A stretch of DNA of 64,000 nt from Owenia fusiformis (lineage: Eukaryota), in the NCBI GenBank assembly GCA_903813345.2, contig CAIIXF020000001.1, positions 19,716,001-19,780,000 on the forward strand, in the 5' to 3' direction. The notes under the pieces are model-generated. The model was not told where the DNA came from, searched no databases, and saw only the letters and a list, made by a program, of their open reading frames with translations. Below, piece after piece: positions 1 through 64,000 of this stretch. A program made the position numbers and the translations under genes. Within the stretch, counting starts at the first letter, position 1. Every line of letters starts with the position of its first letter.

Positions 1-220
1 TTTCCATTCCATGTTTGTCTTATTAGATATTTGAACATAACTTCTTTTGTATAAGCATGGGCATTTCAACTGTTGAAAGCCCATATATGGTATAAGTTAC
101 TGAAAAAAGCTTTTAGACAAGGTTGTCTTTTTCCCAAGTCTTTCTACCTCCCGAAGAACACACCCGACAATCACTTAAAACGAATATCGGAGCGGTATGA
201 TTTCTTCCCTAAGTTACACA

Positions 221-724
221 CAGGCCTGTCAACTGTCCCGCAATTTGCGTATTTGTCACGCATTTGCTGAAGAATTTGAAGTCATGCCAGTTATTTTTGC
301 GTGACAGAAAATGTCACGCAAATACCCATTTTACCTGGTAATTGTCAAGCAAAAATATTTCTGTAGAAAAATTTCTAAAAAAGATTGTCTATACTACAGC
401 AAAAATACGAACGGCGGAAAAAAAATGTACGCATTTCGTTTGGACTTTTCACGTGAATTACGTATATGTCATGCATTCTGTTCGAAATGTTTGAAACGCG
501 AGCGTAGCGAGCGCGAAAAATTTGAGGTGTTCAAAATTTGGCAAGATGTAATAAAATTTAAACCAAGGTGTTCAAAATTTGGCAAGATGTAATAAAATTT
601 AAACCAAGGTGTTCAAAATTTGGATCAAGGTGTTCAGATTTGGACCAAGGTGTCCATATTTTGAGGGGAGGTGTTCAACATTTCCAAGTCACTCATGTTA
701 GGTGTTCCCAAGTTGACAGGCCTG
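221..724. mobile_element. Non-autonomous DNA transposon (hAT-like CAG ends, 6-bp TSD)
   Basis: 14-bp TIR CAGGCCTGTCAACT/AGTTGACAGGCCTG flanked by TACACA on both sides (215-220, 725-730). Internal 41-bp tandem duplication and repeated GGTGTTCA units. Confidence 0.8.
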
Positions 725-1110
725 TACACATTGGGCAAGGTTAGAAAAACACAAAAAGAAGAACACACTTAAACAAAATATCAATCAGTAAAGCTTACAA
801 TGAAAACAAATGTTATACTAATATAGCATCCCATATTTTCAATATGCAACTCTGCAGATGAAGCCAGTAGGAATTGAGGTATATAATTATTCATAATGGC
901 TCATATATAATCTCCACCCGAATGCAACCATAATGCCCTGGATATCTGAAGAATTCATATTTGCTGTTCAGATCCATCATGATAAATCAAGCCATCATCC
1001 TCTGGTGAAACAAAAAGATGCTATGATTATCAGAATGGTTCAGATCATGATGACCCCACTTTGTTTCCAATTACATCATATATCATTTAATAAAAGTAAT
1101 TCTGATTCTA

Positions 1111-1578
1111 CAGGGTGTCAAATAAATATGTTCTCCTCCCTCAACTTAAACATCCACAAAATGTTACATACAGTTGGGGACAAAAATAAATGACAGGTCG
1201 ATTTTCGATCACCATTTCCTAATTATGGTGGTCTGAAAGCCCATAATTTCCAATATTGTCTAGATACATATCCCTTAAAATTTGTATATTTTACATTTTG
1301 TATAATCTCATCCACTGATCTATGGCCTCTTGTAAATTCTCTTATTTTTAACATGGGAAATTCTCACTTCAGCAAATCCACCTGTCATTTATTTATGTCC
1401 CCAACTGTACCTGTTTTGTCTGTATGATATTTGAATTGTTCTTTAGCACATTAAAACTAGGCTTCATGTAGCAACTCTACAATAGGTTTCAAATGACTAG
1501 CTCAGCTTTGTGCACTTTTATGCATAAAAGTTCATAGTCTTGAAATCAAGGGGGAGAACATATTTATTTGACACCCTG
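1111..1578. mobile_element. Tc1/mariner-type MITE carrying a nested MITE
   Basis: TIR CAGGGTGTCAAATAAATATGTTCTCC/GGAGAACATATTTATTTGACACCCTG, with TA at the left end. A related copy without the insert is at 5293-5435. Confidence 0.8.
1171..1407. mobile_element. Nested Tc1/mariner-type MITE
   Basis: TIR CAGTTGGGGACAAAAATAAATGACAGG/CCTGTCATTTATTTATGTCCCCAACTG with TA TSD on both sides. Confidence 0.85.
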
Positions 1579-2926
1579 AATATATCCAAAATGCCTATGA
1601 CTTATAACGATCTACTGTAACAAGCTTGAAAAATACTCACATAGTAAGTGAATCAATTGGCTTTTTAAAAGCAAGTCAAGAAATACATATGAGATATCCT
1701 TTTTAATTTATAATCATACCGCTCATAATTTTCGAAGTTTCCTCAAGTTTTAGAAAACAACATTTCTTATCTATTTAAGTCTATTGATGGTGTAAGTCAT
1801 AGATCGCTTTGAATTAGGATCAGAATTACAGAGACTGTCAATTTTAAGTCGTTTGAAGAGACTTGTCACTTTTTGAGTTGCTTAAAAAATTATTTGAAGT
1901 CAGCATCGAGACCAGTATACATGTCATCCAAACACTTTTGCATGATCAGCAGAGCAGATTGACCTTTTCTCTAGTTCCAAGCCATTATTTATTAATTTGA
2001 TTTGACATTTTAATGTTTTTTTGTGAGGCATACACATCCAAGGTATAATTTCAAAGGGTTGATTGTTCTTTAATTATGTGACAAAAATAATAACTAGAAC
2101 CTTTTTCCACAAAATAAAAACTTTGGATGGATATGGTTTAAAAAAGATTTGAGATTGGTCTTTAAAAAGAGGAGAAACATTTACACCCTACCCCTCCCCC
2201 CATTTAAAGGGTAGGGGTAGGGGTAGGGTTAAATTAGAAATTAGAAAAATGAAATGCATAATATATGGGGTCCAAAAATATAGAATTTGTTTGTAAACAT
2301 ATGATAGAAAATAAAATATTACCTAAGAGTATTTTACTCAATTGTGAAATTTTAGGTTTTCCAAGATGTCATGGTCTTCCCTTTGTACATGCACTTTATT
2401 TAAAGCTTGAAACACCCATTTGTTTATTTTGCAAGTTGGATATTATTTCTAATTTTGGCATGTATTAATGTACTTCATACTGTGCAAATTAAATACAATG
2501 TCAATGGCTTACCACGCACTACACCCCCCATAATTACTATGTGTAGAAAGTGTAGAGTTACATAAGTAAATCCATAGGTGATCCAATCTTTAAGATATTT
2601 GCCAAAGTTTTCATTGAAAACCATGCTACATGTATGTATGTATGTAACATGTAATTATATTAGTGAAATCTTTAATGAGGAGGCGACCCAGAAATAAAAC
2701 CCATACTACTATATTTTTTCAAAAATAATTAAATCTATTTGGAATAAATGCAGTGGTCAATTGCCAACTTTTTGGATAGACTTACTAAAAAACTAAGAAA
2801 TTGACATTATGAACATGGCATAAGTGATTTGCTGAAATATCATATACTGTATATTCAATCAAATAATTACAGGAAGGTTGTTGTTTAATATTGTTTCATA
2901 ATTTACATATTCTCTTTATTTTACAG

Positions 2927-5900
2927 GGTCTGTCCATCAACCTTGTCTTCACAGCATTCATCATTTGTTTTGGGTCTTCATTCATCATCGGCTACAACAT
3001 AGGTGTCCTCAATCAGCCTGCCAATGTAAGTACATTTACACTATACCTAAATGTGTCATACCTACATTCGAGTGCCATCAAGGAAAATGGTATAAAATAT
3101 TTTCGCATGGAAAAATCTTGTCCAGTCAGTAGACTGTGTATTATTCTCACCGAGTTTTAGATATTTTTAGATAACCTTGCATTCTCAATGGTTGAAATTC
3201 AGTTCAATGGCAAAGTAACTTTGTATAATGACAAGGGTGTCGATCGAATCTAAATCAAGAGGCAAGATGTTGTTGTTTGCCTCATCACCCATAAGGCATT
3301 GATGACGTTAGATCAAGCAAAATCAACTTCTGGATCATCTGTATTAGACATCACGTTACTGTCAGCTATGCAAATAATTAGCTATAGCTAGTTTATTGTT
3401 TGTGCATCTTGAGATTAAAGAAAATTTAATTAGATGTTGTTGAAATGTTTAGAACACCCTCTGTTTTATTCTTGTTCTAGTTGATCCAAGATTTCTATAA
3501 CTACACATACAATTTTGACCGGCGTCCCGATGCAAACTATGGTGTTAATGGCACAGATAAACTTATATCACAGACAGCTCTGACAACGCTATGGAGTCTT
3601 TCCACGACATTCTTCCTCCTTGGAGGCATGCTGGGAAATATCTGTGTTGGATTTGTGGCAGAAAAGATTGGAAGGTAAGGGATGTTGGTGACTGATATAT
3701 GCCATTTAGTCTGATACATGTACACGTATATGAAGACTTGTTTTTGTAGGTTCGCATGTTGAGAATGTTTATGTAATTTTCATGATTATCATAATAACCA
3801 ATAAGTCATGAAATGGTTTTTACATTTTCATGTGAATATTCACCTGTCGTGGTAGAAATTAAGTTAGCATGCTAAAGGTTAAGTTCAACAACAACATAAT
3901 TTTATTAAATGTCGAAATGACAATTCTACATTTTGTGTTTCAATATTTTCAACCTCATGATGCTAACATGATTGAGAATAACGTTTAGCTACTTGTTGGA
4001 TCTTGGGTAATGGGTATGATCCACGAGATGCTTCCATTTATCATTTTAACAATTTGTGCACTATAGTTCTTATATTACACTTCATTTCATATTAAGGTCT
4101 ATTTTATAGAACTTATCCTAATTTTGTTTTCAGGAAATGGTCGATCATGGTGGCCCACATATTTGCATTTATTGGAAGTGCCATAATGACCCCAACCCTT
4201 GCGGCTAGATCTCCAGAGATGGTCATGATTGGACGGTTCTTCATTGGGATCAATTGTGGTGAGTCTTCAGTTTTAAAAGTGCCTCTTGGAGGTACAGTAA
4301 ATCCTGTCTAAGTGGAACATCTTTGGTACATAAAAGTGTTCCACTTGTGAGGTGTTCCACTTAAACAGGTTTATTTAATATCAAGTCAGTTGGTCTTGAA
4401 ACTCTGAAAAGTGTTCCACTAATAGAGGTGTTCCACTTCTAGAGGTGTTCCACCTCACAGGTTTCACTATACTACATTTCTGTATGAGTTAATCCAATAT
4501 TGGATAATTGTGAATCCAACATGAATTTGGCATGTATATAATGGATTCATCTGGTCCTACAATACTTTGGTCAGTCACTGCAAAACATTTCGTAACCTAG
4601 ATAAACAGAAAGGGATAAACACATGGAAATCCTAGAATGCCATATAGCATTTCCCATACAAAAGAAAAAAAGCTTTACATATACATGTACTATACATCTT
4701 TGTGGAACTGTTACTTTTGAAGTACTGGCAAAGAAGCAGCATCAATCTATTTTTAAAATACAGTTTAGCAACTATTCAATCTATTTTGTCGCCATCTATT
4801 TATACAAAAATAAAATATTTACATGCTGTACAATATATGTATTTGTACTTTGTAGGATTGTCAATGGGTCTTGCACCTATGTTTCTGTCTGAGATCACAC
4901 CAGTTAATCTGAGAGGAGCCTTTGGGACGTGTCATCAGCTTGCTATCACTATTGGAATATTCCTCTCTTCTGTATTTGGTCTAGAACAACTGTTAGGTGA
5001 GTTCAAAATATTGTTCATGTTGGTCCATCATTTAGTATAAGTGAAGGAATTTTTCATGTTATTTTGGGGGACTACTATGTACATCAGGGGAACAGAATCC
5101 GGTTTCAGCAATTAATTAGATTGATTGAACATACACAAGTATGTATTTGGGACAAAATTGATACATGTAATAATTGCTTAATAAACCATCAACAAATCCC
5201 ATGTTTGAGCAGTAATTTTGATATCCTTTGCCAGAGCTTGATTCATTTTTCTACATTCTAAGTTAGGGATAGTTTTTTGATCTTCACATATACAGGGTGT
5301 CAAATACCTATGTTCTCCCCCTTAGCTTTAACATCCACAATATGTTGCATAATGTCTTAGTCTGCATGATATCTGAATTGTTCTTTGGCACATTAAAACT
5401 AGACTTCATGGAACGACTCTTCATTTTACACCCTGTACATCCAAGCATAATAATAAGTTCAATGCACTGACATTAAAACTCCATAAATGCTACATTTGAG
5501 ATCAATAAGATCAAAATTTCATAACCATCTGTAACATTTAGAAGGTAGATCAGGCTAGCCAATGAGGATTCATGTTAATTCTGTTTTTCTGTTTTCATTT
5601 ATCCATGTTTTGATTTTGTTTCAGGAACGGTCAACAGGTGGCCCTATCTCCTCCTTTTGAACATTGTCCCAGCATTTGTCTCATTGGTCATTCTACCTTT
5701 CCTCCCAGAGAGCCCCAGATATCTGTTCCTTGCCAAGCGTCAGCAAGATCTAGCAAAGAAATGTAAGTTCATAAAAACGCTTGTATACAGGTTGTCTCAA
5801 AAAATGTACCCAAAAGTATATTGACAGCACAGATAAACCGATCAATATTTTCAGACATATTTTGCATTGCAAGTTTTCTCTCCAGTACAGGGTATTTAGT

Positions 5901-8900
5901 TCAGCCTTGCCTTTTGATACACCCTGTATAATCACGAAACAAATTGATTTTATTGTTACTATTATACTCGACCTTGGTATGCATTAATATGCAAGATCTT
6001 GTTTTGACTAAAGATAAACTTTATTTTAAATTCGTAAAATATATATTTTATTTAGTCTTGCTATAAAAGACCCTGTACTCCCCCCCTTTATCCTTCTCTC
6101 TAGGGTCTTGTAACCACCAGTAAGTTGACACTGATATGAATTATTCATGCTAGATGGTTATCTGTTAACTAGTGTCGTCGCGATGTGCCATAATCGTACA
6201 TCGGCAATTTTCAGTTGTAAACATCAATGCACATCGCGATGTACATCGAGAAAAAGTTAGAGAAAAGTGCACTGAAATACCGAACGCTAATGCACTAAAA
6301 TACCGAACAGAACAAATTAATAAGAGTACCTGGTACATCCGGGAACTTCTAGTAACGGTGAAATGAAAGTAATTTTTTTAGATTAATGGTTCATTTCGAC
6401 TAGCTAAAACAGTTTTAAAGCGAAAGAATATCAGAAAACATTGGAAAATGAAATAAGACATGAAAAAGGTAAGCGATGTTTTGTTTCAGACATCGATGCA
6501 TCGCCAGAATCAGCTTTGGCGATGTATATCGCGATGTATCGATTAATCGCGACAGCACTACTGTTAACACCTTTTGATCAGCCAATCAGATTCTTTGTTG
6601 TTCTTAGAGCAGCACATGGCTATGTTAGTAAACAGTTGCCTCTTCACTGCCAAGAAAATAGTTCCTCATACTTGCACTTATATTTCCATGATTTTATCTT
6701 GTGTATAGAAATACTTTTCTAAACTTAAATCCTTCTCTAAACAAAGGTTAAAAAGCATAAAATAAAAAGTATTACTAACTAAAACTCACTACTAGAAAGC
6801 ATGTCTGGTGTATTGATACATCAAATAGTTCCAACCTCATTAATAATTCATGATTTCCGGATCCATTTAGGAAGGTGGCAGCACCTGCATAAAATCAGTG
6901 GTTACAAGACTGTAAAGAGAGTGAAGGTGATGGGGGGGGGGGGGGGGTGGATACAGTCTTTGAGCAAGACTATATTTCATTGAAAGGCATTCTAAAATAA
7001 TCAAACATTTTTGCATAATTGCATACTTTTGACAATTGAGCTTGTTAATTTTAGCTCTGCAGTTCTACCGCAAGAGAGACAATGTAAGTGCAGAGATAGA
7101 AGAGATGGAGACAGAGGCCCATGCAGCTGCCAAGGTTGAAGCTTACAGTATGAAGAAGGTGTTAACAGATAAAAGTCTTCGTTGGCCTCTCATCATTTGT
7201 GTTGCTCTACAGGCTGCCCAGCAACTCTCGGGTATTAATGCTGTAAGTGATATTATTCTAAATGTTTTATTAAATTGATGAATTAATTTTTTTGTAAATT
7301 TTTTGTCTGACCCGGATACCCCCATTTAGGGCCAAAAAATCGCACCCCTTATTTGCCGGCCACGGCCCTGATATTATAGTTACAAATTATAACTAGTGAA
7401 ATCTGAGGTATGAGAGGAAAGAAATGCTAATTTACATTATGATAAAATGAAGATTCAGTTTTCAGGAACCGAACAAGATACATGTAAAAGATTCCAAAGG
7501 TGGTTTTGTAAGTTCCCAACATTCCAACACTGTTTTACTTTATTTCAGATATTCTTCTATTCTGGTAGTATCTTTGAGAATGCACAGGTTAAGGATATTC
7601 CCATGGCTGTCCTTGGAACAAATGCCGTCAATGTTGGCATGACAATCGTATCTGTAAGTACCAGACTACTTTCTTATTAAATATTACTACATGTCTTGAA
7701 ATTTTCAAGTAGCACACATTATAACGTCTTTATTATGTCACCATTAGAACATGTTTTTGTAATAGTACATAGAGTTAGAAAAGTTTGTTAATTAAATTAG
7801 AAAATAAATCACATTTGAAAACATATGCTTGACAACATTTAGGCACATATGGTATGCTTTGAAATAAAAACAAAATAAATCAAAAAACAATAGTAACTGT
7901 ATGCACAGAATAATTATGATTTAAGAGACACCACATAGAAACAGTACCCAAATAAGGAGTTACCAGTACATGTACCATGTACAGCAATTCCACATTTTGT
8001 TTTTTAAAGTATAGAATATGTATCACGTTGACATATTGTAAAGTTAGTACTGTACATGTGTTAAATAATTATATATTTTTTGTATTATTCATCCATTGTA
8101 ATCAATTTATTCCTATTGTTTTTTTCCATACAGGTACTTATCATGGACAAGCTTGGTCGCCGTGTACTCCTCATCTTCCCAATGGGTCTGATGATCTTCA
8201 CATGTATCCTTATAACCGTCTCCCTCAGTCTGCAGGTCAGTTTCCTTAGAACAAGGATTAAAGTCACATGTGTGTCAATGGACACTCCTCTATTTTTTTA
8301 ACAATTGATAACTGGTTTTTCAGAAAAATATTTAATTTACATTTTTAATGCAAAAAAGAGAGCTTTAAATACTTTTTTGTTGGCTATATTTTGTAATAGC
8401 TTACACAGTTTTTTTTACTAAATAATCCCAGTTCTGTAGTCAATCCCATATTATTATTGATTTGAAACATTTATTTGTATTTTATTTAGGACAAGGTGGC
8501 AGGTATGAGCTATGTGTCTATTGGATGTGTCATAGGTTATGTCATTGGATTTGCTGTAGGTCTAGGTAAGTTAGATCTATGCTTTGTGTATAATTTCTAA
8601 TTATTCCATGATAACAGAAACATAATTTGGATTTTTAAATATATTTGATAAAAAAAAGTCATACTTCGATATGCTGTACTCAGTTTGATAAAACTCAGTA
8701 GATAAAACTAATATCCCTCCATAAATGAAGAACATCCTGTAATAATGATTGGTCCATTGTTAGCGCATTTAGCTATTTCTAAGAAAATTCTTTTATATGC
8801 ATGTGTTAAATGAAGAGAAAATGAATAGACTAAATGCAAGTAGAAATAAACTTGATTTATGTCATTTAATATTCAAAATTCAGTCAAAGTGATGTCATAT

Positions 8901-9946
8901 TTGTACCTATTCGCATCTTAGTCATTCACCTGGCTTGGCAATGCCTCTAATACTTCTGATTTGTAATCAATAGGTATTTTTTACTTTTAGGACCTATACC
9001 TCTCATGATTGGAGCTGAGTTATTCAGACAAGGCCCCAGGCCCCAAGCTATGGCCCTTGGAGGCCTTATGAACTGGTTCTGTAATCTCCTCATTAGTATC
9101 TCCTTCCCCCTTATACAGGTGAGTGGTCAATTTCATTTATATCTGAGTAAAGTAAAACCTGCATATAGTGAACACCTATGGAGTCAAAGAAAAGTGTTCA
9201 CTGTAGGTAGGTGTTCACTACAGATTTTACACAGGAGTCAGTCAATGTAAAGTATGTCTTGACGTGGTGTTCACTAAAGACATGTGTTCACAATAAAGAG
9301 GTGTTTACTGAGACAGGTTTTACTGTATACTTTTCGTATGTATTACAGTGAAAATCTTGAGTTTGAAGAGTGATATGAAGAATTAAATGGAATCAGGCCA
9401 ATTTCATTCAGTCCTTTTCTCAACTTTTTCATTTAGAAATATTTTCTCATTGCATTTGTCAGGTGAATTTTGTAAACTGTGAAAGGAAAATCTTTACTTA
9501 TTCCTCATTTCCCCCTCATTTGTGCATTCCATGTCCTTGAATCAATATTACAGTTTAAATAACATCATTCCTTCAAAAATAATTTTCTTTGAATTACTAG
9601 GTGGGCCTTACTATCCAATGCCAGGTTACTCTTATCTATTTAATCTTACAGTTAATCCAGTGACATTATCTACATGTATTATATTTCATGCATGTTTTCT
9701 TTTATTTTTCAGGAATCTCTGAAGCAGTACACCTTCATTATCTTCATCATCCTTCTCACTCTTTTCCTCGTCTTTATCATATTTAAAGTTCCCGAAACCA
9801 AAAACCGGACAATTGAGGAAATCGCTAATGACTTTGCCCCTGATGGTGAACACATTGCTGTTGAGGAGGTGATGGATGATAATGCGGGAGGGAATGGTGA
9901 AATGATGCCACTTAAGTCTACTCAACCTGATGATGTGAAGGTTTAA
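2927..9946 (+). CDS. SLC2A1: SLC2A/GLUT family facilitated hexose transporter (MFS sugar porter); 11 exons, N-terminal exon not located
   Basis: GT-AG exons in continuous frame: 2927-3025, 3481-3674, 4134-4258, 4856-4996, 5625-5762, 7055-7242, 7549-7653, 8134-8235, 8490-8565, 8991-9118, 9713-9946 (1530 nt, 509 aa plus stop). Sugar-porter motifs present: GSSFIIGYNIGVLNQP, EKIGRK, GRFFIG, PMFLSEITPVNLRGAFG, PESPRYL, QQLSGINAIFFYS, DKLGRR, GPIPLMIGAELF, VPETKNRT. N-glycosylation sequons (NYT, NGT) lie in the first external loop. The symbol is family-level (GLUT1-like); one-to-one orthology is not established. Confidence 0.95.
4295..4469. mobile_element. TA-flanked MITE (GTGTTCCACT family)
   Basis: TA-CAGTAAATCCTGT...ACAGGTTTCACTA-TA with internal GGTGTTCCACTT repeats; same family as 20182-20976. 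Confidence 0.7.
5293..5435. mobile_element. Internally deleted copy of the 1111-1578 MITE
   Basis: TA-CAGGGTGTCAAATA...TTACACCCTG-TA; aligns to 1111-1170 and 1410-1480. Confidence 0.75.
5788..5926. mobile_element. Tc1/mariner-type MITE
   Basis: TA-CAGGTTGTCTCAAAA...TTTTGATACACCCTG-TA. Confidence 0.7.
6170..6560. mobile_element. hAT-type MITE
   Basis: Termini TAGTGTCGTCGCGAT/ATCGCGACAGCACTA, perfect 8-bp TSD CTGTTAAC, and CpG-rich subterminal ATCGCGAT motifs. Confidence 0.85.
9150..9325. mobile_element. TA-flanked MITE (GTGTTCACT family)
   Basis: TA-AAGTAAAACCTG...CAGGTTTTACTG-TA with internal GTGTTCACT repeats; related to 50370-50547. Confidence 0.7.
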
Positions 9947-12644
9947 TATCAGCATTATTTTAGGAAATTTAATTTTACAAAGTCTTAATGGTGTTTATGT
10001 ATACAAAGTGGGCTGCCATACATGTAGAGGTTCTAATGGGTTATTTGAATTAAATATCTTTAAAAAGATTACTTCACTTGGTCCCTTGGATTATGGGAGG
10101 GAATAAATAATGTACGAGATACGCGTATCTCATTTGAGTTGTTATGTAGTCTGATAGTGTATGAGAAAACGTAGAATGAAACAAACACATGTTTTCTTTA
10201 CAAATAACATGCTACGCTTACTTATTAAAAACATACGTTTGCTTCATTTTAGTATATGATTAATGAAAATATGTCACGTGGTATTTTTCTAAAGTAAAAT
10301 CAATTTATTTTGAATTCTATTTTAAATTGTTAGTACCACAAATACAGGTACTCTATATTACTTTGTAATTGGTGCCATTTTATTGAGCTTACAATTTTAA
10401 TCTATTTGTTAAAACATAGGGCCAAATTGTAACTTCAATTGTATTGAAGGAGGTACAGGGTGAGACACTATAGCTACAGGGTGATCTCATATGCTATGTT
10501 GTACATAAAATTTTACCATTTTGCATTATGTTCATTTAATAAGTTTATTGAGTCACCTTGTATGTCAGATACTGCCAGTTTTGTACTTTGATGATCCACC
10601 ATCTTTGGATTTTAGTAGTTCAGATTGTTAACTGCGTTCATACTTAGATTATATATGAGCCACACTACCAAACAAATCAAATGCATTTGGTTCAATAGTT
10701 ATGGAGTACATGTATTGTTATGGATTTTTTTATCTACCTCTTATTTAAGAGAGTTATGAATGTTACATAAGATTTATTACTTTCCTTGTTAAATCATTAC
10801 GCAACAGCTGTTTAATAATGTTCTATTTATTATTATTCTTTATTTCATAAGTGGGCATTGTTATATACCATACTGTAAATACTTCACTGTAAAGTATTAT
10901 ATAATTATGAAGCTGGCACATGTATGTTATTTATAATATAACTGCATGTATTGTGTCGTATGTGTCTCAATTAAAAACTGAATATGCTTATATAGAAAAT
11001 ACATAATATAATACTGTATGTAGAGAGTATACTATAATTCATGTTATATGCTACTGTATTTTTATGAAGTATTGACAAAAAAGTTATTATTGCTGTCTAT
11101 TATTGTTCTCTTCTTATCTTATTATGTCATCATGATTTCCATGGCAACAAGAGGATTTTTAGTCAAAAATATTTCGAATAGACACCAGGGGTGTATTTTA
11201 AATTATGGTATTTCTAGTACCATATAGCTACCGTTCATTCTGGCACTAAAACAAAATAATACATTAGCACCACACATACTGGTACTATACATCCAGTAGG
11301 TGGGTGTAGTTTTTAGTCACCGCATCAAATGCACAATACCTCAACTTTTGAAATACAATTGTAATGTGGATTGTAGAGAGTTTGTCTACACAATATACAA
11401 TAACTTGATTTAAACCATGACACATTTGTAAGGAAATAATAGATCTGATCTGTAGGCTGTGAGAACTGGAGAGGCTTGAATGAGCCATATTTACATTCAT
11501 GACATTGTATACACTGACTCAAGCATGCTATGACTTGCTGCATTAATTCAGAGTGAAAATCTATGGATATTATAATTCAGTTTATTTTTTGGTAGCCTAT
11601 GGTTGTAATTAATGATTTTAAAGAAAGAATACTGATGTTTCAGTGACTCAAATCAGTTATGATTGTCACAAAATATCATGAATATTGTCCCATAAACTCC
11701 AATCAATTTGTACATGTAGAAACGACAGTCTTTTATAAGCAATTGGTTTGATTAATCATTTTTACATTAGGATGTTATCCAATAGAATGGGGTCTTTCAT
11801 TTTTACGCATCACATCTTGTTTTCAAGTAATGTAACATCTGTGAGCGCAAAAACTTTGGTTTCTTGATATGAATCTCATTGTTAAACTGGAATGTATTCT
11901 ATTTGTAGTTTATTTGAAGTGTAGTCTTGCCCAAGTCTGTATTTTTTTACTTATCTGATCTTGAATTATTATCGCCTTGGCAGTCATTATAGAAATCAAG
12001 ATAAGTAAAAGAGACCTACCTAGGCAAGGTTATTTGAAGTGTTTCATGTACATATATATGATGTAAATAAGCCAGAGAGAATATATAGCATTGTATAGGG
12101 GGTGCTCTAAAGTTAGCGATAATGGTATAGAAAAATAATGCACATATTTACAGTGGCAGCTAAAGGAATGAATATTTACATTGTTTACTGTACATAAGTA
12201 ATAAATAAAGCTAATCTAAGTTTTGGAATTATGGAAAAATTGTAATTCAAGGGATGATCAATAAAAAATGGAAGTGACTATCTCAGAAAATATCAGATGT
12301 CATGAATTATGGTGATACATTTTAACATACATTTATAGTACTAACTAGAAGTAAGAAATTGAACAAGTTTAATGTGAGCAAGTTCACTTTCAGATTCTAG
12401 ATTCCAGCATTGTATCTCCAATATATTTCCTTGATTATGTAAAAGAGCCATTAAATTCAAGCCACTGAGATGCTATATTTCTGATGCATATGAAGGCCAC
12501 AATCATGATCCATAAAACATTTTGTAATACCATTTGTGCGTAATGTGAAATATACAGTACATTGTATATTATGTACATGATGGTTATGCCTAATGGGGCC
12601 ATTAGCTTGGCAAGAAATATGTATTTGATCTGTTAATATCTAGA

Positions 12645-12650
12645 AATAAA
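12645..12650 (+). other. Candidate distal polyadenylation signal of the GLUT gene
   Basis: AATAAA followed by a T-rich tract. An alternative proximal AATAAA is at 10102-10107. Confidence 0.3.
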
Positions 12651-14039
12651 CACAACCAAAACGCAACATTTTTATTAATATTCTTAATTGCCTTCTGAGT
12701 GTTATCCTACAGAAATTGACAATACAAAATGATTGACATATTGTACTTTATAACACATGCTGTATTTATTGCCTTATATTCTTGAGGTCAAAGTAACTGC
12801 AATTGAAGATTTCAGTCTCCGGGGGATGGGGGAGAGGTGAAAATGAACCAGTTGATAAAGTTATCCCATTAGCATTTAATAGCCACAAACGTTACCAAAT
12901 TGTAGAAGTGAGGGTACGTTAAACATAATTTCAAGGATTATTTAGATTGGCCTTATATAACTGGATATGTTGTGTTAAAAGAATAAATATAGCAACATGC
13001 GAAGAATTATAAGAAAAATGTAATAAATATGTTTGTTATTTATTATTTCTCGATTATAACCATTGACTTAAGTGCAGCCTCAGATTTTTCTTCCGAAGAA
13101 TTCAAATGGCTTTTATGCCACTTTAATATGACACTCAATATGAGAAACATTGATACATTAAATGATGAATATTAAATATTCCTGAATGTAGTATGACATC
13201 CAGTATTTCATCATGTTAAATTCTGTTTTTTATGAACCAATCTAAAAACTTAATGTGCAAAACCTGAAGGCAATTCAATAGAACTAGTATATGATAGCTT
13301 TGAAATCTCATTGAAGGCTCTTGAGATTTTAGGAGATTTCACTTTTAACCATCAAATGCTAACATTTTCTTTTATTTGATGACATATATGAATCCATGTG
13401 ACCTCCCCTTAGGGCTACTTGTTGACTACACATATCTCACACAGAGGTGCATTAATTAATGTGCATAGATAAACCACAATAACAGGTTCATCTCATAGTA
13501 TGCCATTGGATTTTTAGATTGATTTAATCAACACTATTTTATAAATCATGATATTAATTGACTTATGCAAGATTTTAACATTGAAGCCGATGGCAGTCTG
13601 GCCCAAACAAAACAAATCACACGTGGTGACATCTATTTTTTTCAATTTTTCAACTTTTCAATTCTTGGCCATTCTTTCAGAGGCATCTTGCAATACAAAA
13701 ATATCATAAGTATCAGAATGACTTTACAATGTCATTTAGGATTTAAGCCCTGGACTCAGTGCATTGTTTGGTGAATCATACCATGAAGGTGTTGTTTCCA
13801 AACCTTTGCATGGCTGCACAGTGGGAATGCAAAATTTAGGAAACAACGCCTGAGTGGAATGAAGCAGCTATGCATTGAGTCATGGGCTTAGATTTTTTTT
13901 CACACATTGCAATGACAAAATTATCCAAAAGGAACAAAATCACTAAATAACACATTTTCAATGAAAAGTCCATTCATCACCATGACAACTGTTAACTAAG
14001 CTTAATGATCTTGCATGTGTTATTGATATTTCACACACT

Positions 14040-14620
14040 ATTATGTGAATACTCTGTTCTGATTGGCTGGAATCGGACACACCTTGGATGATACCCCAAA
14101 TAGTCCAACGAATCATATCAGATTGACAGGTCCCCGATTTCCCCACAATGCACTGCTGAAAATACAGCAGACGAATTCAGAATTGTTTTTTCCCGGTTTT
14201 TCTAAACATTTAGATTCAATTAATCATACTTTTAGTCCACCTGTAACTCTTACTGGGTCACAGTCACAGCAGAGCAAGGTAAATATAAATTTCCTAGATA
14301 AGGTAAAGTGAGTTGCTGTCAAAATTAGGGAATAATCAACTTTTCAATTTGGGCGGTTTTGACAGTTGACCACAGTATTGAAACTCCTTGCAGCGCACAG
14401 ATTCAGGCTAGCTTGACTTTTAGAAGATCCATTCTAGATCAGTATCAGATCTTGATCAGAAAATGTGAACGAATAAAATGCACGATGGGGCTCCCGAAGG
14501 CCTAGCCTAGATCATGAGCCCATGCCTAGATCTAGAGTATCTAGACTATGGCTGCGTTTTTGAATGCCCGCGGCGCAAGTCAACAGACTAGATCCAAGTA
14601 GAAATAATCTTGATATACGT
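14040..14620 (+). promoter_or_regulatory. Candidate promoter, first exon and first-intron region of the 16458 gene
   Basis: Reverse CCAAT box (gATTGGc, 14062-14066), locally raised CpG/GC content, donor-like sites AAG|gtaaat (14279) and AAG|gtaaag (14303), and a CTAG/AGATCT-rich tract at 14430-14600. Confidence 0.35.
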
Positions 14621-14970
14621 CATTGGATATTCAAAATTCAGTCAAAATGATGACATATTTGAAATCTATATATAAAAGTACATATGGAAATGAGATTTAT
14701 GTAAGATTTTATGTAATATTACCGAGTTCGATGGTGCATAAGTTAGGCGGTGGATCATTTTGTAAGTACGACAATGTGAATTAATGCGACTGTTACTTTT
14801 TGGAAGGTTTTTTGCAAAAAGGTCGAGTGACATTTTAGCTGGCGAAAATCTTAAATAACCAAGCAAAAATCGCCACAGACATAGGAATTGAGCTGAAAAA
14901 GCATTAAGTTGACCATTTTGAGATTTCACCTCTATCAATGACCTTCTCAGGGTAAAAAAAGGTATTTTAA

Positions 14971-15543
14971 GGTACAGCTGGAAAGTAACATTTTGGTAAA
15001 AAATTGCTATACCAGCACATGTTCAGGGGTTTCAATAAATATTTTTTCAACGGGCTTCTTGGCAATTTCAACAGGCTGAAACTTATTTCACTTAAAATAA
15101 CTTAGGGTAAGGTAAGTAACAGTGAATTTTATTTCTACATATTTGAACAGGCGTAATTGAGATTTGAACAGGCGTTTTCGCCACCCGTTGTTATTTTCTG
15201 GTACAAAATAAAGTATGAAGACATGTGTCAATTGCCTTGCTTTTTTCAGGAAAGAATCATTACATTGTATTCTTTAAGAATATCTAGTAGGAGTTTAATG
15301 GGAACTCCAGGAAATTCTGATATTTCACAGTTTCTATTTTTCCAAATTTTCTTTCAAAGTTTCCAGACAAAACAGGAGCTACCATTGACCTGTTTCCAGG
15401 TTTACTAAAAGAAGACAGTGTAATGATACTTTCCTGAGAAAAGCAAGGAAATACACACATGCCTTCATACTTAATTTTGTACCAGAAAATAACATGTGCA
15501 GGTATAGCAATTTTTTACCAAAATGTTAATTTCCAGCTGAACC
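14971..15543. mobile_element. TTAA-flanked non-autonomous DNA transposon (Kolobok-like GG..CC ends) with a ~170-bp insert in the left arm
   Basis: TTAA-GGTACAGCTGGAAAGTAACATTTTGGTAAAAAATTGCTATACC...GGTATAGCAATTTTTTACCAAAATGTTAATTTCCAGCTGAACC-TTAA. The inverted repeat resumes after about 15024-15190. Confidence 0.75.
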
Positions 15544-15734
15544 TTAACTTGTTTCAAATTTCACCAATTTTTTTTTTCACAATCATCAACAAGATCTCAG
15601 AAATTCAAATCTGACTTAAAATTGAACTAATAATATTGTGAGCAACTTGGTGGTGATATTTTGTCATGTTAATGCCTTGTATAAATGTGTGACGATCTTT
15701 ACTATACTATTCCATTTCCTACATAAACCGGCAG

Positions 15735-15807
15735 AGGTGTTTACTCAGTGACGATAACCTGTGAACCCTTGAGTATTATTCCGGGATCAAGCCTTTTATA
15801 CTAAATG
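15735..15807 (+). other. Candidate upstream exon of the 16458 gene, ending in ATG
   Basis: ...ggcag|AGGTG...CTAAATG|gtgagc. A phase-0 join to cag|ATGTCA at 16458 keeps the frame (MMSYV...). The acceptor of this exon is weak. Confidence 0.45.
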
Positions 15808-16457
15808 GTGAGCAACACCAAAAATGAGGATTCGATTTGCTAAACCTACCCTTTAAAATGCTTTTTATTTGAAGCTTCTTGCTCAATTTTGAAGGAACTT
15901 AAAAATGTTTTTTTGGCTTGCTTATGCCTCAATCTTTATTTCTCCCCACACTAGTGCTTTTTTATTAATAGTTCATAGTACAATTGACCAATTGTAGTAG
16001 TAATGAAAGTGTGAATGAATAAAAAGATAAATTGTGCAGTGCATGTTGTAATCACCCTTTGGGAGCCTTATCATGCATTTTGAGCACCTTGGTTCAAATT
16101 TTATCGCATATATCCAAATTATGGAGACGATTTTTCAGCGTTCGTTTTTCAACTTTTGTTTGATGTTCTTCTGAAATATTTCTTGACAATAATTAATAAA
16201 ATGTGTATTTGTGAGACAAATTCCATTATTCCGTCACACAAAATCAGGAGTGATTTCAATTTCTTCATCAAATGTGTGGCAAATACGCATTTCGGGATCG
16301 TTGGATGGCTTCTACAATGCCGTAATGAAATGCCTGATGAAATGTTGCTTCATCTTTATGAATGTATATGTATATATATATTAATAACCCTCATTCTACT
16401 TGATTTATAATGTATACTAGTTGTTGCTAAATATAACTTCTAATGTTCTTATTTCAG

Positions 16458-17972
16458 ATGTCATATGTGAGTACAGGTACCTCGTCACCTATTGCTGCCC
16501 CACCAATGGCACCAGGGTCAATGATGCAGATGATGATGTCGCCATCAGCCAATGTAGTGTCACATAATGATTCTCAGTATGGAAATAATGATATTAATGA
16601 CTATGCACAAACTTCAGCATATAACAACATGAATAATGAAATGATAACCTCACAACAATCAATGTTCCCTATCCCCACACCCTCTCAAGAAGCATTAAGG
16701 GCAACTGCATATCGTGGTATGGTGCCCTGTGCCCCAAGAATGTATCCATACCGTATGCCACAAATGGCTTATAACATGCCGCCTTACCCTACAGCGATGG
16801 CAGTGCCTTACCCAGTCCAGATGAAGAGGGCTGGCTCAGTCTATCAACCTCCTCCCCAGGGTAGTCCAGATCTAACTCCGTTAGGACCAGGGTTTAGTCC
16901 AAACAGGCACACTGTGAGCGATGGAACTAATAATACACAGCCGTCAGAGCAAAATGATACACCAAAAGCCAGTAATACTGGTACAAGTGTCCCTGAAAGT
17001 GATAATGTCAAACAAGACAACGAAACAAGTGCTAAAATTCAAGAATCAAATGTTGAAGCTATAGGAGAGGATGAGATCTCTAATTTACCAGAGGAGAACA
17101 CTTGCACCATTGAGCGCTCTCTCAAGGAAGTTATATGCCTCTATATTGAACATCTTGTTGAAGAAAATGAGGCTAAAACAGGGATTTCACAAGCTCTTAC
17201 TCCTCCCACACCCCTCAATTTTGAGTTAGAGGCTTACTTCCAAGAGGCTGAAAGGAAAGATATCCCCTTTCCCACAGACAAGTTCCGCAACTGGCTTGAG
17301 TGTAACAACATGCGTTTGGAAGTAGATGTTGTGGCGAATAAGTTGACAAATAACTCAGGAAAGATGCCTGATATTGGACATGCCTCTTCTAGTCAATCTC
17401 CAATGAAAAGTCAAGAGCATGTTGAAAACAGTCACGATTTGTTGGATGAGTATCGCAAAGCATACTATGATAGCATCAATAGAAAATCCACAAAGGGAAA
17501 TAATCTTAGTGTCAGTGATGCAACTATTTCCCAGGATTCACAATCTGAAATTGAGCATTGTGAACCAGCTCAAGAAATGAATGATAAGCCAAGTGATACT
17601 ATTGAGAAAAGCAAGGTTTCTGAATCTGATGAGCAAACCCAGGCTGATGAGCCAGCCCAACCTGAATCTGTTTCCGAATGTATCAATACAAATGGGACAC
17701 AGGAGGATATTGCTACTGATGAGAATAACAATACTGTTGAAGTTGGACCAGGCAATGATTCCATTGATTCCAATGCAGAAAACTCTGGAAAGGGTCAAGA
17801 TATTACCATTTCCAATGATGTTAAGAAAGAAGCACCAGATACACCCATCCCAATTGATATCAAAGAGGAAATTGATACAAGTAGTTCTAAAAGAGGAACA
17901 TCCAAGAGAAAATCAAATGACAGTGACACTGGAGTGAGACTTACACGATCTAAGAAACCTAAAATCATATAA
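16458..17972 (+). CDS. Uncharacterised ~504-aa low-complexity protein, probably nuclear (one large coding exon)
   Basis: 1.5-kb ORF in AT-rich DNA, with ATG directly after the acceptor ttcttatttcag. Met/Pro/Gln/Tyr-rich N-terminus, a ~85-aa hydrophobic core (TIERSLKEVICLYIEHLVE...KFRNWLECNNMRLEVDVVA), an acidic Ser/Asn-rich tail and a basic C-terminus (SKRKS...RLTRSKKPKII). AATAAA at 18072-18077. Confidence 0.85.
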   Translation: MSYVSTGTSSPIAAPPMAPGSMMQMMMSPSANVVSHNDSQYGNNDINDYAQTSAYNNMNNEMITSQQSMFPIPTPSQEALRATAYRGMVPCAPRMYPYRMPQMAYNMPPYPTAMAVPYPVQMKRAGSVYQPPPQGSPDLTPLGPGFSPNRHTVSDGTNNTQPSEQNDTPKASNTGTSVPESDNVKQDNETSAKIQESNVEAIGEDEISNLPEENTCTIERSLKEVICLYIEHLVEENEAKTGISQALTPPTPLNFELEAYFQEAERKDIPFPTDKFRNWLECNNMRLEVDVVANKLTNNSGKMPDIGHASSSQSPMKSQEHVENSHDLLDEYRKAYYDSINRKSTKGNNLSVSDATISQDSQSEIEHCEPAQEMNDKPSDTIEKSKVSESDEQTQADEPAQPESVSECINTNGTQEDIATDENNNTVEVGPGNDSIDSNAENSGKGQDITISNDVKKEAPDTPIPIDIKEEIDTSSSKRGTSKRKSNDSDTGVRLTRSKKPKII

Positions 17973-18385
17973 ATACACAAACTGCAAATACAGGATATAT
18001 CTGTCAATACATTCTCATTTGCATGCTGAGGTTGAAATGTGACAAAAGCAACACATTGATTTAAAGACTGTAATAAACCAAAAATCAAAATTGTCAATTG
18101 CAATTAACAAACATAAACTTTTTCCTGAGAATCTTTTCAAAATTTGGTGTCAATTTAATTTGATGAATATTGACCATAACTACAAATTAAAACTAGTACA
18201 CCAAATTAATACATTCATTTCTAAATAGGATTCAATTAAATGCATGTTGTGAAATTCATTTGCAAGTAAGTGGCATCTTTTGCACTTTTTTATTAATTTA
18301 ATAGTTAGGCCACTAGTATATTTTTACTGATGGTATTATATGTACCAGAAAATATGTTTAATTCAGTGTCGCATCTCATGAATAC

Positions 18386-21300
18386 TAGACAGGTTCCAAT
18401 TTCAGAATATCTCAAGGGAAAGGGTTTTTGAGGCATTTTTTAGAAAAAGCAACAGACCTATTTTTTCTGGATCAGTTTTTCATGCTGATAAAGATATTAA
18501 AAGATGACAGCTCAACGGGGTGGTCACGACACTGAATTTTAGCGTTTTTACCCCCTGTGAAATTATTTTAGGGGGTACTATAATATTAGTTCATAACTCA
18601 AAGGATATATAAACTATTGTTCTGAGTTCTACAGCATACATTGTTAGTACAGAGATGAATACTACCCTAAAGTTATAGGTTGATATCTTTGTTGGTTTCG
18701 GAAAAATACAATTAATTAGAAAAATATATGCAATTTTTGTCATTTTTTCCTTGCTTATTTTATATTTGTAGCTTCAAGCAAAATATGATAACTTAAACAG
18801 CTTAAAGTAGTATTCTAACAACATTCCCAAGCTATGTGTGATATTGTAATACATCTATTATAGTGATGAAGTACTATTTTGTAATTTTAATATGACTTTA
18901 TAGTGCCCTACCCCTGGTAAATAGAAGAAAGTTGGTGTGGTTTTCTTCTGGTTTTAACATTTTATTGTCTTCTTAGTTGAAGATACAATCAATTCTGTCA
19001 GTTAACCATGAGTAGCTTTACAATGGTTAACTGTTCCCATGAATAGAGGGTTGGGACCTCAAAAATACCAGAACTGTTAAGTGGCATCCTTGGGCAACCC
19101 TCTTCAGAGCATTTCCCTTATATAATCCGATAAAATCTGCAGGGGACACTATAAAAAACTTATATATCTAAGATACTAATGAAGATACTGAATTTTAAAT
19201 TTTCAGGATTTGGTCCTGGTATGATAGGTAATCCGTATGACAAAAATGACAAAAAGAAGAAACTCTGTTGCCATAGTAACAAGAATATGACACTATTTGT
19301 TCCTAAGAAATGTGTTTTAAGGGGTTTTGTCTTTCTCTTCACATTTTTAATTCTAAATATGTCCACAATGTGGGATGATTAAAATTATAGTAAAGTAATA
19401 TTTTCTATTGTTCTCTAAAATAGAAGTTGCTATGGCGACACATAGATCATAGAAAAAATCCTGGGATGATCACCCTATTTGTCAGGAAATTAAAATGGAA
19501 ACTGAAAAATGAGTTTCTTCCTACTGAATAGCAATTTGGTAGACCAAGGCTGACACGCACAGGAGAAAACATCTATCAGTTCTATGTCATTTTGTTGTTA
19601 TTTTTTTTATATTTCACTAGCAATCAACCCATCAATATATTTTTCAAAGTTGTTGACCTCATTTTCACCAAAAATGCTATCATTTTATTAATGTTTAATG
19701 CATTACTATTCTTTATTTTAATGTATCAAATAGCTCTTGAAAAGAAAACTGAATTCCCCTAAGATTAGTGTTCCCATGTTATTTCCCCTTTGATAAAATT
19801 CATGCTATCCATTGGTTTCAGTTCATTTTGGTCATCCAAATTCAGTGTCTTTAAAGTCCCTGGAGCAATCCACTTTTCCTCTTAGGAAATAGAACATGTC
19901 TCAAAGCATATTCTAATTATGCATTCAACAATATAATTAAAGGTTGCATCTTTGGTAAAAATTAGGTCAACATTTTTAGTAAAAAGTATGTTGATTGGGC
20001 CATTCCCTTTAATATCACTTAGGTCTGATTAATCATTATATTTACTTTTCTTGAAGATAATGAATAGATCTAAAAGATATACCCATGTTCATGGTCAGAA
20101 AATATTCATAATTCAAGTTAGAATTGTCTGAAGTTGTTTGCGATAACCTACATGCTCCTTTATAACATTATAATGTAAATACAGTAGAACCTGTGTAAGT
20201 GGAACACTCTCCATTCTTTCTGCCTCAAAGCATTCCACTTAGAAGGTGTTCCACTTACGGAGGTTTTGGGTTCACAGGGAACATACAAGATCAAATATAA
20301 AATTTATATGTATCATTGGAATATGATTCTTCCTTCATTACAGGGCAGGTATATACCATTAATAATCCATTTATTTTACTCAAAAAGGTATCGGACATTC
20401 TTAATCCTCCTAATTGTGCCAGTCTCAGGTACAAGGATTAGGCAATTAAGTTTTAAAGACTTGTTCCTACTGCTAATAATTCAATTGTTTTTAAATGACA
20501 TTTTTAATCTTACTTATTAAGTTTGAAACAAACAGCAAGGGATATTAATTAGTGGTAGCACCACGTGTCCAGTTCTACAGGAGGTTAATCCGATTTTCTG
20601 AATGAAAATCTTATGAAATTTGCTGATTATCAAATTAATTATTGGTTGCATCACATGTTGACCTCTACAGGAGGTTAATCCATTAAAATCCTAATTTGCC
20701 AATTATCACAGTATTACCTGTTTTCATACCCAGATATCATTGAAGGAGATTAATTCTGTTTACATATATCAATATTGAAATCTATGGAAATTGACTGTTC
20801 CACTCAGCAGGTTAATTTTTCAATATGGGGCGTTCACTGTTCAAGTTTGGAGGTGTTCCACTTACAGAGGTTCAATTAACATTAAGTCAATGGGTTTTCA
20901 AAACGGGACTTTGAAAAGGCGTTCCACTTGGGAGGTGTTCCACTTACGGAAGTGTTCCACTTAGCAGATTCTACTGTACATTACTTGTGCATGATGACCA
21001 CCATAGTCTAGTTGCTCAAATGAGACCAATTGATGATTATAATGTTTAGACTTTATGTCAATGTCCAGACTGTATGCCAACCTCTCTAGTATGTGATTAC
21101 ACTAGATTTCATTATGATACATGTCCTTAATTGAAAACTTACATATAAAATATCTTAAGTCCTATATTCTATTAATAAATGAATTAGAATGTCACCTAAC
21201 ATTTGATGATGGTATGAATTTATTGATTTGGTGTCTATGAATACATGTTTCTAACTTAATGCTGCAAAATGATAAAATTCACCACATCCACTTTCTTCAA

Positions 21301-21817
21301 TTTTCCAGGGGTAGGGCACTATAAAGTCATATTAAAATTACAAAATAGTACTTCTTAACTAAAATAGATGTATTACAATACCACACATAGCTTGGAAATG
21401 TTTTTAGAATACTACTATGAGCTGTTAAAGCTCTCATATTGTGCTTGAAGCTACAAATATAAAATTGGCAAGACAAAACTTGCGTATCTTTTTCCTGTTT
21501 TTTGTATTTTTCTGAGACCAATTAGGGTATTAACCCATAACTTTAGGATAGTATTCATATTTGTACTAGCAATTTATGGTGTACAACTCAGAACAATAGC
21601 TCATATATCCTTTGAGTTATGAACTAGTTTCATAGTACCCCCTAGAATATTTCCTAGGGGGGTAAAAATGCCAAAATTTTGTGTCGTGACCACCCCGTTG
21701 AGCTGTCATCTTTTAATATCTTTATCAGCATGAAAAACTGATCTAGTAAAAATAGGTCTGTTGCTTTTTCTAAAAAATGCCTCAAAAACTTGAATTATTT
21801 GAATTGGAACCTGTCTA
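18386..21817. mobile_element. 3.4-kb non-autonomous DNA transposon with ~320-bp TIRs (Academ-like TAG..CTA ends, 3-bp TSD)
   Basis: TAGACAGGTTCCAATT.../...AATTGGAACCTGTCTA. The inverted repeats extend over about 18386-18710 and 21500-21817, with TAC on both flanks. No transposase ORF. Confidence 0.8.
20182..20976. mobile_element. TA-flanked MITE nested in the 3.4-kb element
   Basis: TA-CAGTAGAACCTGTGTAAGTGGAACAC...GTGTTCCACTTAGCAGATTCTACTG-TA. Confidence 0.75.
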
Positions 21818-23734
21818 TACTGGAATATGTATGTTTTTTTCTTCATTTTATCCAAGGATAATTTAATGATTGTGTTGAGCAGATTGATGAAAATTCAAGG
21901 CCAGGTGTGATGACAGTCAACATTTGATGGAGATTGTCAGAAAGGATTTTTAGATTTTAAGATTGTATATAGCTCATGTAGCAAGACGTTACAGTTCTAA
22001 TCTATATTGGCACATACTGTAATTGTAAAAAGTATTTTTAAATCAAACACAAAACACTTGTAGATATAAATTATTACATAAAAGTAACAATTTTATTCAA
22101 AGTTATTTTATTATGCTGAATGACATTGACATTCAGATCAATTATATGAAACATAAATACTACACATAATTCATGTACAAAACATATTAATTGTAAATAT
22201 TTCTAACCTAATATATCCTCCATTTTGAACACCATTCATAGGTTTGTGTGAGACCCCCCTGACTTGGAGAGGGTCGGGACTTTGATACAAGTTTTGTCCC
22301 AGGGGGTATTTTTGGGAGTAGGGACTTTTGAAATGAATATTCCTGGTAATCAAATGACTGAATTGATTTGACCAGCTATTATTGCTCCAAGAGGAGGGAA
22401 TCGATTCCCTAAGTTGCTCCCAGGGTCGGGAATTTGACAGCCAATTTTTCATCATTTCCATCCCTTCTCGCTCGCAGAGTCTCACACTAACCTTTTAATG
22501 GTGCATTGATGTTGCATGAATATGTACTTTGCATGTTCTTTTTTTAATTATATGAGAATACATCTTTGTTAATGTACTCGGATTGATTTTAATTGGATCA
22601 TTATAAACATTACATGTAAAATCCATGTACATTTTTTGAGCAACAGTAATGTCTGGTATTAATGTTATATAGTGTAGGTCTACTAATAATTTTATACCTG
22701 TATTTTATTGTAAGTTGAATCTAACTTTTATTTATTTTTATGGTAAGATTTATTTAAAAAGTGAAAAGGCAGTTGATTTTAAGTATTTTTTCTAATCCCT
22801 GACAGTTTGAATGACTTGATCAGAATGACAAATTGTGAAAAAAGAGATTTCATGCAGTCTTCATGTCTTGAGGTAGTTTTATACTATTTCATTAAATTGG
22901 CATTTTCATTATATGATCCAAAAAACTAAAAATTCTAATACATAAAAGCCCTATAAGGGGAATAAAATACTTGTAGCTTAAAATATGGAAATTGCGATTT
23001 TAACGATGTAGGCTTGTTATGCTAACTATTGGTCCAAATTGAGGGATTTAATAATTTTGTATGTTATTCATTTTCTTTATTCATTACAATTTTACTTGTA
23101 ATTCTTCAGTGTGATCTATATATTCATGTAAGTCATGTATTCAACAAGTAAACTATGAGTATGACTAAGATATAGTCATGTACAATAAATTGTTCTAAAA
23201 TAAAAAATATAAATGAAGGTTTAACTTTATGTCTTTGACTATATGCATTATGTATATGTAGGGGTCCCACGATACATATCTCATTTAGATAATAATACGA
23301 TACATAATAATCTCAGGTAGCAGCCCCATCATTGGAGCCTATAAAGAACAATCACACGACGATGACATATACATCAATGTGATTTGAAATAAGCAGTCTA
23401 ACAGTAGGTGAAAATGATCACAAAAATCTAATGGATGATTTCAATACAATGTGGTCAAGTTAAAAACATCATTCAAATTTTTCAATATATGGTGATGCAT
23501 TATGCTGTAATCTTATCGCCACTAAATAAGCCAATTAAAGATATTTGATGCATCGTGGGGGGCCCCCTTCTTCCTGTAGACGATGTACTTTGTACACATT
23601 GGCACAATATGTTAGTCCTAGTATGATTAATAATTTTATAATGGAATATATATTGAGAAGATAGCCTATGTTACAAATAAAATCTTTGAATAAAGTCATG
23701 TCTGACCAGCAGAGATGACATTTGATTTATAGTA

Positions 23735-24946
23735 CAGTGGAGACGATAACCCCATTTAACGTGTAACACGGAGATTGCCATTTTGCACGTCAATTGACGT
23801 GAATCACGCCAATAAGCATAATGTCCATTGTAATTCATAATTTAAACACCAGGTTAATTAGAAGACCTAGTGTTTAATATATATACAATCTAAGTAATAT
23901 ATATTTTATAGTACATATACTTTGGTAAACATTAATGATATATTAAATCCCAGGGAAGTATTTCATTCCAAAATTGTGGAGAAAAATGCCGTTCAATCTT
24001 GTGAATTTTCTGTCAATGTTACGAACCAATGAAGTCACCACCGAACTTGCATTCTTGGAAAGTCTAAATCGATCGATGGAACGCTTTTTATTGCATTTTC
24101 TTCAAGTAATTAATCTAATCTAGCACTTGTATGCAGGAATTCGCGATCCTATGTGGGAATTTCGCGCTAGAACTAATCAAAGTTACCTCTCACGAATCCT
24201 AGAAAAACGCCATATTGGAATTACTAATACTCCTTCAATTGTCTAGATATCGTCTTTCCGACGGGTTTTATGACAAAATTGGTACTGACCCAATGTTATT
24301 TTAATCTCTTAACACAACGTGAGCCCCAATTCCGAGAAAAGACCACTGGAAATCACTAAAATGGGGTCTACTTTCCCTCTTCTTTTTGACCGGAAGTGTT
24401 TTCCTGACCTCGGTGTGCTGCCGATTTTTTCGTTTTTTTCTGGCTGGATTTAGTTTTAAACCTTCTTTACAATGATCTAATGATTACCTTAAATGAATTT
24501 TGAACAATTTAAATTCCTATCCTTATTAGATCAGAATGTATTAGTTTTCTTTCGATCATTTGTTTACTTCCGGTTTGCTGTTGAATAAATATTTCGAGTA
24601 AACATTGACGTAAGCACATGATAATAGTTGTTAGTTCAAAATGCAACCCGGACAATAGCAAATGTTTATGATTATAACTATTACATACGATGCAGATCAT
24701 GATTTACCCACTAGTTTCCCAGTTTATAACTGCCTGTTGTCCTGCCGATAATATGTGAAACTTTTACAAGATAATAGTTTGCACGTCAATTGCCGTGCAA
24801 AATATTGCACGTCACTTGACGGACATGACGGCAATTGCCGTTATTATCTATTGACATGCGCACTTATGCGTCATAATTTCACGTCAATTGTCGTGCAACA
24901 TGGCAATTGCCGTACTTCACGTTAAATGGGGTTATCGTCTCCACTG
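23735..24946. mobile_element. 1.2-kb non-autonomous TA-flanked DNA transposon (Tc1/mariner-like)
   Basis: Perfect 29-bp TIR CAGTGGAGACGATAACCCCATTTAACGTG (imperfect to ~55 bp), TA TSD, CpG-retaining interior and subterminal GCACGTCAATTG repeats. Confidence 0.85.
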
Positions 24947-25796
24947 TAGTAGCACCATTTGGGATTCAATAAAAATAAATATTTGAGACAATTTATATAA
25001 CTACATGTAATGATAATACCTAGAGAGTAAAGTCCCATTACATATGTACAATGTACAGACTAAGGTCAAAACTAAGGTCGTTCAATCTAAATTATCAAAA
25101 CGAACTCTTAAATAAGAATACTAATGCACAACCACTGTACCCGGACTTCTCATTCGGGGCTTGAGCTGAGAGCCAGTCCACTGGTAATTGCCAGGTTGTT
25201 TTTGAAATGGACCAGCTGAATTATTAAGTTGGAAAATAATATGACAACTAGTTCGTAATGCCATTTTGACCAGCTGCACTTATAACTTTAGCTCGACCCG
25301 TTTGCATTATGAAAACATGAAGTCAAACATTGGGGCTAATTAGAAAAAACTTGCCATTAAAATAGGGCACCATTCATTCTTAAAGTACTAATAATCCCAA
25401 ACTCCAGGAAGTATTAATGGAATATAATATGAAATTCAGAGTCTCATCATTTACATGTATAACCTATTCTCTGAACTGCATACTTGCAGACATTAATACT
25501 GTATGGAAAAACAGCAAGAAATCTGAGACCTATTTTCTATTTTTCAACTCTTAACCATACGAATATATTGTGTTGGCATTTAGTACATTCTTCTTTCAAA
25601 TATTGCTCCTGTGTATTTTCAACTCTTCATTTTCGAAGTTCTCTATCACAATATAATATAATAGAGTTCACATCAATGCTTGTTCCATTATCATATTATT
25701 CCAATTTCCAACATTTTTTGGGATCTAAGTCACAAGTCAGAAAGAAACACCTGATCAAAACTCTCTCTTGATCCAATGAAAACAGTTGTGCCATTC

Positions 25797-28700
25797 TCAA
25801 GGGTTACCATAGTGTGATTGGTCTGACATCACAGATATTGAGATTCCAGTTGAGTTTGTTCCATTCAGATTATCATAACTGCTCATCTGATCCATCCAAT
25901 AATTGAACCTGAGTCTTAGTTCATCGGCACATCGCTGATCCTGGACATTTTTAGAGACATGTTCTATGGAAGCTAGGTGGCGCCATTTGTTGAAAATGGT
26001 GGAAATGAGCTCTTTGTTCTCCTGGAGAGTCATGTGAGCAACAGTCTTGTGCTGGATGAATATATGTCGCCAGATCCGCCAAATTTTACGGTATACTTTA
26101 TAAACATACTGAAATTATGGAAAAAATAAATTATGGAAAAAATAAATATATATAGTTCAATCATACACTAAAAATCATTCAAACATTTTCAAAAACATTC
26201 AACCCCTTGTCAAATGAGTAAAAAAAAATATATGGAATTCAGAGCTGATACCATTGTCTGTACCTTTCACACATTGGAGCATTTTGTTCAAATATTCAAT
26301 TAATGTGTACTCACCACTTGACGTGCAGTGTGGGCCATATCAACCCTCCTCTTCCAGAGAGTGCCATACTTCAGCATCAGCTTCTGTTGTCTTTTCTCTT
26401 GCTGCCTTGTCACGAGAACCTCATTGTACCAAGCCTGAAGCACTAGTTTGCTGGAAAGAGGCAAGAAAATGTTTGTTACCAAAAAACACAAAAGATATTA
26501 TATGCTGTTTCTAAATGTATTTGTTTCCTTATGTAGGCTATTAGGCTAGTATTAAATTAACACTCAATTAGCTCTTTGAAATCATTATTGTTTTGGCCAA
26601 TTGTAAATAACCATCCATTGGAGGTAATTTTAGATTTTTTGTCAATTCCTTTATCACTAAGAGAAGTGCTAAGTAGTAAGCAGAAGCAGAAGATGGACAA
26701 AATGTGAAATGAAGAACATTTGAAAATGAAATATTACCACTGTTTTTGTTCATAATGATGTTGTGCTAACTCAGCCAGGTCATGGTCCATTCTTCTAGTT
26801 TCTTTCAAATCTTTCAGATACACACACCACGCGTTGAACATTCTAGCCAGCACAACCTTGCTATAGTGTTTCACAGCGAGGTTCTCTCTGTAGTGCTCTC
26901 TCCATGTGATGAAATATTTGGATATCAATCTTTTATTATGACGATGTTTAATTTCTTGGGATAAGCCAGCGTGAACTATGCAGATTTCATGTTTTGACTT
27001 CCAGGTTGTTAGAGCTTGTTTCATGAGGGACTGATCATGTTTTGCAATACAAACATTTCTGAGCAGATTCAGTTTCTTCTTTTTCACAATGAAACCATGC
27101 CATAATTGAATCACTCTAAAATAGGAAATGTATTTTTATTATATTTTGAGTATATATATGTAATTAAACTGTAATACTTTGTACTTTGTAAATACTTTGT
27201 AGGTAGTTTGATAACATACATACTCTGAAATAAATACTCGCACATTAAACATGAGCTCCAAACTATATGATTTGCCATATCCTGTTTCTGAGGTCTGAAA
27301 TAAAATTCGGCAAATAATACTATATTAGTGATATGTTACATGTACATCTCTTTACCTGGTCTGCAGTGTGCTCTGGTAATGTTTATTGACCAGTTGTCGC
27401 AGGTTGTATTCATGTTTCCATTGTTGTAGAGCTGTCCTTATTGTACACTCATTCAGGGCTCGTTCCAATGCAGCTTGACGCATCTTTCTGTCATATTGAT
27501 CTGAAAAATATCTTTATACTTGAGGCTCAGGAAATTATTTTTTTAGGAAATCAAATTATATTTCATCAAAATTTCCTGAAAACATAATTTCAACAATAAG
27601 TATCTTAGTTTCTAGAGAATTGGAGAATGTAAAAGTGACCATGATATAACAATGAGTTCACTTACTTCTAGTCCAGATGCACCAAGCCCTCAGCACCTTC
27701 CCCACCAATTGTCTATTGTGGTGGTTTGTTGCTTTGGTGTCATGACAACAGTCTCGCCAGGCAGTGAACTTGACCTGAACATTCACCTTTGACCTCATCA
27801 AAAGATGGCCTCGCAGCAAAGTTTCACGTCTCTCGGCTAGGAGATATTCGTTCTTCCAGATTCCATACGACACTGAGAGCTGGAAAATAAGTTATAAGCA
27901 TTTGTATAATTTGGATGTTGACAAACAGAATAATTATTCATCCCTAACAGATAAGTATATCTTACTTCTGGATTTTCCGTCTGATGTCAAACTACAACAC
28001 AATAAAGTGCTCAATGAAAACATTATATCAATTGCATTTTGAAAAATACACACAGAATGCAAATGATCGTCCTGTCATACTGTGATGTTTTCTTTTCTGG
28101 ACATTTGTTATTAGTTACAAGATTTTGGTTTCATTGGCAATTTAGATTTCACCTATATTACCTGTTTAAGATGTCGCTGCTTCAACAATTCTTTTTGTTT
28201 CTCTTTCAGCGTGTGTTTCCTCAATGTAAAGTCTCTCCAGCCTCTGAAGCACCTGAATCATAATGAAACTTTTTTATAGCATTGTACATGTAAATAAACT
28301 TAAAACCAATCATTTTTACACTATGTGTCTAAACATGGTCCTAAAAAGTCAACTGAAATCATTATACATTATACAGTATGTTACATGTACTACATAAAAA
28401 GCGTGGGAACCTACTCACTTTGAAATAATCTGATCTTGAAAATGATGTTTGGCATCTTCAACTTTCTTAGTATTATTGCACCACATTTTAAACAGTCGTT
28501 TAGTTGCCATAGTTTCCTGTATTTTCCTGAACTCATCTGCTTCCAGCCTCTGAACCTTACATAGCTCTGTTTTCTCACGCCATAGGTTACCCATTTTAAG
28601 CACAAGGATTCTCAGATTGCGTTGTTCATTAAGTGCTGCTTGCCATATACAGAACACCTATGAACATTAATTAACATATTGTGGTCATATATTTCTCTTT

Positions 28701-31700
28701 TTCAATGAAATGGTTTATGGGTACAGACACATAGACTTTTGTCTAGATGTATCTAAGACATACAATGTTTAGTATATAAAGATTTTTGTGTACAATTTTT
28801 AATCAAGTAAACTTTAAGACACAGAAAAAGAACACATAACACACCTTTGTTTTTAACAAAGCATTATGGAATCGGACAGCTCGAGAGGCTAGTGTCTTCT
28901 GATGCCAATAGGTGGCAATCTGAGCAACTTGTTGCTGCAACAATGCATCATGGTGATCTCTGGCCTGTTTCTGTGTAGCATACACATGGAACCAATGACA
29001 GAATGCACCTGCTAGACGTCTAGAGTTATGATGTCGGTGGAACAATTGCAGTTTCATCTCATTTTCCTTATCTTCAAGAACAGTGTTTCTCCATCCCCTG
29101 AGACATCTAAAATGACAAGGGATTCAATTTGTTTTAATTGCAATTTGTTTTTAATGATCATGAATACTCATGAATCAAATTACAACAGCAAATAACTAAA
29201 ATTGACTTGTCTCTAACAACAATTTATCCAGATTTTGAAATGATCAAGCTATTTATCAATTATGTGAACAAAAAAAGTTACCTTGCAAGTAAATTCTGTT
29301 CATATATTTGTCTGAGTCGCTGTAATTTATGAGCTTCTTGTCTCCAAAGTTGGAAGCCTAAGGCTAGGGACCGCATGTCAAACTTCAACCGCAGCACCTC
29401 ACCAACTTTACGTCGTGCCTTGCATTCTACAATAATAATAACAAGTTAGGCATGTCAAACACATTTCAGTTTCATGTTGATTTTGATCAAATATTATCAA
29501 AATAAACATTTCAGTTTATAAAAATGGTTGTTCATTCTCAAGACAATTTGCAATATAGATAGTATTAGTTGTTTATATTCTTATATAGTTATGGATGTAC
29601 TCTACCTGCAGACCAGTAGCGCCATCTTTGTAAAATATCAGACATACGATTTCGCCATGATTCCACAAACATGACATCAACCTGACACTTCTGAGAAAGT
29701 CTACGTCGCCATAAATTCAACATCTGAAATAATTCATGTGATAAATTAATTCATACCATTCGATTCATAGTGTATAACTAGGCATTGCTGAATATCATAA
29801 AAGCAACATTCAGATCTATGCACTTATATATACAATGTTTATATTGACTCTCTGATGTCATTACAATGACATATTAGTCACAATAAAAATTCTTACAAGT
29901 ACAATAAAACCTGAGTATTTAGTGGAATGCCTTTGGTATCTCAAAAATGTTCGACTTTGAAAAACTGTTCATATTTGACAGGATTTCGAAGAATGTTTCA
30001 CTAATGGAGCTGTTCCACTTGACAGATTTTACTATACTCATGAAACTTCACTGTATTGTCAGACCCAAAATATTTGTAAATAGTTAGGTACTCTACATAT
30101 ATATATTTTTTTTTCTTAAAGTTGAATGTATATGTCTCAAAAGTTCAAAATGGCCTGATAGCAAATTCAATAAGAACCTCACCCTTTGTTTAGTTGACCT
30201 CTCCATAAAGTCTCTAGCCTGCTCCCTTCTCTGAACTCGTTCAGCTACATATGTAGACCATGCTTGGAAGATTCGCTTACGAAGAGTATGTATGTAATAG
30301 CGCTTCACCTCAGACATCTGAGTAGACCTAGAATTGAGTATTATGTATTTTATTTGCATAAATAGTGTAATTGATACTATAAGACTTTTATAAAATGAAA
30401 GCTGTACTCAGAGCACAATTTGAACCATATACTGATGAAATAAATAACTAAAAAACAAAAGAACATTATCTTTACTATGTCCAATTGGACCCAAATCAAC
30501 TACTTCCTAAGTCAACTTGGCCTCCAATCAACAAATCCCCAAGTCAACTGCTACCTAAATCAACTGAAACTCAAGGTAACTCTGGTCCCCAAGTCAACTG
30601 CTTCATAATGTCAACTCATTTAGAAGTCAACTAGTCCCCAAGTCAACGGGTCCCCTTCTAACAACCTACCTCATAATCCAGGCATGCCAGCATTGCCTCA
30701 TTGTCTTTATGTTCAACTGCTGCTGGAAGTGATCCCCCAGCTTTGTGATGTTGGTGTTGAATGATGTGATATGTTGCCACACATCTAACACTCTCCCGCA
30801 CTTCTCTTTCTCTGCCAACTAGAAAAGTACAATGAATACACTGTATTGCCACTTTAACTATGATGACATTTCAACTGTTTACCAACATCATGACTCTACA
30901 TGGCTAACATATGCATTCTGGCATTCTCCATGTGGATTGTGTATGCTACACAGAAACAGGTCAGAAATCACCACAAAATATTGCTTTATCTTAAGATATT
31001 GTAAGAATCAAGGCTGGAACTATGGCAATTAGACCTTTTGACTCCCTAATCTCCCTATCTGCTCACAATGTTCAAATACAGCACCAATGTTCAAGATATT
31101 TCGAAGTAAAATAATTATGTTTTTTTTGTTCACTTATTTATAAGGTTGCACATTTAAACTAGTATTGGACAAAAAAGAAAAGCAAATTGTAAATAAAAAA
31201 AGATGAATATGAAGACAGTGTTGCACTTTATTTTTACCTTCTGTTTCCAGGTGTAGAATGTTGTAGTGAGAGTAAAATATCTGTGCTGGTCTATGGCTTT
31301 CAGTGTGTCATGTGTCTTCATTTGCCTCCAGGCTAAATATTGCCTCAACCCATCTAGACCCTTCTTTAGCAATACAGTGTTCTACAATAATACAATAAGT
31401 ATTGTGACAATTATGCATACATGCGGTATAATGTAAAGTAAAACCTGTCTCATCCAAAAGCCACTGGGACTGGCCAAAGGTGTTGGAAATGACAGGTGTT
31501 CACATTTCAAATGTATTTTTAACAGATTTAAAAATGGGATCAATTTCGAGTTCACATTGACAAGTTTTCAGAGTGGGAATGAGGGCATGTCATTTACAGT
31601 GTAGTGTTGTACGAAGCATGTAAAGTAATATGGTGACAAAAGAGAAAGCATGTTTGGCAACATATACTGTTTTCAATCACAATGTTGAGCTTCATGTATG

Positions 31701-34700
31701 CTGTGTATATAAAACCATGTATGAGGCTACCTGATAAATGAACTTAAAATTTAATAAAATAACAAAATGATTAACTAAAGAATTTGACTGAATATTCTGC
31801 CTGCACCTCAGGCATGCTAAATAGTACTATATGCTGTTTTTATGTGAATACTAAAGGCTTGCCTGATTTAACTAACTAAAGTTGAAGTATCCAGTCTCCA
31901 TGTTACTTACCCTGTGTTCTCTTGCCAGGACACAGGCTTTGTATTGGTATTTCCATTGTCTTAAAGTCTTTGCCAAGTAGGTCACTTTCCTCTGTTCCTC
32001 AAAGTCCTCTCTCATCAGTCTCATATCTCTGCGCCATCTTACATACTCCAACCACTGATAAAAGGTGGCACTCACGGGCCAATTACACCATCTATTGATT
32101 GTGTAGATCATTATATTCTGTAATGCAATTGTACAGAAACTTTCAGTTTAAAATTTAATGCAGAACCTTAGAATAAGTCTAGATAGAGAAACGGAGAAGT
32201 CAACATTTTTAAAAGCATTTAAGGTAGTTAGCGTGATGAGAATTCTAATAAGCAATGAAATGATATTTCTGTGGATATTCGCAGATCATGGTAGGATAAA
32301 AAGAAAAAAAAACAATCGTTACAAAGCTTGAAAAGTTTCCATACCTTGACATTCTTGTTGTTGTTCTCTATGTTGATCAAGAAAGGATCCGAGAAACTAC
32401 TGCTGCCCAGTGACAGCTTCTCGGTCTCCAAACAGACCTTCTCCAGGGCATATGACCTTTCATAGCTTAGTCTACGGTCCAGGCTCTGTCGACAGCCCAA
32501 GGAAAGTGATCTGTAAACAAAAATATTATCACATAATTTCAACAGCATCACCATGTCATTGATGAACTTAATTTATTAACCAAATTAAAAGTGTTGTTGT
32601 TCCTAAATTAAAATATTCAATTCGACATTTACATTGCCGAATTATCAACAATGGCAATTTCATATGTATTCTGTTGAACTGATTATAGAAATAAAACAAA
32701 AAACATTAACTAAAAAAAGACTCAACAAAAATGTTCATACTTGTTTGAGTTAGTTGATCGAGGTGTGGAGAATACATTGCTATATGTGTCATTCTCTGCT
32801 GCGTAGTCACTGAGGGGGCTCAGTCTGTCAAGGGGGTAGAAATTGTGTTTGGTCAAGGAGCTAAAAGAACCATGGATCGGGGAGGGAGCATGCATACTGT
32901 CAATTCCACTACTGCCTCCGTTCGAGTGTTGGGCTAGGATACCTAAAACACAAAATATGTCATGCTTTATTAGGAATACATTCTGTACATATGACTAATA
33001 CCAATAACTTAATGTTAACCATATAGATCAGCCTGTAGTTCTATAACTTTTTAAGCAATTCGGGTAACTGTGGATACTTCCAAAATATCTTAACAAAACT
33101 ATAACAATGTACATTTATACCATTTTGTTTTTAAAGAAAAGATTGGCCTGTAAAGTTGGAAAATATTTAAATCATATCTACCATGACTCCCATTGCTGGA
33201 GAACCTTCTGTCAGTATTGCTCTGGAAGCCGTTACTATGGAAGCCACTACTACTGACACTTGTTATATGCGAAATCGATGATTCCTCACTGTTGGTAGGA
33301 GAAGAAGCAGATGGCGCTATGGTAGAGGCAGGGGAATACTGGGACTTTTCAATCTGTGTCACCAGTGTCATATGCGACCTGTCTGATAAATGGGAGTTCT
33401 CCGATGACTTAGATGGTGTGAGTTGAAGTGATGCATTGCACAAAGCTGAAGAGAATGTCTGAACTGAGTCACTGTACATGGCTCTTGTGTATTGGTGCCA
33501 CGATTGGATGATGTCTCTAAGCCTCCTGCTGGCAACAACCCGCTGGTGCTCACTGAAATCATAATACAGTCATATAATCAAATACAGTGTATACTGTAAT
33601 GTTAAATGTGAGGCTGCAATTTGTCTACTATGTATATGGATAGAAATGACAGTACTGGTTGTTTAAAAATGAAAGATTATTAGACTTATAGGTCCCATTA
33701 ACATTTTATTTCAAAACTGACCCCATAGTTGGCCATGTGTATTTGTCATGTGAACTTTGTCAAACTGTTGAAGGGAATGAACAAAACACTTACCTAGCTA
33801 TTCTAGAGCCAACAAGTTGTCGTTTCCAAGTTTCAAATGTTGAGTGCACAAGGTGCTCATTCTTAGCTCTATCAAGACGATCCAAGAATTCGCGGACTTC
33901 TACTTTCACTGTATTTGCATTTGCTCGCCACCTATTGAAGTACTTGTGCATCAAATTGAACCGATACGTCTGTAAGAACGAAAGTTTTTTTGTGTATGAC
34001 CTCACTACTCATATAAAAAGTTAATAAAGATTGAAAAATTTATTAACATGTATATCCTGTACATTAATAATACGTGATTAGTCATTATCAAAACCCAGTC
34101 AGTCTTACCTTTTTTGCTTCCAGTTCAAATTTCACCATTTCCTTGTATGCTAATCTATTGCGCCAGACAGAGAACGCCCTCTTGAGGACCAAAGATAAAC
34201 TATGAGCCTTGAAGTCCTCACACATATGCCTCCTTTCGACAACACTTTTCCATGCATAAAGACACCTAGTGGCACATCCTCGAACTATAGCTATTGCAAC
34301 TTTTCTTTCTTTTTGCTTCATTTGATACTTCTCTCTGGAAATAATCAATCAATTTGTTAAAATCTATTTCATTCTTCCTACTTCATAAGGCCATATTACA
34401 GAGGATTGGCATTCTAAGATACATGTATTTTACTGCATACTTAAATGTACATAAGGATGCAACATTCTCATTTTACTATCTGAATCGTTTCACATGTACA
34501 ATGCTAATGTGGTCAATGATTCTGTACTTTTATTCCCATGTAACTGTAAGAACACGGAGCTCAATAAGATGAGGGTTGTCCCCATGAATGACTTAGTTTA
34601 AAATATTGCATTAGAAATAGCTTGAAACTTTCTGAACAGCCTGTGTACCAGGTGCCATTCAGTGGTTGTTACCTCCAGATGAAGAAGATATTCCTGGTGG

Positions 34701-37700
34701 TTTGATTCTGATGTTCCTCAGCCAATTTCTGGAGTCTCTGCTTCCTTGTGTGCACCTCTCTCCAGGCATCAAACACCCTGGAATAACAGGGACCAAGCAC
34801 AATTAAAACATGATTACCATTCAAAAAATTGGTAATCTCAAAATAATGTAATTCTTATATGGTCAAAATCTTTAAAAAACAAAAACAAAAAGATTTCAAA
34901 ATTTTGCTTCTTGGAAAATGTGTGGGCTTCAACTATCTAATGGTTAAATGACTCTCAATGGCCTCATATCAGGGTCAATGAAAGTACAGTATTTCAGAAA
35001 AGATGTTCATTTTGAAGTACTTGTACACAATAAATATAGGCATGAAACAGCAGTTTATATTGATGAATTTACAGAGTTGATCTTAATTCAGACTAGCTTA
35101 CCTAGCAGTAAGTTTCCTATTGACCCTGGTTCTAATAGGTTTAATGGTAAGGGCCTGTTGGGTCTGAATCCTCCATTTCGTGAAGATGTTACGCATGGTT
35201 GTACATTGCATGCCACGTTCAGCATCAATGGCTCTCTGGTATTGTCTCTCACACTGGTGTTTCGCTGACAACCATTTACCAAAGTACACTGAAATCAATA
35301 AGTCATTTTCATTATTTTCCCAAGGTCTCATTCTGTCAATATTTTCAATTTTTCAATTTATGAGAAATTGCTTTATTTTGTGATACAGATTATTGAAAAA
35401 TTGTACTTTATGAATTCAGATGATTTTAATACTCTATCAAAATGAGTTCAACTCGAATCAGGGGCCATTTCAAATTTTTATCTGTGTTTTACTCTATATT
35501 TGAAATGTTTCATATAATCTCAGATTTCATTAGTTAAAATATAAGAGGTTGTGAATGTCTAATGTGGTTTAATACAGTAGGTGCAGGGTGTAGCAGCCAT
35601 TAAAAGACAGTTGATAATAAACAATTTTTTTGTTGGCCTACCTCTTAGTGTATTTGTATCTCTATGAGGCTGGGTGGAAACTAGCAAATCATTAAGTCTC
35701 CTTATATGGACAACAGTGTGCCATCGATGGGCAGCTTTCCTGGAAAATGATCATATAAATGATAAATGAAAACAAAAAAAGATGGTAATCCGAATATATA
35801 TTTGAATCTAATCACCCTCTCCAATTTATGGCATATTCTCATAATGCATACAGATGTATTATTCTAGTACATGTACAAACATATTTGATATTGTGCTTAC
35901 ACATTACTAATGTATTTTATGTACCATTACTGGCATGAACTGGTTTAGTCTATATTGCAAATAGATTACACTTTTGTACCTTGCACAAGCCATTGACCAA
36001 TATTGCTGGGCCTTCTGTCTGTCCATGAGGAGATGCAGGTGGCTCACCCATGTCGCCAGGGCAACAGATTTCTGCCTCTGTCTCATTTTAGCCTGAAATT
36101 CCTCCATCTTACATCTGGAGCAAATAATGTACCAATTAAGTTACATCCATCAAAAATCATTAACAAATAAGAAAAAATTGAAAAACATTCTGATCAAAGC
36201 ATTTAAACACAAGTCCAACAAGGGGATCTTGGGGCAAGGCAATTATTGTCATTATGACATTAATGCGTAGCAGTATATATTAGAACAGAACTCAACGAGC
36301 CAAAAGATGAGTCAGTAATATAAAACTACAAAAAAGTTACAACCTTTTTGTCAGTATTCAGAAAACATCATAATGCTACTCCCAGTTACTTTACCTTTGT
36401 ATGTTCCTAATTTTGGTATACTCAGACCATCTACGGAGAAGTCCTCTGATATGTGCTCGCTTTAAAAGACAAATCCCCCTTTCCCTGGCAGTTCTCCTGT
36501 CTTGCACGTAGTGGTTCCAAGTTGCTAATGCTCCCTGCTTCAGTCGCAAACAGAGCTGAGCTTCCTGACGTTGTCTTTGAATTGTATTGCGACGCCATCT
36601 TAAAACCCACATCTCCAATGCTTTCCTGTTAAACACGTTGCAAAATTGTACCCTGTATTATGTACATATTGTGGAAACATTTGAAAGGCATGACTCAATT
36701 GTGAATTTGGTTAGGTAGGTACTTTAATAAAAAATGTGAATATCTCTTATTTAGGATTATGAGGTTACAAGTAAGTTAAAGAATAATTTCTGTAATAATA
36801 CAAAACTTACGATAATGTTATGTGTTTGGCATGGTTTTCAGCCCGTTGCATTAGTAACCTATGTGACCATTGCACCCAGCATGACTGTAACAGCGCCTTC
36901 TTTCTAAACTCTATACTACGACTATGATCCCGTACTCTCTCAGCCTTACTGATCCAAACATTCTGTTTCCATGACAGCAACACTCTATGCAAAAGCTGAC
37001 ACCTAGGGAGGAAATCAGGATAATTTGTAGTGATATTTTTTGAGGAAGGGGGTGATGTTGTAGTGGCAAGGAAAGCAGGGTGTGATAATATATCAGGAAG
37101 GAAGGAATCGGCCTGTCTGGGATAATATGAACAACAATGGGCATCATGATTTAGGAACTCATATCTTTGTTTAATTAGTACTTTGGGTGATCTCTCCAAC
37201 ATTGAAACAACAATGGACTTTCAACAGAGCTTTACATATTATTAGTAAGTCTATGCTACAATGTTACAGTGTTCTAGAAAACATGTGCTATTCTACTTAT
37301 AATCCCATTACTTTGGCTCAATGGTGAGTCAATATTTTATATTATACATGTCCAGGGTGGTCCAAAAAATGGGACACTCTTTCTTTTCAAAAATATAACA
37401 AAATGTACAGCAGCTATAATATACAGATTAATATAGGCAAATCTACTCACCTGCAATGCTCTTTGGCTATTTGATGCTTTTCAAATACAGTTTTCATTTG
37501 GCAGAATGTTTTTGTGGTCAGGTTATTTATATAGTTGACTCTGAAATGGCATTAATGTATTCACTAATTCACTGTTTATAAAAATATATTTGTGTCTAGC
37601 TGATTTACAAAGCTTTTGAGTGGACAAAATGTTCACACGATTGATTGTAAGATAGAATATTTGAATAAAAAAATATTGTTACATGATAAGACATCTTAAG

Positions 37701-40700
37701 AACATGGTAGACATACATACCTGGCCACTTCTTTCTGTCGTTTGTGCACAATGGCTTGCATTGTGTACGCCCTCCAGGCCTGCCACCCCTTTGTCAACAT
37801 AGACACTCTGAAAGTGACGATTTGTAGATAACAAGTGTGACTATTGGCTTTTCATGTGCATCATACGTCAACTATAGTAGCAACTGAATTGAAATTAAAG
37901 ACATAATGAAATTTTCAAAATATTCCTATGATTCTTGTCTCTTACTTGTGATGCAGAGCAGCCATGCTGTATTTCTGTTGTGTTTTGTACAAGTCCTTCC
38001 ACTGACAGTACGCCCTGCTCAACACTAATTTGTTGGCTGCACCTTCAAGCAATCGTTCTCGCTGCATCGCTAACTTAAAGTGCTGCCACCTATCAAATGT
38101 TGACCTCAGGATAACTTGATGACGTTTCTCTGTTTTCTCCTTCCACTGTAAGCAAAATGGTTGTGAATTATCATTTAGAAATTCTATATGATATGATGTA
38201 AATATATATCATATGCAGAGTCGAGCCTTTAAATATCCATGAGGTGAGGTCTTTAGAAAATTTGACTTTACCTGGAATATAAACAACAAAATACACAATC
38301 TGACTTTTATGTAATTATATTAGTACTCACCATGTAAAAAAATTTCTCTTTTAGAACATGTTGTCTTTCTTGATCCAAACTCTCATACAATGCCTTTGTT
38401 TTCTGTACAGCCCACTTCAAGCCATCAAAGCCCTTCCTAAGGGCATTGAGCCTATAGAGGGCAAGGGCTTCGAGGACTCTAGTTCGCCTAGCCTTAGCCC
38501 TCCAGAGGTAGAAATAATGAGCAAGTAACTGCTGACGACGCACCTCCTTCGCCCTTGAATTAAAAAAAAAATCGTTAATAGTACTAATTAAGGAGAAAAT
38601 AATTTCTCTCTGTACAATGGCAGAATCCCAATTCTTTAATCTTCATGTTAAAAACCTTGAATTGTGAACACCTGCCAATCTGAACACTTTTGGCTTGTTT
38701 GGCTTTCATTTAGATAGTTTATACTATATACACATTGCTAGTCTATGAAGCATATTACACAAGGCAGCTTTACATCATTGTTTATAAATATGAAAAGTGA
38801 ATGTTCAGCCAAATTATAAACTTACATATTCTGCATGTGTTCATGGTGAAGTCTGTCTGTCCTTATGCATCTCACATTGGTAAGCCACCTCCTGAACCAG
38901 CGAGCCTGAAACACACAAACATTATTTGGCATGAAATTAAGAGCAGCGTAGGAAGAATGTCACCACCTGGACTCCATCCAAAAAAAGTTGGGAGGCTTAT
39001 AACAATATATTACCATTTGTGGTGGTGACATAACAAATGATTTCAGACACCATCAGTTATATCTTGGATTGTGAATATTTCTGACATTAGAGACAAGTGT
39101 ATCTTCTTTCGGTCCATCCATCATCTAAGAAAAGTATATGCAATATAAGAACTTCTCAAGCAGAACATATCCTGTATTGCACTTCAAATCATCTAATAAA
39201 GTTTTTATCGTGTGATCTTAGGCCGACACATTTTACTCAGGAGATAATCCCTGAGAATTATTCTGTATTCTCTGTATTGCTACTGAGATTGTCCCCGCCT
39301 CCGTACCAATATTTTCTGTATTGCTATGTAGATGATCAATGGGGACAATCTCAGTAGCACTAGATTGGTACAGCACAAGAACTGACCAATCAAAGGGCTT
39401 CATTATACAGATCATACGATAATGATAATTATTGTCTATCAGAATCTTTTGATATGGAGGCTATAATAATCAACCAAATGTACTTTTTCAAAAATGTTAA
39501 CAGATATGGGGCTACCGAGTATTTAAACTTGATACTGAAAGAGTATATCTAAGGGGAACCTATGGATATAAATAACTTCTGAAGCCCTATATATATATGA
39601 GTATAATTATTTTGAGACTAATTTCATCAAATGATAATATCAAGTCAATTTCCAACCCTTTACCCTGTAATACAAAATGTGAAACACTCATCACATCATA
39701 TTACCAAGTTGGCAGACTTGCCAATACAATAGGTAGATTATCTTTAAAGGCATCTAGTCTATTGAAGCATCAATCAATGTCAGAACACATATATATTACA
39801 CATGTTACAAGGTGCATTATTATTATACAATATACATATACAATATTACCATGCTGTTTTACAACAAAGGCATATAATATAATACAAATCCACTGCTCTT
39901 GTGGCCAAGCCAGGATATTCATTAGATTAGAACAAAGCCACTGTACTGGTCAATGTCAACTGTATGAGATTATCATATCAAATACAATGGTCACGAGGCA
40001 TTCAAATTGGGCCATGTATAAATCTAGGCACACGCATTGACCTCAAATCAACAAACAAGAGTTCCCAAAATTGAAATTTATTAATTGTGTGTCATATATC
40101 ATTATTTACTTAATTTAATAAGGTAAAATGGAAGAAAGGATTTTCAAAATTTTCAACAATAGGGGAATCTAATTAAGTCTTCCTGAATAGGAATTTCAGT
40201 TAACAATGGCAAAGAAAATGTTGGCAAAACAAGGTCTGAACTTTGTATGAAAACAATTTTTATAAGGGGATATTCCCTAAGTCCATAAGTTCATAAAAAT
40301 TACATTTTTATTTGAAGTCTAAAATATCAATTCAACAATTAATGCACACGGTTTATACATTGGTGACAAAGGTATAAAAAGGCATATCTGCAGTGTAGTT
40401 ATAATACATTGAATACCAGTATGTGTATTGCAATATTGTGTGTATTCTGATTTATGAGAATGCTTGAGAGGGATAACACAAGCTGTTCTCCATGAGATTT
40501 CAATCCCTCTAAAGAGGCTAAGGATCCCACAATGTATCATGTGTTATCCAATCTAAAAAGTAATGCCTTGGTCACATTTGCTCCGATTTTCACTACGGCG
40601 CCAGGCCGATTGAGTATTTTGAGCAAATATTGAGCAAAACACTCAATCTTCCGGGCGCCGGCCGATGGATCGGAGCAAATGTGACCCAGGCATTATGCAG

Positions 40701-43700
40701 GTTGGAAACAGTAGAGTTCCCCAGGTAAAATTCTAAGGATTAAGAATACAGAATTCCTGTCATTACCTTATGAAAGTTCAGAATTCCACCATTACATTTT
40801 ATTACTGTGACATTGTTATATCCATGGTTATAATAATTAATAATTAAAAAATCTATGGAAAAATCATAATTTTAAAAGTATTGAGTAATTGATTTACATG
40901 TAACCCTGTATTTACAGGGAGTGCATATTATCTTATCAGAAGAGGTTTTTATTTTTATCTATCTATCTATTGGCTTCAACAAAACCTTTCTGCACTACTG
41001 TTCTATACTAGAAACGTGTGGAAATTATTCTATAATTTACTGTTATGAACATCATGAAGAGACATCTGTGACATGATAATTACAATAGTTGTGAAGCAAA
41101 TAGTTCCATGAAATTACTAAATTATTAGATGCTTCACCCTGACAGACAATGCATCATTAGGGTGTTACAAAGTATTATTCGGGTGTTACAATGTATTATT
41201 AGGGTGTCGTCTTTACGGATCTGGGATCTTTAGGACAAAGTCATTTAGAAGAAACAAAATAATACTAGATTATTTAACCTGATTTAATGGGAGTGTGATT
41301 AAAACCAATCAGATTTATACGTTTGTAAATTCATTTGGTGGATGATAAAAATTTGTGAAAACAACATTTTCTGTATTTCTCAAGCATCTTTGAATAACAT
41401 GTGTTGTCTAATTAAGCCATAATTAATCATTTGATTGGCACTCAAATATGAATGTTAGTGACCCTATTCCAGGACCATAATCAGCATTGCTGCTGAAGCA
41501 GTGAACACCTGTTATATTTTCTAAGAAACATTTCAAGCCTACGCTCACTCGTGCAGATATCATATCCATTTGTGGATAAAAATCATATCACTCATAAATC
41601 ATAGGATATCCTCTATTTATTTCATAAGAATTTAACACATATTCATACATTATATCTATACCTAATTTATAGTGACACTTTGGGTGACAGATCCTTTTTA
41701 AGTTGAAAAACATTGTTCATGGAGATAATGAGTTCACTGCATCTAAAATAAGAGTATACCACTTGTTCTATTGCTTTGATATTTTCAGAAAATGTCTTCA
41801 AGTCTATTGATAGTATAAGCTACATATCATTATGAATTAAAAATATTTCAGGTTATTATAAGGAAGAGGATTACAGCTACTGACCCTTTAAGATGATTAC
41901 ATTCCAGAATGAAACTTGGCTACATTCTCACAACAGGCTAATCCTGACTTTCAGAGGATGAATAAATCGCATTATTTGCTTGATTATTTCTATAAAAATA
42001 GTTATGTTCCCAAATTTAAGAATTACGATGATGTAAAAACATTAAGCTAAATGCTAAACTTTGAACACAAAATGCCAAGTTTGAATACAAAAGGTGAGCT
42101 GACATGTGTAATGAGTTGGCAAGGTTTCTAATTTGACTGTACTATTATTGTTATAATTGGATTATGCCTTATATTTATTTTAGGGTTTGAATCTCATTAA
42201 AATATGAACCTCAAGGTCGAATTTTCATTTTCACATTTGCAGTTCATCTTTTAAGTTACCTCTATGAGTAGATTTCCAGTTTTACGCAAATGCATACTCA
42301 CACACTCATATGAGTAATTGATAATATACTCAACTTGAGTAAATATTCACTCACCTTGAGTATGATATTCTGTCTTGTGAGTGGGTCAGCATTGTGTAGG
42401 AGCTCAATTAGTCTCATGGCCCACAAAGCTGAGGACATTTTCTCCATACCAGGGCTTCTCCTGAAGTAAAAATAATTAAGGTTTTATGAAAGCCTTAGCC
42501 ATTATGCCATCTTCGTTCACTCGGCTCCCATCTGTGAACGCAGTCGATGAACGCAGTGAAGACAGAACGTGCGAAGATGCCATTATGCAGGGTGACCCAA
42601 AAAATTTGACTTCCAGTATACTTGATTGAATAACTTTATTATGCAAGATAGAGTCTCCTTTTCCTTATTTGTCAAAAGTTAGTTCAATTAATGTATAAAC
42701 ACTTTCTAGAATTCTACATAAATGTGGAAGAGTAGGAGACTCTAGCATGGATAAAAGTTTTATATTTGTATATGGTGTATTCCTTGTCAGCCTATTGAGC
42801 ACTTTCACTTACAAGTGTTTTTCTCATTCTTTGTTCAATTTCACAGATATCAGGGAGGGTAAGTTACGTGTTTTTAAGATAACCTGTACGTGAGTGTGTA
42901 ATATTTTAACGACCAAGGATGACTGCCACGCTCTCAATTCACTTTTCTAGGGACCTAATTAGAATTATTTTCCATATACCTCAATCAGCCAAGAAAACAT
43001 TACAAATGGGAGAACCAATCCACAGAGTACCATAATTCTACATGTCCATGTTTAAGTTTTTAAAAAAATGTGTGTCTCAACCTCCCTAATAGCTCAATTG
43101 CTGCAAATGGTTCATGTTATCCACAAACAGGGTGCATTTCAATCATTCCAAATCAATAAGATTAAGAAACTAGTTAAGAGTGTACAGTCTGGAAGTAAAT
43201 GTACAATACATAACCACTGATTATCTTTCCAAATTCCTGAATCGTAATATTTTCTTGTAGAATAGTTAACATTTCATTTTCTTTTGACAAACATTGGGTG
43301 GGAGCCAAATAACAAATGGCTTTTTATTTTAAGTATCAAAATGGCTGGGATTCAATAGTCTCCAACCCTCCAGGTCAACTGAACATAAATATTGACCGAA
43401 GTGTACAATTCAATCAATTGGTTGATACTGTTGTAAAGGGAGTGTTGTCTGGTGTTTTTCAAGAGGAATGTGTAAGTACAAGCGCCAAAATGGAAGACCA
43501 AAGAGTAACAAGGCATGCAACATGCCAAAATGTCACATTTGTTACAAATATCGAACACCAACTGCTGAATGCCAAACACTGTGCACAAAAAGTTGGAAAC
43601 ACCACTTCTGGTAGTGAGATAATAAATACACCAAAATATGGTTTCAAAAATAAACAGTTAACAGTCAATGTCTAACGACCCCTCCTCACCATATAAAAGG

Positions 43701-46700
43701 TGGAAATTAGAGAAAAGGACCATCGTATTTTCTCACTATATGTGCATTTACTTACTTGTATTTTGATTCCAGGTAGTTATCATCTCTACTGGGAATATCA
43801 TCATACTTCTTGTGATATCTTTGTGGGCTCTGAAATAGTGGAAAAATAATTTTAAGATGTGGTCTCAAAGTTTATTTTTTTTATTCATTTATTTCATCCA
43901 CCATATTTGATGTGTTCAAATAAAAATTTCACATTGCAGAATTTCAAAATACATTGTACATTGTATGTTATATCAGTATAAGCATATTGCAATTTCAGAT
44001 ATTATTCTGAAATATATCAATACATGCAAATATACAAATAGGCATACACTCTAATTTTCCAGAAAAAATAAAATTTCTTTAAAAAAGTACTCATATATAA
44101 TATACTATAAATCTATTGTTTATCAGCAAAATATCTCTATGATAAAACAAATTGAATTTTTTTCAAAAAAAATTTCATTTCAGATTGTATATAACCTAGG
44201 GATAAACCAAATATCACATCATTTCTTGTGATATTTGATATCAACTCATTGGATATTCTGCATTTACAAATCTTGCTCTCACTTTTTGAGATGCATAGCA
44301 CAAAACACACATAGCTTCCTATTTCTTTTCATTAGCAATATGACAATACACTTGTGGTGATGTCTATCAATCAACATATTATTTGATGTAAGCCTATACC
44401 AGTTGGATAAAGCATGTTTGGATTACTGATGGGGTTTAGATATCAAATATCATTAGTTTAAACTTACCATAAAAATAACAAAAAACACTAAAAATCAGTT
44501 AGATTTGTGTTTATTTTGATTGATTTTCTGAATCAAATGTAACTTGAATTTAAATATGAAACTTTGAAACCTGAACTCTCTGAAATTTAAACAAAAAGTG
44601 GAAGAAATTCGGTACTCAAGGATAACAGGTTTTTTTTGATGAAGATCATATTTTCTTTCTTAAAGATGCATGGCTATAAATACACATACTCTCACCAGGG
44701 TATTTTTGAAGAGTTTTCTGTTATTTTTAGCATAACATTTAACATTTTTTATTTTCATGGAATTTTTGAAACTTTAAGGAGCATTGAATTATTGGAAGCC
44801 ACAGATATCTCTCTTTATTGGGAACCCTGATATATTTTATGACTGACATGAACAATCAATGATCATTATTACCAAGGTCAGCATCTAATAGACTATTAAT
44901 GGATATAAACAGATAACATTAACAGATACGGAATGATATATAAGTCAGAAATTAATAATTTGTACAAATCTTCACGAGACTAGATCTAAATTAAAGCCGT
45001 AGCAACACTAACGTCACAATACCTTTAATTAGGCTTCTTATCCAGTGCATGCAGGATCTTTCATTTGACAAGACATTAATTAAATGTAATATTAGGATAC
45101 AAGATGAGATGTTGTGAGTACAAATCATGTACAATGTATAAATATAGAGGATTGTTATCTCTTAAGTCTGAACCAGGACCTCTATTAAAATCCCCACCCC
45201 CAAGTTTTAATTTCCAAGAGACTGGCATCTTAGAAGGAAGCTTGGACAAGATCCTCTCAATATTTTCTCAATTATCATTTTCTAACATGTATGCAGTTCT
45301 AGATAGAGTATATCCATGTACATGTAGTTTGAAATCAAATACAATGAGATACCAAAAACATGGTCATCTTAAATCCAATAAATATGGCAAGATTTATGCA
45401 AAACTACAATACAGAGTGTGTATATTTGTTTCATGGTAAAATATAAAAATCAAGTGGGTTATTTTGTATTCTTCTAAAAAAAATCAAATGTGATGGTTGG
45501 TCATTTATATGGTATTAAATTCCTTTAACTTAAGGTAGGTGAACCTTTAAATTACACAAGATGTTTTAACTTAGTATTTACCTTATGCATTAGTTTTTAG
45601 TTTGACTTCCCCTCTTAAAAGAGAGCTTCGTCTGTACTCAGGGTATGTAACCATACACGTTAAAGTTCTGATTTAGTCATTAATCTTTTAGTACTTCTTT
45701 GAGATATTTTGGAGTAGAGTACATTAACTAGAATTGGTCGGAATTTATATCTGAGCAAATATTTGAGCATAAGATTTATTCAAAAGACTGCATATAATTC
45801 TTAAACGATAAGAGCAGACTTATGCAATTAACCATTAAATATTATTATTTAATATGGCATTATCAAAAATTCACTTGAAAAATCAAGGACATTTAAAGCT
45901 TTAGATTGGAACACTCCTTACGTAAAGTGTTTTGATTTAGAATTGCGAACTACTCTTTAGACACAATGGATTTTAATTGAATCATTTAGCCTGGATTATT
46001 ATTTTATTATTGTTCAAGATTAAGTAAGAAGTTGCAAAGAGTAGGGTTACCTCACAACTCTGAATGTTTTACTATGAACATCAGATTTGGAAGTCAAAAT
46101 CACCTCATTTCAGCACCACTGATTTAAAAATTCAAACTTTCCAATGGTATTTTATAAAAATGATGTAGTATAGCTGTGTTTTCTTAGAACTGAAGCAATT
46201 TCCTGAATTCCTGAATGTCTGTTCTTTCTGCTTCATGAGGGAATACACGTAATACTATTCCAAACATATAAAATACAATGTCAATAACGCTTGGCCCCAC
46301 AAAGCAGAATCAATTGAAACTTTTTTGAAAAGAGCAACAATGAAAATAAATGTTCAACTTGAACTTCTAAAAATAGCAAATAATTCATTTTTGAATGAAT
46401 CAGTAAAATGGTATTGTTATTTTTGTCTTGAAGACAAGAACACTGCACAAGAGGAATGCAAGAATAGTAATTGGTAGACCTTGGTAGACAAATTGGTATT
46501 TTCTTAACAACAGTCTATGGTACCTAGATATTTGTAGTGTCTGTCAAGTAATCCAATAATACATAGTTCACCTCTTAAGCAAATACAGGTCTGACAATCG
46601 AAAACAAATGTATAAACATAAATCTAAGATCAAGAAATAAGTCAAACTGGTTTTAAGTTTGTGCTATCTGTAATATGGAAGCTGTTCCCTATATTAGCAG

Positions 46701-48522
46701 TAGGTAATAGGCAGCAATTTGACAAAGGTTTTTACAAAACTTGGGAGGATGAGACCTAAATATGTTTGTATTTTGATGAACTAATGGTGATCAGGCCCAT
46801 AGGCAGAGGGGCCGGAGTTCATCCAAAAATTCGTACAAAATCATACAGTTTTCACTATTCCGAGCACCTTTCAAGTAATTTTGGGCCAAAACTGTCAAAT
46901 GTAACCCCCCTGAAATATTTTGAAAAGTGAACACACCTTGAGAGAAGCTGTCTATGGGCCTGGTTATAAAATCTGAAGATATATAAAGGCTAGATGAAGG
47001 AAATGTCTTACTGTGAAATGGTTTGAAGAGTTTGAATCATCAAGTTGTATTGTATAAGAGTCCTCCATATTGGCCTTGATAGACTGGATGGTGAAGAGGC
47101 TGTTGTCAAGGTCAAGTTGACCCACCATCTGGTCAATGGAGTGAGACTGTGTACGTGTGAAGTTGGGAGAGTATGTTCTAGGGCCTACAGGTGAGCTAGC
47201 CATGTAATGCTCTGAGGAGTGTGCCCTAGTTCTTCGGGAAACCCGTCTCCCAGAATACATTCCAAGATACTTTTTCCCAGTGGGTGACAAAGGTTCATAA
47301 GCCTCAGTTTCATCATGTGATACTTTAATATGGGATTGCAGTTCAAGTGATCTATTGAGCAATGAATCCAAATCATCATCTTCACTGTCACTACTTGTGT
47401 ATGGGTAACTATTAGGTGCTGGGTAAAGATCATGGGTGGCAGGGTTTCCACTCACCGAATCATATTTAGTTGCAGCTGTTAGTGGATAAACTCCTGTAGA
47501 TGTTGCTGGATATGTCCCTACAGCTGTTACAGGATTTCCTTTTACTAAAGAGGTTCCTGATTTGAGCGTTTGATCATAGTTCTGTTTGGGTTCATTGTAT
47601 TGTATTTCTGCGAGTCTCATTCTAGAATTACTTTGCTTGTCCATATTCCCTGATTTAAAAGGTGTCCTCCCCATAGATTTTGCACCAATGTCAAGGTCAT
47701 ATGACCTGAGTGTGCTTGAGCTGAGTTGTCTAATGGGTGAGGTCTGAGCATTCTTTGATGTCTTGCATATATCTGGGCTTGTCTGACACCCAGTTGATTC
47801 CTTTAAATCATCAACGCTCATAATTTGTGGCACCTGATTTGAATTATCCATATTTGGCATGTATGCAGTTCTAGACTGAGTATATTCATAAGTTTGTAAA
47901 GGTAGGGACTGAGCAAGTCTATGTTCATTTAGATGTGATGTATGAAGACTCTGATCATTGTATGTGGTCAAAGAGTGATCACCATCGCCATTTTGGCTTG
48001 TGTGATTCTGACGTGACGTGTAATGAGAACCTAAAGTCTTTGTGCTTGTTTTACTTTTGTTACAATCTGTTAGCTGCTTGTCTAGTTCCAAGAGCTGACT
48101 GTCAATTTCCTGCAGTCTTATCCGATGCTTACTCAGCTCTAACGATGAGTTATTTGAGTCTGTTGAGTATACCCCCGAATTGTTTACATCATTGCATGAG
48201 GGTGCTATTTGAGTATTATAACTATTATATGAACTGTTTCCCATTTGGGAATTTGGCATTTTTTCGAAGTATCCATTTCCAGAATTCAATGTACTAGTCC
48301 TCTGATTTCCATAAAAATTATCTCCAAATGATGATCCATGTAACAAATACGAATCATCTTTCTGTTGATTTAAATATCTTACTGTCCCTGAGGACATGTC
48401 ATTGGCTGATGCGTAATCCCAAGACATGGTTTCTAATACTGGAGTTTCAGCTTTGCTCCTCTTATATACACCTAATTGGTTACCATGGTAACTTGATTGT
48501 CGCTGAATCTGGTTTTCATCAT
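25797..48522 (-). CDS. SFI1: Large Sfi1-repeat (centrin-binding-type) protein, ~2390 aa, at least 33 exons; 5'-most exon uncertain
   Basis: GT-AG exons on the - strand with matching phases: 47012-48522, 43756-43829, 42355-42460, 38826-38905, 38331-38553, 37946-38145, 37721-37807, 37451-37540, 36811-37002, 36395-36652, 35980-36114, 35642-35739, 35102-35288, 34673-34777, 34109-34334, 33794-33969, 33182-33552, 32741-32942, 32345-32510, 31911-32117, 31238-31381, 30670-30818, 30183-30327, 29606-29723, 29282-29426, 28845-29106, 28419-28657, 28162-28252, 27666-27879, 27356-27500, 26738-27115, 26315-26450, 25797-26108 (7172 nt). Dozens of A-x7-LL-x3-F/L-x2-W[KR] helical repeats (LLAHYFYLWR, LISKYFITWR, VLARMFNAWC, LRKRIFQAWS). 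The symbol is family-level; this could be another Sfi1-repeat protein (C1orf167/CCDC191-like). Confidence 0.88.
29902..30034. mobile_element. Degenerate TA-flanked MITE
   Basis: TA-CAATAAAACCTG...TGTTCCACTTGACAGATTTTACTA-TA; resembles the 4295 and 20182 family. Confidence 0.5.
30481..30656. repeat. Degenerate ~18-20 bp minisatellite (CCCCAAGTCAACT core)
   Basis: About 9 imperfect units (caaatcaact, aagtcaactt, aagtcaactg, aagtcaacta, aagtcaacgg) in an Sfi1-like intron, next to a splice donor. Confidence 0.65.
39150..39422. mobile_element. Hairpin-containing interspersed repeat, copy 1
   Basis: Internal inverted repeat TGCTACTGAGATTGTCCCC...GGGGACAATCTCAGTAGCA; reverse-complement homolog at about 53598-53880. 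Confidence 0.7.
40561..40695. mobile_element. Palindromic MITE (Harbinger-like TAA/TTA ends)
   Basis: TAATGCCTTGGTCACATTTGCTCCGAT...ATCGGAGCAAATGTGACCCAGGCATTA; a related end fragment lies near 57330-57352. Confidence 0.7.
42508..42579. mobile_element. 72-bp micro-MITE with 9-bp TSD
   Basis: TIR CATCTTCG/CGAAGATG, flanked by CCATTATGC at 42499-42507 and 42580-42588. Confidence 0.7.
46792..46962. mobile_element. CAGGCCC-ended MITE
   Basis: CAGGCCCATAG...CTATGGGCCTG, imperfect 5-bp flanks GTGAT/GTTAT. The interior is related in reverse to 59929-60127. Confidence 0.6.
48479..48492. promoter_or_regulatory. Perfect RFX X-box palindrome
   Basis: GTTACCATGGTAAC, about 30 nt inside the first large coding exon of the Sfi1-like gene. 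Confidence 0.4.
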
Positions 48523-50369
48523 CTGAAAATACATCACCACAAATTAAAGCATGTATTACTATCATATGTAATATGACTTTTTCTGATATAGATAATGGAA
48601 TATCCGAATCAATTTCTACACGATTAATTGGCAAACCTTGTCATGCAAATATCAACCATTAAAACTATAGTTGATGATTTCGATACTACACAATTATCTA
48701 TAATGTACATTTGCATCTCGATTTATATCTATGAGCATCTGATTCTACAAATATCGACAGATCATATTTGCATTATGAACAAAAATGACATGTTCTATTA
48801 TAAAGTTGATTGATATGAAAAAATTTAATGCATCATTTAACACAAACAGAAAAATTCATACAGGTACTTTATATTCCTGTTTTAATATTTCTATAACAAT
48901 GACTAATATAAGACATTTTTTTAGTTAAATCTCTTGATGATATCACCTTGCAAAAATACAGTATCTTAAAATTGTTGCAAATAAATCTCTATTATAGCAG
49001 ACATATGCTAAACTAAACATGCCCATCTTCATGTAGTTTGTCTTTATACAGAAAACAAGTAACAAGTACTGCATTTGATTTATGAAACCAATTTGCCTCC
49101 AAAGCCAACAAGATATGACTCATCTCATTTTTGTAATTATCTCAGGTAAACTCAGGTGTACTCGGGAGTAAATGACAAAATATATTAGTCTCATCAGCTT
49201 ATAGGCATACACCAGGTTAAGGCAGTGTATTAAAAGAAAATTAGATTTTTGCAAGTGACAGAAACATTGCGATAATACTATGATGCGCATCATCTGTTGC
49301 TGATAACAAAATTGTGCTGCATGCTATATCAATACTGAATAATTTCTAGATGCTGGGACCTTATTACATGCAAGTCTTATGAACCACTACAGTATAGTGC
49401 ACAGAATTCTTAACTTTATTTATGAACCATGCACTAAACCGTAAGATTATCAAACTTTAAGCAAATCTATACACTAAACCAAACAAACATTCTGGTTTAT
49501 CAGACTTCTCCTGCTTGCTCTGGTTCAAGACAAAGGGGGCACAGGTATCACAATACCAACCCAAGGCAATGATACAGTCTGGTGCTCAGTGCCAATTAAA
49601 TAACATTTAAAGAATGGTATCCCCTGCAGATATGCATAAGACTGAACAACAAAAATGGAAATGGTGAATATTGTATATGTCAATGTGTAAGTGTATTGGG
49701 CATGCAACAATATATAATGTGCCTGATTCTACCACACCTGAGCGCTGCAGAGAAACGCTGCATTTCCAAGAATTCAATTTTGCTTCTTTAAAAGAGAGTT
49801 TCATCTGCCTCTAATTACTAAGACTCAGTGTAAAGGGACTCTAACATGAAAGCAAAGGCTAATTATTAATATGAGAAGTCACATAGAGCAGAAGCCTGCT
49901 ATCATTTCCTTCACAGCAATAGACAGCAAATTACAGCTACAGGTGCTTCATTAAGAAATAATAAGACCCAATTGGAAAGAGAGCTAGTAAGAGTGAAATT
50001 AATAATCAGCTTGAACCTGAGTCCCATTAGTGTCATGATATCTTCTTTGCTTAAAGTGGATCTGCATAATGAGAAATTAAATGAAATTGTCATGGTTATA
50101 ATCAACAATAATTGATTAAATCAAAAAAGGTATTTTTTTACGTTATTATGTAGAGATTCAAATATTGTGTCGAAAAAAAAGAGTAAAAATCAAAATAGTT
50201 CAGTATTGATTGATAATTGCATTCTCCAAATCTTTTGTGTAAGTAAAAATCTCTGATTACACATCTCCCAGGAAATATATTAATATCTATTACCCAGGGT
50301 TCCTGTACCTGCATGTAACTCATTTAGAATGTTGACTACAAATGCGTCTGTTTAAAGGTGAAAAAAATA

Positions 50370-50547
50370 CAGGAAACCTGTCTTAGTGAACACCTCTCTC
50401 TAGAGAACACCTGTCTCTATAGAGGACACCCTTCCTCCACACATATTCTCTTGACTTCTGTATAAATGACCCTCTCTGTAGTGAACACCTACCAATGATG
50501 AATGGTTTTTCTTGGCAAAAAATGTTCAATATACACAGGTTTTACTG
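50370..50547. mobile_element. TA-flanked MITE (GTGAACAC family)
   Basis: TA-CAGGAAACCTGTCTTAGTGAACACC...ACAGGTTTTACTG-TA. Confidence 0.7.
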
Positions 50548-53473
50548 TAGTTCATGATCTTTACCACATTAAATTTGCATTGACAGAGTCACTTTCATAA
50601 ATCTTACTTTTGCATTCAACTGGCGTTGCTTCATAAAAGAGAACTTCATCTGCAGTTAGTTAGTTACAAGACTCTGTACTCATGGTAAAAAATAGGTTAT
50701 TTCATGTGGTTTGCATCATTTACGAATCATAGTTCTAGCCAATTTTTTCAATTACACCATTGCATCATTCACAAGTGCTTATTATATGCTATGTTATTAG
50801 TTTTGTTCTCTCTGCATAGAATATACTTACATGTCCAAAATATCACTATTTCTCCTTTCTTCTCATAAATTGTTAATAATCTTCACATTCTGTTTTACAT
50901 CTAATGCAGGGCAATGCTCTAAGGTGGTGTGAGATGATCGTTAGAATTTTAAACTTCAGAATTATCATTTGAATTAATCCCAAATATTGATTCTTTAAAT
51001 CTAAAATAAACATACAATACAACTAAAGGTATCTAAAAGTTGATAAAACAACAACAGAAGCTTAATATCCAACAACACAACAAACAATCTCAAATTCAAT
51101 TTTAAATCCCTATCTTTGAATTTTTCATTACTTATCTCCAAGCCTACATGTGTTATCTTTGCTTTAGTCATTAAGTCCCATGATTCAAGATTCTCCAAGC
51201 ATATGATTTTGCTTCTTAAAAGAGAGCTTCATCTGATATCTAACTTAATTTACAAAGCTCTGACACTTACAGGGTAAGAGAAAGAACATGTATGAATGTA
51301 TTGAATCAGTCTGTTCATCCTGGAACTCACCAACTACTGTGTCTAACTTCTCATCATCCAACTCCTATCATTTTATAATTATTATTTCTTGGCCACAATC
51401 TCACTTAAATACATTTTGTACAATGTTTCAAAATTGCTTAAATAAATTTTCATGACCAAAGTAAGTTTACAATCCATTTTTATATTAATCCTCTTTCTTC
51501 TTGGTATATGACTAAATAAAAAAATTCAAAGAAAGTTTATGTATTCCAGAAGCATCGTAATAGGCCTTTAGAATTTAAAAAATCTTTGCAAATGAGATGT
51601 CGTATATTTAGTTCTGATTGTATATATTCATAAATCCAGTTTTACTTTCTTTGTGTCTTGGAATCTATCAATGTTACTTAAAACCAATCATTGAATCTAC
51701 CAATTCTACTACTAATTCTCCTCATCTCTGATCTCAACTTTCCTGTATATCCATAAATAGCGACTGGGAGAAAATCCTATTAATGCAATGCATAGTAGAG
51801 TACACAATACACAAATACAGTGCTAAGTATTACAATAGATCTTTGAAGTCAAGATCTCCTGTTCAATCCCAGAAACTCGACCTTGTATGCCTTAAACATT
51901 ATGTTTTGAGAGTAGCCCTGAGACCAAGGGGCTAGAAGTAAAATACTACACTCTGGAAATTTGTAGAATGGAATAATTGTTTTGATATGATCTTGATTAT
52001 GATTATGACCTCGGCAAGAAACTTTAATGGGGGTTTGTGACACCCATTCTATTAGGCTTCTGATTGGAAGTGGTGAATATTTATTGCTGTTATAATATGG
52101 AAAAATGATAATGTCCCTTTCTATTGAAAATTAACAAGCAGATTTTTACAAGAGGAGTCTGAAAATTTAAAAGAAAACTCAAAGGGAGGAGGAGTGTGTG
52201 ACCTGAAAATAAATCAATCCATAATGGATCATGTAGGTTTTAGTTGATCTGTGTCCATTCTAAGCAAATTTATTTTTGAATGCCAGAGTTTAATGCAAAT
52301 TGAATTTTCCGATTACAATTCCTCTTTACCTACGGGATCCTATTTGTTCAACAGTAGGGTTGTAATAATACAAAGTGTAGTAAGAAAATGGCACTTTACA
52401 TTACTACTTGTTTTCTTTGGCTGCCGCTATCAAAAGTCGAGATTTATTACATTATAGATCACTTTGAAGAATTGTTTACTAAAGGAAGTCATACAAATGA
52501 CATACACCGTACCAGACAATAGCTCAATGGATTTATACAGTAAAAGGTAAAATAGAAATAAAACAAGTTATAAAAAGTCTATAGGGCAATACAAAATATC
52601 AGAGCTTGTGACCCAAAACTAGATCTTGAAATCAGCTGTGAAGAATTTTTCTATTTTCTATTTTTGATATTGCGGGTACCAATCTCTCCAAAAATACATC
52701 TACCACAAGTGTATATTTAAGAAATGATCATCTTCACATGATACATACAACCAAAATCTAATAAAGCATGCTGTTTCTTGAATTAAAGGTATTGGTAAAA
52801 TATAAATCTGTCGTGTCCAAGTAATAAAATGTATCCATACTCTAGAAATCTTAGCAACATCAAATAATAGGTCAAGTAGATGCCTAACTGTAGTAGCAAA
52901 ATACTCCAAACGATATGATGAATAGAAAAAACGGTTAGTTCTTTTTTGTTTGTGGTTTTGAAGTGGTCTGAACTTTTAATCCAGGATAAAAAGCAATTGG
53001 TTGTTAACTGAAAGAAGAAAAGACTTCAAATTGTCAAGTTGCAATGAGTTACAACCTTTCTCTGATATCTGGATATTGATATAATAGTAAAACCTTGTTA
53101 TATGTCAATGCACGAAAACAATTGAATAAAATAAAAAATAGTTCTTAATTCTATTAAATGTCAATTGTCAAATTTCTTTATTAGTTTTGAATCAAATTTC
53201 ATACTAAAAGTAAATATTTCATGTTATGTTTATTGTTACAAGTCTGGTGTTCTAAAACTTTGAAAATATCTCAAGGTTTTTCACCCCGAGGAACCATGGC
53301 CTTGGCCTTTGTAAAGCATAACCTATATGGATACCCATGGGCATTCACCCATGGGATATCTAATGACTTTACTGTGGCCTTGACGTTTGTAAATCATAAT
53401 CTAAAAGGATATCTTGTAAAGACCTATACCTATAGAAATGATGGATATCTGATCCATGTATACCTCTACTTAC

Positions 53474-53501
53474 CCTTTACTTCTTTAAAAGAGAGGTCCA
53501 T
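53474..53501 (-). CDS. Candidate 5' coding exon of the Sfi1-like gene (MDLSFKEVK, phase 1)
   Basis: tag|ATGGACCTCTCTTTTAAAGAAGTAAAGG|gtaagt. The donor is consensus and its phase 1 matches the phase-1 acceptor at 48522 (G+AT=Asp, giving ...EVKDDENQ). Confidence 0.45.
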
Positions 53502-53597
53502 CTAACTTTTATACTAGGCTCTGACATTTAGCATATTCTTTGAACAATAGTAATTATAAAATCAGTAGTAACAGATTAGCATTCCAGTATTCTGATT

Positions 53598-53880
53598 TAT
53601 CGTATGATATGTACTATGAAGCCTTCTGATTGGTCAGTTCTTGTGCTGTACCAATCTGTATTGCTACTGAGATTGTCCCCGTTGATCATCTCCGTCGCAG
53701 TACAGAAAAATATTGGTACGGAGGGGACAATCTCAGTAGCAATACAGAGGATCACACGATAAAAACATTATTAAATGATTTGAAGTGCAATACAGGGTAT
53801 ATTCTGCTCTCGATATTCTGTATTGACACTCGACTTCGTCTCGTTCCAATACGGAATTTCTCGAGCAGAATATATCCTTC
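53598..53880. mobile_element. Hairpin-containing interspersed repeat, copy 2 (inverted relative to copy 1)
   Basis: TGATTGGTCAGTTCTTGTGCTGTACCAATCT and the TGCTACTGAGATTGTCCCC hairpin match 39270-39420 in reverse. Also carries a CACTCGACTTCGTCTCGT mini-hairpin. Confidence 0.7.
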
Positions 53881-55727
53881 AAATCATTCAATAACTTATA
53901 ACACTACTGACTTTATATAACACAAATGTTTATAAATTATAGAATATCATTTTGGTGTGCTATAACAATAAGAAAACATAGTTATTTATAATTCGTTAAT
54001 GAAGCTCTATTATTAAAGGACAAGTTAACAAAATGTAATGATTTCAAGCTCAGCTATTTTTATCCCAGGATGGCCCTCTTTTATACAACAAAATTATTAT
54101 ATGTCTTGTCAGATGGTATAATTTTGGAGCATATTACTTGTCAATTACGCAACTGGACATCTCTCAATTTTGAATATTTTTTTAGTTTATGGAAAATAAC
54201 TCCAAAGTAACCTAAATATGACAAGTTACAAATATATCATTTGGCAAAAGCTCTCTGAAGTACTGTACTGTACAAGGTATACCTGTTTGGTCAAACAAAG
54301 AAATTGGTTGAAGAGCTCTATCCATGGCGACTAATTGGTACAAGGGCCAGAACATGTTTCTTAGTATTGTCATTAATAAGAACAAAGAATACATTCACTT
54401 AAAATACCATGGTTGATAGGCTTAAGTATAAGCGCTAACTGTCATTTTCTTAGTATCATTTGATTGGTTAGTTTTAATGACACTTCTCTTTTGTGAAATG
54501 GATGGTTCCGATTGTATAAAATGTAGAGTATTTAAGGAATTGATGATTTAATTTGGGTTTAATAAATTATTAATACATATATGTTATATATTTTTCTAAT
54601 TTATTCATCTTCATGTCACCATCACCACAATTGACTTCTGTAATAAATGGCAGATGGTAACATTTTGCATGTTAATGACTTGTTTATACTTTATTCTACA
54701 CTTAAAACATGGAAACTATCAATCACCAGTCCAACTAGTGTTATTATTGACTAAACGTTTAGAATATTTTCCACTTGAGTCTTTGATATATTTTCCCATG
54801 ACGTTGAACAGGTTATAGATTTATATCATCAATTCAGCACACATAGCATGTTATATAGTGATAATTATCTGTTTAACTGATCAATTAACATTGACTTATT
54901 GGTAAAAATATAGATTTACATTCTATATATATCAGTTATCTCAGATTTATTTCAAACATTTGTAATCCATCTTATCATTCTGATCAACCTCATATTGATT
55001 TATCCATATATGAAATCTAGAAAATGAACTCATAAAATGTACATGTACTAACCCTTTCCATTCTAGGGGCATCACTGAATGTTCCAAATGATAAAGATGT
55101 GTGAAAATAAGATGACTAAAACACAAGGTATCAAAGTGAGGAACATCAGACTGAATTAATCTGAGATCTTCTAAAGTATTGTACAGCAGTCACATTGCCA
55201 CATCCTCCAAACATCATTCTGATACTCATCACATCTTTCTGGCTTCAGAAGCTAATAGAAGGCTATGATTTCTCATGATGTCCGATTACAGGGCTTTAGA
55301 AATCATCTACTATGTTCCTTCTTTCTTCCCTGGTTAGGAGGATGCCATCACCTTCTCATACTATTACAAATGAAGTTATGTATTTCTCCTGCCACACTCG
55401 TGGAGGTTTAAAACAAAAGGAACTTTCCAATCTGATATGAATGATATACCCAATTTTTTAAACTTCCCCCAAAATTCAGAATTGAAAATGGTGAAGACAT
55501 TGTCATTTGGTATACAGTCTGCAGCCAAAGTCACGATCAAACCAAGCAAATTTGAGCCATTTTTGAAACTGTTCATTTAACACATTAATTTGAACTTTCT
55601 TTTTCCTACCATTAGTAGGCTCTTATACCCAGGGAGGGATTATCACACATGGATGAAGAGGACAATATCAATTATGTAAATGGGCATGTAATGAATGATT
55701 ATAAGTGAGCAATTATTAATTGCTTAA

Positions 55728-56020
55728 CCTCTTGAATACCCAGAGTGACGGATATATCCGTCACAAATGAAATAAGACTGGTGCCCAGAGGGACGAGAAA
55801 ATCTGTCACAAAATTTTTCACAAAAATTGCTCTCATTTGAACAATTTTCATCCAATTTACACAAAAATTGTTTTAAAACGTGTAGAAATGATCTCTGTCG
55901 TCCAAATTTACTAAGCTGAGCATCTAAAGTCGTATAGGTATGTAATAAAATGTCAAAAGGTGGCAAAAAATGAAAAATTCTCTGGTTTCATGCCAATTTT
56001 AGAGCCTGGGATTCAAGAGG
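55728..56020. mobile_element. piggyBac-like MITE
   Basis: TTAA-CCTCTTGAAT...ATTCAAGAGG-TTAA (CC..GG ends, TTAA TSD). Confidence 0.75.
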
Positions 56021-57736
56021 TTAATCAAACAATCATAACCTGATAATTAATTAAAGATGAAACTTGAAGAAGTTGATATGATGATGAATAGATGGGTTTG
56101 TATTTCTTTTGTTTTTGTCAATTTTAAACTAACAAATACCGATTTCAATTGTAAAATAAAATCAAATGAGAATTCTCATGATTATAGTAACCAATTATTA
56201 ATGAAGTAGATAATATCTTATACATTCTGTATCTTCATGCAATGTTTTGTACAACTGTTTTTGAAAAAGTATGCCACCACCTTAACTCCTAGACCACATC
56301 TGGAACCACATCCTAGCACTTGCCAAAACCACCCATAACAAAACAGACATTTGGAAGAAGAAAAAACTGACAGTGCTAAAGATAATTCTCAAACTTTTTA
56401 GTTACCTTCAGAGAGAGATGATGCATTGAGAATTGTTGTATTGTTCATCAATGGCGACCTGCTCTGCTTCGGTTTATCTTGGATGAATTGAGGAATATTT
56501 TGTTGTTGCTGTTGTCGGGAACATCCTGTGTGTTTATCCTTTGATCTCTGAAATTCATACAAGTTCCAAATAAGCATACAGTAAAATAAACATCAACGTT
56601 TATCATTATACCATTTAATAGGTTCACATGGTAAAAAGCCCACTTCTCCAAGATGAGGCAAAAGTAGGAGCCGGGATCAATGGTGTCAATTACAAGCATG
56701 GATCTGCAATCCTGCTTAAAATGGACACAAAGTTTGGTTAAGTTGAAAGAATTTCATTCAAAGATTTTTCACAGACAGATGACCCAAAGGAAGGATGGAT
56801 GAACAGATGAACATATAGGCATTAGATGTGTCTAAAGGCTCACCATCTAAACCAAAAATCTTGAAGAAATGAAGGGCCTGCCAAAAGTACATTCAGAACA
56901 CTCAGAAACAACTGGTCAATAAAACATTCAATATGTAAACAAACTATTTACTGATACGAATCTATTATGATTGATTTGCTCCTTATAAGCACATGTGGCT
57001 TCATTACAACAACAACGTCTCCTATCCTCGAAAATTTCCTTGTAAAATTGGAAACAATATCAGACCTTTTTAGGTATGATAACAAGTTGTTCTTTCCTAG
57101 CATTGCACAAGGTTCCACTCTGAAACTAATCACATCTTTCTTGTCTTGGACCATCATTGACTTGAAACTTGACTTGAGAAGGAATGCCTCAGTCATGTTT
57201 GATCTAAGGCAACCACATGCTGGCTGTAGTTTCACAAAATCGAGAGAAATATGCAGCATATGAAATAGGGATAAGCACAAGTACATGATGGAGATTTTGT
57301 GAAGCTACAGCCACCATACGCCCGCCGTAGAGCAAATGTGACTGAGGCATAACTAAAAATTAAGAGAAGGCTGTGATATCTCACGATGACTGCTTAGTGT
57401 TTATACAAACTTCACCAAATGTATACAAACCCTATCTCAATGAATTGGTGACAGCTACTTATTTACTGATGGATGATAGGAGTAGACAGAGCATTGAACT
57501 TGTGACTTTCAATTGACAAATCCACAAGAAGAAATTGATAACACTATTAATATACACACACTCATGCTTAATGTCAATATAACGCTACTACTGAGAATTG
57601 ATTCTAGACAAGCTATTGTGACTGCTTACATAACTTTATGATAATTCTTACAAGTTAATTTCGCTTACTGTAGATTTGAAATTGTATTTCTATGCAATGG
57701 CTTTAATATAGATTTCTAGGTAGATAATTATAGGAT

Positions 57737-58151
57737 ATCCTATGATTTTGAGGAATATCATTTTTATCTACGAGGTGATATTGATATCTGCACGAGGGAG
57801 CGAAGCGAACGAGGGCATATATCAATATCACCGAGTAGATTAAAATGATATTCTGAAAAAATCATAGGATGTTTTTATTATCCTACACTTACAAGGAGTG
57901 TACTAAATGTATAATATCATTGCAAAATGAATTCCATATGCCAAATAGAGTCAATTTGGCGGGAAATCAACAAGCGGAGTATATCGTCACAATATCCTCC
58001 GCATATTGGGTTTTCGCCGGAGTATATCGTCACGATATCCTCCGCCCGGAGTATATCGTTTCGATATCCTCCGGATATTCATTTTGCCAATAAATATCAA
58101 ATTTATTTTTTAATGTTATTATACATTTAGTACACTAAGTGTAGGATAATA
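57737..58151. mobile_element. Double-hairpin non-autonomous element
   Basis: Hairpin 1: ATCCTATGATTTT...ATTGATAT[..GAGCGAAGCG..]ATATCAAT...AAAATCATAGGAT (57737-57870). Hairpin 2: TATTATCCTACACTTA...TAAGTGTAGGATAATA, enclosing three CGGAGTATATCGT..GATATCCTCCG units. Confidence 0.7.
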
Positions 58152-59928
58152 AAGGCGAAACACCAACAAATATTCGAGGTTAAGTTATATCTATTACCGT
58201 CCAGTTGTACCTCATATTACTTCAACTAGAAATCTGGACTTGGGGCCCGGATTTGGGGATAAAGGAAACATTTAGTTTGTCAACAAAGAAAACCATACTT
58301 GATTTTGAAGTTTTCAAAAGACATGAACAAAAGTATTATTGCAATGTTTGAATATGAAAATTCTTTAAAAAACATTGTTTGAAATATTTTAACTTTGATT
58401 ATTTTGCATAATTGATATATTGGATTGTATTTTGAAAATAAATGGGTGAAATAAATAAGAGCCAATATCTAAAAATAGATCTTCATACGCACAGACAGTC
58501 AAATAAATATAAGATATAAGAATAGTAGAGGTAGGAGGGTGTACTATTGATTTGTCACCATTAAACATGCATGTAACATTTAAGCAGACAAAATGCAAAT
58601 GAAATCTAAAGTAAAGGCACTTATGTATATGCATTGAATTTAACTAAGGATTATATTTATTCTATTGAATTTATGATACTTTAGTAAGAGTTACCATGAG
58701 AACATAAAGAATGATATGTCATGTCATTTCATAACAGCTATAATATATTTGCAGTAAATCCCATGTTTACCAAAAACCGCTTGCTTTCCAATCTTGGGCA
58801 AAAGTAAGGTTCAAAATATCTAATAAAAAACAATGGAAAGTTGTTTAGACTGTAAAAGAAAAGATTCTTTCCATCATTCTAGTCCATACTGCATATGTAA
58901 TAGCAATGATTGAAAGATGCACATTTCAACACAAAACTCTTCTGCCAATAAAAAAAATAACTTACCTAAAACCATTCCAAAATGATGCTTTATTCTAGTT
59001 TGAAATATTAATTCTTTAAACTCACACCTGGAAGCTTGCATGTATGCATTTTCAAGATGAAGAATTCCTGCTTAAAAGTTCCAATTGTAACTTCTGCTGC
59101 ATTCTTCCAATTAACTTCAAATTTTTTAATTACATGACTCGAACTTCTGCTGTTGTAATATCTTTGTAATTTGTATATTCTAATTTAGAACTGAGTACTC
59201 TGAGAAATATTTGCAATTTGACAAATTCCAGCATTGGTTTCACTATTGATCTGAAACCCTCAATTTTCTACTACTAACATCATTTAACCTGTAATAAGCA
59301 AGGTGGCACCATAATTACAACACATCTTTAAATGAGGATGAAGGAGAGGGTTTCCTTTGAAAGGTTTCCAATCAGAAGTTCATTAAAGACCTGTGAGACC
59401 TTGATTAAACAGAGGAATAACAATGAATGTAATGTTGATTTAAGACAATTGATTCTCTGTTTTCTACAGATTATCAAAACCAGAAACACAAAATTTCACG
59501 AGGTAGAAGGAAATAATCTGTATTAAAAACCTATAGAAACATCACAGAAACCTGAAGTAGTAATCAAACATGGGAAAATATCATCTTGAGACATCACAGA
59601 ATAGCCATAATCTATCCATTTTCTCTCTGGAAACAATTCCGGTTGGTATTGAAGATGTGAAATAATGAGTATCGAAATAACAGTCAAAGGAATATGTGCA
59701 TTTTACAAGAGAAATACCCAAAATAAAATTGATATTTCAATCTCCTATACTTAATCGTGTATCAGCCAAAATGTCAAATTCAATCCTGTATCAAATCCAA
59801 TCAATTTCTTTTAAAAATACACTTCCTTAGTTTTATAACGTATTGTTGATGTCTGTTTTGATCTCTGTGTGACGAAATCATAATTGTACTTCTTATGGAA
59901 AGCAATGACATACTTATTAAATACTGGT

Positions 59929-60127
59929 CAGGCCCGTAGCTAGGATTTACCAAGGGGGGCGGTTCAGTTTTCAAAAATTTCCAGGGGGGGTTCACATTTG
60001 ACAATTTTGGCCCAAATATGGCTAAATCACTTGAGAAGTGCTCAAAATAGTGAAAAACTGCATGATTTTGAAAGAATTTTTGGCCAGGGGGGGGGGGGGG
60101 GTTCGCAGGGTTCGGGCTAAGAGCCTG
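59929..60127. mobile_element. CAGGCCC-ended MITE
   Basis: CAGGCCCGTAGC...GCTAAGAGCCTG with G-tracts and imperfect 5-bp flanks CTGGT/CTGTT. Confidence 0.6.
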
Positions 60128-62199
60128 CTGTTATAGCTGTATTTGATAGCCAGGAAATAATATTGATTTCGTTGAACTCAGATGATTTCAAATTGACACA
60201 AATTATCCTCTGAATAAAATCCACATCCCTTCCCTCTTATTAAATAAATAATATGTCCCTCTTATTAATTATTAAAATATTAAATATGATACATCCTGAC
60301 ATCTTTAGTATACAAACATTGTGCAAAGTATACCAGGCTTTAATATAAGACAAGCACAGTAAATATAGTTAATAATTCATGGTATATAACTGCTTGTAGA
60401 ATCTATTACACTAATTGGAGAACAAAAGAATGCCTGTTGGAATAATTACAGTATGCACTCCTATTATACTTCATTTAAACTAAAACAATCAAAGTATATT
60501 AATCTTAATCATGATGTTTCAATTGTTTTAACTTCACTTAAAGGTGAATTATGGCCAATACAATGTGAAGGTTGAAGATTCAGCATATTACAAAATTCTC
60601 TTTTTCATCCCGACAAAACCATTCTGACTTTTCTGACATAGAAGAGCCAGAGCCCACAACAAGAGGAAACCATGTCAAATTAGTCAGGTTTCAGGAAAAA
60701 TTTGCCAATTGTAAACAAATTGTAAGCTTGATGTAAAATTATGATGACATGAATTTGTTATTAAATGATTTACCAATATAAATTAGTGTAGAAAACAAAG
60801 CTAACATTGTTTAATGACCACTTCATTGCTGTTCCAATAAAACATAAAACATATCTGACTTTTATTCTTTCGTAATTGCAAAGTGGCTTTCATTCTTGCA
60901 GTTGCATTGGACAATCAGAGATATCTCCTAAACTCTTGAAACTAATGACATGATTTATTTTATCTTTTATAATTTACTTACCTATAAAAATAGATGCCTC
61001 ATATTCAATGTTGTAAAGGTATAACGATTAGTACTTTTCTAACAATTAAACGCAAGATATCCATAAGTCTTAATCCAGCTGGTCAACTGAGCAAAGTTTA
61101 ACGTTAAACATTTGTATTTTTCAAATCACGTAGCAATGTGTATTCACACTAGGTTTTGTATTGATAAAAAACGCACATACAAGAATACAATAGAGACATG
61201 GGGCACTAAGAGACAAATTGTTTACCAACTCTCTTTACTTTTTTATTTTCTGATAATAAGAGGCAAACGAACGCTGAATGGGGTAGGACCTGAGTATACT
61301 GTGGTCTAAGGGCTTAAGTCTTAACTGCTATATTACATCGTCAAATTCTCTTGCCAAAAAAACTGATCAAATAAAAGATGGATTTCGCTAACAATTCTGA
61401 ATACAAAATAAAGTACCTTGTTGAACAAATAGCAAACAGAAAAAACATTGACCTGTCAATACCAACTTCAGATATAAGTGATATAAAAATAAATTCTGAC
61501 TAACACTCATGCTCACTTTGGAATTTGTCAAACATTAAATTCCAATTTGAAAAGATTAGGTAATAAAAATATAATGTGTTGACCTTTGTTCGCAAAATCT
61601 TTTATAATAGAAATGTTCTTTCGTCCTTATCTTTTGAGTCAACAATTTTGTATATTATACCGATTAGGGGATTTGCTTGAATAGAAATCTGTATTTAATT
61701 CATTAAACACATTTCCACTAAATTACATAGAGAACAATTGACCTCAATGATCATTATAATTTACTTGAAAGATTATCATAGTAATGTATGCATGACAGAA
61801 TAATGTTCGTTATTTTTGAACAGAATTTCACGATTTAGATTTCCTTTATATTTTTGATATTTTATTGGAGAACACCCAGCGATTAAAATTCCCCATAATT
61901 AACACCCGTGGCAAGCTTATTAGCATTTTAGACATTTTTGATATTTGCTGATGTTGCATGAAATCAAATCAAATGTTACATACATGTATTAATAATAATC
62001 TGATAATTTTCTGAAAAAGCATCAAGGTGAACACATCAACATTTTGAGAATCATATAAAAATATAACGATATGGCTAGTGAACCACAAAGCTCTCAACCC
62101 CAAACAAACCACACATTTCATTTTAAGAGAACAAAAGATTATACTGCCTAGGTATGGATGGTAAATTGACTTATAATCAAGTTATCTAGACAATATTAA

Positions 62200-62407
62200 C
62201 AGGGGCGTCACCATGATTTTTTTCAATGGGGGTGCATTTACGGGAATGTCTTCATTGTCGTAGCTAATGCACTAATAAATAACTTCTCCACCTCTTTCAC
62301 CAGAGCTCAGTTCTTCATTCTTCCAAGACATCTTCTCAGCGCCATGAACGAAATCCCTGGGAAGCTCAAAAAGAGGGGTGCGGTCACATCCCCTTCAGAC
62401 GCCCATG
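62200..62407. mobile_element. CAGGGGCGTC-ended MITE with 5-bp TSD
   Basis: ATTAA-CAGGGGCGTC...GACGCCCATG-ATTAA. Confidence 0.65.
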
Positions 62408-64000
62408 ATTAATATTCAATATTAAGGTGGAGGGAAAAGGGAAAAAGTTACAACAACTAATGAACTTTCTTCATGGATTGTTATGGCTATATCACATAAT
62501 AACAACATGTGCAATGTACATCCATTGTTTGTTATCATCCCCAAAAATTTGAAATATACATTTGAAACTCATCCTGATTCCTGATACTCATCGAATCTTT
62601 TTCTTTCATGGTTGAGAAGAAATGAGATGTCACATTGCTTTTGAAGAGCAACCTAGACATTAAACAAAAGCAAAAGTATATCCGACCAGTATGACAACAT
62701 GCTCAATACACACTATTACAGCCATAAGTTTGGCACTCAAAAAACAAAACGCTCACTAAACTTACCTAAGAAAATCCTAATCTAACGTCAAAGATCATTT
62801 TAATCTCCAGGTTGTTCAAGGTCAAACTTTGCATTTTAAATATGCTCTTGAAAATATAAATCCTACTATCAACTATGCTTACTATGTTAAATACGCTCAC
62901 TTAACTTCCTAATAACCACTACAAAATCTGAGGAATCGAACAGTGAAAATTTAATCCAGTTTTAGAGTTAAATGAGTCAATTTTGTTATTGTAGATCACG
63001 ATTCAAATCAAAGTACAATTAGATTACTTGTTATGTTTAAAAATGTGATTGCATAAATCTTAACTAAGCAGGTAATCCATTTGAATCTCATTAGCGGGCG
63101 TACCCTATTTTTGATATCAAACAATAGAAAAATCGTTGCTCAAAGCCTCGTAAATGATTATAACAGGATTTCTGTGAAACTTACAAGCACTTTAATTATT
63201 ATATCGCCAACTTACTGGCATGACTGTATTAAACAATGTTAAACTTAGGTAAAGTTGCAGAAAAGTGTAAAGTCTATTATCGCCCAATTTTCTCAGGCGA
63301 GTGACCATTTAGAAAACTTGGAAATAGTCCAAGGGAATCAAATATTTCTTTAGAATTCCCAGCCTTGAATTTATCTTCTTAATATTAGATTTCACAAATA
63401 AGATATTATTAGAGCATACATGAATATGATCTAAATACTTCAAATGACCTGAGCAAATCATGTTAGTATTAGATTACAATCTACGATTGATCAACCTCAA
63501 ATTTATGAAAAGTATACTTAAAAGTACACGGATACTTGAGATTGAGATGAGATTAAACCATTTAAAAGGTTCCGCAATGTCAAAACTCATAAGCATTACT
63601 TCTTACTACTATACAGAACCTTCTGCATCAGAAAAACTGCTCTCTGATGGATTTTTAGGTGGGTGCAAGCCTATTTTCAAAATCTCATGTGGGTACTGCG
63701 TCCACTTGCTTTAATGCTGGGGAGATCACTGCAATACATGCCTTTTGGACAATTTCTTGACCTTCAAAAAGAATCAAATCAAGAACTAACTATACAATAC
63801 ATTTACATGCAAAATGTCACCACCTGCCATTTGTTAAAGATGCCGAAATTCGAACACGAACCACCAAACGCCATCCACAAAAAAGTTAGAGACTATAACA
63901 ATAGGGCACCAAAAGAAACATGGTCTCATATACAGCAGTTTTTGCCTATTAGGAGACATCTGAATTGATATTTTTAGGTGATTCAGATACAATGCAATCA

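Follow-up and report, generated by a model that had tools for sequence, protein, structure and literature searches.

Transposed elements in introns, such as Alu, are exonized from pre-formed splice signals within the repeat, and a few point changes lead to species-specific exons which are mostly minor or decay-triggering (accessible text of PMC3176834). In mammalian oocytes the solo LTRs of MaLR/ERVL elements (MT, ORR1, MT2, MLT) act as platforms providing a promoter together with a 5' exon (accessible text of Franke et al. 2017, PMC5538554). Furthermore, minimal type I hammerhead motifs of Penelope-like elements or non-LTR retrozymes are present in many copies per genome (accessible text of PMC7229834). 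For the annelid Owenia fusiformis, the accessible text of the respective papers states that repeats account for 43% of the assembly and that genes were annotated with RNA-seq and ab initio models (PMC9977687), and that intronic repeats go along with higher methylation (PMC11292947).

Five short copies of one sequence core in a gene of this annelid had been read in a preliminary description as a series of alternative 5' exons. Like the exonized elements as far as they are described in the accessible literature, the copies are intronic repeats with pre-formed splice signals, but the matching piece in Owenia comprises only 30-55 nt and is known here from sequence, not from a spliced product. The MaLR/ERVL LTRs are similar insofar as a repeat may carry an AUG plus a splice donor and several alternative first exons exist per gene, and they would be the working model if one of the copies were exonized. 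Unlike the Owenia copies they span several hundred bases with promoter, start site and poly(A) site and are RNA-proven; in the available description they have no acceptor, whereas three of the Owenia copies (D, C and A) have acceptor-like sites. An LTR-derived 5'-exon platform of the MaLR type was rejected, since the sequence common to the copies is shorter than about 100 nt and an acceptor-like AG is present in D, C and A. The likeness to the hammerhead motifs (a CAGAYGA box, a short hairpin, an A-rich box and many copies) is superficial, as U4 and GAAA are both missing from the Owenia copies.

The window, i.e. the whole stretch of 64,000 nucleotides that was analysed, contains the following features:

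Host gene, 25797..56448, minus strand: 34 coding exons, encoding a 2395-aa Sfi1-repeat protein (P0001).
Upstream coding exon, 56406..56547, minus strand: common to both deposited isoforms, with a phase-1 donor to 48522.
Large 1511-nt exon, 47012..48522, minus strand: exon of the Sfi1-repeat gene and proposed splice target.
Copy E, 53474..53504, minus strand: repeat core plus donor after 53474, AG at 53503; donor 10.1 bits, acceptor -7.1 bits (very poor).
Copy D, 51204..51235, minus strand: repeat core, AG at 51234; acceptor 6.3 bits, best downstream donor 4.2 bits.
Copy C, 50608..50652, minus strand: frame-keeping cassette candidate, AG at 50651; acceptor 4.2 bits, donor 8.7 bits.
Copy B, 49738..49807, minus strand: repeat core plus donor after 49738, AG at 49806; donor 8.5 bits, acceptor -5.3 bits (poor).
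Copy A (with ACG), 45582..45634, minus strand: AG at 45633, donor after 45582; donor 9.7 bits, acceptor 2.2 bits.
Second short repeat module, 55215..55240, minus strand: also at 57116-57141 and 62577-62602 on the same strand, linked to the core elsewhere in the genome by one contig.

The large exon has a single protein match, a 2395-aa record of Owenia fusiformis which contains PF08457. This domain is precomputed on the whole protein, and Sfi1 repeats are named in UniRef; on one host exon PF08457 reaches E 0.00046 and 19.3 bits, below the 22-bit cut-off. The host gene is of the Sfi1-repeat (centrin-binding) type, a centriole-type gene. Its gene-body CpG observed/expected ratio is 0.33. The protein cluster consists of two members, both of which enter the large exon from 56547-56406. 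P0001 begins with the ATG at 56448; P0002 starts at an ATG located further 5', continues through this position and has 34 additional residues in front. Because exon 56547-56406 precedes 48522, Copies E, D, C and B are located in the annotated intron 56405-48523 and Copy A in the next intron, and neither of the two deposited isoforms includes any copy.

RNA at the locus was followed on positions 43650-63649 with three raw RNA runs (X10, X11 and X12; 6-12 in 100 of each) and one contig set. The host exons are covered by RNA on one strand only. If all sense reads of a bin are assumed to fall on its exon, the depth of exon 56547-56406 is 2.3/2.1/2.9x in the three runs compared to 2.2/2.6/1.8x for the 5' part of the large exon; with depths this close, exon 56547-56406 is sufficient to explain the observed transcripts. 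The proposal of the copies as 5' exons of this gene thus meets an annotated, expressed exon lying further upstream than all of them.

Five minus-strand copies of a core of about 30 nt, each reading YAG/AYG, are indeed present between 45582 and 53504. A 19-letter pattern with up to 3 mismatches finds these five and no others on both strands of the 64 kb, compared to 0.04 expected matches, a surprise that is overstated because the pattern was derived from the copies themselves. All ten pairs of 30-nt cores score above every random pair (up to 3000 random pairs), and a profile search of the window for a sixth copy gave nothing better than E 1.7. The copies are spread across 8 kb on one strand, with none in the remaining 56 kb of the window, a distribution that requires local duplication if they are relics and to this extent speaks against that view. 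They are not arranged head to tail, and the best match to a real junction of the host gene has E = 16; the copies do not derive from the host gene's own junctions.

Relatedness of the copies by descent, as stated before, is borne out by about 45 nt upstream of the core which are common to some pairs (E-D p 0.0007, D-C p 0.004; four of ten pairs at p < 0.05). At p < 0.05 none of the ten pairs is alike 51-100 nt upstream or 31-80 nt downstream, and none of 20 pairs of 300-nt flanks. This short-range likeness fits a local duplication of a putative unit shorter than about 100 nt, which is too short for a duplicated promoter. The 250 nt preceding B, C and D contain only 0-1 CpG, and neither B nor C is preceded by a TATA-like word. 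The core is kept better than its common upstream 45 nt, a lead that is partly due to selection, the core having been picked as the best-kept part. Within it, the third positions of CTC TCT TTT (codons 3-5) are invariant, codons 1, 2, 3 and 6 encode different residues among the copies, and in three of the five copies the frame is shifted past codon 6 by an indel of 1 nt. Conservation is at the level of the DNA and not of the peptide, reflecting constraint or recent common origin. Conservation of an N-terminus MxLSFKE in orthologs had been proposed as a check; MxLSFK-like text is present in none of the eight proteins P0001-P0008, the six related proteins compared (two named hemichordates, one named tunicate and three others, two of them fragments) being too distant for a strong test.

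Copy A is a piece of an abundant dispersed repeat. At 45600-45633 (34 nt) reads of all three runs end their match at both edges and continue into the same foreign flanks, with 491/484 (X10), 414/421 (X11) and 367/344 (X12) reads leaving at 45600/45633. Agreement of the foreign flanks among reads is 0.67-0.83; the reads therefore come from diverged loci. RNA in the Copy A bin is found on both strands (12.8 and 18.8 in X10), and since the bin mean to be expected from about 490 reads of 34 nt is near 25 and exceeds the value of either strand alone, both orientations are present. The contig set behaves like DNA because introns are covered and the 48522 boundary is crossed; its depth is 12531 in the Copy A bin compared to about 10-30 in unique bins, a value that is no copy number in itself. 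The rough range of close copies genome-wide is 600 to 19000. In the contigs two cores (45632 to 51205) are joined across 14 letters, and one contig connects the core with the second module (55239 to 51214) across 13 letters. The marks of a dispersed repeat, i.e. many copies, both orientations and common flanks, are seen directly for A, and D-like text occurs in two contig joints; B, C and E would belong to the repeat by their likeness to A and D only. Since their upstream arm differs from the family flank in the reads, the five copies may represent a local lineage or subfamily. A 7-nt inverted arm is found in four of the five copies, and where A, C and E have their donors the foreign flank of the family reads AGG/GTAATA (5.1 bits). 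Copy A had been regarded as decayed; it is instead the copy most similar to the abundant family, and its ACG represents a state of that family. The core has no match in metagenome and viral contigs. Elsewhere in the window one family flank has no match and the other a single inverted one with 3 mismatches at 49848-49865, equalled by 14 of 100 shuffles. Literature listings contained no paper on the element; a name for the family may already exist in the repeat annotation files that belong to the genome paper.

The reading frames given in the preliminary description were recomputed and hold for all copies. Copy E (53501-53474) has 28 nt from ATG to donor and Copy B (49804-49738) has 67 nt; both end in phase 1 and give in-frame translation into the exon at 48522. 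Copy C (50649-50608) is a 42-nt in-frame cassette between the annotated upstream exon and 48522 and would encode 14 residues. The frame of Copy D stops after MKLSFKKQNHMLGES, with a stop codon in both relevant frames, and Copy A starts with ACG, its 50-nt piece being closed in all three frames. As internal cassettes following the upstream exon, E, D and B would reach a stop after five codons. C alone remains open and is the sole copy that has lost the phase-1 TAA. Among 436 intronic ATGs just three are followed, ahead of any stop, by a phase-1 donor as strong as that of B, and E and B are two of these; an in-frame donor as required for an alternative first exon is present, judged by the sequence alone, in E and B and not in D, C and A.

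Donor and acceptor scores were calculated with a matrix built from the 33 real introns of the host gene. The donors of E, A, C and B (10.1, 9.7, 8.7 and 8.5 bits) belong to the top 0.2-0.8% of 1202 intronic GTs, so that four of the five copies have a strong donor, 28-67 nt downstream. These donors are far stronger than chance: one of this kind 20-75 nt downstream occurs at 1.4% of intronic positions, and four in five copies would have a probability of about 2e-7 if independent. The donors of A, C and E are not independent, however, because the family flank has a donor-like site in the common GCAAAG-GTAA context. In the 7.9-kb first intron the donors of E, C and B are the only three with at least 8.4 bits; the GTAAGT just upstream of D scores only 4.4 bits. 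The donor of B lies away from the homologous place, the chance of one such donor in two copies being about 0.03. All local donors (8.5-10.1 bits) exceed the family site of the read consensus (5.1 bits). Inheritance leaves unexplained why A, C and E surpass this consensus and why the strong donor of B is in a different position, and both points speak against mere relics. The acceptors are split into E (-7.1 bits) and B (-5.3 bits) versus D (6.3), C (4.2) and A (2.2). The bad acceptors are those of the two in-frame copies, E and B, a combination that first exons may show.

Among the joints listed (15 of 254, with a 3-read threshold at an exon depth of about 2x) none starts from any copy and none involves 48522, the normal joint 56406-48522 included; at the same depth of about 2x read starts form no pile-ups. 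The Copy B bin has 0.19/0.09/0 sense RNA, inside the 0-0.9 range of the neighbouring intron bins, and the bins of C and E are dominated by reads of other repeats. The 667-nt bin of Copy D (50987-51653) shows sense RNA of 2.06/1.55/2.74 versus antisense RNA of 0.11/0.10/0.04 in all three runs. Either this stretch is really transcribed, or the signal amounts to roughly 35-60 reads which stem from an expressed locus elsewhere that contains a D-like core. No protein fragment beginning at a copy was found among 37 candidates of 110-350 aa.

The start codon had furthermore been placed in the loop of a stem. None of 30 folds reaches z < -1, the consensus fold has -0.76 kcal/mol, and none of nine pairs is compensatory, so that this idea finds no support. 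The proposed stem is a 4-pair AGAG/CTCT match, and the pairing probability between core and upstream part is 0.00-0.28. No significant fold, including microRNA-like or SECIS-like hairpins, was found on either strand at the copies. Rfam gave no hit at the gathering score in the 64-kb window and 11 weak hits in 45000-57500, none of them over the core of a copy at E up to 10. The core boxes of a type I hammerhead are CUGANGA and GAAA; this candidate was rejected, with U4 and GAAA each absent from five of five copies and no Rfam match. An H/ACA snoRNA comprises two stable hairpins with an H box and an ACA box. Both boxes are present in two of the five copies compared to 45% at random places and the folds are not significant, and this class was likewise rejected, as was an Sm site, for which the test fails or equals chance.

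On balance, the five copies are probably relics of a repeat that were multiplied locally and carry cryptic exon signals. Their source would be a dispersed Owenia repeat with many copies, decayed pieces of which were multiplied in the first two introns of the Sfi1-repeat gene, presumably by local duplication. The AG-AYG start and the donor-like site, which lies about 50 nt further on, would both come from the repeat itself, and because of these two the relics would resemble small exons. Methyl-CpG decay of an ACG is the most likely source of the ATG in four copies, and the normal mRNA would skip the copies by joining 56547-56406 to 48522, leaving them as cryptic or noise-level exons at most. 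The sense RNA in the D bin, the frame-keeping of C with its lost stop and the first-exon-like acceptors of E and B are observations against such relics, and the predicted splice-signal patterns keep partial exonization alive. With the same repeat origin at least one copy would then be exonized and regulated: E or B could provide a minor first exon limited to certain tissues (e.g. in sperm or ciliated cells), C could be a cassette, or D could act as a poison or terminal exon. We regard this as tentative and rather unlikely. The donors stronger than the family site, the rank of E and B among the 3 of 436 intronic ATGs, the unique state of C without TAA and the D-bin RNA in three of three runs are in its favour; however, the D signal may be reads of one expressed locus elsewhere, B-bin RNA stays at the level of the neighbouring intron, and the donors of A, C and E represent one inherited site, not three events. 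In addition, CpGs are few before B, C and D, B and C have no TATA-like word in front, and such exons are absent from the deposited isoforms and such starts from the 37 protein candidates. In the most far-reaching version, which is quite unlikely, a short dispersed annelid repeat would serve as a portable start-codon-plus-donor module. Its local multiplication would have given a centrin-binding gene a whole series of alternative first, cassette and poison exons regulated by tissue, and changes of single bases would determine which role falls to each copy.

The better preservation of the core than of its upstream 45 nt, the DNA-level constraint, the same orientation of all five copies and the occurrence of the core in several contexts could also point to a 30-nt core kept as a non-coding signal, either an array of DNA-binding sites or a small RNA motif, with an incidental exon look. 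The missing Rfam match over the core, the lack of a significant fold on either strand and the hammerhead, H/ACA and Sm tests, which fail or equal chance, argue against it, and the lead over the flanks stems partly from choosing the best-kept part, which makes such a signal very unlikely. The full model of the preliminary description, i.e. gene-specific duplicated promoter/first-exon modules with a conserved MxLSFKE N-terminus and a stem-gated start codon, is largely refuted and extremely improbable. The in-frame splicing of E and B on paper and the strong donors agree with it, but the element is a dispersed repeat, the upstream exon is annotated and expressed, similarity of promoter length is missing beyond 50 nt upstream, the frame is lost past codon 6, and core and upstream part hardly pair.

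If the copies are relics only, an ordinary repeat mimics exons at this locus, which is a useful caution for gene annotation. If any copy is spliced, the locus would represent a clean case of invertebrate repeat exonization at five stages in one gene, comparable to the first exons that LTRs supply in mammalian oocytes, and RNA data that already exist would allow a direct test.

The stretch 50987-51653, which contains copy D of the core (a repeat element of about 30 nt in the first introns of the Sfi1-repeat host gene), is covered by sense-strand RNA at a mean depth at exon level in all three of the three RNA runs. Within it lie acceptor-like sites at 51511, 51319, 51232 and 51000 and a donor after 51331. 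This RNA possibly represents an unannotated exon, or else reads originating at another locus.

A second short module with TGATGA-like text was found at the following positions:

55215-55240
57116-57141
62577-62602
1009-1039, plus strand

Reads from other loci link this module to 62606-62615 onward and one contig links it to the core; module and core are probably one composite repeat. Inverted-repeat elements are also present:

53655-53878
55712-56036
57184-57350
57724-58143
40561-40695
59962-60083 with 46823-46932

Contig depth over these elements is very high, and they are ordinary miniature transposons. TTAA adjoins the arms of 55712-56036, a piggyBac-like feature.

An exon of another gene and a long open frame also lie in the window:

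4648-5040, plus strand, sugar transporter exon (PF00083, E 1e-12)
16437-17972, plus strand, 511-aa open frame without Pfam match

The annotated host-gene protein P0002 requires an upstream exon with ATG as its last bases. Seven ATG|GT candidate sites for this exon exist within the window, the strongest donors being 58695 (7.7 bits) and 56844 (7.6 bits). The large exon (47012-48522) encodes a 500-residue N-terminal extension rich in Ser/Thr/Asn, for which sequence-level comparison revealed no relative; hemichordate homologues likewise possess long, low-complexity N-termini preceding the Sfi1 repeats. A perfect palindrome, GTTACCATGGTAAC, is located at 48479-48492, 30 nt into this exon, and fits the consensus of an X-box (RFX site). 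The host gene is probably a centriole or cilium gene, and an enhancer or internal promoter may lie at the X-box palindrome.
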